Under the pieces are notes generated by a model. It ran no database searches. It was not told the origin of the DNA and worked only from the letters and a program-made list of their open reading frames with translations. From contig CAVUPH010000007.1 of the NCBI GenBank assembly GCA_963743305.1, forward strand, positions 192,001-256,000: a stretch of DNA of 64,000 bases. Reading direction: 5' to 3'. This DNA is from an uncultured delta proteobacterium (GTDB lineage: Bacteria; Desulfobacterota; RBG-13-43-22). Made by a program: the position numbers and the translations under genes. This document shows positions 1 through 64,000 of the stretch, piece after piece (the first letter of the stretch is position 1; each line of letters opens with the position of its first letter).

Positions 1-87
1 AGAGAACTGGGTTATCAGCCCCGGATAGGGATTGAGGAGGGCTTGCGGTTGACCGCGGAATGGTACAAGAAAGAGGGATACCTGTAA
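1..87 (+). CDS. C-terminal end of a probable NAD-dependent epimerase/dehydratase (partial, enters from the left edge)
   Basis: Frame 1 reads RELGYQPRIGIEEGLRLTAEWYKKEGYL*, a typical C-terminus of extended SDR sugar epimerases; glycosyltransferases follow. Confidence 0.7.
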   Translation, partial: RELGYQPRIGIEEGLRLTAEWYKKEGYL

Positions 88-234
88 TGACAACCTGGCA
101 AAAAGTCCAAAACCCTGTCATTGCGAGCGGACGCGAAGCAATCCCCACCAGGCTTACCGGCTGATTCTTGGGGATTGCTTCGTCGCTTCACTCCTCGCAA
201 TGACAGCGCTGGGGACTTTTTGCGAAACCATCAA
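88..234. repeat. Nested palindromic element: outer GCAAAAAGTCC/GGACTTTTTGC shell around a GTCATTGCGAG...CTCGCAATGAC REP-like hairpin (117-204)
   Basis: Inverted repeats seen directly. The inner unit recurs at 14936, 37264 and 40016; the outer shell recurs at 50531. Confidence 0.85.
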
Positions 235-256
235 TTATGAGGCTGTTAATAATAAG

Positions 257-979
257 ATGTCCTTTCGATCTTCACTCCGGGATAATCCCGATGAGCAGGC
301 CCCGCAGCCGGTGGACGTCGTGGTTCCGGTGCTTAACGAGCGGGAGATGCTCCCCCGTTTTTTGAATCGCCTTCAGTCCTTGGGCTTGCCTTTGAACCTG
401 ATTTTTGTGGATAACGGCTCCACGGACGGGACCCTGGAGTTTCTCGGCGAGCTACCGGGGGTAAAGGTCATCGCCCATGGGCGGAACCTGGGTTACGGAC
501 GCTCCCTGACCGACGGATTGCTGGCCTCGACCTCCGCGCGGGTCATTATCATCGATGCCGATTGTGAATATCCTCCCGAGGCTATTCGGGCCCTTTTGGC
601 TGGTCTGGACCGATTCCCCGTGGTTTACGGGAGCCGTTTTTTGGATGGAAAGCGGATCGCTATGTCCCCCTTCCGCCGCTGGGGCAACCGCGCGTTGACC
701 GGACTTTTTAATGGTCTTTATGGACAGCGGCTTACCGATCTCTACACCGGGATGAAGGCCCTGCGGCGAACAGCCTTTGAGGGGCTGACCTTCACCCGAA
801 ACGGTTTTGAACAGGTGACGGAACTGGCGGCCAAGGTGGCCCTTCAAGGGGTGCGGATCGGTGAGATCTCGGTGGCTTACGCCCCTCGGCAGACCGGCCG
901 CTCCAAGATGCGGCATATCCCCGAATTCCTCAAGGCTGTCCACTGCCTGCTTTATTACCGGGTCGGCCGCCATGGCTGA
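257..979 (+). CDS. Glycosyltransferase family 2 (DPM1/polyprenol-phosphate glycosyltransferase-like)
   Basis: VVVPVLNE, FVDNGSTDGT, IIDAD and VYGSRF motifs. ATG 257 chosen because the ORF start at 200 lies inside the repeat. Confidence 0.88.
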   Translation: MSFRSSLRDNPDEQAPQPVDVVVPVLNEREMLPRFLNRLQSLGLPLNLIFVDNGSTDGTLEFLGELPGVKVIAHGRNLGYGRSLTDGLLASTSARVIIIDADCEYPPEAIRALLAGLDRFPVVYGSRFLDGKRIAMSPFRRWGNRALTGLFNGLYGQRLTDLYTGMKALRRTAFEGLTFTRNGFEQVTELAAKVALQGVRIGEISVAYAPRQTGRSKMRHIPEFLKAVHCLLYYRVGRHG

Positions 980-2411
980 ACGGATCGGTTTGATTCCCGC
1001 CGCCGGTAAAGGCACCCGGGCTTATCCCTATACCAAAAATATCCCCAAAGGCTTGCTTAAGGTTTCGGGTAAACCGTTGCTGGAACACCTGGTGGAATTG
1101 CAGCGGGACCAGATGGGGTGTCGGCAGGTCTATCTGGTGGTGGGTACCGCGGGGCAGCAGATCCGTGATTATTTCGGGGACGGGGAACGCTGGGGGGTCC
1201 GGATCGATTATCTGCAGAACGACCGGGTGGACCGGGGGCTGGCCTACTCCGTTTCCCTGGGGGAACGGGTTATCCGGGAACCTTTTCTGCTGCTGCTCTC
1301 GGACGAATACTATCAGGATACCAACCACGCGCGCTTGGCCGAGATTTCCCTGCAAGAGGAACTGGGCTACTGCGGCCTATTCGAATCGCAGGACTGGGAT
1401 CGAATCCGTCGAAACTACACGGTTACCCTGGAGGAGGATCGCGTCACCCGACTTCTGGAGAAGCCGCGGGATTGGAAAGGCGACCTGCTGGGAACGGGGA
1501 CCTTCCTGCTTTCCCCCAGGATTTTCGGTCACCTGAATCAAGCCTTGGCCGATTCCGCCGTCCCCCCGGATTTTATCGGGGTCCTGGACCAGGCGGTCCG
1601 GACCGGCGAGATCCTCCGCCCGCTGCTGCTCACCGGTCAGTACCTCAACATCAATGACGTGGACAGCCTGAATTGGGCCAATTTTTTGGGGCGCAGCCGG
1701 CAGTTGCCCCAGGCTGGCCTAAGCGTCATCGTCCAGTCTCTGGGAAGAGAGGAGGGACTTCCCCGAGTCGTGAAGGAGTTCAACGATTTGCCACGGGTCA
1801 TGGAAGTCCTGGTGGTGGTGCCTGCCGGAGCCGACCGCCCGTCCTGGGTCGGTTCGCTTTCCAAGGCGCGCTGGGTAGAGGCGCCGCCCGGGATCACGGA
1901 ATACGGCAGCCTGATTGCCTGCGGATTGGATCAGGCCCGGGGGGACATTCTGACGGTGGTGGAGGGGTCTTATTCTTTCTTTCCGGGAGACCTTCCCAAG
2001 TTTCTGGCCTATCTGGCCGATGCCGACCTGGTCCTGGGGACCCGGACCACCCGCCAACTTATCCAACAGGGCAGCCGGATGAAGGGGTTGGTGCGGCTGG
2101 CCCATATTTTTCTGGCCAAGCTGATCGAAATCCTCTGGATCAACCACCGGATCCGTTTGACCGATGTGGGCTGCACCTATCGGGCCCTCTGGCGGCACAG
2201 TTATCTGGATATCCGGGATCGTTTAAAAAGCGCCGGACCGGAATATGTCCTGGAGATGGACCTTGAAACCTTGCGGGCCCGGAAACGCCTGATCGAGGTC
2301 CCGGTCAGCTTTTTACACACCAACGAAGCCCTGGCCGAGCGCTATCAGCGGGCAGGAGTATTTTTCAGAATGCTGCGAACGATTATCCGGAAGCGGCTGG
2401 GTCGGGATTAA
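972..2411 (+). CDS. Fusion of a sugar-phosphate nucleotidyltransferase and a GT2 glycosyltransferase
   Basis: N-terminal GLIPAAGKGTR...PKGLL and LLEKP (NTP transferase); C-terminal DLVLGTRT, LTDVGCTYR and IEVPV (DPM-like GT2). ATG 972 overlaps the end of the upstream gene. Confidence 0.8.
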   Translation: MAERIGLIPAAGKGTRAYPYTKNIPKGLLKVSGKPLLEHLVELQRDQMGCRQVYLVVGTAGQQIRDYFGDGERWGVRIDYLQNDRVDRGLAYSVSLGERVIREPFLLLLSDEYYQDTNHARLAEISLQEELGYCGLFESQDWDRIRRNYTVTLEEDRVTRLLEKPRDWKGDLLGTGTFLLSPRIFGHLNQALADSAVPPDFIGVLDQAVRTGEILRPLLLTGQYLNINDVDSLNWANFLGRSRQLPQAGLSVIVQSLGREEGLPRVVKEFNDLPRVMEVLVVVPAGADRPSWVGSLSKARWVEAPPGITEYGSLIACGLDQARGDILTVVEGSYSFFPGDLPKFLAYLADADLVLGTRTTRQLIQQGSRMKGLVRLAHIFLAKLIEILWINHRIRLTDVGCTYRALWRHSYLDIRDRLKSAGPEYVLEMDLETLRARKRLIEVPVSFLHTNEALAERYQRAGVFFRMLRTIIRKRLGRD

Positions 2412-2555
2412 ATATCTCGAATATTTTCCTGCGGCTTATCGCCGAGGATAACCGCTGTCTGAAAAAGCATTGGCAAAATCCTTTAAACCGATTATGATCG
2501 ATTCTATAATTCCAGGGGAGCATCTCCCCTCAGCGGATGGATAAGGAGACCGGGC

Positions 2556-2840
2556 ATGCTCGAATCGAAAAAAAAGATGTCTCAGTATTATTCCGATTTA
2601 AAATCAGCCCTGGAAAAAGGGAAGGGAGACCCCCCGACGGTCTTTCGGGACTTTGAAAAGGCCAGCCGGGATTTCCTCGGAGAAACCGGCAAAGTGCCCC
2701 GGGAAGTGGGCGACGATTTCCTAGCGCAAGTGGCCCGGCTGGGGGAGAAAATCAAGGCGGGGGACCTCGCCGGGGCCCTGCATGCATACGAGGACTTGAA
2801 AGACAGGAAAAAATCCTGTCATCATGAATACAAAGATTAG
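2556..2840 (+). CDS. Small helical XXXCH-domain protein (cytochrome c'-like C-terminus lacking the first Cys)
   Basis: AAGGAG RBS; ends AGDLAGALHAYEDLKDRKKSCHHEYKD, resembling the XXXCH domain of GAK systems. Confidence 0.65.
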   Translation: MLESKKKMSQYYSDLKSALEKGKGDPPTVFRDFEKASRDFLGETGKVPREVGDDFLAQVARLGEKIKAGDLAGALHAYEDLKDRKKSCHHEYKD

Positions 2841-2882
2841 GGAATAGCGTCATCCAGGAGAAGTACAAACTTTTAAGAATTT

Positions 2883-3305
2883 TTAAGCGATTAAACTAAC
2901 CCGGGTGCCTTTGGAGGGCAGGGCCAAACGGGGATCGGCCTGGCGCCGGTAGGCTTCAATGAAGGTCTGCTGCAAATAAGGAGGGATCTGAAAGTGCGCC
3001 CCCGCGGAAGGGGCCTGGCAAACGGTTTGGATAGGGTGAAGGGGCTCGACCTCTCCGAAGGAAATCCAATCGGGCGATTTGACGTCTACGATAACCGCAT
3101 CGGCTTCCAGGATTCTTAGGTTATTTACTCTAGGGGCCGCTACCTTTGCCCGAAGTTGGCCAGGGAGGAAGTTATAGTGGTAGTAATTCCGATGGGCTGG
3201 TATCGGAAAAAAGGCTACGGGAAGTGATTGGTCGATGGTCACTTCTCTATTCCCCCATGACCGGACCGGATCCTGATTTCCGCCAAGCCGTTCCATAGGC
3301 GTCAA
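2883..3305 (-). pseudogene. Probable C-terminal remnant of an unidentified gene
   Basis: 140-codon ORF with no clear RBS; an upstream hydrophobic stretch (PSYTLLWPPIILPLSLGLFIV) is in a different frame. Confidence 0.3.
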
Positions 3306-3836
3306 GGACTATGAACAGACCAAGAGACAGAGGCAGAATAATGGGTGGCCAAAGGAGTGTATAGGAAGGCAGTTTTGATGTCACTGCCCCAATTCCTCCC
3401 ATTGATGTTCTATTCATGAATAGGCTGATCCAAGAAATCCACTTTTCGCTTATGCAGAAAACCTTTCCTCTTACTATTAATTACCCCCCCTTCTATTGTT
3501 AGGCAATCCCTCGAAAGTAGGGATTTAATCGTTTATTCGCGAATTTGGAAAATAGGTTTGTGAGGCACCGCGCTCTTTTCCCGGTTGAACTGTATTAGGA
3601 AAAAAGGCCTGCTGGCGAAAGGTTGTTAGGGATTTTCAAAAATATCCCCGCTAGCAATTCTAATCTTGCAGATGTCCGGATGAAATGATGCAGAATGGAT
3701 GGCCAGCGTAAAACAAGACTCCGGGAAGCAATCCCAGAAATTCCTCGAAAAATGCACCCTCGCCTAAATTTCAGGATGCCCCCTACTAGTGTTTACTCTG
3801 AGATATTTCCAAAATCAAGGATTGAGGTATAAATGG

Positions 3837-5827
3837 CTACACCTTCTTTTCTAACGCTTTGGCGATCGCCTCGCCAAGCTCCTCGGACCCAAACGGCTTG
3901 CTCAAGAAGGCTTGGGGCCTATGGGCATGGTCTCCGGACATCACCCGAGCCTCGTCATAGCCACTGGCCAGGACTACCGGGATGTCCGGCGCGAGTTTCC
4001 GCAGGGCCGCCAACGTCCCCCAACCGTCCAGACGCGGCATGGACAAGTCAGACAGAACGCAACGGATTTCGTCCTGATGCTGCCGGAAGACCTCCACCGC
4101 CTCGACGCCATCCTCGGTTGCCAGCACAGTATAACCCAGACGGGTGAGCATGATCGTGACTATTTTGCGCAGTTCCGCCTCGTCTTCCACCAGCAGCACC
4201 GTGCCCGCCTGGGCCTGACCCACTGACAGTCCGCCCTCTTGAATTTCCGGGGTTTGAGCCGCTTTTTCCGGCCTGCGGAGGACTTCTTCGGCAGAGAGGG
4301 GCAAAAAGACCCGGAAGATGCTCCCTTGGCCCGGTTCGCTCTCCACGGTGACGACTCCGCAGTGTGCCCGTACCACCCCCAGAACAACGGCCAGTCCCAT
4401 ACCCCGGCTGGTGAATTTGGTGGAGAAAAAAGGGTCGAAGAGCTTTTCGATTGTCTTTTCATCTATCCCACCGCCTGAATCTGCCAATTCCAGGCAGGCA
4501 TAGGCATTGTCCTGCGCTTGCCAGTCGATGGGGAAGCAGTGCAATTTTGGGATGTCTGCCGGTAAAACCGTTTTGACGGTCAGGTGAATGGCGCCCCGGC
4601 TGTCACCCATAGCCTCCCAGGCATTGGTGGTCAGGATGGTCAGCACCTGTTGTATCTGGTCCGCATTCGCGCTTACGGCTGGGCCGGGGAGGGTAACTCG
4701 CTCTCCAAGACCAGATCTTTGGGCAGGACGGCCTGGAGCAAGGGCAGGCTTAAACGGCAGATCTCGGAAAGATCCAAAGGTTCACGCTGGCCGGATGTTT
4801 GTCCGAGGTAAGTCAACAACCACCCGCTTACCTCCGACGCCCGGCGGACGGCCGTCATGGCCTCGGTCAGCATCTCGACAGAACCTCCATGCTGGGGCAG
4901 ATCCATCAGGGCCAATTCCAGGTTTCCCACCACTACTCCGAGCTGGTTATTAAAGTGGTGGGCGATGGCGCCGGCCATGCGGCCCAGGCTTTCGGCCTTC
5001 TCGAGTTGGCGGTTTTGGGCCTCCAGTTCCTCCTTAGCCTCCTCGGCCCGCTTGCGTGCGGTAAGATCTACGATAGCCCCTCTGACTCCCTCCGGAAGGC
5101 CATTATGGTAAATAACACTTGAAATTATCATGGCCGGAAAGATAGATCCATCTAACCTCATTAAAGTATATTCAGTATCTTTTATTTTCTCCCCCATTAA
5201 CAGCTTTTGAATGTTCTGTTTGGATTTTTCAATCTCTTCAGGTGAAAAAAGCCAGGCGCTGAAACCTTTCTTTAAATCCTCTTCCGAACCGCCAAAAGTG
5301 TCACACATGGCTTGGTTAGCAGAAGTAATATTAGCTTCCAAATCCATCTCATAGACCGGGATTGGCAAAAAATCATACAGCACTCGGTACCTTTTCTCGC
5401 TCTCTCGCAGCGCCGCCATCTTAAATTGTAAATTCTTGTTTGCCTCAAAAAGTTCAAATGCCATCTCGATGGACAAACGCAGCACGAAGTCACCGGAATC
5501 CCTGATCACGTACCCGTAGCGGGTGATTTCTTTTACTTGGTCGACATATTCTTTTTCCGAATGGGAAGTGAGAAATATGATGGGAATATTCCTCTTCCTG
5601 AGAATTTGTCTCGCCGTTTCGGGCCCGTCGATTGGCCCCTCGAGATCGATGTCCATGAGGATGAGACCAATCTTTTCATCTTCGATTGCAATTTCCACCG
5701 CCCTCTCGCCGGAGGTCGCGACGATAACCTGATATCCGAAGCTCTCCATCGTCTGCGCCTCATAAATAGCGAGAAAAACCTCGGCTTCAACGAGCAGGAT
5801 GATTTTCTTTTCCTGGTTACTCATCAA
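3837..5827 (-). CDS. Hybrid sensor histidine kinase REC-PAS-HisKA-HATPase-REC, with one frameshift near 4685
   Basis: LMDIDL REC, PAS and AHHFNNQL H-box in ORF 4673-5827; D-SGGG, FFSTK, GMGL and a C-terminal REC in ORF 3837-4646. Adding one base in a C run restores PSPGPAVSANADQIQQVL, matching the paralog near 63840. Confidence 0.85.
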
Positions 5828-6457
5828 TGTTTTCCTGTTTCATAGGAGAACTGTACTTTTGCTCTTCTTCTTTCCATTCTGGAAAAACAATTTCTTCACC
5901 TATCCGAATCCTATTGAAATCCTTAATCGTGGGCCGGAAGTTTTTCCACCGATCGGGAGGAGTGAGGATTTTCATTTCGGAAGAAATCGGGGAGAGGTGA
6001 AGGGGTATGCCTTCTTACCGAACCTATCGAGACCGGCAGAATGGAGGGTCTTTCAGACTCCTTTTCGTTCCGTGGGTTGATCATGGGTACCGAAGGAACA
6101 GCTTGCTTCTCAATGATTTTACTGGTTACTATGCTGTCGATTAAGGCAGTTTCCGAAATTCCCCATTCTCCTACTCCCTCGACGATAAGTTGGCGAAACT
6201 GGAAATTGAGTTTCTTGATTTTGGCTTGAATCGATCAGAAGTATACACCTAATCTGAAATTAGTGAATAGGGGGAAAATAGCTTTTGAGGGCAATGGCCC
6301 GGGGAGAGGAAGCAACAATTTGCGTAAGAAATCTGGCAAGTCGGGCTTAAGTTTAGAAACACCAGTTCAGGAAACGTAATCGACGATGGTTCCACCGGGG
6401 ACTTTTTCAGCGTATTTTTAGCGGCAACCAGGCGCAGAATGACAAAAGGCCCCCTTT

Positions 6458-6503
6458 CCTTTTTTGAGATCCCACGGCCGTTGTCCCGAATCGTCAGTAC
6501 CAA
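6458..6503 (-). pseudogene. Tiny HATPase_c (histidine kinase) fragment
   Basis: LVLTIRDNGRGISKKE is a G1-box motif with no surrounding gene. Confidence 0.4.
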
Positions 6504-6572
6504 ACCCCGACTTCTGATCCCCTAAAAATCTTCAGTTGGTCATGTGCGGGTTTCGCAGGACGTTTTCCTTAT

Positions 6573-6803
6573 GGCGTTGCCGGTGTTATTGTAGAATTCA
6601 TCCCAATGGGTCAGGCTGGAGCCTCCCAGGTAGTAGCTGGGGGCAAAGATTTTAGGGAGCGAGCCGCCGTTGGCCGCGGTGGCCTTGGGGCCGTGGAAAT
6701 AGACGTCACCCCCGGATATCTGCCCCAGCAGTTCCAGGGAGGGATTGGGAAAGAGCAGGGTGTTGATCAACTGCTGCGCGGAGCCGTTATACAGGTAAGT
6801 GTC
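6573..6803 (-). pseudogene. Isolated internal fragment of a secreted peptidase-like protein
   Basis: DTYLYNGSAQQLINTLLFPNPSLELLGQISGGDVYFHGPKATAANGGSLPKIFAPSYYLGGSSLTHWDEFYNNTGNA; coding-like codon use; resembles the yAPs..GSS.sHlDE motif of large extracellular proteins. Confidence 0.45.
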
Positions 6804-7323
6804 GCCGGCCCCTTATCCAAATAAATCCAGGCACCCAGATCATCTTCATTGCGGCTGAATATCTTTTCATCGAACGGCTTTTTTGAAAGGGGGTCCACAA
6901 GAAAACTTCTTTAATTTACAATGGATTTCTCTATCCTGTATTCGGAAAAAAGTCAACAAATTTGGATTCCTTTTTCTGGGCAGTGGGTTTTCAAGAAAGG
7001 CGGGCGGCGAGGCAGGATTATCGTTCAAGCCTTGGCGAAATAATTGCTGGATCTGGCATGGGCACTCAGTCATCAACCGTTCATCTTCCTGTAATCTTTC
7101 CCGGATATAATGGTTGACCTAAAAGGCCCTTCATGGGTGGCTATAGAAAACTTTCAGTAACAAGTTGAATACCATGAAGAATAAGTTTAATCTTTTTTGA
7201 AGATCAATCGCCTAGTCCGGCTGAACCCGAATAATGTCTTGCCTGTAGCCATGGGGGAACCCATTGTTCTCGGGGCAGTATTTATACTTATCGCCTTCAG
7301 GAGAAAGAAGGGGAGCAACCATT

Positions 7324-8706
7324 TTGCAAAAGCGTTTTCTAATTCTGGGTGTGGTCCTGGCGGGTGCCTGCGGCTGTGCCCATTACCAGCCTAAACCACT
7401 CAATTCCCAGCCGACCTTACTGGAACAGGTGCCGCATTTGGTCGTTCCAGCCCAACAGATGCCTTTACCGGAATTGGCGGCCCATCCCTTTAATCCCGAT
7501 GACGGTCTGGATATGACCGAAGTGGCTATAGTAGCCGTGGTCAACAATCCCGATCTGAAAGTGGCGCGGGATGAGCGCGGTATAGCCAGGGCGCAAATGC
7601 TGGCGGCCGGGATTTTGCCCAACCCGCAAATGACGGCCGGGCTAGATTTTCCCGTCAACGGTGATCCGGCCCTGGTGAATGCCTTTAATCTGGGACTGAA
7701 TTACGACCTGAATGCCTTGATCACCCGGAATGCCGCCATTGATGCCGCGCGGGCCGATAGGCTCAAGGTCGATTTGACCGTCCTCTGGCAGGAATGGCAG
7801 GTGGTGCAACAGGCCCGTCTTTTATTTGTAAAAAGCCGGGCGGAAGAAAAAATGAGGCCCATCCTGCAATCGTACCGATCCTTTTTTGCGAACCAGTATG
7901 AGCGCACTCAAAAGGCCCTGGAACGAGGGGACCTGACCCTGGAAACCGCCGGCGCCGATTTAACCGCCTGGCAGGAGGCGGCTACCCGGCTGAATGAACT
8001 GGAACGACAAAGCAGTAAAACCAGCCATGACCTCAAGGCTTTATTGGGATTGGCGCCGACCGTCCAATTGAATCTGACGGGGGAAATGGACTTCTCTGAG
8101 CCGGATTCCTCGAAGATGGCCAACACCCTGTCTCAGTTATCCCAACGCCGTCCAGATCTTTTGGCCCTGCAAGCCGGGTATGCCAGTCAGGAACAGCGTT
8201 TTCGTCAGGCCATCTTAGCCCAGTTCCCGGCCCTGAACATCGGCCTGACACACGCCCGTGATACCAGTGGGATCTATACAGGCGGCTTCGGCATGACGAT
8301 CACCTTACCCATTTTCAATCGTAATCAAGGCAATATCGCCCTAGAGCAGGCTACTCGCCGACGTTTATATGATGAATACCAGGCCCGTTTGAATGAAGCC
8401 TTTTCCCAGGTGGCTCGATTATCGGCCGAATGGAAACTGACGATAAAACAATATGAATCCGCCCGGGGCATTTTGCCCGCACTGGAAGTTTCCGCCAAGC
8501 GTGCTCAAAAGGCCCTGGAAGCCGGCAACCTGGATGGACCGTCTTACACCCGATTTAGGACAGCCTTTCTCAATAAGCAATTAGAGGTCATTACCCTGGA
8601 ACAAACCTTGTTCGAACAACGTATCGCCCTACAGACCCTGCTGGGGAGCGAAATCCCTTTTCCTATTTCTTGGTCTGCAATTAAATTCGACGAAAGGGTC
8701 CGTTAA
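7324..8706 (+). CDS. TolC/CzcC-family outer membrane efflux protein (lipoprotein)
   Basis: Lipobox-like LAGACGC after TTG 7324; NNPDL, RRPDL and TLPIFNRNQG OEP motifs; first gene of the RND operon. Confidence 0.88.
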   Translation: MQKRFLILGVVLAGACGCAHYQPKPLNSQPTLLEQVPHLVVPAQQMPLPELAAHPFNPDDGLDMTEVAIVAVVNNPDLKVARDERGIARAQMLAAGILPNPQMTAGLDFPVNGDPALVNAFNLGLNYDLNALITRNAAIDAARADRLKVDLTVLWQEWQVVQQARLLFVKSRAEEKMRPILQSYRSFFANQYERTQKALERGDLTLETAGADLTAWQEAATRLNELERQSSKTSHDLKALLGLAPTVQLNLTGEMDFSEPDSSKMANTLSQLSQRRPDLLALQAGYASQEQRFRQAILAQFPALNIGLTHARDTSGIYTGGFGMTITLPIFNRNQGNIALEQATRRRLYDEYQARLNEAFSQVARLSAEWKLTIKQYESARGILPALEVSAKRAQKALEAGNLDGPSYTRFRTAFLNKQLEVITLEQTLFEQRIALQTLLGSEIPFPISWSAIKFDERVR

Positions 8707-8707
8707 A

Positions 8708-9743
8708 ATGAAAAAGATGTTTTCTGTTATGGTTGGTCATAATCCTTATTTTAGGGACTTGCAAGGTCGCCTGGCCGGCGGAATCGGTCACGGCCCTCGT
8801 ACAAACCCAGCCCTTAGGCCGACATGATCTTTCCGCCCATTTGTCCTGTTACGGCACAATAACCCTGAATCCGGAGAAGGTCATCAGTCTCAATTTTCCC
8901 CGGGCCGGGCAGATCACGCGTCTTTTGGTCAGCCCAGGGGAAATGGTTAAAAAAGGCCTGCCCCTCCTGGAATTTGAGACTAGCCCTCAGGACAGTGTCG
9001 GTTATGTGCAGGCCCAATCCGCCGTAGAGCTTGCCCGTCACGAATTATCCCGTTTAAAAAGTCTGGCGGCCGAGCAATTAGCCACCCGGTCACAGGTCGC
9101 CCAGGCCCAAAAGACCTTGATTGATGCCGAAGCCGCCTTAGCCGCCCAAATGAAGTTGGGAACGGACAAGAAAAAAGAACTATTGCTCGCCCCCTTTGAC
9201 GGGCTGGTAAATGATTTGAAGGTTGTCCAGGGGGAACGAATCCAAATGGGAACGACGGCCCTGCAACTGGCCCGGACAGATGGATTGCTGGTGGTTCTGG
9301 GCATTGAGCCGGAAGACCGGACCAAGGTCAAACCAGGCCTATTGGTTCAAGTGACTTCGGTATTTGATGGATCCATTCGGGGATCCGGTATGATCCGGAA
9401 AGTCCACGGCCTGATCAACCCGCAGACTAAACTGGTGGACGTCACGGTTGACCTCAAAAATGAGCAGGCAGCCCCTGTAATGCCCGGCATGTCCGTAAGA
9501 GGGGAGATTATTCTCAATCAGTACCGTGGTCCGGCTGTACCGCGGCAGGCCGTTCTTAAGGACAATCAGGGGGCCTATGTTTTTGTGGTCAGAGAGGGTC
9601 TGGCCCATCGCGTTAATGTAAGGACCGACATCGAAAGCAAGGGATTGGTCGGTATCACCGGACCGTTTCGGAATAATGACCGGGTCGTGGTGTTGGGAAA
9701 CTACGAACTAAAAGACGGAATGGCCGTCCGGGAGGGCCGATGA
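8708..9743 (+). CDS. RND efflux periplasmic adaptor (MFP); probable 1-nt indel in the signal peptide
   Basis: GQITRLLVSPGEMVKKG, LLAPFDG and AVPRQAV. ATG 8708 joins the 8733 frame (MKKMFLLWLVIILIL) if one T of a T run is removed. Confidence 0.85.
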
Positions 9744-12700
9744 GCTCTATTATCCTCAAAATACAAGCCCATCGGCGCTCCATCTTGTTTGTCGTCCTGG
9801 TGCTGGCCGTGGCCGGTGCGGTCCTGTCTTTTAAAATACCTGTTTCCTTATTCCCAACGATTGATTTTCCCCGGGTCGTCGTTTCCCTGGATGCCGGAGA
9901 CCGGGCCGCGGAATTGATGGAATTAGAAGTGACCCGACCGGTTGAAGAGGCCTTGCGGGCCGTGCCCGGCGTGAAATCCGTACGCTCCACCAGCAGCCGC
10001 GGCAGCGCTGAAATCTTCGCTGACTTCGACTGGGGGGCCGATATGGTCGCCTCGCTGCTGCAGGCCGAGTCGGCCGTCAGCCGGGTAATCCCACAGTTGC
10101 CGGCCGGGACGACCTTCGAGGTGACCCGGAGGGACCCGACGGTATTTCCCGTGTCGGCCTACAGCCTCGTTTCCGACCGACACTCCCTGACCGAATTGTA
10201 TGACCTGGCCCGATACCGGTTGGTCCCCTTATTGTCCAGCGTGAATGGGGTCTCCCGGGTCCAGGTGCAGGGAGGGGCCAGGGAAGAATACCGGGTCACC
10301 GTGGATCCGGCCCGACTGCACACCTACGGCCTGACCCTGAATGACGTGGCCCAGGCCCTCACCGCGGCCAATGTGATCACGGCGGTTGGACGTCTGGAAG
10401 ATCATTATAAACTGTACCTGGTGATGTCCGATACCCGTCTGACCAGCCTGGACAAAATCCGTCAAACCATCCTGCGCAGCGGTCCGAACGGCTTGGTCCG
10501 CCTGGAGGATGTGGCGGACGTCCAGAGCGATACCGTGCCGCAGTGGCTGCGGGTGACGGCCGACGGGCATGAGGCCGTCTTGGTCGAATATCTACCAGCA
10601 ATTGGGGGGCAATACCGTCCGGATCGCTCAGGACCTCAAGGCCAAACTGGCCGCCTTTCATTCTCAGCTCCCTAAGGATGTCCGCCTCAGCAACTGGTAT
10701 GACCAGAGCGAATTGATTTTGGCTTCGGCCGGCAGCGTGCGCGACGCCCTGATTATCGGCATCCTCCTCGGGGCCCTGGTCTTACTCCTTTTTCTGCGCA
10801 ATTTCAAAATTACCTTGATCGCCGTCATCATCGTGCCCACGGTCCTGACGGCCACCATTCTATTGCTTTATGTGATGAACATGAGTTTCAATATTATGAC
10901 CCTGGGGGGGATGGCCGCGGCCGTGGGACTGATCATCGACGATGTCATCGTTATGGTCGAGCATATCATGCGCCGCCTGCGGGCCGGCGGGGGGAGCATC
11001 GGGGCCGGGTCATGGCTGCGGCCCGTGAATTCGCCCAGCCCCTTTCCGGGTCCTCTTCGGCCACCATCATTATCTTTTTGCCCCTGGCCTTTTTAAGCGG
11101 GGTTACCGGGGCCTTTTTCAAGGCCCTCTCGCTGACCATCGGCGCGGCCCTGGTTTTTTCCTACTTGATCACTTTCTTGGCCGTTCCCCTTCTGGCCGAC
11201 CATCTCTTGGGCAAAAAAGATGCCGAGCAAAAAGAAGGTGGCCGATGGACGACTTATGTGCATGGTCGATATGCCTGGCTGATGGAGCGGGTTCTGAAAC
11301 GGCCTGTCTTTATTTTGTTCGGGATTATTCCCCTGCTGCTGGCGGGGGTTATGGGCTACCGACAGGTGGGGTCCGGTTTTATGCCCCATATGGATGAAGG
11401 CGGCTTTATCCTGGATTGCCGGACCCCGGCCGGAACGGCCCTTTCGGAGACCGATCGCTTATTACGGCAACTAGAGGACATTATTAAAACTACCCCTGAG
11501 GTGCGGACCTACTCGCGGCGCACCGGCACCCAATTAGGCGGAGGCTCTGACCGAAGCCAACTCCAGCGATTTTTTTATTCGTCTGAAACCCTTGCCCAGA
11601 CGTCCCATCGACCAGATTATGGATGAAATTCGAGGTAAAATCGAGCAGACGGTGCCCGGGGTTAAAATTGAATTGGCCCTGCTCATGGAAGACCTGATCG
11701 GGGATTTAACGGCCGTTCCCCAACCCATAGAAATCAAGCTTTATTCGGACAGCCTTTCCGAGCTGCGCTCCCTGGCGCCCAGGGTAGCGGCGGTCATCAG
11801 CCGTGTTCGGGGCGTGGTGGATGTCAAAAGCGGTATCGTCCTGGCCGGGGATGCCCTGGAGGTCAAGGTCGACCGGACCAAGGCCGCTCTGGAGGGCGTC
11901 GATCCCGAGAGTATTACCCGCATGCTGAACGACTACTTGACCGGCGTGGTGATCACCAAGATTCAAAAAGAAGTCAAAATGGTCGGGGTTCGGGTCTGGA
12001 TCCCCCAGGGCCTACGAGAATCGACCAGCACCATTGGCAATTTATTATTACGCGCGCCTGATGGTCATTCATTCCCTTTGAGGCGGATAGCCGAATTAGT
12101 GCCTGTCTCCGGTCAGCCGGAGATCACCAGTGAAAACCTGAAACCCATGGTGGCCGTTACCGGGCGCATCAGCGGTCGTGACCTGGGGTCGGTCATGGGG
12201 GAGATAAACCAGGCCTTGGAGCGTCCCGGGTTAATGCCTCAGGGGGTTTACTTTGAATGGGGGGGCCTGTATAAACAACAACAGATCGCTTTTAAAGGGC
12301 TCCTGGCCGTGTTTGTGGCGGCCATTGCCCTGGTTTTTTTACTGCTTCTGTTTTTATATGAACGCTTTCGGATCGTACTGGCCATCATGGCCATTCCCTT
12401 ATTATCCTTATCGGCAGTATTTATCGGCTTATGGCTGACCGGAATCGAACTCAATATCTCGGCCATGATGGGCATGACCATGATCGTCGGCATCGTCACC
12501 GAAGTGGCCGTCTTTTATTTTTCGGAATTTGAGGACCTTTTATTAATCTCAGAAACCAGGGAGACCCTTCCGGCACTGATCGAGGCCGGCAAAAACCGGA
12601 TGCGGGCCATCGTCATGTCCACCTTTGTGACCGTGCTCACCCTGTTGCCCCTGGCCCTGGCCATCGGCCAGGGATCGGCCATGCAGCAACCCCTGGCCAT

Positions 12701-12818
12701 TGCCATTATTTCCGGGCTGTTGATCCAGATTCCCCTGGTCCTGATCGTCATGCCGACCTTGTATCATTTATTATCATCGAAAAAATCCGTTAGGAATTCA
12801 GCGGCTATCGAGGGCTGA
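9740..12818 (+). CDS. RND efflux permease (CusA/CzcA/AcrB family), with three apparent frameshifts (~10585, ~10995, ~11545)
   Basis: Consecutive ORFs 9740, 10569, 11012 and 11592 tile one ~1025 aa RND pump (FPTIDFP, VGLIIDD, RMRAIVMST, QQPLAIAIISGL). Confidence 0.88.
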
Positions 12819-12824
12819 CCGGCG

Positions 12825-13494
12825 ATGCGGTTATTGATCGTTGAAGATGAAAAGTCCCTGGCCGACATCCTTAAAAAGGGGCTGGAGGAGGAAGGTTATG
12901 CGGTCGATGTGGCCTATGACGGCGAAGAGGGCCTTTTTATGGCTGAACATGAGGCTTCCGACCTGATTGTCCTGGATATTATGTTACCTCTGATAGACGG
13001 AATCGACCATTTTGAAAAATATTCGCCGAAAGGGGGTTCGGACCCCGGTGCTGATGCTGACGGCCAAAGACACCGTCCTGGATAAAATAACCGGGTTGGA
13101 TCACGGGGCCGACGACTATTTGACCAAACCCTTTTCTTTTGATGAACTGCTGGCCCGCCTGCGGGCCTTAGTGAGAAGAAGTTCAGCGGCCGGGTCTTCG
13201 ATGATCGAGATCGCGGACCTGGTGATCGACCTGGCCTCGCACCAGGTGAGTCGAGGAGAAAATCCGGTGGTGCTTTCGCCCAAAGAATATGCCCTCTTGG
13301 AGTATCTGGCCATTCATAAGAATCAGGTGCTCAGCCGGACCGTTTTGACGGAGCATCTCTATGACCAGGATTTTGACCTGGACAGCAACGTGATCGATGT
13401 CTTCATCAACCGCCTGCGGAACAAAATCGACAAGGGATTTGATCAGAAACTGATTCACACCTTACGGGGCGCCGGATATCTGCTGAGAGAATAA
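12825..13494 (+). CDS. OmpR-family response regulator (CusR/CzcR-like), frameshift near 13004
   Basis: MRLLIVEDE...VLDIMLP then PVLMLTAKD, GADDYLTKPF and IHTLRGAGY across two frames. Confidence 0.88.
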
Positions 13495-13495
13495 A

Positions 13496-14878
13496 ATGTT
13501 TTCTTCCATCAAGGCCAAAATCATCGTTTTTTATCTGGTCGTTTTGTTTTTCAGCCTGTCGATTTTGGGGATCTTCCTTTATCTGGGCCTCCAGACCATC
13601 GTCTATCGCTCGATCGATTCCACCCTCCTTTCCCGGGCCAGGGCGCTGGCTATGCTGATTCGGAAGGGTGAGCGGGAGGCCGAATTCCCCTTTTCCGATG
13701 ACGCCCTTTGGGAATATCATTCCTCAAAATCCAAGCACTTTTTTCAGATCCGCCGCGGGGACGGCACCACGATCGAAAAATCGGCCTCTCTCCGGGATCA
13801 GGATCTCCCCTGGACGGGGAGGCCGGATTCCAACCGCTTTGAAAATATGTTCTTAAAACGGATTCCACTGCGGGAGATCATTTTCCCCTTCCCCGGGAAG
13901 GAGGGCCGGGGTGAAACCCTCTACATCCAGTGCGCCGAAGACATTCGCGAACAAAAGGATCTATTGCAGGATTATCAGGAGGTGCTTTTCTCGGTCGTCG
14001 CATCCATCTTGATCCTCTCCGCCTTCGGGGGATTTCTGATCTCGCGGAAGGCGCTGGCCCCGATCCAATCGATTTCTGAAACCATGGGCCGAATTTCCGA
14101 AATCAACTTGTCGGAACGCATCACCGGGGAAAATATTCCCCGGGAGTTGGGAACCCTGGCCGCTTCCTTCAACCGGACCCTGGAACGGCTCGAGGGATCG
14201 TTTCAACGCCAAAAACAGTTTGCCGCCGACGCCTCCCATGAGCTGCGGACCCCGCTGGCGGTTATCCTCAGTCAGGGTGAGGTGACCCTGCGGAAAGATC
14301 GAGAAGGGGAGGAATACCGGGACGCCCTCCGGACCATAGTTGGGGCGGCCCGGGTAATGTCCGAAATCATCGAAAAGCTACTCAGTGCGGCCCGCTTGGG
14401 AACCGAAGGTCTGGAGCCGCTACGGGAAGATATCGCCCTCTATTCGGTCATCCGGGAGTCTCTGGACCTGGTCCAGCCCCTGGCCGCGCCGCGGAACATT
14501 CGGATAACGATGGCTGTGCCGGGGCCTCTATCGATCCGCGGGGATCGGGTCCGACTGAAGGAGTTGTTCACCAACCTGCTGGATAACGCGGTCAAATACA
14601 ACGTCCCGGCGGGAAAGATCGATATTTCCGGCAGAAGGACCGGTGATGGGGTGCAGATAGATATCCGGGATACGGGTATCGGTATCCCCGAGGCAGAATT
14701 GGGCCGGGTCTTTGACCGGTTTTACCGGGTGGATAAATCCCGCTCCCGGGATAGCGGGGGGGCCGGGCTGGGCTTGAGCATCTGCCGGGAAATTATAAAA
14801 CAGCATGGAGGCCGTATCGAACTGAAAAGTGCCGGCGGTGCCGGGGTGATGGCTTCGGTATATCTGCCGGTGGGCTGA
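13496..14878 (+). CDS. Heavy-metal-type sensor histidine kinase (CusS/CzcS-like)
   Basis: Two TM segments, HAMP, FAADASHELRTPL, NLLDNAVKY, FYRVDKSRSR and GAGLGL. Confidence 0.9.
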   Translation: MFSSIKAKIIVFYLVVLFFSLSILGIFLYLGLQTIVYRSIDSTLLSRARALAMLIRKGEREAEFPFSDDALWEYHSSKSKHFFQIRRGDGTTIEKSASLRDQDLPWTGRPDSNRFENMFLKRIPLREIIFPFPGKEGRGETLYIQCAEDIREQKDLLQDYQEVLFSVVASILILSAFGGFLISRKALAPIQSISETMGRISEINLSERITGENIPRELGTLAASFNRTLERLEGSFQRQKQFAADASHELRTPLAVILSQGEVTLRKDREGEEYRDALRTIVGAARVMSEIIEKLLSAARLGTEGLEPLREDIALYSVIRESLDLVQPLAAPRNIRITMAVPGPLSIRGDRVRLKELFTNLLDNAVKYNVPAGKIDISGRRTGDGVQIDIRDTGIGIPEAELGRVFDRFYRVDKSRSRDSGGAGLGLSICREIIKQHGGRIELKSAGGAGVMASVYLPVG

Positions 14879-14935
14879 TGGGGCTTAGGTCAGGCCGGAT
14901 GGCGGAGGAGCCTGTAAATAAGGCCAAAGGCTTAT

Positions 14936-15032
14936 GTCATTGCGAGCGAAGCGAAGCAATCCCCCGATTTAGCTTAGAGAGTGATGTAAGCCTACGGGGG
15001 GATTGCTTCGTCGCTTCGCTCCTCGCAATGAC
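14936..15032. repeat. REP-like palindrome GTCATTGCGAG...CTCGCAATGAC
   Basis: Same arms as 117-204; lies between convergent genes. Confidence 0.85.
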
Positions 15033-15089
15033 GTTTATCCAATTGATTATTAATTATTAATGCCCATCCGTTAGGCCAGGGTATCCAGG

Positions 15090-15857
15090 CTAACCTTCCT
15101 TTAAAATCATCCAGATCAATTTCCCTTCCGGCCGGACCAGGGCGGCCGGGTAACTGCTGGTCAAGCGCTCGGTTTGGTCCAGTACTTTGCGGATGATCTC
15201 CTTTTTTTCGGCCTCGGAGATAAAGAATAATACCAGACGGGCGTGTCGCAGGACCGGCAGGGTGAGGGTGGCCCGCGGCAAACGGGGCGGACGGGGTGAT
15301 TTCTGGACAAAGGCCGCCCAGCGCAGGTTCTCTTTTAAGGCCGGATCACCCGGGAAAAGGGAGGCGGTATGACCGTCTTGGCCCATTCCCAGAATAATCA
15401 GATCGAAGACCGGGAAAAAATGCCCCTTGGCATCTTTGGTCAATGATTCACTTTGTGCCGGCAGGTGTTGAAAATATCTTTTCAGCTCCTCTTCATACAG
15501 GAGGGCAATTTGGGGGCTGGGCCCGGCGTATACCGGTATGGGATGGCAATTTTGGGCCGGAATGGGGACCCGGGAGATCAAGTGGCGCTGGGCCATCCCG
15601 TAATTGCTTTCCTCGTGTTCAAAGGGGACGCACCGTTCATCTCCCAGAAAGAGGTGAATCGCCGGCCAGCAGAGGTCCTGAAGATAGGGAGGTTGACTGA
15701 GACGTTCATACAGGGGTTGGGGGGTCTTCCCGCCCGCCAGGGCCAGGGTGCAGACCCCGCACTTGGAAATCCTTTCGGATACCGACCGGCAAATCAGTTC
15801 GGCCGCGGAATCCACCCACCTAGGCTGATCCGTAAAGCTATGGACTTCCGGTATCAA
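15090..15857 (-). CDS. pgl: 6-phosphogluconolactonase
   Basis: ALAGGKTP, FLGDERCVP and LGMGQDGHTASLFP; downstream of zwf. Confidence 0.93.
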   Translation of the reverse strand: MIPEVHSFTDQPRWVDSAAELICRSVSERISKCGVCTLALAGGKTPQPLYERLSQPPYLQDLCWPAIHLFLGDERCVPFEHEESNYGMAQRHLISRVPIPAQNCHPIPVYAGPSPQIALLYEEELKRYFQHLPAQSESLTKDAKGHFFPVFDLIILGMGQDGHTASLFPGDPALKENLRWAAFVQKSPRPPRLPRATLTLPVLRHARLVLFFISEAEKKEIIRKVLDQTERLTSSYPAALVRPEGKLIWMILKEG

Positions 15858-15946
15858 GGTTCAGGCCTCCTTATGAAACCTGCATATTCTATGAACAGTG
15901 ATTTTCAGAAATACCAAAAGGCAGTCAGATTGTCAAAACAATCCGT

Positions 15947-17497
15947 TTAGACGATCCGCTGGGCGGCCGCCGGTCCCTCACTGCCCGCCGGATAAGGGTA
16001 TAATCGTCGGTCCAGTTGCGAGCAGGTTTCACAGGCGTTGAGGATCGGCGTCAGAAAGGACCAGCAACGTTCCAGCCCGTCCTGGCGCCAGAAGAGCATG
16101 TGGTCCCCCTGGAGGCAGTCGAGCAGCACCTTTTCATAGGCCTCCAAGGGGGGCGATGTGAAACCCTGACGATAGTCGAAGACCATGGTGACCGGCTGCG
16201 ATTGAACCGAGGATCCGGGTTTCTTGGTTTGAAACTGCAGGGTGATGATTTCTTCCGGTTGAATGCCGAGGGTCAGCCGGTTGGACGGGATGGCGTCCCC
16301 GAGGATTCCCCGGAACATGGAATGGGGAATGGACTTGAACTGAATGACGATCTCCGTTTTCTTCCGGGTCAGCCGCTTGCCGGAGGTGAGAACAAAAGGC
16401 ACCCCCTGCCAGCGCCAATTGTCCAGAAAAAGTCGCATTCGGGCGAAGGTGGGAGTCAGGGAATCCGGGCGGACTCCCGGCTCTTGGCGGTAGCCGCGAA
16501 CGGGTTTCCCGTCCGCTGTTCCGGCCTGGTACTGCCCCAGCACCAGGTTCTCAGTCCAGTCATCGATCGGGAACGGACGCAGGGCCTGGAAGAGTTTCAG
16601 CTTTTCATCCTGGACCTGATCGCCCTCGAAAAGGGAAGGGGGTTCCAGGGCCGACAAGGCCAGGAGCTGCATCAAATGATTCTGGAACATATCCCGGATC
16701 ACCCCGGTCTGATCGTAATAGCCCGCCCGCTTTTCGATCCCCAGGGTCTCGGCGGCCGTGATCTGGATGGATTCCACGTACCGGCGATTCCAGAGCGGTT
16801 CGAAAATGGCGTTGGCGAAACGGAACATCAATATGTTTTGCACCGTTTCCTTGGCCAGGTAATGATCCAGGCGGAAGATCTGCCTCTCCTTGAAACTTTG
16901 TAGGAGGACCTGGTTGAGGCTGCGGGCCGATTCCAGGTCCCGGCCAAACGGTTTTTCCACCAGGATCCGCGACCAGCCCTTTCCCGCGGCGAATTCCCGG
17001 GATAACCCGGCTTCGCCCAGGTTCGCGGCGATTTGGGGAACCAGCGGGGCGGGAACGGCCAGATAAAAGATGCGGTTGCCGAGGGTCCGGTGTCGCCGAT
17101 CCAGGTCTTCGAGGGTTCGGGCCAGGTCCTGGTAGGCGCTGGGTGAGTCGTATTGGACGGTGGAATAATAGAGCCGGGAGGCAAAATCGGTCCAGCGGGA
17201 AAGGTCTTCAGTGCCGTGATCGCGCACGGCCTGGTGCATCTGATAGAGGAAGGATTCCCGGTTCAGCGGAGTGCGGGCGCAGCCTAAGATAATGAATTGT
17301 TTCGGCATGCCTTCCTGAATATAGAGCTGATAGAGGGCCGGCAACAGTTTCTTGCCGGTCAGGTCTCCGGAAGCCCCAAAGATGGTGATAATAAAAGGGT
17401 CCTGGCCGCCTGCCACCGGGCAGACTCCCGGGGCCGGACCTCCCAAGTTTAATGGACCGCGGGCCACCGGGGTGTCGATGGGATCGTCCAAGCTCAA
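15947..17497 (-). CDS. zwf: Glucose-6-phosphate 1-dehydrogenase
   Basis: [28 protein letters not shown] and RWQGVPF. Confidence 0.96.
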
Positions 17498-17607
17498 ATC
17501 TTCTTCCCTCCGGAGGGGGCCGCCGGGTGTCCGCCGAATTCCTGCTTGAGCGCCGGCCGCAACCGGTTAGCTGATAGATTCAGGTTCCGGAACAAAAAGC
17601 GCTGCAT
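17494..17607 (-). pseudogene. gnd: C-terminal remnant of 6-phosphogluconate dehydrogenase (short Gnd type)
   Basis: [37 protein letters not shown] resembles the Gnd C-terminal RF.SR...ALR.EFGGH motif; its TGA overlaps the zwf TTG start. Confidence 0.7.
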
Positions 17608-17612
17608 TACTA

Positions 17613-18050
17613 TTACTTGAGCTGTTTCAGTTGAGCCTGGTAGAGCACTATTCGGGCCTGATTCAGGCGGACATAATAGTTTTTTATTTTTTTTGCATCC
17701 CCTTTGACCAGGGCCTTGACCAGGTCTCCTTCCAATTCCGCCACTTCCAGCAGGCGGTAGTAATCCAGGGTCTCCTTGAAATGGGCCATAACGATCAGCC
17801 CGGTGAGCAGGGGATGATTATTGGTGACATTGGCGTCGTTGAAGGTCACTCCGTGTTCCAGTTCAACCTCCAGACCTTTACGGAATTCTTCAGGATCGAC
17901 CTTCATTTTTCCGGTGTTGACCAGGCGCAGGATGATTTTGGCTTCCGCCGGGCTGACCAGCGCCTTTTTCTTTTTGGTCCAGTCGCTGATTTTTAATTCC
18001 TGGCAAGTTTTCTTGACTTCGGCCGCGGTTACGTATTCGGGCAATTTCAT
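17613..18050 (-). CDS. DUF5661-like conserved protein
   Basis: GLEVELEHG...NVTNNHPLLTGLIVMAHFKETLDYY motif; AAGGAG RBS. Confidence 0.7.
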   Translation of the reverse strand: MKLPEYVTAAEVKKTCQELKISDWTKKKKALVSPAEAKIILRLVNTGKMKVDPEEFRKGLEVELEHGVTFNDANVTNNHPLLTGLIVMAHFKETLDYYRLLEVAELEGDLVKALVKGDAKKIKNYYVRLNQARIVLYQAQLKQLK

Positions 18051-18134
18051 CGATGGGCTCCTTTTCCCGGATGTTGATTTTCAACCCCTATTAATTTATA
18101 GGATACCAGATTTCCGAGGCAATCCTCAACAGCC

Positions 18135-18208
18135 CGTCTTCTTTTTTCTTTTCTCCTCTCCTCCTCATTGATCTTCCCCCATCTCCCTTCTTCTCTCTTC
18201 CCTCTCCG
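18135..18208. repeat. Purine/pyrimidine-skewed degenerate ~7-nt periodic arm (AGAGGGA-like on the minus strand)
   Basis: TCTTCCCCCATCTCCCTTCTTCTCTCTTCCCTCTCC immediately after the amidase stop codon. Confidence 0.45.
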
Positions 18209-18215
18209 TATAGAC

Positions 18216-19649
18216 CTAGGCCATCCAGGAGAGGTCGGGGCGTCGGCGATGCCAGTCGGTGGCCTGTTCATAGGCCGAGGCGATGCGCAGGGCCAGTCCT
18301 TCTTTGAAGGGCGGGGCGTAGATCATCAGGCCGACGGGCAGGCCTTGGCGCGTGAATCCGCAGGGAATGGACAGGGCACAGAAATTGAGGACATTGCCGA
18401 TAAAGGTGTTCCGTAGGTACCGAGCGTTGTAGGCGTAGTAGCTTTCGAGGCTCTGGTCCACGACTTTCAAGGGCGCGGAGGGGATGGGGGTGGTGGGAAC
18501 GATCAGGGCGTCAAAATCCCGCAGCCGTTGACGCACCCGTTCTCGAAGGGATTGCCATTGCTTCCAGGTGGAAAGATAATCAACGGCCAAGAGTTGCCGC
18601 CCTTTGACCATACGTCGGGCAATCACCGGATCCAGTTCTTCGAAGTGCCGCACCAGAAAATCGTTGTTGACCACGCAGGCTTCGGCCGCGGTGATGAGGG
18701 GCGTATGGGGATTTTGGATGATTTCGGCGGCCTCGGGCAGATCCAGACTTTCCACCCGCGCTCCGTTAGAGCACAAAATGGTCCTCGCTGCCCGGACCGC
18801 CGCCTCCACCTCCGAGTCGGTCTGATCGAAGAAAACGGTTTCAGCCAGGCCCAGGCGAAGACCGGCCAGACCGGCCTTTAGACCTCCAAGCCAGTCGGCC
18901 GCCGGGACGCGTCGCGTGGTTTCATCGCCTTGATCGATCCCCTGCAATCCCCGGCCGATCAAGGCCGCGTCTTCCACCGAGCGGGTCAACGGTCCGATCG
19001 AGTCCAGGCGAAAGCTCAGCGGGTACACCCCGCTCCGTCCAACGCGGCCCACGGTGGTTTTCAATCCCACCAAACCGCAGAGGGAGGCGGGGATGCGCAC
19101 CGATCCGCCGGTGTCGGTGCCCAGGGCCGCCGGGACCAGCCCGGAGGCGACGGCCACGGCCGATCCGCTGCTGGAGCCGCCGGGAACATGAGGACGCCGT
19201 TTCCAGGGATTGAGGGGCGTGCCCTGATCGTGATTGATTCCCACCCCGCCGTAAGCGAACTGCACCGTCTGGGTCTTTCCGATGAGCACCATTCCGGCCC
19301 GGCGCAGACGTTGTACGGCCCAGGAATCCGACTGGGCCATAGCGTTCTTCCTCAGGCGGGTACCGGCGGTGGTAGGGACCCCTTGAACGTCAAAAAGGTC
19401 CTTGACCGCGTAGGGAACGCCGCAGAGCGGCCCGGGATCGTCCCGTTTCAGCCAGGCCTGCTCCGCCCGCCGGGCCTCGTTCAGTGCCCGTTCCGGGGTG
19501 AGGGCTATAAAGGATTTCAGCCGGGGGTCGAATTTCTGGATCCGCTCCAGCAGGTGCCGGCTGACCTCCACCGGACTCAATGATCGGTCCCGGTAGCGTC
19601 GGATCAGGTCCGAAATAGTCAGGTAATGAATGGGCGGGTCGGATGCCAT
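18216..19649 (-). CDS. Amidase-signature family enzyme (GatA/AtzE-like)
   Basis: [14 protein letters not shown] and [13 protein letters not shown] catalytic motifs. Confidence 0.9.
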
Positions 19650-19689
19650 AATGGCCTCTTTCAATAAAAGAGAACTTTGGGTAGTTAGC

Positions 19690-19944
19690 TCAAAAAATAT
19701 CGGTTTCCAATCCAGCGGCCAGGAATTGTACCAGTTCCTGCGTGTTGAAGCCGATGAGGAACCGGTCCCCCTTTTGGATTACCGGGACCCGTTTTTGTTT
19801 GGTCAGGCGAATCATGCGGACCATGGCCTCCCGGTCCCGGGACAGATCGAATTCCTGATACGTCACGCCCTTTTGGTGAAAGAACTCTTTCACGGCCAGA
19901 CACTCCGGTCAGGCGGGCAGGGAATAGACCATAATTTCTTCCAT
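19690..19944 (-). CDS. Selenocysteine-containing glutaredoxin/NrdH-like protein (UxxC)
   Basis: AAGGAG RBS; MEEIMVYSLPA-UGA(19909-19911)-PECLAVKEFF...KRVPVI...IGFN. The UGA sits at the first Cys of the CxxC motif. Confidence 0.85.
19876..19893 (-). promoter_or_regulatory. Candidate SECIS hairpin for the glutaredoxin
   Basis: GUGAAAG-AGUU-CUUUCAC starts 15 nt after the UGA, with a G in the apical loop. Confidence 0.65.
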
Positions 19945-20020
19945 GGCATGATCTCCTTGGTTGCCTATAACTTCGAAATACGAAATCCGAAACCAGCCTG
20001 AAGGTCCGAAATCCGGCTAT

Positions 20021-21187
20021 TCAGGTTTTCAGCTTGGTGGTGATGGATTCGATGATTCTCCGTTTAAATACCTCCCGGTCAAAGGTCCGGGCAAAGGATT
20101 GGAGCTTTTCCGGCTGGATCAAGTGAAGATGATCCTCCAAGGTGCGGACGGCCTCCATGAGGGCCTCTTCCGTCTGCTGGTAAAAAAAGACTCCGCTGAA
20201 AAAATCCTTTTTCCCGTCCTGAAGTTCGGTGAGGGGAATCACGGTTTCCAAGGCCCCGCCCAACCCATAGGCCACTACCGGCCGGCCCGAGGCCTGGGCC
20301 TCCAAGGGGGTAATGCCGGCGTCTTCTTCCCCGGGAAAAATCAAGGCCCGGCATTCCCCGTACAACTGTTTAAGCTGTTCAGGATCAGCCCACCCGAACC
20401 AGGTGATATTTTTCTTGGATTCCCCTTGGAGCCGTTCGAGCAGCGGGCCTTTTCCCACGATAATCAGCGGAATTCCTAAGCGATTGAAGGCCCGCACCGC
20501 CAGGTCGACCCGCTTGTAGGGGGCCAGGGCTGTGACCATCAGGTAGTATTCCCGAGGCCCTTCAGCCAGGCTGAATTGGCCCGTGTCGACCGGGACCGGG
20601 ATCACTTCCGCTTCTCGCTGGTAATAGCGCCGGATCCGTTTTCGCACGTGATCGGAGTCGGCTAAAAAGTGATCTACCCGCCGGCAGGTCCGGACATCCC
20701 ATTTCCGAAAAAGAGGGGCGACCAAGGGCATCAGCAGCTTGGGCAGGCGCCCGGCCTGCGATTCCCGACCGAAATAGATGTCGTACATGTCCCAGACGTA
20801 GCGGATGGGGGTGAAAACATAGGAGATGTGCTTCGTCGGGGACTGCGCCCGGGCCGCCTTGGCCACGCAGTGGCTGCTGGACAAGACCAGATCGTAGCCT
20901 TTGAAGGAAAGGCCCTCCATGGCCAGGGGAAAGAGGGGCAGGTAGTTCCGATATTTAGCGGCCAGAAAGGGCAGGTGTTGAATCCAGGTTGTCTGGATGG
21001 GATGCCCTTCGATGGTCGGAGAGACTGTCCCGGGAAAATGGAAGAGGGTATAGAGGTCGGCTTGGGGGAAGATCTCGCAGAAGATCTCCAGGCATTTTTC
21101 TCCACCCCGCATCCCGGTTAACCAGTCATGGACCAGGGCCACCCGCAGGGTTTTCAAAAAGGCCTCGTTCCCTCTGATTTCAGACAT
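20021..21187 (-). CDS. Glycosyltransferase family 4
   Basis: ALVHDWLTGMRGGEK and EEDAGITPLEAQASGRPVVA. Confidence 0.92.
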   Translation of the reverse strand: MSEIRGNEAFLKTLRVALVHDWLTGMRGGEKCLEIFCEIFPQADLYTLFHFPGTVSPTIEGHPIQTTWIQHLPFLAAKYRNYLPLFPLAMEGLSFKGYDLVLSSSHCVAKAARAQSPTKHISYVFTPIRYVWDMYDIYFGRESQAGRLPKLLMPLVAPLFRKWDVRTCRRVDHFLADSDHVRKRIRRYYQREAEVIPVPVDTGQFSLAEGPREYYLMVTALAPYKRVDLAVRAFNRLGIPLIIVGKGPLLERLQGESKKNITWFGWADPEQLKQLYGECRALIFPGEEDAGITPLEAQASGRPVVAYGLGGALETVIPLTELQDGKKDFFSGVFFYQQTEEALMEAVRTLEDHLHLIQPEKLQSFARTFDREVFKRRIIESITTKLKT

Positions 21188-22259
21188 GGCTTTCCTTAAA
21201 AATTTGGAGGACCTTTTGTGCTGAGGCCTTCCAGGAATAAAGGCGGGCCTGGCTCAGTCCGGAGCGGATCATGGTCTGCCGCCGGACCGGGTCGGTCAGG
21301 ATCTGCTTCAGGCCGGAAACCAGGGCTTCCACCTGGAAAGGGTCGACTTGCAGACCCGCTGCGCCGGTGATTTCCGGTAAGGAAGCGGTCCGGCTGACCA
21401 GCACCGGGCAGCCGCAGGCCATGGCCTCCAAAACCGGAAGTCCGAATCCCTCATAGAGTGAGGGGGCCATCAGCACTTGGGCGCTGGAATACAATTGCAC
21501 CAGTTCCGGGTCCGGGCAAAAGGGTAGAACAACCAGTCGTCTCGACAACTCGGCCGGTACCTGATCAGGGGTCAACCCCACCACGACCATTTTCCCCGGA
21601 TAGGTCCCCTCCCGGAGCAATCGCCTGAAGGCCTCCAAGACCCGGGGGAAATTTTTGTGCGGTCGGCTGTTGCCTACATAGAGGATGAAACCGGCCGTAA
21701 GTCCATAACGCTGGAGGAATTCGGGATCTGCCGGCCGGGGGACCCAAAAAGAATCCAACCCATTAGGGATGACTTCGATTTTGGCCTCCTGACCCCCCAG
21801 GTAAGCGACGATGTCCCGCCGGGAACTTTCGGAGACCGTGAAGACCCGCCGGGATCGAACCAGCGCCGGGCGGACCACTAGGCGGTAATACCAGCGGTAT
21901 TTCCAGCCGTAGTCTTGAGGAAAAATCAGGTGAATGAGGTCATGGATCGTCAGGATCGACCGGGAGGCCAGGGCCAGGGGCAGGGCGTAGGTGGGTGAAA
22001 AAAAGAGATCAAAGGGGTCCTTTCTCAGCAGCCAGGGGATCAGCGCCTGTTCCCGAAGGGTGTAGGGGGGAATGGCCACCGTACGCCAGTTGACCCGGGC
22101 GAGGGGCTGAAACCAGTCCTTCACCCAGGGAAAACGGGTTAAGACCAGATACTCGTTTTGAAGGTCCAGGGCCAGCAATTGGTCTAAGAGCTTCAAACAA
22201 AAACGGGCAATGCCATGGGTCTGTTTTTCGATTACCCGAGCATCAAAAATGATTTTCAT
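21180..22259 (-). CDS. Glycosyltransferase family 4 (mannosyltransferase-like)
   Basis: TIHDL, PHKN and PSLYEGFGLPVLEAMACG. Confidence 0.92.
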   Translation of the reverse strand: MKIIFDARVIEKQTHGIARFCLKLLDQLLALDLQNEYLVLTRFPWVKDWFQPLARVNWRTVAIPPYTLREQALIPWLLRKDPFDLFFSPTYALPLALASRSILTIHDLIHLIFPQDYGWKYRWYYRLVVRPALVRSRRVFTVSESSRRDIVAYLGGQEAKIEVIPNGLDSFWVPRPADPEFLQRYGLTAGFILYVGNSRPHKNFPRVLEAFRRLLREGTYPGKMVVVGLTPDQVPAELSRRLVVLPFCPDPELVQLYSSAQVLMAPSLYEGFGLPVLEAMACGCPVLVSRTASLPEITGAAGLQVDPFQVEALVSGLKQILTDPVRRQTMIRSGLSQARLYSWKASAQKVLQIFKESHV

Positions 22260-22322
22260 CGATGGTTCCCGACAACCCCAAGGTGACCCGGGTTAGATTT
22301 TCACATCCATTGTTCTGAGAAT

Positions 22323-23471
22323 TTAGACAAAAGGGAAACTGAGCTGACCGATCGAACGATACACGTCTAAAGTCTTGCGGGCGGATTCCCGCCAGGTGAA
22401 AAGAGCGGCCTGTTTAAGCCCCCGTTCGCTCAGCCGCTCCCGCTCTTCCGGGTTTTTCAATAAATAAATGATTTTCTCCGCCAGGGCCTGGGGGTCGGAG
22501 GGGTCGATCAACAGCCCGGCGTCCTCCACAATTTCCGGTATGGATGAGCTGTTGGAGGAAATTACCGGGGTGCCGCAGCTCATGGCTTCGAGTACCGGCA
22601 AGCCGAAGCCCTCATAGAGGGAGGGGAAAACGAACACCTCCGCTCCGTTCATAAACAGGGGCAGATCGGTTCGGGGAACATACCCGGTAAAAAGGATCCG
22701 GTCTTTATGGGGATAATCCTGGAGAAAGCGTTGTAAGGACTGGGTCAACCAGCCCGGTTGCCCGCTTAATACCAGGGCGTAATCCTCCTTCATTTCCCGA
22801 CAGACCCGGGCGAAGGCCTGCAAGAGGACGATCAGGTTCTTGCGCGGTTCAATATTTCCGAGGTGATAGAGATATTTCCTAGTCAGGCCGTAACGGTCCC
22901 GCAGGCGGGCTTGCGCCTCTTCCTTTTCCATGGGGCGGAAATGGGGAGTGGGGGCCTCATGGATAACGACGATTTTTTCCGGGGGGACGTTTAAAATGCG
23001 GATCAGATCATCCCGGGTATGGTAGGACACGGAAATAATTTTATCGGCTTGACGCACGGCGTGTTTTAAGATGTAACGCATATAGGCGCCGTATTTGATC
23101 GGAATGGTATGGGGAAAAAGGAAGGCCACCAGATCATGGATGGTGACCACGACGCGAAAACCCGCTTTGCGGAAGGGTATCAGAGAAGCCGGTCCGTGAA
23201 AGACGTCGATGGCCTTTTTTTTTAAGCGAAGCGGAAGAATAAAATGTTCCCAGAGGTCGCCAAAAGGATGGTTTTCATGAGAGAAGATGGTCAAGAGGGA
23301 CCGCACCCGCTGTTGTGACGTGTTCAAGCCAAATAGATTTTCCAGGCGAGACAGAAAAAAATAGGAGGATTCCCGGTCTTCCAGTAGCAGGTTTTCCACC
23401 AGATGGAGCACATAATTACCTACTCCGGAACGAGTGGGTAAGACGGTGCGGATATCGATGGCAATTTTCAT
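22323..23471 (-). CDS. Glycosyltransferase family 4 (mannosyltransferase-like)
   Basis: MKIAIDI, TIHDL, IEPRKN and PSLYEGFGLPVLEAM. Confidence 0.92.
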   Translation of the reverse strand: MKIAIDIRTVLPTRSGVGNYVLHLVENLLLEDRESSYFFLSRLENLFGLNTSQQRVRSLLTIFSHENHPFGDLWEHFILPLRLKKKAIDVFHGPASLIPFRKAGFRVVVTIHDLVAFLFPHTIPIKYGAYMRYILKHAVRQADKIISVSYHTRDDLIRILNVPPEKIVVIHEAPTPHFRPMEKEEAQARLRDRYGLTRKYLYHLGNIEPRKNLIVLLQAFARVCREMKEDYALVLSGQPGWLTQSLQRFLQDYPHKDRILFTGYVPRTDLPLFMNGAEVFVFPSLYEGFGLPVLEAMSCGTPVISSNSSSIPEIVEDAGLLIDPSDPQALAEKIIYLLKNPEERERLSERGLKQAALFTWRESARKTLDVYRSIGQLSFPFV

Positions 23472-23498
23472 TTCCAACCCGGACGATAACGTCTTGCT

Positions 23499-24944
23499 TT
23501 ACTGAGGATACCCGGTAGGGTAATTGAAAAGTCTTTTGACCAGTTGCCAGTCCTCCCAGGCCAGCAGGCGGAAGAGAATCAGCGCCGCCGCGTAAAAGCT
23601 TAGGGCGATCAGACAATAGACGACCACCGGCAGTGTTTTAAACGTCCAGAAAACGATGGCCATCACCGCGCCGCTCAGGGCCAGGGAGGCCGTTTTTCTG
23701 AGCAGGGGAAGGCGTAAAAAAGAGCGCTGCAAGTGAAAGAGATAAAAGGATACCAGGAGCGCTTCCGTGGCTACGGTGATCACACTGGCTCCAAGATACC
23801 CATAACGAGGCAGAAAGAGGAGATTGCTCCCCAGATTGAAAATCAGCGCGAGGGCGCTGCCTATAATGATCAATCTTTCCCGATTCAGGGAGAAGAGGAC
23901 GTGGACCAGGGCGTAATGGACGAAAATGAACGGCACCACCCAGACAATTATTTCCAGGGAAAGAATGGAATTTTGAAAGAGCGGCCCAAAAAGGACCACC
24001 AGCCAGGGATCGGCCAACTGGAAGGTGATGAGGACCAAGGGGATGGCGATCATCACCAGGTAGCCTAAGGATTTTTGATAGGCCTCCTGGAGCAGGGCCT
24101 GGTCCCGGTCGCCCAACAAGGAAAAAATGGGAAAAAGGCCGGACATGATCAGATAGGGGAAGATGGAAAAGGCCTCGATGATCTTGACCGGGACCGAGTA
24201 CCAGCCGATCTCAGCCGTCCCGGACCGTAACAGGGAAAGGAGAATAACGTCTAAGCGGACATAAGCGGTTACAAAGAGAATGGATAAACCGATAGGCCAG
24301 GTGACGCGGAGGAGGTGCTTCCAGAAAGAGAGGTCCATCTGCAACGAGAGGGGAGTGACCCGTTTCCAAATAATGCCCCCGTTCAACAAGAGGCTGAACC
24401 CTTGGGCCAAAACCATAATGACGATCAGCCCCCATAAACCGGCACCCGCCCAGAGAGCGAGCAGGCCGACTAGAACCACCAAACCCTTATTGAGACTTTT
24501 AATGGCCAGTTCGTATTCAAATTTTTCCAGGCTGTTGGTCAGAGCGGCCAGAAATTCCACTAAATGATTGCCGATGAGACTCGACACCCCTAACAAAATC
24601 AAGAGGACCATCTCCCAGGAATACCCCATGGCCGGCAGCAGTCCCAGGGTCAAGAGGACAACCCCCAGGGAGAGCAGCACTTTCAGCGAAAGGATATTTC
24701 CGGCATAGGGCGACAGCAGGTCCCGGCGGCGGGAAACCTCTCGGACCAGCAAAGTGTTTAACCCCAGATCGCAGAAGATGGTAATCAAGCCGGCGAAATA
24801 AAAAACCAGGGAATATTTTCCATAATCTTGGTCGCCCAAGCGGCGGGCCAGGATGACGATGAAGACCACGGCCAAAAGACGAATGACCACTTCCGTGGCA
24901 AATTTTAAGGCAATATTTTTTCGGGCTTGCTTTAGCAGGCTCAT
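23499..24944 (-). CDS. Wzx-type polysaccharide flippase
   Basis: ARRLGDQDYG, DLGL, many TM segments and LPRYGYLGAS; upstream of the GT cluster. Confidence 0.9.
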   Translation of the reverse strand: MSLLKQARKNIALKFATEVVIRLLAVVFIVILARRLGDQDYGKYSLVFYFAGLITIFCDLGLNTLLVREVSRRRDLLSPYAGNILSLKVLLSLGVVLLTLGLLPAMGYSWEMVLLILLGVSSLIGNHLVEFLAALTNSLEKFEYELAIKSLNKGLVVLVGLLALWAGAGLWGLIVIMVLAQGFSLLLNGGIIWKRVTPLSLQMDLSFWKHLLRVTWPIGLSILFVTAYVRLDVILLSLLRSGTAEIGWYSVPVKIIEAFSIFPYLIMSGLFPIFSLLGDRDQALLQEAYQKSLGYLVMIAIPLVLITFQLADPWLVVLFGPLFQNSILSLEIIVWVVPFIFVHYALVHVLFSLNRERLIIIGSALALIFNLGSNLLFLPRYGYLGASVITVATEALLVSFYLFHLQRSFLRLPLLRKTASLALSGAVMAIVFWTFKTLPVVVYCLIALSFYAAALILFRLLAWEDWQLVKRLFNYPTGYPQ

Positions 24945-25027
24945 GAGTTTGAAAGCCCGGATTTGGGAGGGAGACTGAGTCCTTTCAGTCGCCGGGTTCA
25001 GTCCTGGGGGGTGTTAACCCGAGGGAC

Positions 25028-26620
25028 CTAATTAAATTCCTGATACAGCTTAATCTTGGCTTTCTGCTGCTGGGCCTTGGTCCATTCCTCCAATAACCGA
25101 CCACTTTTCTGCTGACGCAGTACCGCGGTGAAGCGGTCTTTCTGCTGTTCAAATTCTTCCGACGAGGCCGCCCGATAGGCCTTGAATCCGACGACCCCGT
25201 AGTCGGACCCTATTTTCAGCAGTTTGTCCGCCAGGGGATGGGAGGCGCTCAGGGTCGAGATCGTTTGGAAATTTTCCTGGGAACTGGCCCAGGAGGGGGG
25301 ATTTTTAAAGCGTGAGAAGAATCCGGTTTCTTCCACCGTTAGATTTTTTTCCCGGGCCAGGGCCGTCCAGTCCTTCTGTTGCCGGGCTTCCTTTAGGAAT
25401 TTTTCCGCCTCCGCTTGAGCCAGGAGCGAGGCCTCGTAGACCCTCCAGTCTTGCTCCACGCGAGTGGCGGCCTGGGCGAAAGTCATCGGTTGGCTTTCTT
25501 TACGGTCAACGGATTGAAGAATAAAAAATCCCCGCTGGGGGCCCAGGTCCAGAACGGAGCTGATCCCGCCTTTTTTCAAGGCAAAGGCCTGTTCATAAAA
25601 AGCGGGCTGCCCTTCTAACTCGGTGCCCGGCTTCCCGAAAACCAGCCAGCCGGTTTCCTGGACCTTGGCCTGGACCTTGATTCCAAAAGCCTTTAGGTCT
25701 CCGGATAATAACAGTTGATCATACAGATCCTCCGCCTTCTGCCGGGCGATTTCCCGGATCTTTTCCCCTTTGATGGTCTGACGGATCTTCTCCTGAACTT
25801 GATCCAAGGGCAGGGGCTGGTTCTTCTTCGGGTCCAGGAATTTGGCCTGGTTTTGCTGATAGTAAGCTTGCACCTCTTTTTCCGGCACCTCTACCGAGCT
25901 TTCGAAGTCCCGGGGATCGATCTCCAAGTAGCGGACTCGGACTTCCGCCGGGTTCTGGTAGCGGGCGGAATATTTAGTAAAAAAGGCCTTAACTTGATCG
26001 GGGTGGGGGACGATGTTTTTCTCATAGGCCGCCGGGGAAAACCGGACCAGGTAAAGGTTTGTTTCATCGGAGAGATAGTGGTAAAAATTGCGGACTTCTT
26101 CGGGTTCGATTTTCACGAAATCAGTGATAAAAGATCGCAGCCGTTCCTCCAAGAGGGCGGAGGCCTGTTCGGCTTCAAACTCCTCCGGAGTTATCCGGTT
26201 CGACTGCAGGAGCCCACGGTAACGGGCTGGGCTGAATTTGCCGTTTTCCTGGAAGGCCGGGATTTGTTCGATCTTCCGGGAGAGCGCTTCCGGACTCACG
26301 GAAAATCCCATTTCTTTTCCAAGGTCGGACATAACCTGCTTTTGGATGAGCAAGTCCAGGACTTTCTTTTTAACCTTTAATTCCTTGAGGGCCTTTTCAT
26401 CCAAACGTCCCCCTTCCGTGCCCTGCAGCATTTGAAGGTATTGCTGATAGGCCTGCTGGTATTCATTTTGGGTAATGGTTTTTCCGTTCACCTTGGCGAC
26501 CTTGGCCGTCGGGTCGGATTTGAAGCTGCCCACTCCCCAAAAGACAAAAACGATGGCAATTATGAACAGGGCGATTTTTATCAGCCAGGATTGAGCGTGT
26601 TTGCGCATTAAACTGAGCAT
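25028..26620 (-). CDS. PpiD/SurA N-terminal-domain periplasmic chaperone
   Basis: MLSLMRKHAQSWLIK...FVFWGVG, VAKVNG and IPAFQENGKF. Confidence 0.85.
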   Translation of the reverse strand: MLSLMRKHAQSWLIKIALFIIAIVFVFWGVGSFKSDPTAKVAKVNGKTITQNEYQQAYQQYLQMLQGTEGGRLDEKALKELKVKKKVLDLLIQKQVMSDLGKEMGFSVSPEALSRKIEQIPAFQENGKFSPARYRGLLQSNRITPEEFEAEQASALLEERLRSFITDFVKIEPEEVRNFYHYLSDETNLYLVRFSPAAYEKNIVPHPDQVKAFFTKYSARYQNPAEVRVRYLEIDPRDFESSVEVPEKEVQAYYQQNQAKFLDPKKNQPLPLDQVQEKIRQTIKGEKIREIARQKAEDLYDQLLLSGDLKAFGIKVQAKVQETGWLVFGKPGTELEGQPAFYEQAFALKKGGISSVLDLGPQRGFFILQSVDRKESQPMTFAQAATRVEQDWRVYEASLLAQAEAEKFLKEARQQKDWTALAREKNLTVEETGFFSRFKNPPSWASSQENFQTISTLSASHPLADKLLKIGSDYGVVGFKAYRAASSEEFEQQKDRFTAVLRQQKSGRLLEEWTKAQQQKAKIKLYQEFN

Positions 26621-26640
26621 AGGGATACCTTAGCACGAAT

Positions 26641-26671
26641 AAAAAAAGGGTCTTACCGAGGCAAGACCCTT
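26641..26671 (-). terminator. Intrinsic terminator of the hdr-flx operon
   Basis: AAGGGTCTT/AAGACCCTT stem followed by a T run on the minus strand. Confidence 0.7.
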
Positions 26672-26695
26672 GATGAATAATTAGGCTGGAAGCAA

Positions 26696-28006
26696 TTATT
26701 CTTCTTCCTCTTCCAATTCTTCCATGACCACCCCATCCCGTTCGAACTGGGCGTCGCGCAAAGTCGTGGCCTCGGCGATCTCCTCGTCGCTCCAGGGTTC
26801 GATGACGATGGATTCAGCCAGCAGCTCCCAAAGGTACATGGTTTCAATGGGCAACTGATATTCCTTGGTCAAACCCTTCAGGATCTGATCCCGGCAGTTG
26901 TGGCAGGGGGCGACCACTAGTTCGGCACCGGTTTCGAGGATCTGTTTGGCCTTGACCCGGCCGTAATAGATCCGTTCCTTGTCATAGGGCATCGCCCAGG
27001 CCCCGCCGCCGGCCCCACAGCAATAATTATTCATGTCCGCCGGGTACATATCCACGTAATTGTCTACCAACTGCTGGGTGATCCAGCGGATTTCCGGACC
27101 GTAGCTTTTGCCCAAAACCATCTGGCTCTTACGGGTATAATTGCAGGGATCGTGGGCCGTGGTCAATTGGGGGTGTCGGGATTTATCGATGGTCACCCGA
27201 CCGCTCTGAATATATTCAATCATTAACTCAAACACATTGATTACTTTGAATTCCTTGAAGGCTTCCGGGAACCAGTTTTGCAGACCGACACGGGTCGCAA
27301 AGTAGGCGTGGCCTCACTCCGGTAGGAGGAGGGTTTTGCATTCCAACCTTCGGGCATTCTCCAGTACGCGCCCCACTTGTTCCTTCCAGGCCGGGTCGTC
27401 TCCGGAGAAGAGTCCCCAGTTGACCCCTTCCCAGTTGGTGGAGGAAACGGTCCAGTCCTCCTTGGCGGCGTAGAAGATCTTCCACCAGAATTTCATGTCG
27501 TCCGGTTCGCCGAAGGGTTCCTTGGAGTTGATGGTGGTAATGATATTGGCGCCTTTTTTATCCACCGGCACATAAAACCCGGGGCATCCGTCGTGGGCCA
27601 GTTCCTGCCCCAGATCGGCCAGGAGGCCCAGGAAATCATCCCGGGGGATACCCAGGTTGTTGCCCCGCTGCAGGTTCATCATGGTCCCTTTGTGGATGGG
27701 ACCCGGCACCTTATCCCGGTCCCGTAATCCCCGGGCCTTGCGGAAGGTTTTCATTAAATTGATGCCCATGGGGCACTGGTTCTCACAGCGGCCGCAGAGG
27801 GTGCAGATCCAGGGCCAGCGGGAGGCAATCAGCTCATCATCCAGACCCAGGGCGGCCATACGGATGGCCTTGCGGGGATCGAAGCCGTCTATCCCGGTCA
27901 CCGGGCAACCGCCGGCACAGGTGCCGCAGGTGAAACAGAGATCGGCCATCTTGGCATCCACGGCCAGTTTCCTGTTTTTCTTGTTTACCTTGAGGGGTTC
28001 AGCCAT
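26696..28006 (-). CDS. HdrD/DsrK-like Fe-S oxidoreductase (2x[4Fe-4S] plus CCG domains), selenoprotein
   Basis: CFTCGTCAGGCP, CTLCGRCENQCP, LPE-UGA(27314-27316)-GHAY (PECGHA motif), HDPCN, CCGAGGG and PCHNC. ORFs 27314-28006 and 26696-27235 are in the same frame. Confidence 0.88.
27277..27301 (-). promoter_or_regulatory. Candidate SECIS hairpin for the hdrD-like gene
   Basis: UUUGC-GACC-CGUGUC-GGUC-U-GCAAA, a stem with a bulged U, starting 12 nt after the UGA. Confidence 0.7.
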
Positions 28007-28076
28007 AGCAACACTCCTTAAGTAGAAAATAAATAAACGATTAAAATATATCTCTTTGTTTCTTGAAATACAAGAC

Positions 28077-28919
28077 TTAATATTCCTTGGGCAGGCTGTT
28101 CAACTTGGCCAGGGTGAAGACCGGACCGTCCTTGCAGACGAATTCCGGGCCGACGCTGCAGCGGCCGCACATGCCGATGCCGCACTTCATCCTGTTTTCC
28201 AGGCTCATGATAATCCGTTCCGCGGGAAAACCCAGTTTTTCCAGCACCGGTTGGGTGAACTTGATCATAATGGGCGGGCCGCAAACCAAGGCGAAAGCGT
28301 CTTTGGCGCCGGGGGCCTTTTTTTCGGTTATGGCCGGGACGAAACCCACGTTGTATTTCCAGTCCGGGTCGTCGGTGCCGTCCACGGTGATATGCATTTT
28401 AATGTCGTCTCGGGCCTCCCAGGCGGCCAATTCTTCCTTGTATAGGAGCATACCCGGTGATCGGGCCCCGTAGATGACGGTAATATCCTTGAAACGGGAT
28501 CTATTGCCGGGTTCCAGAAGATAAATAATAGTGGAGCGCAGGGTGGTGAAGGCAAAGCCGCCGGCCACGATGACGATGTTCTTTCCTTCCATTTTTTCCA
28601 GAGGATACCAGTTACCCAGAGGCCCGCGAACCCCCATAATTTCCCCTTCTTTCATATTATGGAGAAAGGAGGATACCAATCCGACTTTGTTGACCGTGAA
28701 TTTAATGAATCCCTGTTCCGTGGGCGAAGAGGCGATCCCGATAGGGATTTCTCCCCTTCCGGCTATGGACAGTTCGGCGAACTGTCCGGAATGGTAGGAA
28801 AAGCGCTGTTCGTCTGCCGGGTCCAGGAAAACGAATTTAAATGTTTTCAAGTTCCGGTCCTCGGTCTCGGTGACGATCTGATCGATACGGACCGGATAAG
28901 GTTTATAGGGATTTACCAC
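28077..28919 (-). CDS. flxA: FlxA (FloxA) FAD/NAD(P)-binding subunit with a [2Fe-2S] cluster
   Basis: GQFAEL, RGPLGN, VAGGFA, CGPPIM and MKCGIGMCGRC...VCKDGPVF. Confidence 0.85.
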   Translation of the reverse strand: MVNPYKPYPVRIDQIVTETEDRNLKTFKFVFLDPADEQRFSYHSGQFAELSIAGRGEIPIGIASSPTEQGFIKFTVNKVGLVSSFLHNMKEGEIMGVRGPLGNWYPLEKMEGKNIVIVAGGFAFTTLRSTIIYLLEPGNRSRFKDITVIYGARSPGMLLYKEELAAWEARDDIKMHITVDGTDDPDWKYNVGFVPAITEKKAPGAKDAFALVCGPPIMIKFTQPVLEKLGFPAERIIMSLENRMKCGIGMCGRCSVGPEFVCKDGPVFTLAKLNSLPKEY

Positions 28920-28932
28920 GAAGACACCCCCT

Positions 28933-29979
28933 CTATTTCGCCTCAAAGGCGTTCATAAGATTGCCGACGCGCCGGATATCGATATTCACCGGGCAGAACT
29001 GAACGCAGCGGCCGCAGCCGACACAGGCCACCCCGTTACCGTATTTATCCACGAAATACTTTAACTTATGCATGAACCGTTGCCGGACCCGTTGTAGTTT
29101 CTGCTCGCGGGGGTTATGGCCGGAGCCGTGCAGGGTGAACAGCGGATACATGCAGGCATCCCAATTCCGCATTCGAATTCCCTTTGTCCCTTCCACTTCG
29201 TCCTGGATGTCGAAACACCAACAGGTGGGGCAGAGGTAGGTGCAGGTGCCGCAATTAATGCAGGAAAACTGAACCTCTTCCCAAAAGGGGGCGTTGAAAA
29301 GGGGCAAGAGGGGTTGATCCTTAAGCCGATCGGTAGCCACCTGGATGGGCAGAGCGGTCTCCGCTTCCCGGCGAATGTTTTCCGCCTGCTGCCGTTGATC
29401 GTCGGATGGGTTTTGGGCTTCAGCGGCTTCTTTAAGCAGGGCTTCGCCTTTTTCGGTAATCGCCTGGAGGAGATAGGTTTCCCCCAAATCGGTCAGCAGA
29501 ACATCCAATCCGACCGGGTTAAACGGGCCGCCGCCAACCGAAGTGCAGAAGCAGGTAGAACAGGGCTGGTTGCAACCCAGACCTACCAGGGTGAGGGTGT
29601 CACGTCCATGCTGCCACCAGGGATCCTGGTACTCCGGGTTGACGAAGTTTATCTCCACCAGCTTTAGCGCCTGAGCGTCGCAGGGGCGGACGCCCAACAA
29701 CAGGCGGGGAGTCTCATCCCAGGGGGATTCTTTCAATATATGGGCTTCCGGATCGGAGGGATCCAGACTGAACTGAAACATCCGTTCGGAAGGAGGCTGA
29801 ACCAATTGTTTCGGAGAGAGGCGTGCGTTTTGAAAGGAAAAATCCGGCCCTTCCTCTTCCCCCAGGGCGATGAAGTTAAACTGATCCCCCTGCCGAACCG
29901 GTCCGATCAATTGAAACTGTTGATGGAGACGGCGCAACCAGGCGGCGAAATCTTTCTTGGCAAGACTCTTGGTTGTCAT
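28933..29979 (-). CDS. flxB: FlxB 4Fe-4S dicluster subunit (AsrA-like)
   Basis: GVRPCD, CSTCFC, CINCGTCTYLCPTCWC, RFMHK and CVGCGRCVQFCP. Confidence 0.85.
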   Translation of the reverse strand: MTTKSLAKKDFAAWLRRLHQQFQLIGPVRQGDQFNFIALGEEEGPDFSFQNARLSPKQLVQPPSERMFQFSLDPSDPEAHILKESPWDETPRLLLGVRPCDAQALKLVEINFVNPEYQDPWWQHGRDTLTLVGLGCNQPCSTCFCTSVGGGPFNPVGLDVLLTDLGETYLLQAITEKGEALLKEAAEAQNPSDDQRQQAENIRREAETALPIQVATDRLKDQPLLPLFNAPFWEEVQFSCINCGTCTYLCPTCWCFDIQDEVEGTKGIRMRNWDACMYPLFTLHGSGHNPREQKLQRVRQRFMHKLKYFVDKYGNGVACVGCGRCVQFCPVNIDIRRVGNLMNAFEAK

Positions 29980-30005
29980 GTGTCAGGTCCTTAGTCCGTA
30001 TGGTA

Positions 30006-30956
30006 TTATTTGATAAATTCCTGGAGGTCGTCGGGCAGAAACACATCCAGGGGCGGGCGACCCTCGACGATAACCCCGGCCTCGAAGTGATAACGGTCCC
30101 AGACGTCCTTTTCCAGTTTTTTGGTAAACTGCCGGACCTTGATCCCTACGGGGCAGGACCGTTCGCAGGCCCCGCAATCGGTACAGCGGCCGGCCAGGTG
30201 ATAGGCGCGCATGAAATGAAAGGTCCGGAGGTCAGTTTTATCCAGGCTCTTTCCGACCCATTGCGGTTTGGATTCATCCGCAAAGCACAAGGGGCAGTAA
30301 CACTGGGGACAGGCATTTCGGCAGGCGTAACAGCGGATGCAGGGTTCGATCAATCGCTCGAAATATTGCCACTTCTCCTCCGGAGTCATGGCCTCCACGG
30401 CGCGGATATCTTCGTACCGGTCTACCCCAGTCTGCTCCGGGACAGCTTCGCCTAAAAGCTCATCATAAATAACCGGATTCCGATGGAGACAGATGGCGCA
30501 ATTATCCTGGAGCAACTCCGTCCGGGGAAAACGCTCTTCAAACCCACGGCCCTCCACCAGGACCTGATCCTTCTCCTCCCGGACCTCCAAGGGTTCCCGC
30601 CCCGCAAGCCGGATCCAAACCTTGCGGCGGTCCAACATGCCCAGGCAGGGAGCGCCGAGGATAACCAGTTGATCCCGCTGGATCTGTCCTTCCTGAAGGT
30701 GGACAACGATGTTTCGGCTGTCGCAACCCTTGGCCACAATAGCGATCCGTTCGGTGCGCTTGGGAAGATAATTGGCCAGATTAACGCCGCAGAAGGAATC
30801 CCAGTAGAGCTGATCCGCCTGTTCGGCCCGGCGGATCTGTATCGGTTCATTCATCATGGGGACGGTGCCCCGGCGGTAGCCGATGACTACCTCTACCTTC
30901 CCCTCTGCGAGGAGTCTTTGGGCGGCTTCCTGTATTTTTTCCGTGTAATTCATCAT
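30006..30956 (-). CDS. flxC: FlxC 4Fe-4S subunit
   Basis: AKGCDSR, CIRCYACRNACPQCYC and RAYHLAGRCTDCGACERSCP. Confidence 0.82.
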   Translation of the reverse strand: MMNYTEKIQEAAQRLLAEGKVEVVIGYRRGTVPMMNEPIQIRRAEQADQLYWDSFCGVNLANYLPKRTERIAIVAKGCDSRNIVVHLQEGQIQRDQLVILGAPCLGMLDRRKVWIRLAGREPLEVREEKDQVLVEGRGFEERFPRTELLQDNCAICLHRNPVIYDELLGEAVPEQTGVDRYEDIRAVEAMTPEEKWQYFERLIEPCIRCYACRNACPQCYCPLCFADESKPQWVGKSLDKTDLRTFHFMRAYHLAGRCTDCGACERSCPVGIKVRQFTKKLEKDVWDRYHFEAGVIVEGRPPLDVFLPDDLQEFIK

Positions 30957-31391
30957 TTATGCTACCTCAGCCAAATGTTTTCTGAAGTGGGGGGATGGCC
31001 CCAGGGCCTTGATATCGTTGGTAACCTCCGTAACCACCTGTTGAAACTTGGTGGCCTCGGCCGATGATATCCAGGAAAATTGCAGACGCCCCGGTTGAAT
31101 ACCCATGTGCTCCAGGAGGCCTTTAAAAAGGGCGAATTTTCTCCGGGCGTAATAGTTGCCGGCGATGAAATGACAATCCCCCGGGTGACAGCCGGAAACC
31201 CAGACGCCGTCCGCCCCGTGGCGAAAAGCCCCCAGGATGAATTTGGGATCCAGACGGCCCGTGCAGGGGATCCGAATGACACGGATGTTGGGGGGATATT
31301 GCAACCGACTGACGCCGGCCAGGTCAGCCCCTCCGTAAGTGCACCAGTTACAGAAAAAAGCAATGATTTTTGGTTCAAACGGTTCACTCAT
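30957..31391 (-). CDS. mvhD: MvhD/FlxD [2Fe-2S] subunit
   Basis: FFCNWCTYGGADLAG, RIPCTGR, SGCHPGDCH and WISSAE. Confidence 0.92.
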   Translation of the reverse strand: MSEPFEPKIIAFFCNWCTYGGADLAGVSRLQYPPNIRVIRIPCTGRLDPKFILGAFRHGADGVWVSGCHPGDCHFIAGNYYARRKFALFKGLLEHMGIQPGRLQFSWISSAEATKFQQVVTEVTNDIKALGPSPHFRKHLAEVA

Positions 31392-31453
31392 AACAAATCC
31401 TTTTTACGCTTGGCGCAAAGCGCTGAGCGCGAAGCGTTACTAGGTTTTTTTAT

Positions 31454-31488
31454 CTAAAATTTGGACGCGCTTTTTGTCCAAATTTTAG
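31454..31488. promoter_or_regulatory. 13-bp perfect hairpin overlapping the hdrA stop codon
   Basis: CTAAAATTTGGAC-N9-GTCCAAATTTTAG. Confidence 0.55.
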
Positions 31489-34400
31489 GCGGCATCGATC
31501 ATGGCGAATATCTGGTCCTGGTTGAAGCCCTTCAAGGTGATGGCCCCGGAACGACAGGAGGCCACACAAAGGCCGCAGCCCTTGCAGAGAGCGGGGTTGA
31601 TTTCGGCTTTGGCGGTTTTTTCGTTCCAGCCGGGGGCCGAGTAAGGACAAATAGCCACACAGACTCCGCAACGGCTGCAGATGGCCTGATTGGTCAGGGC
31701 CACGGTCCCGCTGACTTCGATATTCAGGCTGGATAGCAGGGTGACGGCCCGGGCAATGGCGGCCTGGGCCTGGGCGATGGATTCATCCACCGGTTTGGGG
31801 TAATGGGCCAGGCCGCAAAGAAAGACCCCGTCGGTGGCAAAGTCCACCGGCCGCAACTTGGCATGAGCTTCCACGAAAAACCCGTCGTCATTCAAAGGGA
31901 CCTTGAAGAACTGGGCCAGTTCGTGGTCCTTATAGGAAGTGATGGCCCCGGCCAACCCCAAGAGGTCGGCCTGGATCTGGACTTCCTGACTGAGGATATG
32001 ATCCAAAACGGTGATCTTCAAGCCCTCCGGATCAACGGTCACCCGAGGTTTGCTTTCCAACGAGTAGCGAATGAAGATGATCCCCGCCTGGCGGGCCTGT
32101 TTGTAGAGATCCTCCCGTTCCCCATAGGTTCGCAGATCGCGGTAAAGGATATAGATGTCCCGTTCGGGGTTTTCTTCCTTTAGTTTCAGGGCCGAGTGAA
32201 CCGAATGGGTGCAACAGACCCGGCTGCAGTAAGGCCGTTCCGGTTCGCGGGAACCCACGCATTGAATAAAAGCCACGGAATTGGCTTTTTCCACCAAAGG
32301 ATCTTTTTCGGCCATCTTTTGGTCCAACTCCAGATGGGTCATTACCCGTGGATCCTGGCCGTAGGCGTATTCCTCAGGTTTGAGCTCCTGGGCCCCGGTG
32401 GCGATGACCACAATGCCATGCCGGAGATCGATCGGGTCGGAAGCGTCGTCGACCCGGACCAGTCGGGTTGTGAATTGGCCTACGAAGCCGCCCGCATCGA
32501 GGATACGGTGTCCCAGGTAGGTCTTGATCTGGGGATGTTCTTCCACTTTTCTAATAAGTCCGGCTAGATAGGTTTGGATGTCTTCTCCGCGCCAGGTAGT
32601 GTTCAACTGCAGGGCCTGGCCGCCAAGACGAGAGGCTTTATCCACCAGGTAGACCGGGTAGCCCTGATCGGCCAATTCCAAGGCGGCCGTAAGTCCGGCT
32701 ATTCCTCCTCCAACCACCAAACCGGAATGGGTAACTTCCACCAGGGTATCCTGCAGGGGTTCCAAAAGTGACGCCTTGGCCACAGCCATGCGAACCAGGT
32801 CTTTGGCTTTGACGGTAGCGGCCTCCGGGTCATTGGAATGGACCCAGGAGTTCTGGTTACGAATGTTGGCCATTTCAAAGAGATACTTGTTCAGGCCCGA
32901 ATCGATCAAGGTTTCCTGAAAAAGAGGTTCGTGGGTTCGAGGGGTACAGGCCGCCACCACAATGCGGTTAAGCCGGTTGTCGCGGATAACCCCCTTGATT
33001 TTTTCCTGGGTATCCTGGGAACAGGAAAAAAGGTTTTCATCCACCAATTCCACATAAGGCAGGGTCCTGGCGTATTCCACCACCTCGGGCACCCGAACGA
33101 CCCCGGCGATATTGATGCCGCAATCACAGACAAAAACCCCGATCCGAGGGCGTTCACCGGCCACTACTCGGGGCTTGGGGACCTGTTTTTCGCTGGTCAG
33201 GGTATTTCGGGCCGAAGCCAAATTGCGAGCCGCGGCGCAGGCGGCGGCGCTGGCCTCGATGACCGATTGAGGGATGTCTTTCGGGCCCTGCACCACCCCG
33301 CAGGCATAAATCCCCGAGACCGAGGTTTCCACCGGGGTGAAACTGCTTTTTTCCACGAACTGGTTGGCATTCACCCCGATCCCCAGTTTCTGGAAAAGAT
33401 CCAGGCTCTCTTTGGGGGTTTCCAGTCCCACGGAGAGGACGACCATATCAAAATCTTCGGTGACCACCTGGCCGTTTTCGGTAATATAGGAGATGCGTAA
33501 GTCGTTGCTCTCGGGCAACGGGTCCACCGTATGGATCCGGGATCGGATAAACCGGATTCCCTGATCCTTGGCTTTGTTGTAATAACGTTCGAAGTCTTTG
33601 CCGTGGGAGCGGATATCCATGAAAAAGACAGTGGCCTCCAAGTCCTCTTTGCTGTGTTCCTTGGAAATCATAGCCTCTTTGATGGCGTACATGCAGCAGA
33701 CGGCCGAGCAGTATCCATGGTCGCAGTGATTGATGTCCCGGGAACCCACGCATTGCAGCCAGGCGATTTTTTTCGGTTCCTTGTGATCGGAGGGTCGGAC
33801 CAGGTGACCCATGAAGGGACCGGAGGCGGCCAGGATCCGCTCGTATTCCATGGCCGTGACCACGTTGGGCATTTTGGCGTAAGCATAAGCGTCATACAGG
33901 GTGGGATCGTAGCATTTGAATCCCGACGACAAAATGATGGAGCCCACCGACAAGCTCAATTCTTTGGGCTGCTCTTGAAAATTTACCGCCTGAGTGGGGC
34001 AAAACTTTTCGCAGGCCCGGCACTTACCTTTAAGAAAATAAATACAATTTCCGGAATCGATGACGTATTTCAGGGGTACGGCCTGGGCATACTGGACATA
34101 AGCCGCCTTGCGGGGCCCTAAGCCCTCGTTATATTCGTCCTTGATTCTCTGGGGGCACTTTTCAGAACAGAGACCGCAGGCGATACATTTGTCCATATCG
34201 ATATACCTGGGCTTTTGCAGTACCTGGACTTCGAAATTCCCTTCTTCCCCGGAGATGGCGGTAAGTTCCGCCATAGTAAGCAATTCGATGTTGATGTGTC
34301 GGCCGACCTCGACCAACTTGGGTGAGATAATTCACATGGCGCAATCATTGGTGGGGAAGGTCTTGTCCAACTGGGACATTCCGCCGCCAATGGAGGCCGA

Positions 34401-34532
34401 TTTCTCCACTAAATAAACGTAAAAACCGGAGTTGGCTAAATCCAGGGCGGCTTGCATACCGGCAATACCACCGCCAACGACCAGCACCGCTCCCACCTTG
34501 TCGGTACGGGAATGTTTTTTAGGTGCAACCAT
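31485..34532 (-). CDS. hdrA: Large (~1015 aa) tandem HdrA-type FAD/Fe-S protein, selenoprotein
   Basis: VVGGGIAG, DKTFPTNDCAM-UGA(34332-34334)-IISPKLVEVGRH; two QCVGSR...CS.VCC motifs, two Rossmann motifs and a C-terminal ferredoxin. ORFs 34332-34532 and 31485-34316 are in frame. Confidence 0.92.
34299..34316 (-). promoter_or_regulatory. Candidate SECIS hairpin for hdrA
   Basis: UUGGUCG-AGGU-CGGCCGA starts 15 nt after the UGA. Confidence 0.65.
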
Positions 34533-34569
34533 TAGGTACTCCTGTCCATTGAAATCAATAAGTTGTGAT

Positions 34570-34601
34570 GTTATATAACGTACAAGAAATTTTTATGTCA
34601 A
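34570..34601 (-). promoter_or_regulatory. Probable sigma70 promoter of the hdr-flx operon
   Basis: TTGACA followed after 17-18 nt by an imperfect AT-rich -10 (TTATATAAC). Confidence 0.4.
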
Positions 34602-34625
34602 ACAAAAAGTTTCCTTTCAAGGGGG

Positions 34626-35159
34626 CTATTCTATAACTACTTGATCTGATTGGTTTAGTTCCTTAAAATAGACGTTGACCCGCTCTTCGGGGCGGATCTG
34701 GACCAGGGTCCCGGTATAGTCGGCGCAGATGGGTAATTCCCGCCCTCCCCGATCGACCAGGACGACCAGGGCGATCCGTCGCGGGCGACCGAAATCGATC
34801 AGGGCATCCAGGGCGGCCCTGACGGTCCGGCCGGTGTATAGGACGTCGTCCACCAAAATAACGACTTTATTGTCCAGAGAGACCGGCACATCGGTTTTCC
34901 CGACAATGGGTTTATGGTTGATGCGGGTCCAATCGTCCCGGTAGAGGGTGATGTCCAGAACTCCGGTGACCACCTCTGTTTCTCTTTGGGAGAGGATCAA
35001 CTCCCGGAGGCGGTCGGCCAGAAATGCCCCTCCGGTCCGAATACCGATGAGAATCAAGTCAGCGGAGTCAGGAAAGTCCGCCAGAATTCTATCAGTTATG
35101 GTTTCCAGGGTCGACTGGATTCCCTGAGCATCGAGAATGGTCTTCTTTTTGCCCTTCAT
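34626..35159 (-). CDS. pyrR: Bifunctional pyrimidine regulator/uracil phosphoribosyltransferase
   Basis: LIGIRTGG, LDITLYRDD, LVDDVLYTGRT and DRGGRELPI. Confidence 0.94.
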   Translation of the reverse strand: MKGKKKTILDAQGIQSTLETITDRILADFPDSADLILIGIRTGGAFLADRLRELILSQRETEVVTGVLDITLYRDDWTRINHKPIVGKTDVPVSLDNKVVILVDDVLYTGRTVRAALDALIDFGRPRRIALVVLVDRGGRELPICADYTGTLVQIRPEERVNVYFKELNQSDQVVIE

Positions 35160-35349
35160 CAGTATCCCCAACCACTAATAATTATTAAAAAAATGCTTCA
35201 ATAACATATACCGACCCGAGGGTCAAGCAAATACTGTACTTTTTTTCTCAAAGTCGAAGAGCGGCTGAAAGGCGAACTTAGTTTTATTAGAGGAAATGAT
35301 TGAAAAAAATAGCGGAAGGCCTTACACTTGGAAATTAATTGATGACTTC

Positions 35350-36099
35350 ATGAATTCTTCAGATCCTAAAAAGCTTAACCCCTTACAGGCCCAGCTCCAA
35401 TATGTTTTTAAGAACCCGGAACTATTGATTCAGGCCTTGACCCACCGGTCTTATGCCCATGAAGATGGAGATCCGGGAACCGTACACAATGAGCGGCTGG
35501 AGTTTTTAGGGGATACGGTCCTGGGTTTGGTGCTGAGCCATCTGCTCTACCAGATGTTTCCCGATCTTTCCGAGGGGGAGCTTTCCAGATTGCGGGCCGG
35601 TTTGGTCAACGAACAGCAACTGAAACTATTGGCCCAGGGCTTGAAACTGGGGAAATATCTTCGATTGGGCCGAGGGGAAGAGGTCACCGGCGGCCGCAAG
35701 AAGTCCTCCCTGTTGGCTGATGCTTTGGAGGCCATCCTCGGAGCGGTCTACTTGGAGGGTGGCTATGATCAGGCCTTCCGGTTGATCCGGGACCTGTACC
35801 GGCCCCGTTTGGTAGCGGGCCAAGAGGTTTCGGGTCCGGCCCTGGATTCTAAAACCGATTTACAGGAATATTGCCAGGGTTGTTTGAAGATCACCCCTAC
35901 CTATGAGGTGATTCGAGAGGAAGGGCCCGCCCATGAAAAAGTTTTTTACGTGAAGGTCCGAATTGGGAAGCAGGTCATCGGGCAGGGGAAAGGACATTCC
36001 AAAAAAATGGCGGAACAGCAGGCGGCCGAGAGGGCTATGGTTAAGATCAGGAAAAAGGACCCGTCAGGGTTAAGGACGCTACTCTATCAAGATTCTTAA
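35350..36099 (+). CDS. rnc: Ribonuclease III
   Basis: ALTHRS, NERLEFLGD, ADALEAILGAVYL and a C-terminal dsRBD. Confidence 0.96.
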   Translation: MNSSDPKKLNPLQAQLQYVFKNPELLIQALTHRSYAHEDGDPGTVHNERLEFLGDTVLGLVLSHLLYQMFPDLSEGELSRLRAGLVNEQQLKLLAQGLKLGKYLRLGRGEEVTGGRKKSSLLADALEAILGAVYLEGGYDQAFRLIRDLYRPRLVAGQEVSGPALDSKTDLQEYCQGCLKITPTYEVIREEGPAHEKVFYVKVRIGKQVIGQGKGHSKKMAEQQAAERAMVKIRKKDPSGLRTLLYQDS

Positions 36100-36142
36100 A
36101 TCCGAAATTCGGATTTCGAGTCTGAACCCAGGGAGGTTATCA

Positions 36143-37237
36143 CTGATTAAACCCGCACCCTTCGTCATCCCTATCTTCCTTCCCCAGTGGGGCTGCCCTT
36201 TCCGCTGTATTTACTGCCATCAGGAAAAAATCACCCAAACCATTCGACCTGAGATTCATTGGGCGGATTTTTCTGCCCTGGTGGAATCCGGATTGAATTC
36301 CCGGCGGCGGTCTCCCGGTCAGCGGGTTGAGCTGGCCTTCTATGGCGGGACTTTCACCCTGCTTCCCGCGGCAGTCCGAGAGGCCTTGCTCGCCTGGGCC
36401 GCTCACTACATCCGGGAAGGGAGGGTAGCGGCCATCCGCTTCTCTACACGTCCCGATGCCCTGTCAGAGAAGGTTCTAGTGCGCATAAAAGCTGCTGGGG
36501 TGGAAACGGTCGAACTGGGGGTCCAGTCCCTGAATGATCAGGCCCTGGAGCGCTCCCAAAGGGGGTATTCCGTCGAGAATTGTTTCCAAGCCGTTCGGCT
36601 GTTAAAAAAATTTTCTCTGGCCGTGGGGATCCAGTTGATGGCTGGTCTGCCCGGCGATACCCCGGAAGAATTCAAGCAGACCATCCGGGAGGTAAGAGGC
36701 CTGAAGCCGGACCTGGTCCGGATTTATCCCACCCTGGTATTTCCCGAAACGGTTCTGGCCCGGTGGTATGAAACAGGGCATTACACCCCCTTGGCCCTGG
36801 AGGAGGCCGTTTCTCTCTGCTGTTGGGCGGTGGGTCGCCTGGAAAAAGCGGGCATTCCGGTCATTCGGCTGGGCCTTCAAAACCACGTGCGAATGTCCCC
36901 GGGCAAAGACTTCTTGGCCGGTCCCTATCACCCGGCTTTTGGCGACCTGGTTCGCGGAGAATTGTTTTTGATGAAGATCAAAGAGGATTTAAACCGGCGA
37001 AACATTTTCCGGGAGACCGATCTTGAACTGCGGGTATCCGGACGGGATGTGGGATACTTGACCGGAAATAAAGGGGAAAACCTGAGAAAACTGAAAACCG
37101 ATCTGGGAATCTCACAGTTGCAGGTTGGGACCGATTCCACACTGCCGCGCGGAAGCTGGGAACTTCGGTCGGCTCGGCTTGCCGAAGTGGCAATGAATTA
37201 TACTTCCATGCCCGGAGCGGGTATCCTCGAAGCTTGA
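36143..37237 (+). CDS. Radical SAM protein (Elp3/YhcC-like), probably with a CTG start
   Basis: IPIFLPQWGCPFRCIYCHQ (CxxxCxxC) lies in frame upstream of the annotated GTG; AFYGGTFT, STRPD, VELGVQS and GPYHPAFG; GGAGG upstream of CTG 36143. Confidence 0.85.
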   Translation: MIKPAPFVIPIFLPQWGCPFRCIYCHQEKITQTIRPEIHWADFSALVESGLNSRRRSPGQRVELAFYGGTFTLLPAAVREALLAWAAHYIREGRVAAIRFSTRPDALSEKVLVRIKAAGVETVELGVQSLNDQALERSQRGYSVENCFQAVRLLKKFSLAVGIQLMAGLPGDTPEEFKQTIREVRGLKPDLVRIYPTLVFPETVLARWYETGHYTPLALEEAVSLCCWAVGRLEKAGIPVIRLGLQNHVRMSPGKDFLAGPYHPAFGDLVRGELFLMKIKEDLNRRNIFRETDLELRVSGRDVGYLTGNKGENLRKLKTDLGISQLQVGTDSTLPRGSWELRSARLAEVAMNYTSMPGAGILEA

Positions 37238-37263
37238 AGATACAATGACTCGCCAGCAAAGAC

Positions 37264-37359
37264 GTCATGGCGAGGAGTGGAGCGACGAAGCCATCCCCCA
37301 CGGCCTTCCGGCTCTCTCTAAGCAGTGGATGGGGATTACTTCGCTCCGTCCGCAATAAC
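37264..37359. repeat. Degenerate, reverse-oriented copy of the GTCATTGCGAG REP-like palindrome
   Basis: GTCATGGCGAGGAGTGGAGCGACGAAGCCATCCC...GGGATTACTTCGCT...CGCAATAAC. Confidence 0.75.
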
Positions 37360-37404
37360 CATTGCTGGGGCTATTCTATTTTAAAACCGGAGGTCTAAAC
37401 CATC

Positions 37405-38301
37405 ATGTCCTATCAATCCGGATTCGTAGCCATCATCGGGGCGCCCAACGTGGGCAAGTCTACCCTGATGAATGCCCTGTTGGGCCAGAAAATTTCCATT
37501 GTATCTCCCAAACCCCAGACTACCCGCAACCGGATTCTGGGGGTTAAACACCTTCCCGGCGGCCAGATTATTTTTCTGGACACCCCCGGCCTATTTTCCG
37601 CTACCAGCCTGTTGGATCGAAACATTGTGCAGGCGGCCCTGAAAACGTTGAGCGAGGTCAATTTGGTCCTGCTCATGATTGAGCCCTTTTCGGGGACGGT
37701 GCAGCTTCCCGAAACCACGGCCGGCCGGATAGAAATCAGGGAGACCCCGGTTTTCCTGATTATCAACAAGGTAGACCTGATTGATAAAGCGAGATTGCTG
37801 CCGTTGATCGAAAAGGCTAGCCGGGCTTTCCCCTTTAAGGAGATCATTCCCTTGTCGGCCCTGACCGGGGATGGTCTGGCCTTGCTGGAAAAGGAAATTC
37901 TGGCCTTGCTTCCCGAAGGTCCTCAATATTTTCCCGATGATATGATTACGGATTTGCCGGAACAATTCCTGGTGGAAGAACTGATCCGGGAAAAGGTTTT
38001 TCGGTTGCTTTCCAAAGAGGTCCCTTACGCGGCGGCGGTGACGGTGGATTCCTTCCAGCGGCGCGAAGATAAACCGATCATCCATATCCAGGCCACCATC
38101 CATGTGGAAAGGGACTCTCAAAAAGGGATTCTGATCGGCAAGGGCGGCCAGCTTTTGAAAAAGATCGGTCAATCGGCCCGGGAAAGCATGGAGCCCCTTT
38201 TGGGCAGCCAGGTCTTTTTGGAGCTATGGGTGCGGGTGGAAAAGAACTGGAGAAAAAATCCGAAATTGATCAAACGATTCGGCTACGAAGGGGAAAGGTG
38301 A
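37405..38301 (+). CDS. era: GTPase Era
   Basis: GAPNVGKST, PQTTR, DTPG, NKVD and the KH-domain ILIGKGG. Confidence 0.96.
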   Translation: MSYQSGFVAIIGAPNVGKSTLMNALLGQKISIVSPKPQTTRNRILGVKHLPGGQIIFLDTPGLFSATSLLDRNIVQAALKTLSEVNLVLLMIEPFSGTVQLPETTAGRIEIRETPVFLIINKVDLIDKARLLPLIEKASRAFPFKEIIPLSALTGDGLALLEKEILALLPEGPQYFPDDMITDLPEQFLVEELIREKVFRLLSKEVPYAAAVTVDSFQRREDKPIIHIQATIHVERDSQKGILIGKGGQLLKKIGQSARESMEPLLGSQVFLELWVRVEKNWRKNPKLIKRFGYEGER

Positions 38302-38369
38302 TTTTTCGGTTGAGTTCAAGGCGGGCCGGTGTTAAGAATAAGTGGATTCCTGGTTCAAAGGAGGAAAAA

Positions 38370-38696
38370 ATGATTACCCCGTTATTGGTATCCCTATTGG
38401 CTTTATGCTTATGGATTCCGACTGCCGTCCAGGCCCAGTCCAGATGCAAATTGGCCACCGCCTGGAGTGCCACCAGTTTTGACGAAAAGGAATGCCTGGA
38501 ACATGCCGAAAAGGCCCTTCGCAAAACCGGATATTATAAGAATTTCTCGGTGGTCAACCAATCCATATTTGGCGCCAACGAAGAAGATGAGCAGGCCTCG
38601 GCCCGCTGCATCACTTCTAAAGGATTGGTTTTTTTTGTGGTAGCCGGGTCGGGCTCCTCGGGTGAGCGGGTGGAGCGGATCAAAAGAAACTACTAA
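38370..38696 (+). CDS. Small secreted Cys-containing hypothetical protein
   Basis: GGAGG RBS, signal peptide ending AVQA, three Cys in the mature part, terminator downstream. Confidence 0.7.
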   Translation: MITPLLVSLLALCLWIPTAVQAQSRCKLATAWSATSFDEKECLEHAEKALRKTGYYKNFSVVNQSIFGANEEDEQASARCITSKGLVFFVVAGSGSSGERVERIKRNY

Positions 38697-38716
38697 AAGA
38701 ATACTTCCGGTCCCAT

Positions 38717-38751
38717 AAAAAAAGCCCCTGGAGGTTTCCAGGGGCTTTTTT
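38717..38751. terminator. Bidirectional intrinsic terminator
   Basis: A run, GCCCCTGGA/TCCAGGGGC stem, T run; between convergent genes. Confidence 0.88.
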
Positions 38752-38767
38752 GTGATTCAGTGAAGGG

Positions 38768-39913
38768 TTACTTCTGCGGTTTGCCCATCACCTCGGAAAA
38801 AAAGGTATCGTCCAATAACTTGCCTTCGGCGATGTTCTGGCGATACTTGATGAAGTCGATCACATCCTGACCGGTGATCTTCTTGGTATTGAAGGCCCCA
38901 AAGCCGAGGAAAGCCTCACCCATCATGTTGGCCGCCAACCAATGGCGATTGTAGTTCTTTGAATAATCCCAGAAGAATTTCTTTTTGGCCCGGATGGAGT
39001 CGATCGATTTGATCAGGCATCCCGGGAAAAGGTTGGCAAAGGTCCAGACCACCTTGTCCACTTCGGCATCCAGGAGGGCGAAGTCATAGTCATTGGCTTT
39101 CAGCTTCCCGCCTACCCATTCCCTGGCTTTTTTAAATTCATCTCCTTTTTTGAATTCCCCGTAAACGATCTCGCCATCGACCACATACTGATCGGTAATG
39201 ACCTGGGGATTGCGGACCCACTTCCCAGCTTCGTCCTTCAATACCGGTACGCACTTGGAGATCAGGGTCTTGGCCTTCATCTTGTAAGCGCTCCACATCT
39301 CGCAGCTAACGCAGTTCCACATGGCGTCTTCCATGCTCAGAAACCAGGGCAGGAAGTCGGAGGAACCGCCGTCCGGGGCGGAACCGTGCCGCGGCCCGGC
39401 CTGTCCATAAATGGCCAGATCCGAAGAGATGGCCAGATCGCAGGCCATGCCGATTTCCTGACCACCGGCTACGCGCATACCGTTGACCCGGGAAATCACC
39501 GGTTTCTTACAGGCCAGGATGGCGTCGACCATGTTATTGAAGAGTTCCATATAGGCCCCATATTCTTCCGGCCGACGGCTGTAGTATTCGGAATATTCCT
39601 TGGTGTTGCCGCCGGTGCAGAAGGCAAAGGGTCCCGTGCCGGTAAAGATGACACAGACCACCGAGCGGTCGGTGGAAGCGTTTTCAAAGCCGGCGATGAC
39701 GCCTTTGACCATCTCGGTAGTATAGGAATTGTACTGGGCCGGGTTGTTCAGCGTAATCCAGGAGACATACAACCCGGGGACGACATTTCCCTTCGGGTCT
39801 TTTAACGGCCTTTTTTCATAAATGGTGCAGGGCGCCTGGGTTCCCCAATGCTCGGCACTATAGCGGTCATGATTCTTTTCCTCGTTTTCTCTTGGCATCC
39901 ATTCGATTCCCAT
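38768..39913 (-). CDS. oah: 6-oxocyclohex-1-ene-1-carbonyl-CoA hydrolase (Oah/BamA)
   Basis: LNNPAQYNSYTTEMVK, FCTGGNTKEY, GQAGPRHGSAPDGG and WLAANMMGEA. Confidence 0.93.
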   Translation of the reverse strand: MGIEWMPRENEEKNHDRYSAEHWGTQAPCTIYEKRPLKDPKGNVVPGLYVSWITLNNPAQYNSYTTEMVKGVIAGFENASTDRSVVCVIFTGTGPFAFCTGGNTKEYSEYYSRRPEEYGAYMELFNNMVDAILACKKPVISRVNGMRVAGGQEIGMACDLAISSDLAIYGQAGPRHGSAPDGGSSDFLPWFLSMEDAMWNCVSCEMWSAYKMKAKTLISKCVPVLKDEAGKWVRNPQVITDQYVVDGEIVYGEFKKGDEFKKAREWVGGKLKANDYDFALLDAEVDKVVWTFANLFPGCLIKSIDSIRAKKKFFWDYSKNYNRHWLAANMMGEAFLGFGAFNTKKITGQDVIDFIKYRQNIAEGKLLDDTFFSEVMGKPQK

Positions 39914-39957
39914 AAAATATTCCTCCTTGTTTTTTAAGTTTTATAAGCAATCATCCC

Positions 39958-39988
39958 TAGCCAAAAATATTTGAAATATTTTTGGCTA
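39958..39988. promoter_or_regulatory. Perfect 15-bp inverted repeat upstream of oah
   Basis: TAGCCAAAAATATTT-G-AAATATTTTTGGCTA. Confidence 0.55.
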
Positions 39989-40015
39989 AAATAAAAACCA
40001 CTTTAAAAAGAAACC

Positions 40016-40112
40016 GTCATTGCGAGCGAAGCGAAGCAATCTCCCGGTCGAGCTTCCGGAAAAGAATACACTTGGCGGGGGATTGCTTCGTCGCTTCACT
40101 TCTCGCAATGAC
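40016..40112. repeat. REP-like palindrome GTCATTGCGAG...CTCGCAATGAC between had and oah
   Basis: Same arms as the copy at 14936. Confidence 0.85.
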
Positions 40113-40152
40113 CTAGAAAAGCAAAGTTGTGTCCAACAATCATCCTGGAATG

Positions 40153-41265
40153 TTATTTAAAATCCGGCGTCAGAACGATCCGCTTAGCCGGGGAACCGGC
40201 CTTATGCACTTCGGCGAATGTCTCGGCAATGGTGCTCATGGGCCGGGTTTCCACAAAAGGACCGATGTCTATTTTTTTGGACAACACCATATCCAGAACA
40301 ATGGGGTAATATTCCGGCAAACAGCCCCAAGTGCCGATGATTTCCGCGTCAAAGGCCATGAGCCGACCCAGCGCATATTCGGTCTTAGCCATAGTGAAAC
40401 CGACGATGATCAGTTTTCCGGTGAAGCCCAGCAGGGCCAGCCCGATCTCCTGGCCGCCCTTGGTGCCACTGATCTCAAAGATCTTCCAGCCGAAGCCCGG
40501 CAGGCCGTTGCTTTTGCAAAGTTCACGAAATTCCTTGGAAACGGCCCCGGCGTCCTTGTCCTTGGAGTTGATCACCAAGTCCGCTCCGTGTTTAAGCGCT
40601 CGCTGTAATTTCGCCTCGTTCCGGGCAATACCGATGACCGTCTTGGCCCCCAGGGCCTTGGCCATTTGACCCATATATTGTCCCACGCCCCCGGTAATCC
40701 CGACAATCACCACATTGTCGCCGGGCTGAAGATCGGCTCTCTTAGCCGCCTGATACGGGGTGGTTCCGGCATCGGCCACCACCGCCAGATGGGCTAAGGG
40801 AAAATCGCCCCGGCCTTTGACCTCACAGAGATCGACACTGGGGACCGGAATATGGCTGGAGAAGCCGCCGTATAGACCCAAGCTGTTCCCGGGCATCTGC
40901 TGTTTCAGGCAGCGGTTTCCCCGACTGGTCTTGCAGAGGATGCACTGACGGCAGGGCATGACCGCCGGGATAATCACTTCTTTGCCCATCCAGAACTTAT
41001 CGCCGGCCACCACGGTCCCGGCAATTTCGTGGCCCAGGGTCAGGGGGGGCTTGGACACGGTGGGTACGCCATCATAGAAATAGCCCAGGTCGGTGTGGCA
41101 AACGCCGCACCCGGCTACCTCAACCAGCACTTCCCCGGGTTTTAATTCCGGGACCGGTATTTCCTTCAATTCCAGTTTTCCCGGGGTGGTCTCTTTGGTT
41201 TCCTTGTTATAGACAGTCGGTTGAACCATCTGCCAGGTCTTAATCACGGTAGGTATCTCGGCCAT
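40153..41265 (-). CDS. had: 6-hydroxycyclohex-1-ene-1-carbonyl-CoA dehydrogenase (Had/BamQ, Zn-dependent ADH)
   Basis: VAGCGVCHTDLGYFYDGVPT, LGHEIAG, CRQCILC and RLMAFDA...WGC; adjacent to oah. Confidence 0.9.
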   Translation of the reverse strand: MAEIPTVIKTWQMVQPTVYNKETKETTPGKLELKEIPVPELKPGEVLVEVAGCGVCHTDLGYFYDGVPTVSKPPLTLGHEIAGTVVAGDKFWMGKEVIIPAVMPCRQCILCKTSRGNRCLKQQMPGNSLGLYGGFSSHIPVPSVDLCEVKGRGDFPLAHLAVVADAGTTPYQAAKRADLQPGDNVVIVGITGGVGQYMGQMAKALGAKTVIGIARNEAKLQRALKHGADLVINSKDKDAGAVSKEFRELCKSNGLPGFGWKIFEISGTKGGQEIGLALLGFTGKLIIVGFTMAKTEYALGRLMAFDAEIIGTWGCLPEYYPIVLDMVLSKKIDIGPFVETRPMSTIAETFAEVHKAGSPAKRIVLTPDFK

Positions 41266-41310
41266 ATTGATCTCTCCTTTACATTGGGGTTAATTTATTG
41301 ACTTTTTGCA

Positions 41311-42063
41311 CTAGATCATCCCGTATCCGCCGTCTACGCAGAGCAACTGGCCGGTGATGTAATTGGCCTCATCGGAGGCCAGAAAGACGAAGGCCGGGGT
41401 AATGTCGTCCGGTTCGGCGAAACGCTCCAGCAGTATCCGGCGCATGTAGATTTCTTTTAATTTTTCGTCGCTGCGGATTTTTTCGGTCATATCCGTAGCC
41501 ACGATCCCCAGAGAAATAACATTGACGCAGATATTGTAGCGGGCCAGTTCTCGGGCTGCCGATTTGGTAAAGGAGAGCAGTCCCCCCTTGGCGGCGCTGT
41601 AATTGATCTGCCCGACTGTTCCCACCAGGCCGGCTACGGAGGTGACATTGATCATTTTGCCGCTTTTTTGTTCTTTCATGATCTGGGCGGCTGCCTGGGT
41701 ACAAAGAAAGGCCCCTTTTAAATGCAGATCCACTACCTGATCCCACTGTTCCTCGGTCATCTTGAGTAACATGGCCGGTTTGGAAAAGCCGGCGTTATTC
41801 ACCAGGATATCCAGACGTCCGAAATGGTCCTTGGCGCTCTGGATCACGGCCGTAGCTTCTTCTTTCTTGGCCACATCGCCCTGAATTTTAACGGCTTTCC
41901 GTCCCAAAGCCTCAATTTCCCGAACTACCTGGTCGGCGGCGGCTTCATTCGAGGCGTAATTGACCACCACATTCGCGCCTTCACGGGCATACGCTAAGGC
42001 TATGGCCCGACCAACTCCCCGGCTGGCGCCGGTGACCACTGCAATTTTATCTTTTAAACGCAT
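41311..42063 (-). CDS. Short-chain dehydrogenase (FabG-like)
   Basis: TGASRGVG, LVNNAG, NYSAAKGG and VDGG. Confidence 0.88.
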   Translation of the reverse strand: MRLKDKIAVVTGASRGVGRAIALAYAREGANVVVNYASNEAAADQVVREIEALGRKAVKIQGDVAKKEEATAVIQSAKDHFGRLDILVNNAGFSKPAMLLKMTEEQWDQVVDLHLKGAFLCTQAAAQIMKEQKSGKMINVTSVAGLVGTVGQINYSAAKGGLLSFTKSAARELARYNICVNVISLGIVATDMTEKIRSDEKLKEIYMRRILLERFAEPDDITPAFVFLASDEANYITGQLLCVDGGYGMI

Positions 42064-42117
42064 AGGCTCTCCTTTGAGTGCATAGTCACAAATTAACTAT
42101 TTTATAACTATAAAGTG

Positions 42118-42149
42118 ATTATATACAATAGGGGCGGAGGGGTTGTCAA
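42118..42149 (-). promoter_or_regulatory. Probable sigma70 promoter of the SDR-had-oah operon
   Basis: TTGACA...TGTATATAAT on the minus strand. Confidence 0.45.
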
Positions 42150-42416
42150 GGAAAAAACTTGTAAATAATTTTACTTTTTTGTTACTATTTAAGGGTGTTA
42201 ACTTTTGGTTATTTACCTACTAAACGCCCAGGCCCGGGGCGGGCACCCCGAAGCATGAAAATAAGGGGCAGACATAAGCCTAAGTTTTTGCTTAATTTTT
42301 TATCGGATGACGACCAAAACAAATGTCCGGTGTGGCGGCTGACATTTTTTTCGTATCAACCATTTGGGATTTTTTGGGCTGTACTATAAAACCACTTCAA
42401 AAGTTAGGATGATCAA

Positions 42417-43256
42417 ATGCGTGTTCTAAGGTTTCCTCGGAAGGCAAGGCTCGTCTTGTCGGGTGTGGTCCTGATTTCCTTTATCGGCTGCTCCAGGGCA
42501 GTTATCAAAAGTTCGGATACCCCGTCTTCAATCCCAGGCACCCCGGCCGCAAAAACGGTTGATAAAAAAAAGATCCTGGGAGATAGGCCTGATAGAATGG
42601 CCTCGCTCAAAGATCGACCTTATGCCGTTGACGGCCGTTGGTACTTCCCCCTGAATTCCATAGAGGGCTACCGCGAACAAGGTATCGCTTCATGGTATGG
42701 ACCTGATTTTCATGGGAAAAGGACTTCATCCGGTGAGACCTACGATATGTACGGACCCACCGCCGCTCATCGCATCCTGCCTTTAAACACCCAAGTGAAG
42801 GTCAGGAATCCGGCGAATAATAGGGAGATCATCGTGCGGATCAACGACCGGGGGCCTTTCGTGAAAGAACGGATTATCGATTTATCCTACGACAGCGCCA
42901 AGGCCCTGGGCCTGATCGGTCCGGGGACGGCCCAGGTGGAATTAGAGGCCATCGGCGTTTTGATGGAAGGGGAAGAAAATGGACGGAAAACTACCCGTCT
43001 AATACAGGAAATTGATTATCAAAAAGGGCCTTTTGTCGTCCAGATTGGGGCCTTCAAGGAAATTGAAAACGCGATTCGTCTGAAAGACCGCCTGCGGGCC
43101 GATTACCTGGAAGTGGAAGTAATGGAGACGACAATTAAGGGGGAACGTATCTATCGGGTGCGAATCAATTGCCAGGAACAACTCAACGAAGCCCTCCGTA
43201 TCCAAAAGGAACTTGAAGGCAAAGGCTTCAGCCAAGTATTGGTCATGGCCCAATAA
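42417..43256 (+). CDS. rlpA: Septal ring lytic transglycosylase RlpA (DPBB plus SPOR)
   Basis: Lipobox FIGC, ASWYG, TAAHR, RINDRGPF, RIIDLS and SPOR VQIGAF. Confidence 0.93.
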   Translation: MRVLRFPRKARLVLSGVVLISFIGCSRAVIKSSDTPSSIPGTPAAKTVDKKKILGDRPDRMASLKDRPYAVDGRWYFPLNSIEGYREQGIASWYGPDFHGKRTSSGETYDMYGPTAAHRILPLNTQVKVRNPANNREIIVRINDRGPFVKERIIDLSYDSAKALGLIGPGTAQVELEAIGVLMEGEENGRKTTRLIQEIDYQKGPFVVQIGAFKEIENAIRLKDRLRADYLEVEVMETTIKGERIYRVRINCQEQLNEALRIQKELEGKGFSQVLVMAQ

Positions 43257-43347
43257 AGGGACGTATCGTTCAGGAAACCTGTTAGGTGGTTGACATTCAG
43301 GAATATCGATTTTCCGGGAGTGCGATTGGATCGGGAGTCGTTTGGTT

Positions 43348-43650
43348 TTAGCGGTTTTTTAACGACTGAGAGGAGTTAATCTTTTTCCGTAAGACGCCGG
43401 AGGTCTTGAAGACCACTACCTTGCGGGCTTTTAACTGCAGGTCTTCATTGGTCTGGGGGTTTCGACCCCGGCGGGCCCTTTTTCGTTTTACCACAAATTT
43501 TCCAAAGCCGCTTATCAGAAGGTTTTCCTCACTAGCCAAGGCCTTCTTCATGATATCCAGCAACTGTTCAATCACTTCCCGGGATTGACTTTTGCTGAAA
43601 CCAATCTGCTCATAGACCGTTGCGATTATTTTCTCCTTGGTCAGCGCCAT
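43348..43650 (-). CDS. ihfA: Integration host factor alpha
   Basis: MALTK, LISGFGKF and RRGRNPQT. Confidence 0.85.
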   Translation of the reverse strand: MALTKEKIIATVYEQIGFSKSQSREVIEQLLDIMKKALASEENLLISGFGKFVVKRKRARRGRNPQTNEDLQLKARKVVVFKTSGVLRKKINSSQSLKNR

Positions 43651-43806
43651 CGATCCTCCCCTTTCTGAAAAATTCGGCCTCTTTGGCCTAAGAATTGAGT
43701 TAACCTGCCTAATTTAAAACGGAATTCAATATGCGCTAAGCCGGTAGCCTTGTCAAGTCTTTTTTTTTATTATTCTTTTTTATTTTGGTCTTCAAAATAC
43801 CCCGGA

Positions 43807-45711
43807 TTATTGCTGCCCGCCATAAGACCAAGGTTCTTCCGGTCGACTGGCCGCCTCACGCTTTTTAAGATGGACCTGCAGGATGGTCAGAGCGGCAGGG
43901 GTCATACCGGAAATCCGAGAGGCCTGTCCTAACGAAAGAGGGCGAATGGTCTTGAGTTTTTCTTTAATTTCGTTGGACAACCCGGCCAGACCGGCAAAAT
44001 CCCAATCGGCCGGAATGCCCAGGTTCTCGCTTTTTTCAAATCGGTGAACCTGTTCTTCCTGACGGACCAAATACCCTTCGTATTTTACCTGAATGGCCAA
44101 TTGTTCTAAAACCTTGGATTGAAATTCCTTCAGTTGCGGGAAGAGCGGGAAAAGGTCTTCCCAGGATATTTCCGGTCGGCGTAACAGCTCCTTTAAGGTA
44201 ACCGGTTTTCGAAGGGGGCGACTATTGAGTTCATTCAGCCGAGCATTGGTTTCCTGATTGGGATGGACCCAGGTTTCCCGAAGCAGCTCCCAGGCGGCCT
44301 TAATCCCAGTCTTTTTTTGGACAAATTCCCGATACCGGGCGTTTCCGATCAAGCCGCAGATTCTTCCTGTTTCCGTCAATCGCAGGTCGGCATTGTCTTC
44401 CCGAAGTAACAGGCGATACTCGGCTCGCGAGGTAAACATCCGATAAGGTTCGCGGGTGCCTCTGGTAACCAGGTCGTCAACCATGACCCCGATGTAGGCC
44501 TGGGAGCGATTCAAAACCAGGGAAGGTCGGTGTTGGACCTGCAGAGCGGCATTGATCCCGGCCATCAACCCCTGGGCGCCGGCCTCTTCGTAACCGGAGG
44601 TCCCGTTGATCTGTCCGGCCAGAAAAAGACCGGCGACGGATTTTACTTCCAAGGTGGGATGCAGTTGGAGCGGGTTGACATAATCGTATTCGATGGCATA
44701 GCCCGGCCGAACCATTTTGGCTTTTTCCAATCCAGGGATGGAATGAATGACGGCCTGTTGGACATCGATGGGCAGGCTGGTAGGGATCCCGTTGGGATAA
44801 TATTCGGTGGTCATCCGCCCTTCCGGTTCCAGGAAGACCTGGTGGCGGACTTTTTCGGGGAAACGAACGACCTTGTCTTCGATGGAAGGGCAGTAGCGGG
44901 CCCCGGTCCCTTTGATCAGACCACTGTAAAGGGGGGAGCGGTCCAGGTTGGCGCGAATTAATTCATGAGTGCGGGGCTGGGTGTAGGTCAGATAGCAGGG
45001 GACCTGGGGCCGATCGATGGACTGGGTAGTAAAAGAAAAGGGCAGGGGAGGCTCATCCCCGTTTTGAGGACTGAGGGAAGAAAAATCGATGGACTTGCCC
45101 TGAAGCCGGGGTGTCGTCCCGGTTTTGAGTCTCCCCAATTCCAGTCCCAGGGATCGTAGTGAAGCCGAGAGACCCAGCGAGGCGGGGTCCCCCATCCGGC
45201 CGGCCGCAAAATGATTTAAGCCCACATGGATCAGGCCCTGGAGAAAGGTCCCCGTGGTCAGGATTACGGTTTGCCCTTCAAAAACCAGGCCCAAGTCGGT
45301 TTGGAGGCCTTTGATCCGGCCGTTTTCCACCCAGAGGGTATCCACCATTCCCTGGCGAAGATCCAACCCTTCCTGGCTCTCCACGACCCAGCGCATATAC
45401 TGCTTGTAGGCTTCCATGTCCGCCTGGGCCCGGGAAGACCAGACTGCCGGCCCCTTCTGGGTATTCAGGCGGCGGAACTGGATCCCGGTGGCATCGATCG
45501 CTTTGGCCATTTCGCCGCCCAAGGCATCGATTTCCTTAACCAGGTGCCCTTTGGCTAATCCTCCGATGGCGGGATTACAGGACATGGCCCCGATGTGGTC
45601 CACGTTGATGGTCAGCAGCAGGGTTCGGCAACCCATCCGGGCCGCCGCCAGACCGGCTTCAATCCCGGCGTGACCGGCGCCGACGACAATAACGTCATAT
45701 CTGTTTTCCAA
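43807..45711 (-). CDS. mnmG: tRNA uridine-5-carboxymethylaminomethyl modification enzyme
   Basis: [43 protein letters not shown] and [14 protein letters not shown]. Confidence 0.97.
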
Positions 45712-45747
45712 TTTGGAGAAACCTTTCAGTTTGGCTATTTTTGTATT

Positions 45748-45782
45748 AAAAAACCGGCAGGTCCCGAAAGACCTGCCGGTTA
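45748..45782 (-). terminator. Intrinsic terminator after the lipoprotein gene
   Basis: AACCGGCAGGTC/GACCTGCCGGTT stem plus T run on the minus strand. Confidence 0.8.
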
Positions 45783-45812
45783 TTTGTCAGTAGAAACAAT
45801 TTTCAGAAGAGG

Positions 45813-46148
45813 TTACTTCTTCAATTTCTTCATGAAGACGGCTTCCGCCTTGTTAGCTGCGGCTTCGGCTTTTTCCGCCGCTTTTTCAGCTCTGGCTGCG
45901 GCATCTTCAGCCTTTTGGGCTGCCATTTCGGCCTTTTTGACCATGGCTTCCAATATGCTCGTGTCGCACTCACACTTCGTCACTGCAGGCGGCGGCGGCG
46001 GTGGTGGTGGCGGCGCCGGAGCCGCAACTGCCTTGGGTGGCTCGGCAGTGGCTTCCGTGAAACAGGTACACCCTACTCCAAAGGCGGTCAAAACAAAAAA
46101 CATGGTTAGAAGACCTACGATTTTGATTACCCTTTGAGGTTTAATCAT
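45813..46148 (-). CDS. Lpp/OprI-like alanine-zipper lipoprotein with a poly-Pro linker
   Basis: GGAGGTG RBS, lipobox-like GVGC, Ala-rich heptads (AQKAEDAAARAEKAAEKAEAAANKAE), C-terminal KKLKK; downstream of an L,D-transpeptidase. Confidence 0.75.
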   Translation of the reverse strand: MIKPQRVIKIVGLLTMFFVLTAFGVGCTCFTEATAEPPKAVAAPAPPPPPPPPPAVTKCECDTSILEAMVKKAEMAAQKAEDAAARAEKAAEKAEAAANKAEAVFMKKLKK

Positions 46149-46265
46149 TATACATTCACCTCCTCTCCTTAAAAGAGTCAACTAATTTATCGATTATCTA
46201 AAACGTTTAAATGGAAATTCAATAGAAAAGGTTATTGAAAATATATAGTTATGTCAAGAAAAAAA

Positions 46266-47186
46266 TTAGTCTTTGGTGATGTCCACCGGTATGCCTTTCG
46301 CTTCCTTCAGGGACTGCCTAAAGAGATCCAGATCGACCCGATCCCCCCATTTCTTTCCTCTGACCTTGGCCAGACCGTACTCCACCAGATCAGGGATTTT
46401 ACCATAAATATCCGAATGAACTTCGGAATAAATACGTCCCTGCTTAAAACCGATTTTGACCGGTTCATAGATCATTTCCACCGGTGTTTTTAAGGGAATT
46501 AAGAAAAAAAGCTTTTTAATGTCCTCCGGATAGAGTCGGATACACCCGTGGGTTACCAGTCGGCCGATGGCCCAGGGGAAATTGGTCCCATGGATCCCGT
46601 AGCCCGGGATGGACAGCCCCATCCAATAATCTCCCAAGGGGTTATCCGGACCGGGGGGCATGACTTTCAACTGATACTTTTCCTGGAGTGACTGGGGGAT
46701 ATGCCAAGCGGGATGTTCTCGTTTTTGAGCCACATGAAAGGAGCCCAGCGGGCTGAACCAGCCTTCATCGCCAATACCGATCGGATAGGTCCGGACCAGG
46801 CCAATGGATTTAATAAAATAAAACAGACGCATCTCCGCAATGTTGATCACTATTCCAAATTTAGTCGTTGCCGGCAGGATCCATTGGGTAGGGAGGAGGA
46901 GATTGGTGCCTTCGGGGGGGACCCAGGGATCGATTTCCGGATAGAGGCTTTCCAATTCGTTGAAACCCAGATCGTTGTCTCGGGCCACGTCCAGCAGGGT
47001 ATCTTTTGGCTTGGTCACGTATTCCCCCAGGACTCCGATGACGGTATTGGCCTGGGGGTCGAGGGCCAGTTTGGAATCGGGAAATCGATACGGGTAGGCG
47101 CCGCTTCCCCAGGCAGGTTTCAGGCTAAAAAATGAGATTAGGATAAGCAAGATCAGTATCGGCGGGAAACGGCGAAAAAAAATCAT
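46266..47186 (-). CDS. L,D-transpeptidase (ErfK/YbiS/YcfS family, LysM-like plus YkuD)
   Basis: IVINIAEMRLF, YPIGIG, PGPDNPLG and YGIHGTN...HGCIRL. Confidence 0.92.
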   Translation of the reverse strand: MIFFRRFPPILILLILISFFSLKPAWGSGAYPYRFPDSKLALDPQANTVIGVLGEYVTKPKDTLLDVARDNDLGFNELESLYPEIDPWVPPEGTNLLLPTQWILPATTKFGIVINIAEMRLFYFIKSIGLVRTYPIGIGDEGWFSPLGSFHVAQKREHPAWHIPQSLQEKYQLKVMPPGPDNPLGDYWMGLSIPGYGIHGTNFPWAIGRLVTHGCIRLYPEDIKKLFFLIPLKTPVEMIYEPVKIGFKQGRIYSEVHSDIYGKIPDLVEYGLAKVRGKKWGDRVDLDLFRQSLKEAKGIPVDITKD

Positions 47187-47365
47187 AAGGACTGAACCCT
47201 CTTTCGGCTGATGAAATAATCTGTTAATTTTTAGCTAAGCCGTCGAGAAAGTCAAGGATTTATGAAACGGTTTTTAATTGACTTGGCCAAAAACATTCCT
47301 TACCCTAAATTTCGCCTTCCCCTGAGGCTAACGACTGTTGGATTGAGGGATAGTCACTGAAAAGG

Positions 47366-47461
47366 ATGAACATCGAACATCGAGCCTCCCCGATCGAATG
47401 GTTAAATAGAGGCTGGTTTTTCATTCGAGGTTGGAAGTTCGATGTTCAATGTTCGACGTCC
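47366..47461. repeat. Inverted pair of heptamer-periodic arms (AACATCG class)
   Basis: GAACATCGAACATCGAGCC...TCGAATG and CATTCGAGGTTGGAAGTTCGATGTTCAATGTTCGACGT. Confidence 0.75.
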
Positions 47462-47489
47462 TTCCGTTTCTAAAAGGTGAGGTTTTTTA

Positions 47490-48055
47490 GTGTCTCTATT
47501 CCCCTGTCCCCGCAGCCCGGTTGACCTTCATCACCGGACCCAGTCGAAGCGGCAAGACCCGCTTGGCGCTGAAGCTCGCTCTGAGTTATCCCGAGCCGCG
47601 GGGATACCTGGCCACGGCCCAGGCCCTGGATAAGGAAATGGCCTTCCGAATCCGCCGCCATCAGGAGGAGCGGGAAGGGGATTTTGTGACTATTGAAGAG
47701 CCGCTGCAATTAACCCGGGCGCTGAGTTCCCTAAATCGGACCTTTCTCGATAGTGATCATTGATTGTCTGACCCTCTGGCTAAACAACCTGATGGCCAAG
47801 TGGGGTGAGGATGAAGATTCGCTCCGACAGGAGGCCTTCCAGGTAGTGGAATTTTTTAAAACTTTTTCGGTTCCCACGGTTATTATCTCCAATGAAGTGG
47901 GCTGGGGGATCGTCCCGGATAATCCCCTGGCCCGTAAATTCAGGGACCTGTCCGGGAACCTGAATCAGGCACTGGCGGCCGTGGCTGATCAGGTTATTTT
48001 GGCCGTAGCCGGTATCCCGTTGGTCCTGAAACCTCATCCCTGCGGAAATTCCTGA
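47490..48055 (+). CDS. cobU: Adenosylcobinamide kinase/guanylyltransferase; frameshift near 47745 and probably another near the start
   Basis: ITGPSRSGKT, YLATA, RIRRHQEER and TIEEP, then IDCLTLWLNN, SNEVGWGIVP and FRDLSG in the next frame. Confidence 0.88.
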
Positions 48056-48805
48056 TGACCTCTTTCCTGGTGGCCTTACGGTTTCTAACTATTCTTCCCG
48101 TGGGCGGGGCTATCAGGGTCGACAGCGAGTTATTTATCCGTTCCAGCAAATACTACCCGCTGGTAGGCTTGGCCATCGGCGGACTGCTCTGGGGCTTCAA
48201 TCATTTGGCCTTGACGGCCTTTTCGGCCGGGCTGACGGCCGGGCTGCTAATCGCCTTCTGGGTCAGTTTTGACCGGGGCCCTGCATCTGGATGGCTTAGG
48301 GGACACGTTGGACGGCTGTTACGGCGGAAGGACCCCGGCCGACCGCCTGCGGATCATGAAAGACGTTCACCTGGGGTCCATGGGCGTTGTGGGCCTAGTA
48401 CTGCTCCTGATGATCAAATGGGTCGCTCTCGAGGAGCTGCTTTCTTCACCCACCCTGCCCGTCTTTTTGATACTGATTCCTCTGGCCGCCCGCTGGACCC
48501 CGGTGTTCTTAGCCTCCTTTTGGCCCTACGCCCGGCCGGAAGGCGGCCTGGGCCAGGGTTTGGTTCAGGAAATGGGGAAAAAGGAATTATTCTGGGCCAC
48601 GATTTTTGCCTGGGGGATCACCATCGGCGTTGCCGGGTGGCTGGGATTAGGACTCATGGCCGTTCAGCTTGTCTGGAGCCTGTTAAGCGGCTGGTTTTTT
48701 TTCCGAAAATTGGGCGGGGTGACCGGCGATGCTCTGGGCGCTACGATTGAAACCAGCGAACTGCTGGGAATCCTGTTTATTGTCGGGGTAGGCGGTCATG
48801 GGTAA
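48055..48805 (+). CDS. cobS: Cobalamin synthase; frameshift near 48268
   Basis: ALRFLTILP and YYPLVG, then TGALHLDGLGDTLDG, IMKD and GGVTGDALGA. Confidence 0.9.
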
Positions 48806-49418
48806 GCAGGAGAAGACCACCCGTCTCTTTCTGGTCCGGCACGGCGAGGTGGCGCAATCCGCCCAGGGAAAATTCTTGGGTTTTACCGATGCCGGCCTGA
48901 GCGCCAACGGACGGATTCAATTGGAGCGGCTTGCCCAGCGTCTGAAGATAGTGCCCTTGGAACGCGCTGTGGCCAGTGACCTCATCAGGGCCGTGGAGTC
49001 GGCCCAAATAATCTGCCGGGGAAGGGCCATAGAGCCGGAGGGGCGGGCTGAATTCCGCGAAATGAACATGGGCGAATGGGATGGGAGATCCTGGAAGGAG
49101 ATCGAGCGAAGGTACCCGAATCGAAAAAAATTCCATTTCAGCAACTTGAAGCAGTTCCGTTTCCCGGGCGGGGAAAACTGGGACCAATTCCGCAATCGCG
49201 TGCTCAAGGGCCTCAATACCCTCCTCGACGAAAACCGGGGGTCGGCTATTCTCCTGGCGGCCCATGCGGGGGTTAACCGGGTCATCCTGGCCAAGGCCTT
49301 GGGACTGCCCTTCAAAAGAATGTTTTTTATGGACCAGGCCTACGCCTGTCTGAATATCATCGATTACTATCAGGGTTACGCCATGGTTCGATTGATCAAT
49401 GGTACCTTTCCGGATTAG
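48798..49418 (+). CDS. cobC: Alpha-ribazole phosphatase (histidine phosphatase)
   Basis: LFLVRHGE, SDLIRA, EMNMGEWDG and HAGVNR; within the cob cluster. Confidence 0.82.
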   Translation: MGKQEKTTRLFLVRHGEVAQSAQGKFLGFTDAGLSANGRIQLERLAQRLKIVPLERAVASDLIRAVESAQIICRGRAIEPEGRAEFREMNMGEWDGRSWKEIERRYPNRKKFHFSNLKQFRFPGGENWDQFRNRVLKGLNTLLDENRGSAILLAAHAGVNRVILAKALGLPFKRMFFMDQAYACLNIIDYYQGYAMVRLINGTFPD

Positions 49419-49442
49419 CGCTGCAGGTGAAAACTATCGGCG

Positions 49443-49559
49443 GAGCGCGGAGCGCGAAGCGCAAAGCGTCAGGCTCGCCCTGGTGGAGATTCAGCCAAGG
49501 CGGATTCGAGACAGTTCATTGTTCCGATTGGCGCTCGGCGCTCGGCGCCCCGCGCTCCG
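49443..49559. repeat. Inverted pair of heptamer-periodic arms (AGCGCGG class)
   Basis: AGCGCGG AGCGCGA AGCGCAA AGCGTCA ... CGCTCGG CGCTCGG CGCCCCG CGCTCCG; a solo arm of this class lies at ~31413-31440. Confidence 0.7.
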
Positions 49560-49573
49560 CGGCCTTTCTAACC

Positions 49574-50533
49574 ATGCGCCCCTACCAATTCGCCCTCGCT
49601 TATCTTCTGGACCTGGCTATCGGCGATCCCCGGTTTATACCCCACCCGGTGCGTGGGTTTGGGTGGGCGATTCGTGTTCTGGAAAAGGCCCTCCGCCGGC
49701 CGGCTGAAAGTCCGGGGTGGGAAAGGTTTGCCGGGGTTATTTTAGCCCTGGGCTTGCCGGCCGCGGTTTTTTCGCTGACCTACTGGCTGATTTTCGGGCT
49801 GTTGCCAAGCCGGCCGGTCATCCAGTCCCTGGTCATTATTCTGTTGGCCTATACGACCCTGGCCACCCGGTCGTTGCACCACGAGGCCGCCCGGGTCATC
49901 ACGGCCCTGCAGGCCGGTAAGGTGACGGAAGCCCGGAAGCGGCTGAGCTGGATCGTTGGTCGGGACACGGAACACCTGACCCGGGAGGAGATGATCAAGG
50001 CCACCCTGGAAACCATGGCCGAAAACCTTTCCGACGGGATTATTGCCCCTTTATTTTACCTGTTGATCGGCGGGGTGCCCCTGGCCCTGGCCTTCAAGGC
50101 GGCCAGTACCCTGGATTCCATGGTAGGCTACAAAAATGATCGCTACCGCTATTTCGGTTGGGCCTCCGCCCGGCTGGACGATCTCTGGAATTATCTTCCG
50201 GCCCGAATTACCGCGCTATTGATCGTCCTGGTTTCCAGGTTTTGGGGCTTTTCCTGGAAACAGGCCTGGATCATCTACCGGCGGGATGGTCACCGGTACC
50301 CGAGCCCGAACGCCGGATTGCCCCAAGCCGCTTTAGCCGGCGCCTTGCAAATCCGCCTGGGCGGACCGGCCCTCTATGGGGGGGTAAAAAGCGAAAAGCC
50401 TTTTCTGGGCGATGACCGCGTCGAGATTACCCTGGCGGAATACCGCCAGACCGTGACTGTTTTGTATGCCTCCTCCGCCCTGATGGCCCTGGTCGTCCTT
50501 GGGGGGCGGTTTTTGTGGGAATATCTTCAATGA
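49574..50533 (+). CDS. cbiB: Adenosylcobinamide-phosphate synthase
   Basis: LDLAIGDP...HPV, IVGRDT, AENLSDGIIAP, TLDSMVGY and SPNAG. Confidence 0.93.
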   Translation: MRPYQFALAYLLDLAIGDPRFIPHPVRGFGWAIRVLEKALRRPAESPGWERFAGVILALGLPAAVFSLTYWLIFGLLPSRPVIQSLVIILLAYTTLATRSLHHEAARVITALQAGKVTEARKRLSWIVGRDTEHLTREEMIKATLETMAENLSDGIIAPLFYLLIGGVPLALAFKAASTLDSMVGYKNDRYRYFGWASARLDDLWNYLPARITALLIVLVSRFWGFSWKQAWIIYRRDGHRYPSPNAGLPQAALAGALQIRLGGPALYGGVKSEKPFLGDDRVEITLAEYRQTVTVLYASSALMALVVLGGRFLWEYLQ

Positions 50534-50686
50534 CAACCTCGCAGAAAGTCCAAAAACGATTTTCTACTCGGCGGGGGAGGGCCCTCCCTCCCCCGCCACT
50601 TGAAGTGAATTCAAATGGTCCCACCCCTACCCCAGACCGGGGCTTAATCGCCCTCGGTCTGTTGACGGACTTTTTGCGAGTCCGTC
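50531..50686. repeat. Shell element TGACAACCTCGCAGAAAGTCC...GGACTTTTTGCGAG with different internal hairpin cargo
   Basis: Ends nearly identical to those of 88-234; the interior contains GGCGGGGGAGGG/CCCTCCCCCGCC and AGACCGGGG/CCTCGGTCT hairpins. Confidence 0.75.
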
Positions 50687-50690
50687 TACA

Positions 50691-51767
50691 ATGAAAAACT
50701 GGATGCGCAATCGAACCTTCGAAGAGGCCCTGGGGCAGCTTTTTATGGTGGGGATCCCGGGTCCCCAATTTTCCGGCGAGGCGGTTTTCCTTTTAAAAAA
50801 GATCCGGGCCGGTGGGATCATTCTGTTTAAACGGAATTATCAGGACCCTGTTCAATTGGCTGATCTCTGCCGGCGACTGCAGACCTCGGCCCTGGAACTC
50901 CATTCGCTGCCGCTTTTTATTTCCATCGATCAGGAAGGGGGCCGGGTGCTTCGACTGGGACCGCCATTCACCCAGATCCCGGCGCCGGCCGAGATGGCCG
51001 CTGGAGGAGATCCGGAGGGGGCCGTGCGTCAATATGCCCGGGTAACGGCCCAGGAATTAAAACTGGCCGGGATCAATATGAACCTGGCCCCGGTCCTGGA
51101 CGTCAACCTCCGAGGAGCGGAAGGTTTGATGGCCTCCCGTTGCCTGGGTACGGACCCGGAGACGGTAACCCGGCTGGGCAGTCTGTATATCCGGGAACTC
51201 CAAAAAGGCGGGATCATGGCAGCGGCCAAGCATTTCCCGGGGATCGGCGACATTGTCCTGGATCCGCACCACGATCTGCCGGTTCAAGATAAGGATCTGG
51301 CCGGGCTGGAAGCGGCGGAACTGGTTCCTTTTAGAACGGCCGTTGCTCTGCCCGTGTCCGCGGTGATGCTGACCCATACCCTTTATCCGGCCCTCGACCC
51401 CAAATGGCCGGCCAGTCTGTCCCGGTCGATTATCACCGGTCTGTTGCGGGAAAACCTGGGGTACCAGGGGTTGGTGATCACCGACGACCTGGAAATGGGA
51501 GCCATCGGCAAGCATTTTGAAATTGAAGAGGCCGTGTTGACCGCTTTCCAAGGGGGGGCCGATATCCTCCTCATCTGCCACGAACCGGAAAAGATCGAAA
51601 GGGCCTACGCCTGCCTTTTAAAAGCCTTGAAACGGGGGACCATCCCCGCTCGATTTCTGGAAATTTCCCTGCAACGAATTCTCGCCTTAAAAAATAACTA
51701 CCTGCAGCTATTCTTACCCCCGTCCGAAGAAATAATCAGGGAATACTTTTTGCGTAAGATAGGTTAA
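50691..51767 (+). CDS. nagZ: Beta-N-acetylhexosaminidase (GH3)
   Basis: GGIILFKRN, SIDQEGGRV, APVLD, AKHFPGIG...DPH and ITDDLEMGAI. Confidence 0.9.
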   Translation: MKNWMRNRTFEEALGQLFMVGIPGPQFSGEAVFLLKKIRAGGIILFKRNYQDPVQLADLCRRLQTSALELHSLPLFISIDQEGGRVLRLGPPFTQIPAPAEMAAGGDPEGAVRQYARVTAQELKLAGINMNLAPVLDVNLRGAEGLMASRCLGTDPETVTRLGSLYIRELQKGGIMAAAKHFPGIGDIVLDPHHDLPVQDKDLAGLEAAELVPFRTAVALPVSAVMLTHTLYPALDPKWPASLSRSIITGLLRENLGYQGLVITDDLEMGAIGKHFEIEEAVLTAFQGGADILLICHEPEKIERAYACLLKALKRGTIPARFLEISLQRILALKNNYLQLFLPPSEEIIREYFLRKIG

Positions 51768-51801
51768 GACGGAACAGCAGAACCTCTTTTTCCATTAACC
51801 G

Positions 51802-51834
51802 TTCGCTGTTGGAAGTTCGATGTTCGACGTTCAT
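51802..51834. repeat. Solo arm of the AACATCG class
   Basis: TTCGCTGTTGGAAGTTCGATGTTCGACGTTCAT. Confidence 0.65.
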
Positions 51835-51862
51835 CTATTTTTGGGATGATCGGGATATCGGC

Positions 51863-52858
51863 CTATGAAGGTAATTTCGTATTTATCAATGAGTCTAATA
51901 CCCGCTGCAAGTCCTCCGGTGGTCCGGATTGAAAAAGGAGCTTTTCCCGGGTGACCGGGTGAAGCAGCTCCACGGTGGCCGCGTGCAGAAAGAGTCGGCC
52001 TGGGGCCAGATCAAAAAGGGGCGGGCTTTCCGTACCGTAGAGAGGATCGCCTACTACCGGGTGCCCCAATTCCGCCAGGTGGACCCTGATCTGGTGGGTG
52101 ACCCCGGTGATCAAATCCGCTTCCAGTAAAGAAAAATCCCGAAATCGTTTTAAAACCCGAAACCGGGTTTCCGCGGGGAAAATTCGACCCCGGTGAGCGG
52201 CCTCCCCTTCCCTTAGCGCTACCATCCGTCTTCGATCCCCGGGGTGATGGGCCAGGGGCAGCGTTACCACGCTTGGTTCGATGATCCCGGGGACCAGGAG
52301 CAGATATTTCTTGATCCATAAGCGCCGGGCTAAATCCTGTTTCAATTGGGACCAGGCCGCCTGGTTCCGTCCGGCGACCAGAATCCCGGAAGTTCCCGTA
52401 TCCAAGCGGTGGATCAGACCCGCCTCTAATGATTTTAACCCGACACCGCACAATTCCGGAAAAAAGTGGACCAGGGTGTTGGCCAGGGTCCCGGTTTCAA
52501 AAGGGCTTAAAGGGTGGGTGGGGACCAGGGCCGGTTTAGGCACTACGATAAGATCCGCATCCTGATAGATAATGGTCAAATGGGGGACGGGTTCCGAGGC
52601 GGGGCCGACCTCCAAGGGTCCCGGCAACCTTAGTTCAAGGCGATCCCCAGCCTGAAGGCGGTATCCCTTGTCAGCCGCCTGATCATTTATCAGGGCCCGG
52701 CCTTCCGCAATCAGAACCCGGATGTTTCTGCGGGACAATCCGGGGAATTTTAGTTGGAGAAATTTTTCCAAGCGTTGAGAGGACGAGTCTCCAGCGGCAA
52801 AAATCCATTCATGATTAAGGGGATCCGATTTGGGTGGCTGATCTGGCAAAGATTTCAA
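51863..52858 (-). CDS. RluA/RluD-family pseudouridine synthase with an S4 domain
   Basis: LIHRLDTGTSG, TGVTHQIRVHL, VVGDPLYG and FLHA. Confidence 0.92.
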   Translation of the reverse strand: MKSLPDQPPKSDPLNHEWIFAAGDSSSQRLEKFLQLKFPGLSRRNIRVLIAEGRALINDQAADKGYRLQAGDRLELRLPGPLEVGPASEPVPHLTIIYQDADLIVVPKPALVPTHPLSPFETGTLANTLVHFFPELCGVGLKSLEAGLIHRLDTGTSGILVAGRNQAAWSQLKQDLARRLWIKKYLLLVPGIIEPSVVTLPLAHHPGDRRRMVALREGEAAHRGRIFPAETRFRVLKRFRDFSLLEADLITGVTHQIRVHLAELGHPVVGDPLYGTESPPLFDLAPGRLFLHAATVELLHPVTREKLLFQSGPPEDLQRVLDSLINTKLPS

Positions 52859-53015
52859 TCCCGGATAAGGGTCAGGTTGGCCCGGAGGCTGATGGATATT
52901 TTACCAGATTCACCCCTACAGGCAACCGGAAGTTACAGTCGAAATATCCAAAGGGTTGACAAGTCCCGATGAAAACAATATACATTCGGGGAGTCGGGGG
53001 AGGGATTTATTCAAA

Positions 53016-53724
53016 ATGGAAATAGCCAGGGAAACCCATCAGGGCCTGAAAAGGGCCAATAATCAGGATCGCTATCTCGTTAGGGAGTATGGCCCAGAAG
53101 CCTTATTTCTGGCGGTGGCCGACGGTATGGGCGGAGAAGCGGCCGGCGACCGGGCCGCGCAGATCGCCATCGACAGTCTGGAGAATTTTCAGTCCGAAAC
53201 GGCTGATCCCCTCCTCCACCTTCAAAGCCTGTTTAAACAGGCCTCCGAAAATATCGAGGTCCAGGTGCGGCAGAACATTCAGTTGTCCGGAATGGGGACC
53301 ACCTTGACCGCCGTTTTCCTTTACGGGGGGCGGGCCTATTACGCCCATGTGGGGGACAGCCGCATCTACCATTTTCGGGCCGGGAGGTTAAAAAGGGTGA
53401 CTTGGGACCACACCTTGCCGGATACCTTGCTGAAGGAAGGGAATATTACCACCGAAGAAGCCCGGAATCATCCGGCGCAGCATATGCTGCTGCAATGTAT
53501 CGGCTGCGGCCGGTTCAAAGCCAGCACCGGAATTCTGAAGTTGGAGAGGGATGATATTCTTTTGGTAAGCAGTGATGGGCTGCATCACGAAATACCGGAA
53601 GAGGAAATTGCGCGCCCTGTTAACCGGCGCGAAAGACTTGGCCGGAATCCTCAAAACACTGGTTCAGGCCGCCTTAAATGCCGGGGGGCGGGATAATATC
53701 ACCATCGTGGCCGCCCGCATCTGA
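53016..53724 (+). CDS. PP2C/Stp1-type Ser/Thr phosphatase; frameshift near 53615
   Basis: NQD, VADGMGG, GMGTT, HVGDSR and SDGL; the conserved GGRDNITIV follows in another frame after a C run. Confidence 0.88.
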
Positions 53725-53729
53725 CCAAA

Positions 53730-53832
53730 TTCGAAAATCCCGCATCCGAAACCCAATTTCTAAGGGGGGAGTTATGGCCATTTTCGTTAAGACTCCTCCG
53801 TTTACAAAGGGAGGTTGGGAGGGATTTTCGAA
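53730..53832. repeat. Palindromic element with a 12-bp terminal IR and an internal CCTCC-TTT/AAA-GGGAGG hairpin
   Basis: TTCGAAAATCCC...GGGATTTTCGAA. Confidence 0.6.
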
Positions 53833-53879
53833 AAGATGAGATGGGTTCAATCCAACAAAAGGGCTCAATCCTGAAAAGC

Positions 53880-53970
53880 TCGAACATCGAACATCGAACG
53901 TCCAACGTCGAATGTCTAATGGTAAAGGACGAAGAAGCGTGGCAATTTTGGCAAGATGTTCGATGTTGAC
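53880..53970. repeat. Inverted pair of AACATCG-class arms
   Basis: TCGAACATCGAACATCGAACGTCCAACGTCGAATG...GATGTTCGATGTTGA. Confidence 0.75.
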
Positions 53971-54018
53971 GGATTGTTTTTTGATAATTGAGTTCCCACC
54001 GCGGGCAGGGCATTTTAA

Positions 54019-54930
54019 ATGGACACTCACCAAACTGTAGTTCTGAACTCCGCCGACAATACCCAGGCCCTGCTCGCTCCCGATCTGGGGGGCTGGCTTT
54101 TGCGCTACGCCCGTCATTTTGAGGACCGGGGATGGGAGGAGGCCCTCTTCTGGTCCCAGGAGGTGGTGGATCGTTATCCCCGGGAGATGTACGCCGGCAA
54201 TCCTATCCTTTTCCCGCTGGTAAGCTGGAATAGCGTCGAGGAAAAGAAACATTTCTACTCCTGGGAAGGCCGGACCTGGGCAATGCCCCAGCACGGGTTC
54301 GCCCGACGGTTGCCCTGGCAGGTGACCGGGCGGACGCCGGAGTCCGTGACCCTGGAACTACAGGACGATGAGGGGACCCGAAAAAATTATCCTTTTTCTT
54401 TTCTCCACCAAATAACCTATCGCCTGCAAGACGGGCGCCTTTACTGGTCTCAAAGCATCGAAAACCGCGGGGCCGGACCGATGCCCTTCAGCACCGGGTT
54501 TCATCCCTATCTCCTTGTTCCCCTCACGGATCAAGGCCGGCGTCGTGAATCTATTATTCGCATTCCCGACTGCCAAAAGGTGACCCCGATCGGGTCGTGG
54601 TCGGGATTCACCCGGGAACCGTTTCCTTTCCGGGAATGGGACGTGAATCATGAACTGGAAGGGACCCTCTTTCTGACCGATCTGGAAAAACCCGAGTTAC
54701 GTTTGATCGACTCCTTTCGAAAGCTGGAAGTTATTCTTAATTTTGAAGCGGCGCCCAAGCATCGTTTCGTCGCCCTCTGGACCCGCTCTCCGGAATCCCC
54801 CTTTTATTGCCTGGAGCCCTGGACGTCGCTCCCCAATTCCTTCGGCCGGATGGAGGAAGACCTGATTATTCTTCAGCCCGGGGAAACCTTCCAGGCGGAG
54901 ATGTGGCTGGAAATCAGGAAACAACAGTAA
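54019..54930 (+). CDS. Aldose 1-epimerase family protein
   Basis: GNPILFP, MPQHGFAR, YPFSF, GFHPY and FYCLEPW. Confidence 0.9.
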   Translation: MDTHQTVVLNSADNTQALLAPDLGGWLLRYARHFEDRGWEEALFWSQEVVDRYPREMYAGNPILFPLVSWNSVEEKKHFYSWEGRTWAMPQHGFARRLPWQVTGRTPESVTLELQDDEGTRKNYPFSFLHQITYRLQDGRLYWSQSIENRGAGPMPFSTGFHPYLLVPLTDQGRRRESIIRIPDCQKVTPIGSWSGFTREPFPFREWDVNHELEGTLFLTDLEKPELRLIDSFRKLEVILNFEAAPKHRFVALWTRSPESPFYCLEPWTSLPNSFGRMEEDLIILQPGETFQAEMWLEIRKQQ

Positions 54931-54983
54931 GGGGGATTTTAAGGGAGCTGGAATAACAACCGAACCTTCTAAATTTAATATTT

Positions 54984-55020
54984 ATGAACGTCGAACATTG
55001 AACATCGAACGCCCAACCTG
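54984..55020. repeat. Solo arm of the AACATCG class
   Basis: ATGAACGTCGAACATTGAACATCGAACGCCCAAC. Confidence 0.65.
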
Positions 55021-55054
55021 AAATTTAACTTGCAACCAACAACTGCGAACTCCC

Positions 55055-56107
55055 ATGAGCCATTCCCCGTCAATTGAAGATTCCGGTGAAGTGCTGGCCC
55101 TTGATATCGGGGGCGGGACCCAGGACCTTTTGATTTGGTCCCCGGACCGGTCTATGGAAAATTCGATCCAGTGTGTTTTGCCGTCGCCCACCGTGATGGT
55201 GGCCCGGGAAATCGATCGGATTACCGAACAGCAGCTACCCCTGTTTATCGATGGGCACCTGATGGGAGGCGGCGCTTCTTCCAGGGCGGTCCGGAGGCAC
55301 CTGAAAGCCGGACTCACCGTAGCGGCTCAAGCCAGAGCGGCCCGGACCTTGCACGACAACCTGGAGTACGTCAAAGCCCTGGGTGTGGTCATCACGGAAG
55401 ATCCTCCCCCGGGATCGGCCGTGGTGACCTTCTCCGACATTCGGGAAAAGACTTGGCGGGATTTTTTTGAGGCCTTCGGTCTGAATCGGCCCCGTCATTT
55501 ACTGGTGGCGGTGCAGGACCATGGGTATTCCCCGGTGGAGAGCAACCGCAAGTTCCGCTTCGACCACTGGCGGGAGTTCCTGGAGAGGGAACAACCTTTG
55601 GAGTCCCTTTTACTCCAGGAAATTCCCCCTTATTTAACCCGAATGCAGGCCATCCGGGAGACCTGGCCCCAAGCCCTGGTTATGGACACCGGCGCGGCCG
55701 CCATCTTGGGGGCGCTGGAGCACGAAGAACTGAACGGCCGGACGCCGGAGCAGACGCTGGTGGTGAACCTCGGTAATGAGCACACCCTGGCCGCCTGGCT
55801 GGTGGGAGGGGCCCTGAAGGGGATTTATGAGCATCATACCTTTTTTCTGGACCGGGAAAAGCTGTTGACCCACCTGGAGGCCTTTGTCCTCGGCCGGCTC
55901 AGCAACCAGCAGATCTTTGAAGACCAGGGCCATGGCTGCCTGAACCTGTCTCCCGCCCCGACCTTCTCTTCCACCTTGCTGGCCACCGGTCCCCGCCGGG
56001 CGTTGCTGGCCGGCACCCGGGCCGTCCTGGCCGCTCCTCATGGGAATATGATGCTCAGCGGCTGCTTCGGTCTGCTGCGGGCCTTCCGAGGCAGAACAGG
56101 GGCTTAG
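55055..56107 (+). CDS. DUF1786 family protein (actin-like/ASKHA motifs)
   Basis: LALDIGGGTQD, AVQDHG, SNRKFRF, MDTG, NLGNEHT, YEHHT and APHGNMMLSGCFGL. Confidence 0.82.
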   Translation: MSHSPSIEDSGEVLALDIGGGTQDLLIWSPDRSMENSIQCVLPSPTVMVAREIDRITEQQLPLFIDGHLMGGGASSRAVRRHLKAGLTVAAQARAARTLHDNLEYVKALGVVITEDPPPGSAVVTFSDIREKTWRDFFEAFGLNRPRHLLVAVQDHGYSPVESNRKFRFDHWREFLEREQPLESLLLQEIPPYLTRMQAIRETWPQALVMDTGAAAILGALEHEELNGRTPEQTLVVNLGNEHTLAAWLVGGALKGIYEHHTFFLDREKLLTHLEAFVLGRLSNQQIFEDQGHGCLNLSPAPTFSSTLLATGPRRALLAGTRAVLAAPHGNMMLSGCFGLLRAFRGRTGA

Positions 56108-56509
56108 GTCAAAGGGCGAGACTCGATAAAACGAAGACCAAGAGCCTTGCCACGCTGATTATCCGTTGGTTGTCTCCAAATATTCTGTTCCTCTCCTGCG
56201 TCTGGGAAAAACGCCTAGCTGTAAGTTTTTACCTCCTGCCATCCGGATAGGGTAACGAAATAAATCCCTCCGCGGACTTCCCAAAAAAAGCAGTGAATTT
56301 CTCTTTCGCTCGGTTTCAGGAATCTTCCCTGTCTGAAAAATTCATTGACAAAAGAGGACCAAACTCCTCAAGATAGCTTATAAAAAAGGTTTGGCCCCAC
56401 CTGGGCCTGGGAATAGATCGCCCGGAGAAGGGCTTTTGGTGTTTTGGGCAAGAGAAGAAGGTTCTGGATTCAGGGGGGAAGGAAGGTGTGAGTTTTTTGA
56501 CGTGCGTGC

Positions 56510-56666
56510 TTGTGAGAATAACTACGGGTTTTGATCGCGGAAGATGATCCGGCCCAGGCTGTGGCCATCAGGCGAGGATTAAACCAAGGCGATGGCGCCT
56601 TAGAAATTCAGATCACGAACCTGCAGAGACAGGAGGTGCGACACCATGGCGGAGCCGGCTGATTGA
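56510..56666 (+). mobile_element. Structured non-coding segment ending in a strong RBS and ATG with no gene; possible orphan IS110-family left end
   Basis: Nested stems CGGGTTT/GAACCTG, TGATC/GATCA and GCCATC/GATGGC with a 14x14-nt internal loop; AGGAGG and ATG 56646 give only MAEPAD*. The IS110 assignment is inference. Confidence 0.35.
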
Positions 56667-56704
56667 AACCGTGGCCGCTGCCGGAACCGGCGGGGCGCTA
56701 CGGG

Positions 56705-57273
56705 ATTTTGATATTCAGTTCCAAGCCTTGATAAAAAAGCTTAAATTGAATCCCTCCCGAATCAAGCTGGTAACCTATGACCCGGACTATGCCGACTTCT
56801 ATGAGCGGAAGACGGACGTAACGGCTTCTTATTTAACCGCCGGGATCATCAAGATGCGTCAAAAGGGTTATAAGCTCAACATCATTTGGCCCGGGGACTA
56901 TGGGGTGGGGTTCTATTCCGACACCCTGGTGACCAATGAACACTTGATAGCCCGGAAGCCGGGACTGGTTATCCGGTTTCTGCGGGCGACCCTGAAAGGC
57001 TGGCGAGAGGCCGTGGTGAACCCGGAAGCGGCAGCGGCCATTAGCCTGAAGTATAGCCTCAACCAGGACCTTGATTTTCAACTGGCCATGATGAAAGCGC
57101 TCCTTCCCTTGGTTCATACCGGTGAAGATCGAATTGGCTGGATGAAACCGGAGATATGGCAGGAGATGTCCCAGATGATGTTTGAGAATGGGATATTGGC
57201 CCGGAATGTGGATGTGGCCCAGGCGTACACCCTGCGGTTTCTAAAAGAAATCTACGGAGGCAGATCCGAATGA
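56705..57273 (+). pseudogene. N-terminally truncated NMT1/THI5-type substrate-binding protein
   Basis: GDYGVGFYSDTLVT, FLRATLKGW, IGWMKPEIWQ and AYTLRFL; no signal peptide or N-terminal lobe. Confidence 0.7.
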
Positions 57274-58340
57274 GGCTGTTCCCCAAGGTTTCGATTTTAA
57301 TCCTGGTGTCTGCTCTCCTGCCCGCGATCATTGTCGGTTATTTGGCCTATGGCGACAGTCGGCGCTCGATCATCAAGGAAACCATAAAACACCTTACCTC
57401 GATAAATATCTATAAGAGCAACGATCTCAGGCGCTGGGTTGAAGACAGCCGGCAAAGTCTTGAGGAACTGGCCCAGCGGCCCTTGATCAGACTCTATGCT
57501 GAATCCTTGAAGAACCATGAAACCCGGGGCGGCCTTTATCAAAAGGCCAGAGACCGCCTCCTCGATGACCATCTCAAACCAAGACTAAAGTACGGCAACT
57601 TCCTTGAGCTGTTCCTGATCAGTCCCAACCAGGGCGTAACCCTGGTTTCGACCGATGAAAGGCAAGAAGGGAAGTAATTACCTGGGGCAAAAGCCGAACC
57701 ACTGCAATGTCTACTATTCGCCCGGGCTGGAACGAACAGCATGCCATAGGAGCCTATAAAGGACAAATGGGGACCGGGGAGTTTGCCGGCCGTCTCGATC
57801 TGGGGGAGCTTTCGAAAATCATTAGGCAACAACCCGGGCGGGTCTGTTGGCTCTCTTTTTCGCCCGGACGTTAACCCGGCCGATAAGGAGGCTGGCGGCC
57901 GGAGCCGAGGAGATCGGTAAAGGCAACCTGGAATATCGGGTAGGCACGGATGCCCGGGACGAAATCGGGCAGCTTTCCAGGGTATTTGACGGGATGATCG
58001 AGAGTCTGAAAAGAACCACCGTCTCACGCGATGAACTCCTTGAAGAGATGAAAAAACGGAAGCTGGCTGAAGAATCGTTGCGAGTCAGCGCCACCCGCCA
58101 GGAGGCCCTGCTCACCGCCATTCCCGATATCATCATGGAAGTGGATGAAAATAAAGTTTACACTTGGGCGAATCAACCCGGCTTCGATTTTTTTGGAGAC
58201 GAAGTGATCGGCAAACCGGTCGACTTTTATTTCGAAGGAGAACAGGCCACCTATAGAATAGTCCAGTCCCTCTTTGAAGGCGAGGAGAATGTCATTTATG
58301 TCGAAAGCCGGCAGCGTCGTCAGGATGGACAGATGCGGCT
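57270..58340 (+). pseudogene. Decayed Cache-HAMP-PAS sensor kinase gene
   Basis: TM1 and a periplasmic part to 57677; indel-rich Cache remnant (NVYYSPGLER, AGRLDLGELSKII); jump to TM2 and HAMP (RDEIGQLSRVF); PAS cut off at RRQDGQMRL; no kinase domain. Confidence 0.72.
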
Positions 58341-58489
58341 TGGTGAAGAAGTCGTGGTGACGATAAGACCGTCCTGGCTGGGAGACGTGGTGAGTCAGGA
58401 AGAGATGTCGAGGACAGTATGGTCAGCAGCCAAGCTTTCTGGTCAAGTTGTTCAAACTGCCGAGGTATTGGAGGATCATCCCTTCTGAG

Positions 58490-58718
58490 AAGTGCGTGGG
58501 GGTGTGGGGAATGGAAGGATAGTGTGTGAGTGTGTGGGGATGTGAGTCTGGGGGAAGGATCGTGGGATGGCAAGCTCTGACTACTTACATGCTCACGCAC
58601 TCACATCCCCACATACTTCTTTTCCCACTTACTCACTCACCCACATACCGACCCTATTGCCCACATACCCGCATACTTTTGTTCACACATACATACTCAC
58701 CCAGGCACTCCCATACTG
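58490..58718. repeat. Inverted arms of ~8-nt periodic GTGTGTGA/GTGTGTGG versus CCCACATA/CTCACACA repeats
   Basis: G/T-rich left half and C/A-rich right half; GTGTGTGAGTGTGTGGG recurs near 62478 and, with one mismatch, near 62570. Confidence 0.75.
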
Positions 58719-58737
58719 TTCTTAAGAAGGAGTCCAA

Positions 58738-61700
58738 GTGAAGCTGAAAGTATTGATCGCAGAAGATGAACCGGCCCATGAGGAGGCCATCAGAAGGGCA
58801 TTAAGCAAAGCCGATGGCGCCTTTGAAATTCAAGTAGCTGGAACCCTGCAAGAATTCCGGGGGCTGGCCGCCGTCGATCCGCCGGATATCGCCCTGCTGG
58901 ATTTGAACCTGCCGGATGGCCGCGCCGTGGAAGTCCTGACCTTCCCTCCGGAAGCCGGACCCTTTCCGGTCCTGATCATGACCAGTTTCGGCAGCGAACA
59001 GGCAGCGGAGGAGGCCATGAAATGTGGGGCGCTGGATTACCTGGTCAAGTCCCCGGAGACCTTTTCCCAACTTCAACGGATCATCAAAAGGACGTTGCGG
59101 GAATGGCGGTTGCTTCAAGAGAAGAAGGAGGCGGAGGAACTCCTGCGCCAAAGCCGGCACTTGTATCAAACGTTCCTGGACAGCTTTTCCGATACGACCT
59201 TCCTTAAGGATGAACAGTTCCGCCACTTGATTCTCAACGAGCGATTGCTGGAATATTTTGGCAAACCACGCGAAGAAGTCATCGGGAAAACCGATTTTGA
59301 TTTGATGCCCGCCGCCTTGGCTGAAAAATGTCGTCGTTCCGATAAGGCCGTCCTGGCAGGTGAAGCCGTGGTGGTTTCTGAAGAGCTGGTCGGGGACCGT
59401 ATTTATGAAACTACCAAGTTTCCGGTCCAAGTTGCTTCCAACCGGCGAGGTATTGGAGGTTACATTCGCGATATCACCGCGCGACGGCAGGCCGAGGAGG
59501 CTCTCCGGGAAAGCACGGAGATGTTACAGGCGCATCAGGTCGAACTGGAGATGCAGAATGAGGAATTGCGACGGATCCAGGGGCAACTGGAAGTCTCGCA
59601 GGGCAGGTATTTCGATCTGTACAATCTGGCTCCGGTGGGTTACCTCACCCTCAACGAAAAAGGCCTGATCCTGGAGGCCAATCTCACCGGCGCCGAGCTC
59701 CTGGGCCAATCCGGAGGTGCCTTGATCAATCAGCCGTTGACCCGCTTCATCCTGCCGGAAGATCAGGACATCTATTACCGGCACCGAAAACTCCTTCTTG
59801 AAACGGGTGCGCCGCAGGTGTGCGAGATGAGAATGCTGGGGCGCGCAGACAGCATATTCTGGGTTCGTCTGGATGCGGCTATCACCCAGAACGCCGACGG
59901 ATCTTGGGTTTGCCGCGCCGTATTGATCGACATTACTGCCCGAAAACAGTCGGAAGAGAGCCTACGGGAGAGCGAGGCGCGGTACCGCGACCTGGTGGAA
60001 AACAGCCAGGATTTGATCTGTACCCACGATTTGGAGGGGAAGCTGGTATCCGTAAATGAGGCCGCGGCCAGAAATATGGGCTATGACCGGGGTTCCCTTC
60101 TGAACCGCAACCTGCGGGATTTTCTCGATCCCGCGGTTCGAGACTTGTTCGCAGTCTATTTGTCGGAAATCAAGGAGACCGGAAGGTCCCAGGGGGTACT
60201 GCGGGTATTGAACGCCTCCGGGGATGTCCGACTTTGGGAATACAGCAATTCCTTGCGGACCGAGGGATTGGCCGTTCCCCTGGTCCGCGGCCTGGCCCAC
60301 GACATTACCGAACGGCACCGGATCGAGCGGGCCCTTCTGAAAAGCGAGGCCAAGTACCGGCGGCTCCATGAATCGATGATGGATGCCTTTGTCAGCGTCG
60401 AGATGACCGGCCGGATAACGGAATTCAACCAGGCCTATGAAGCTTTATTGGGCTATTCAAAAGAGGAACTTCGTCGGCTGACCTATATGGATCTGACTCC
60501 GGAACGCTGGCATTCCCTGGAGAGGGATCTGGTGAATGAGCAAGTCTTGGTGCGGGGATACTCGGACATCTATGAAAAGGAATATCGAAGGAAGGACGGG
60601 ACCGAGTTCCCCGTGGAAATGCGGACCTTTTTGATCCGGGACTCCCATGGCCGGCCGGAAGGGATGTGGGCCATTGTGCGGGACATCAGCGAGAGGAAAA
60701 GGGGGGAAGAAGCCTTGCGCAAGGCCGAGGAAAAGTACTCCAAGGCCTTTCAGGCGAGTCCGGACTGGGGCGCAATCACCACCTTGGACGAGGGGGTTTT
60801 GATTGAGGTGAATAAGGCCTTTGAACGCTTGAGCGGGTTTGAGCGAAAAGAGGTCCTGGGAAGGACCACCGCGGATATAGGGATCTGGGACCAACCCGAG
60901 GAACGTCGTCTCCTGATAGACTTGATGCGGGATCAGGGGGCGGTTCACAATAAGGAGGTCCATTTTCGGCTGAAGAATGGTGCGGTCCAAACCTTCATGC
61001 TCTCCGCGGAAACGATCGAACTGGAGGGCCAGGCCTTGATGCTGACGGTGGCCCGGGATATGACGGAACTTCGGAGTCTGGAGGCCCAGTTTCGCCAGGC
61101 CCAGAAGATGGAGGCGGTGGGCCGTTTGGCCGGCGGGGTGGCCCACGACTTCAACAACATGCTGGGGGTAATCCTGGGCTATACCGACCTGGCCCTGAAG
61201 CGGGTGAATGCCCAGGAACCCCTCTATCAGGACCTTCAGGAAGTAAATAATGCGGCCCGGCGTTCAGCCGATCTGACCCGGCAGCTTCTGGCCTTTTCCC
61301 GAAAACAAATGGTAACGCCCAGGGTCCTCAATTTGAATGAGGCCATAACCCACCAGCACAAGATGTTGAGACGGCTGATCGGCGAGGATATCTACCTGCA
61401 GTTTATCCCGGGCCAAGACCTCTGGAATATTCGTCTGGACCCTTCCCAAGTCGACCAGGTGCTGGCCAATCTGGCGGTCAATGCCCGAGATGCCATCGCC
61501 GGAGTGGGGACCGTCACCATCGAGACGGCGAACGTCACCCTGGATGAGGGCTATACCCGGCGCTACCGCTATGTCACTCCCGGGGATTACGTGCTCCTGA
61601 CCATGAGCGATTCGGGCTGCGGCATGGACGGGGAGACGCTGGAGACTATCTTCGAACCATTTTTCACCACCAAAGCCGAAGGGCAGGGGACCGGGCTGGG

Positions 61701-62220
61701 ACTGTCCACGGTTTACGGGATCGTCAAGCAAAACAAGGGATCGATTCAGGTCTCTAGCGAACCGGGCCGGGGGACGACCTTCAAAATCTATTTTCCCCGC
61801 TTCCCGGGGGAGGCGGTCCCGGAGGAGCAGGAGAGGGAGCGGCCTTTAGGGGGGAGCGAAACCGTGCTGATCGTCGAGGACGAACCCCAGATTCTCCTGC
61901 TGGCCAAAAGGATCTTGGAGCATTACGGCTATGAAACCGTGGGCGCCGGTTCTCCGGGAGAGGCACTGCTGCTCCTGGAAAAGTATCGGGGCCCCCTAGA
62001 CCTTCTGCTGACCGATGTGATCATGCCCCACATGACCGGCCCGGAACTGAAAGCGCGGGTGGAGTCGCTTCATCCGGGGATCAAGACGGTGTTTATGTCC
62101 GGCTACACGGCCGACGTGATCGCCCAGCGGGGACTTCTGGATAAGGGGTTGGCCTTTATTCAAAAGCCTTTCACCGTGCAGGATTTAGCCGGGATGGTGC
62201 GGAAAGCGTTGGATGGATAG
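58738..62220 (+). CDS. Hybrid sensor kinase REC-(PAS)x5-HisKA-HATPase-REC
   Basis: [12 protein letters not shown], repeated PAS ends (RDITAR, IDITAR, HDITER, RDISER, RDMTE), [20 protein letters not shown] and LLTDVIMP. Confidence 0.93.
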
Positions 62221-62227
62221 GCAAAAA

Positions 62228-62605
62228 GCCTTCGGCGTTGGGCGTTCGGCGATCGGCGTGGGAAGGAAGAGAAAAAGGGGGAAAGGGAGTCGAATATCCA
62301 ATATCCAACAAGGAATTGCCAATGATGAAGGAAAGAATTGTTGATCTACAGGTCCGGAGCGATGATTTCATCGAGGATGCCAGGAAAAACAAAGCCCGAG
62401 GGTGAACCACTATTTGGGTCTTGGATATTCCTTGTTGGATATTGGATATTCAAAGGATCATAGTGCCGGGAGAAGAAGTGTGTGAGTGTGTGGGTAAGTG
62501 AGGATGTGGGGGAAATCAGAGCCAAGGGGGAAAGAGCACAGTGTTCAGGGTGGAGTTCAGGGGGGAGACGTGTGTGAGTGTCTGGGTAGGTGGGTTGTGA
62601 GTAAG
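62228..62605. repeat. Cluster of different periodic repeat arms
   Basis: GGCGTTG/GGCGTTC/GGCGATC/GGCGTGG heptamers, the AATATCC IR pair, two GTGTGTGAGTGT arms and GTTCAGGG x2. Confidence 0.65.
62292..62451 (+). mobile_element. Miniature element: perfect 25-bp IR enclosing a 27-aa ORF resembling an internally deleted four-helix-bundle gene
   Basis: GAATATCCAATATCCAACAAGGAAT/ATTCCTTGTTGGATATTGGATATTC; ORF 62322-62405 MMKERIVDLQVRSDDFIEDARKNKARG*. Confidence 0.55.
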
Positions 62606-62918
62606 AAAATGGTGTAATAGTTTATGAGAATTTGGTGAGGTACTTGAAAGAAGAAGACCCTTAATCACCTACTTTCTTTCAATGGTGAGCTACTCGCGCC
62701 GTTGGATACTATTACCACTTCCGCTATCGCGGCTACTACATAATTTTATTGACAAAATAGATATAGCATCTTCAAAATAATGAGATAGTAGTCTATTTGG
62801 AGTTTTTTTCAGAAAAATCCTCTAGGGAGTTAGAAGGATAGGGGCTCACCGATTCGTACCTTTTTGAATAGCCCATCGGATTTTGCTATTCATTTTTCCG
62901 GCAGATTGGAGGATAAAC

Positions 62919-64000
62919 ATGGACGGAAAAGAGACTCCTTCCGGGGTGACGGACGATTTGCGACGGCGGGCGGAGGAGGTTGCCCGGGGCGGAGGATCAC
63001 GGACGCCGGATAACCTGGAGTCCCTGTCACCCGAGGCGACGCAGCGGCTGGTCCACGAACTGCGGGTGCATCAGGTCGAACTGGAGATCCAGAACGAGGA
63101 ATTGCGCCGGACCCAGGAGCAACTGGAAGGCTCTCGGGCGAGATATTTCGACCTGTACGATCTGGCTCCGGTGGGGTATGTCACCCTCAGCCAAGAGGGG
63201 ATGATCCTGGAGGCCAATCTTACGTTTGCCGCTCTGCTGGGGGTGATCCGAGGCGTTTTGGTCAAACAGCCGTTGACCCGCTTCATCGTTCGCGAGGACC
63301 AGGATATCCACTATCTGCACCGCAAGCAACTTCTGGAGACGGGTGCCTCCCAGCCTTACGAGCTGCGGATGCTCCGCCAGGGGCGCCCCCCCTTCTGGGC
63401 GCGGGCGGAGGCGACCACCGCTCTCGACGATGAGGGGACGACGATCTGTCGGGTCGTGGTGAGCGACATTACCGAGCACAAACGCACGGATGCCAGGAAG
63501 AGCGAAATCGAGGACCAGTCCCGGCAAACCCAGAAAGCCCAAAGTCTAGGCCGTATGGCCGGGGCCATCGCCCATCATTTCAATAACCAGCTCCAGGCCG
63601 TGATGGGAAACCTGGAGTTGGCCCTTTGGGATTTACCGCCGGATAAAGGACCGGTTAAAAACCTGCAGGCCGCCATGGAAGCGGCCAACCACGCGACGGA
63701 AGTCACCAAAGTGCTGCTGACCTACCTGGGGCAAACACCCGGTGAACGTGAGCCGCTGGATATTTCCGAGATCTGCCGTCGGAGCCTGATCATGCTCCGG
63801 GCGGCCATGCCGAAAGACATGCTTCTGACGATCGATTTTCCCTTCCCCGGTCCGGTCATCCGCGCGAACGCCAACCAAGTGCAGCAGGTCCTGACCAACC
63901 TGGTCACCAATGCCTGGGAAGCCGCCCAAGGCGGCCGGGCCGCCATTCGCCTTGCCATCAAAACGGTTTCCCCGGCGGCTATCCCCGAAGCAAACCGTTT
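62919..64000 (+). CDS. PAS sensor histidine kinase (partial, runs off the window)
   Basis: GGAGG RBS and ATG 62919; HELRVHQVELEIQNEELR, YFDLYDLAPVGY PAS, AHHFNNQL H-box and QQVLTNLVTNAWEA. Absent from the ORF track, consistent with no stop before the window edge. Confidence 0.9.
   Translation, partial: MDGKETPSGVTDDLRRRAEEVARGGGSRTPDNLESLSPEATQRLVHELRVHQVELEIQNEELRRTQEQLEGSRARYFDLYDLAPVGYVTLSQEGMILEANLTFAALLGVIRGVLVKQPLTRFIVREDQDIHYLHRKQLLETGASQPYELRMLRQGRPPFWARAEATTALDDEGTTICRVVVSDITEHKRTDARKSEIEDQSRQTQKAQSLGRMAGAIAHHFNNQLQAVMGNLELALWDLPPDKGPVKNLQAAMEAANHATEVTKVLLTYLGQTPGEREPLDISEICRRSLIMLRAAMPKDMLLTIDFPFPGPVIRANANQVQQVLTNLVTNAWEAAQGGRAAIRLAIKTVSPAAIPEANR

Follow-up and report, generated by a model that had tools for sequence, protein, structure and literature searches.

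Periodic inverted arms in the intergenic DNA of a soil Desulfobacterota genome as probable stems of mobile-looking four-helix-bundle gene cassettes

The periodic inverted arms in the 64,000-nucleotide stretch analysed in this work (the window) are probably the stems of small hairpin cassettes, present here mostly as derivatives. The known behaviour of intervening sequences in 23S rRNA genes suggests that these cassettes would be co-transcribed with the host operon and that the stem formed by their arms in the transcript would be cleaved by RNase III. The anatomy of the cassettes, their cargo, the series of derivatives, presence/absence between relatives and an excess over chance were all observed, and the cassettes are mobile-looking. 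A full cassette (~410-650 nt) has two inverted arms around one gene. Each arm consists of tandem 7-mers, or more rarely 8- or 9-mers, usually 3-5 of them but in some cases many more, and the enclosed gene encodes a four-helix-bundle protein of ~120 aa (Pfam 23S_rRNA_IVP, NCBIfam TIGR02436). Internal deletion gives derivatives of 80-280 nt that keep both arms and the first and last codons; palindromes of the stem alone form a second type and solo arms, produced by further erosion, a third. Every arm class appears to be paired with its own protein clade. Copies occupy intergenic spacers, often within operons, and are gained and lost among genomes that are 95-98% identical.

Results

Period-7 arrays in intergenic DNA

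The genome is a 4.9-Mb, 90%-complete assembly of a soil bacterium. Its intergenic DNA (647 kb, crude annotation from ORFs of at least 80 aa) was scanned for arrays and compared with five dinucleotide shuffles. Period-7 arrays were found 162 times versus a mean of 4.6 in the shuffles, period-8 arrays 33 times (5.4 in the shuffles) and period-11 arrays 8 times (4.6 in the shuffles). Genome-wide, Tandem Repeats Finder reported 386 rows of period 7, compared to 165, 179, 178 and 135 rows of periods 6, 8, 10 and 11 respectively. Of 259 arrays, 78 had a partner in inverted orientation no more than 250 nt away (score of at least 12), versus 9 of 259 in a reversed-only control. The arrays and inverted pairs described in the first-pass annotation are consequently real, and the excess over shuffled controls that it had named as a check was found. 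In the window, Tandem Repeats Finder placed period-7 arrays at 15042, 19974, 47368, 49440, 49530, 51801, 53880, 54986, 62231, 62293 and 62435, and period-8 arrays at 58521 and 62477.

A four-helix-bundle gene between the arms

PF05635 was present in 33 of 41 related genomes. Flanking inverted arms (inverted repeat score of at least 13) were detected at 136 of the 167 PF05635 loci examined in relatives and in metagenomes (43/52, 34/40 and 59/75 in the three locus sets), versus 1 of 54 shifted controls. The best arm period was 7 in 50 of the 77 armed cassettes of relatives (8 in 13, 9 in 4, none in 10) and in 50 of the 59 armed metagenome cassettes (8 in 3, none in 6). Arms were weaker outside the phylum, where a score of 13 was reached in 2/8 Scalindua and 0/3 Nitrospiraceae loci. 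In the genome studied here, four of the eight PF05635 loci had flanking arms at this threshold and a fifth scored 10. All four proteins tested were above the TIGR02436 cut-off, and the cargo protein matched PDB 2RLD (E = 2.9e-15). With both neighbours pointing the same way, the gene was co-oriented at 21 loci and opposed at 6 (crude ORF annotation); among 14 classifiable family A derivatives, judged by eye, 11 were co-oriented and 3 opposed.

Filled cassettes of the same genus carried family A (AACATCG) arms (L138, L145), family B (CGAAATC/AAATTCG) arms (L129, L142, L143), AATATCC arms (L126), AATAATT arms (L124, L127, L137) or AAGATGG arms (L119), and GGCGTTC-type arms flanked the four-helix-bundle gene in same-family genomes. 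Cassette arms from a library of 141 cassettes matched 170 of the 259 period-7 arrays (36 in reversed controls), and 89 arrays matched no arm of this library. The cargo association that had been put forward as a check was thereby found for the AACATCG, CGAAATC, AATATCC and GGCGTTC classes, but not for the AGCGCGG/GCGC classes (0/15 arrays matching library arms) or the GTGTGTGA 8-mers, for which neither the 141 cassettes nor one gapped pattern search of 21 family genomes gave a cargo-bearing counterpart.

An emptied AATATCC cassette and its filled relative

A filled AATATCC cassette of 453 nt lies just beyond the window (C7:258046-258498), with its arms around an ORF that matches PF05635 (E = 1.8e-14); family B arms enclose another PF05635 ORF at C13:21190-21656. 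Within the window, the AATATCC element at 62292..62451 (forward strand) has 31-nt arms (62292-62322 and 62421-62451, 94% complementary) and a strong predicted RNA fold (62285-62458, z = -6.86). In its remnant ORF (62323-62406, 27 codons), the first codons of the four-helix-bundle gene run directly into the last ones, and the ends of the element match the filled cassette (G000:C7:258046-258511) with 88% identity over the first 66 nt and 84% over the last 81 nt. Judged by sequence, the element corresponds to a copy of the C7 cassette with its interior deleted. This gutted copy, together with the arms flanking most PF05635 loci, bears out the suggestion of the first-pass annotation that the arms are emptied or eroded ends of four-helix-bundle cassettes. 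Directly to the left of the element, a partnerless GGCGTTC heptamer array (62228..62259) shows sequence matches to the arms of two four-helix-bundle cassettes, L184 and L189. To its right, GTGTGTGA 8-mer arrays (62477..62600) lack an inverted partner; this motif also adjoins the AATATCC cassette in G003 (L126:1885-1918).

Family A elements

An nhmmer search of the genome identified 65 family A arms, which form 22 pairs (83-280 nt) and 21 solos. The copies have their variant heptamers in an identical series and their inner ends in common, and families B and AATAATT show ordered arms as well. The ~140-nt elements run from ORF start to ORF end and then the right arm, matching L138/L145 minus the interior; despite the 22 pairs, no filled family A cassette was found in this 90%-complete assembly. 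Arm complementarity was 0.643 within elements and 0.669 with the arms of other copies (the observed value was equalled or exceeded in 1938 of 2000 permutations). As their own arms are no more complementary than foreign ones, the short copies look like decaying remnants and not like selected hairpins.

Four family A sites are in the window. Upstream of cobU, a cargo-less hairpin (47368..47462) has 33-nt arms (47368-47400 and 47422-47454, 79% complementary) with matches to the arms of the L138 and L145 cassettes, and it is predicted to fold (47359-47470, z = -5.05). A solo right arm that matches the L138 arm (51801..51835) is located between convergent GH3 and RluD-like genes. The element at 53880..53975 (forward strand) retains a remnant of the cassette ORF start in its loop, but its right arm is eroded and the region 53868-53978 folds with a z of only -0.98. 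A solo left arm (54984..55017) was recognised as a Tandem Repeats Finder array with a family A arm match. Neither of these solo arms (folded at 51795 and at 54980) gave an RNA structure.

Polymerase slippage favouring 7-nt units, an idea reportedly advanced by Mrazek et al. 2007 and in keeping with cyanobacterial STRR repeats, would make such arrays in place as ordinary long simple-sequence repeats, with no mobile unit and no cargo; we consider this highly unlikely here. The variation of unit number among copies of one family and the arrays that match no cassette arm (89/259) speak for it, as does the abundance of heptamers, which the available text of PMC4679880 and PMC4692102 cites as outnumbering all other classes of long repeats in many prokaryotes. 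However, dispersed copies have variant-unit order and inner ends in common, ORF remnants included, the arms surround one gene family (136/167 loci vs 1/54 controls), and inverted pairs (78/259 vs 9) are not produced by slippage alone. An independent origin of the main classes is refuted because unrelated loci have unit order and flanking remnants in common. This pattern sets the arrays apart from free simple repeats: every main class forms a dispersed family in which the arms are ordered.

Presence and absence between close relatives

In G002 (95-98% identical), the whole ~95 nt of the 47368 element is missing from the orthologous spacer. No target-site duplication is visible at this, the one clean empty site, which could equally have arisen by precise loss. 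The element at 49440 is kept, loop included, in L001 and swapped for a different heptamer element in G002. In the spacer of the 51801 solo right arm, G002 retains the left arm and the interior. A segment of 214 nt (53760-53974) containing the 53880 element is missing in L001 and G002, and both have two small ORFs instead in the spacer of the 54984 solo arm. At other spacers the genomes compared differ in the element present, or in the half of one element that is kept. The presence/absence variation between strains that had been named as a further check is therefore present.

This variation bears on another reading, in which the arrays are retained because they serve the host as regulatory sites or as RNA structures (terminators, mRNA stabilisers, paired global-regulator sites). 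Their location in spacers within operons and between convergent genes, the strong folding of paired elements and the conservation of the 49440 element with its loop in L001 would agree with host functions; in addition, paired opposite-strand sites of 3-5 tandem 7-9-mers in Geobacter metallireducens are read as regulator sites in the accessible part of PMC2700814. Nevertheless, sites are present, absent or class-swapped among 95-98% identical genomes, complementarity within a copy is not maintained, many copies are eroded solos and the full form has its own gene, so that host regulation is a very improbable explanation.

Conventional non-autonomous transposons, either MITEs mobilised by a DDE transposase that shares their ends or REP/REPIN elements mobilised by a RAYT (IS200/IS605-type Y1) enzyme, are the least probable source and by our reckoning a very unlikely one. 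In their favour, the elements are small and multi-copy, have terminal inverted repeats and are missing from one site of a close relative; in addition, 10 Y1_Tnp matches occur in the genome, several of them with open frames of 320-350 aa. Against them, the 2.5 kb on either side of each Y1_Tnp match contain no period-7 array, Y1_Tnp flanks lack repeats in common with the arrays, no family A arm pair reaches insertion-sequence spacing (maximum 280 nt), the 47368 empty site shows no target duplication and the long form encodes a four-helix-bundle protein and not a transposase.

Comparison with known systems

Hairpin cassettes, the reading we prefer, have their closest counterpart in ORF-bearing 23S rRNA intervening sequences. 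The available text of PMC4990558 describes that of Coxiella burnetii as ~430 nt long, with terminal inverted repeats, a ~28-bp stem and an S23p ORF; the 5' arm of the stem has 2-3 tandem GACAGAT heptamers, in strain-variable number, and RNase III cuts at the first repeat. ORF-bearing intervening sequences of Leptospira, Brucella and Xanthomonas are cited there too. As far as described, the cassettes resemble these sequences in the small S23p / 23S_rRNA_IVP four-helix-bundle ORF in the loop between inverted arms, and the Coxiella one also in the heptamers of the stem, ORF decay and internal deletions. The sense strand of rRNA intervening sequences is reported to be transcribed with the host gene, a likeness that may extend to the cassettes. 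Unlike intervening sequences, which lie in helix 25 or 45 of 23S rRNA, the cassettes are located between protein-coding genes, have many arm classes per genome and have left more than 100 gene-less derivatives; RNase III excision has been shown for rRNA intervening sequences only. The system, initially described as unrecognised, is not wholly so, because ORF-bearing 23S rRNA intervening sequences have an identical design.

Published heptanucleotide repeats include STRR of Calothrix/Nostoc, GGGAATC of Xanthomonas, TAACTGA of Beggiatoaceae and the Geobacter metallireducens sites (PMC4692102, PMC4679880, PMC2700814). As characterised in the accessible parts of these reports, they are likewise intergenic tandem 7-mers with several unit sequences per genome, sometimes in inverted pairs, variable among close relatives and without accepted function. 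They are treated there as stand-alone or regulator sites, with no mention of a four-helix-bundle gene in those parts, whereas most arrays here are traceable to the arms of gene cassettes. MITEs and REPINs are similarly short, non-coding, hairpin-forming, multi-copy, intergenic, present or absent between strains and derived by internal deletion from a longer gene-bearing parent; the cassettes differ in a parent without known transposase, no target duplication seen, no RAYT association and internally periodic arms.

Read from the outside inwards, the arm units are YAG(T/G)NNN in most cassettes. HutP is described in the available portion of PMC2425495 as recognising XAG triplets with 4 spacer bases, three per face, flanking a stem; this spacing therefore has period 7. 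Solved members of the cargo family are reported as pentameric rings (PMC4990558 and PMC10053308, in the text available, citing Lin et al. 2006). Any resemblance to HutP and TRAP, two Bacillus regulators that bind RNA as rings, would lie in a possible way of working, with putative arm binding, and not in family, the cargo protein being without sequence or fold relation to either. PF05635 also resembles Avd of diversity-generating retroelements and belongs to the same protein superfamily (PMC10053308). The L089 protein matched NF033474 (E = 9e-9) with 35.6 bits, far under the equivalog cut-off of 80 bits, and unlike Avd retroelements the cassettes lack both the template repeat and the variable repeat.

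Other array sites in the window

Between a His_Phos_1 (cobC-like) gene and cobD lies a GCGC-class (AGCGCGG) element (49440..49561), an inverted repeat of heptamers around a loop of 57 nt. Its 32-nt arms (49440-49471 and 49529-49560) are 81% complementary and it is predicted to fold (49436-49565, z = -4.19); no cargo-bearing relative was found in the 141-cassette library or by the gapped pattern search of 21 family genomes. A solo GCGC-class array, recognised from its sequence (31406..31437), has no cassette-arm match and matches L125 flanks only. The degenerate purine-class (AGAGGGA) stretch at 18140..18205 (reverse strand), listed in the first-pass annotation at about 18135, proved weak: it is below the array threshold, has period 10 in Tandem Repeats Finder (18182-18200) and matches no cassette arm. 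The arrays at 58490 and 62478 are loose 8-mers. The first belongs to a long imperfect hairpin (58491..58720) with loosely 8-nt-periodic arms, the left GT-rich and the right CA-rich (unit NCNCACAT); comparison with cassette arms gave no cargo link, and its inverted pair (58529-58547 and 58599-58617, 19 nt) is 95% complementary within a predicted fold (58488-58622, z = -5.61). A solo family B (CGAAATN) array (19974..19992) matches the arms of L129 and L143, a short palindrome of family B units (36098..36116) was recognised by its sequence and its arm matches to L129, and an AATAATT-class half palindrome (15042..15061) matches the L124 arm. The window also contains an RNase III gene (35413-35799).

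Periodic arrays are in excess and pair as inverted repeats

The first-pass annotation had described intergenic arms of tandem 7- or 8-mers, paired or solo, and read them as candidate mobile or RNA-hairpin cassettes. Tandem Repeats Finder and an inverted-repeat scan recovered these arrays and pairs at their positions, and every listed array lies in a spacer between protein-coding genes. Genome-wide, Tandem Repeats Finder returned 386 rows of period 7, compared to 135-179 for periods 6, 8, 10 and 11. The 647 kb of intergenic DNA hold 162 period-7 arrays (4.6 after dinucleotide shuffling), so the arrays exceed shuffled controls as the annotation implied; this intergenic set was delimited by crude ORF calls (at least 80 aa) and is therefore biased towards labelling repeats as coding. 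Spurious ORFs and ORFs with over-long starts cross the arms in this annotation (e.g. 49427 and 53699-54013), which gives the cassette reading a practical use in gene calling. The genome-wide catalogue lists 259 arrays, which occupy 209 loci and fall into 81 unit classes. An inverted partner was present within 250 nt for 78 of the 259 arrays (9 in a reversed-only control). The paired elements of the window folded as RNA far better than their shuffles (z -4.2 to -6.9), while solo arms did not.

The assembly has 4.9 Mb in 43 contigs, with a G+C content of 54.6% and a completeness of 90%. Its nearest named relative, a delta proteobacterium MAG, is syntenic over 39.5-56.1 kb of the window at 83-91% nucleotide identity. 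The region of the arrays contains a cobalamin operon (cobU, a weak CobS match, a histidine-phosphatase (cobC-like) gene and cobD) as well as GH3, RluD-like, PP2C phosphatase, aldose epimerase, DUF1786 and PAS histidine-kinase genes. The cobU gene appears as two overlapping ORFs (47521-47763 and 47753-48055) matching the two halves of PF02283; either a frameshift or a fault in the assembly may explain the split. The only RNase III match of the genome (PF14622, E = 5.3e-39) lies in the window at 35413-35799.

Arms enclose a four-helix-bundle gene

A filled cassette, i.e. two periodic inverted arms around one four-helix-bundle gene, is located just past the window end (C7:258046-258498 of the same contig), where the window element at 62292-62451 has several relatives. 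It has the same 31-nt arms as that element, and its 103-codon ORF (C7:258079-258390) matches PF05635 (23S_rRNA_IVP, E = 1.8e-14). The 62292-62451 element corresponds to 66 nt at the start and 81 nt at the end of this cassette, with approximately 320 nt between them missing; since both ends are kept without the middle, its 27-codon ORF is a fused gene stump. This remnant (62323-62406) is all that is left of a PF05635 gene within the window, and the suspected link of the 62292 copy to four-helix-bundle genes held, the copy being a gutted relative of a PF05635 cassette.

PF05635 was detected at eight loci in the genome, with inverted arms scoring at least 13 at four, one of them with CGAAATC (CGAAATN) arms (family B), and 10 at a fifth. 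In three genomes of the same genus, 22 of 30 loci had an inverted-repeat score of at least 13. Filled cassettes in these genomes carry AACATCG arms (family A; L138, L145), family B arms (L129, L142, L143), AATATCC (L126), AATAATT (L124, L127, L137) or AAGATGG arms (L119), and at the same-genus locus L095 the gene lies between GCGCGAGA 8-mer arms. The proteins of L145, L089, L126 and L143 exceed the TIGR02436 cut-off. Compared to L138 and L145, the family A elements of approximately 140 nt retain the ORF start, the ORF end and the right arm, and their interior is deleted. The gene was co-oriented with its same-direction neighbours at 21 loci and opposed at 6 (crude ORFs), and family A derivatives, judged by eye, were co-oriented in 11 of 14 cases and opposed in 3; this predominant co-orientation is compatible with read-through transcription.

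Arms of a library of 141 cassettes were matched by 170 of the 259 arrays (E <=1e-3; 36 in reversed controls). The matched fraction was 38/39 for AACATCG, 28/30 for AATAATT, 12/12 for AAATCCG, 5/5 for AACGCCG (GGCGTTC), 5/6 for AATATCC, 8/10 for AAGATGG and 9/12 for AAGAGGG. The cassette reading is supported for five of the seven classes named at first, together with AATAATT added here; no cargo link was found for the GCGC classes (AGCGCGG included) and the GTGTGTGA class.

Dispersed copies form families and appear to decay

A profile search with the family A arm found 65 arms in the genome, arranged as 22 pairs (83-280 nt) and 21 solos. The CGAAATC class has an ordered arm of approximately 45 nt, AATAATT forms palindromes of approximately 40 nt, the purine class is solo for the most part, and different classes occur adjacent to or nested within each other. 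Dispersed AACATCG copies have in common an ordered series of variant units, identical inner ends and similar outer flanks. Stand-alone heptamer SSRs (STRR/LSSR) would account for the intergenic 7-mer excess, yet they imply an independent origin at each locus, which is contradicted by what the dispersed copies share: the order of their units, their inner ends and remnants of the ORF. In family A, the complementarity of an element's own two arms was not above that of arms drawn from different elements, and no compensatory stem maintenance was seen, so that the short copies seem to be eroding without constraint.

Close relatives differ in the presence of elements

Presence/absence variation was found in G002, a relative that matches 10 kb of the window at 95-98% identity. 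G002 has a clean empty site for the approximately 95-nt element at 47368, with the junction '...AAAAGGA' followed by 'TTCCGTTT...' and no duplicated bases. At this single site, the difference could be an insertion or a precise loss alike. In a relative's locus (L001), this spacer has an arm remnant at another position. Between cobC and cobD, this genome and L001 have a GCGC-class hairpin, and G002 has a different heptamer element; the spacer at 51800 has a right arm here, compared to a left arm plus interior in G002. Moreover, 214 nt around 53880 are missing from L001, and where G002 has an AATAATT cassette (L137), this genome has an AT-rich stump of 25 nt. No RNA run was listed as containing this DNA. 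Four soil/sediment DNA runs from one study contained 7-14% of the sequence words; their low-depth contigs showed joints caused by repeats between copies of family A and a single contig skipping 50524-50691, and are uninformative on the presence or absence of heptamer elements.

Armed cassettes are widespread in relatives and metagenomes

Among 41 related genomes, 33 had PF05635 matches, in most cases 3-15 per genome. Inverted repeats scoring at least 13 accompanied 136 of 167 PF05635 loci (43/52, 34/40 and 59/75 in the three sets of fetched loci), compared to 1 of 54 control intervals shifted by 900 nt, in agreement with the proposed association between arms and cargo. The metagenomes were scanned with an alignment of closely related proteins, a broader one being too heterogeneous for this purpose, so that the metagenome set, its best 80 hits, samples the canonical protein type only and is neither random nor independent. 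The median cassette span was 481 nt. The 7/8-nt period noted at first was borne out: the best arm period was 7 in 100 of the 136 armed cassettes, 8 in 16 and 9 in 4, with none in the remaining 16. In one metagenome cassette (L257), each arm has more than 20 heptamers (AGTTCAC/AGTTCTT units; inverted-repeat score 103), showing that arms are able to grow far past 3-5 units. Outside the phylum the association was weaker: a score of at least 13 was reached at 2 of 8 loci in a Scalindua MAG, where several arms are visibly periodic, and at 0 of 3 loci in a Nitrospiraceae MAG. Protein clades and arm classes associate across genomes (e.g. in six genomes, AGGATTCA 8-mers accompany the 'MLKNYKELKVW' clade), as expected of a unit inherited or moved whole.

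Comparison with known systems

The closest known counterpart is the ORF-bearing 23S rRNA intervening sequence. As described in PMC4990558, that of Coxiella is 428 nt long, with an S23p ORF and a 28-bp stem of terminal inverted repeats whose 5' arm has two or three tandem GACAGAT heptamers, the number depending on the strain; RNase III cleaves at the first repeat, and the ORF is decaying, with a large deletion in one strain. The cassettes likewise combine a PF05635/TIGR02436 ORF, terminal inverted repeats able to pair over at least 20 bp and heptamers in the stem, and resemble the Coxiella sequence in all but location; by analogy, RNase III may cut them here. Intervening sequences interrupt the 23S rRNA gene at helix 25 or 45; the window copies are all between protein-coding genes, and no Rfam family, including rRNA, attained its gathering score in the window. 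Many arm classes and plentiful gene-less debris further distinguish the cassettes from the Coxiella sequence. An excess of heptamer repeats in bacteria has been described repeatedly, with no cause given and no mention of the four-helix-bundle gene in the accessible portions of PMC4679880, PMC4692102 and PMC2700814. Among the full texts searched, which cover few subscription journals, heptamers and this protein family were joined only in the Coxiella paper (PMC4990558).

MITEs would be comparable in their short inverted ends, but no target-site duplication was present at the single clean filled/empty pair (47368 compared to G002). No transposase-encoding parent with the same ends was found, as family A pairs span at most 280 nt and the long forms carry the four-helix-bundle gene; no family A arm pairs at insertion-sequence spacing were found in the genome. 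The PF05635 family is reported to resemble the Avd protein of DGRs (PMC10053308), but the L089 protein scored 35.6 bits against a cut-off of 80 for the Avd equivalog NF033474, and those of L145, L126 and L143 had no match. For a REP/REPIN-RAYT system, none of the 10 Y1_Tnp matches had a period-7 array within 2.5 kb or common flanking repeats. ORFs of 305-350 aa overlap weak Y1_Tnp (IS200/IS605-like) matches at C18:79892-80845, C6:109177-110094, C30:12645-13694 and C24:103852-104853; some of them have common small conserved flanking motifs, unrelated to the heptamer arrays. A cyanobacterial STRR origin is ruled out, since a genome with no PsaA/PsaB (photosystem I core) match and no HIP1 excess (56 compared to approximately 105 expected) is not cyanobacterial.

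The heptamer period

Heptamer repeats have been on record in bacteria since 1990 and 2007 but, to our knowledge, have never been explained, and we know of no function for the S23p/four-helix-bundle family, familiar from rRNA intervening sequences since the 1990s; these two old puzzles may be one. When 58 upstream arms were read from outside to inside, the heptamer contained AG in 51 (32.4 expected with letters shuffled within units) and CT in 11 (16.1 expected), with the consensus YAG(T/G)NNN. In a second count, AG was present in 45 of 50 metagenome cassettes (29.0 expected) and in 35 of 50 from relatives (26.2 expected). The divergent protein type of the genus pairs, by eye, with CGAA- or CCAA-type units.

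A joint reading, which we put forward tentatively and consider rather unlikely, would be that the four-helix-bundle protein, as a pentameric ring, recognises the heptamers of its own arms, with each subunit taking up one YAG-N4 unit, and so opens, protects or copies the hairpin. On this reading, a protein ruler and not a polymerase artefact would set the 7-nt period, the heptamer excess in many bacterial genomes (STRR, GGGAATC, TAACTGA and others) would stem mainly from cassettes and their debris, and the intervening sequences of 23S rRNA would simply be those copies that ended up there. Such recognition would be analogous to that of XAG-N4 repeats by HutP, a ring-shaped regulator reported to read XAG triplets with four-base spacing on both sides of a stem (PMC2425495). 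If the cassette reading is true, a very common 'hypothetical protein' gains a cis-partner, open to gel shift, many of the repeats between genes in such genomes can be labelled as remains of cassettes, and the intervening sequences of rRNA are one particular form of a broader selfish element that resides in operon spacers.

Classes without a cargo link and neighbouring repeats

None of the 15 GCGC-class arrays matched the 141 cassettes, and a gapped GCGC pattern with arms 380-410 nt apart, the sole spacing tried, had no matches in 21 family genomes. The GTGTGTGA 8-mers recur only as neighbours of AATATCC cassettes, and no cargo link was found for them.

The solo arm site at 54984 corresponds in L001 (17800-18440) and G002 (C32, approximately 17500-18070) to two small ORFs that resemble a putative antitoxin/PIN-toxin pair. 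A dispersed repeat of approximately 155 nt lies between cobD and GH3 (50537-50690); it has its own terminal inverted repeats without a heptamer period, occurs in dozens of copies (75-93% identity) in each of three related genomes (G001-G003), and its site is empty in G002 and in the soil contig that skips it. Small G-rich hairpin/repeat motifs ('GGGAGG...', 'GGGGGATTT') adjoin heptamer elements at 53790-53835 of the window and at L001:10990-11110. A composite of a GGCGTTC array, an AATATCC element and GTGTGTGA arrays, in this order, occupies 62228-62600 and recurs at C7:262353-262579; it is partly present in G003 (L126:1885-1918). AATATCC copies are clustered among the PAS histidine-kinase genes at 254-266 kb of the contig.
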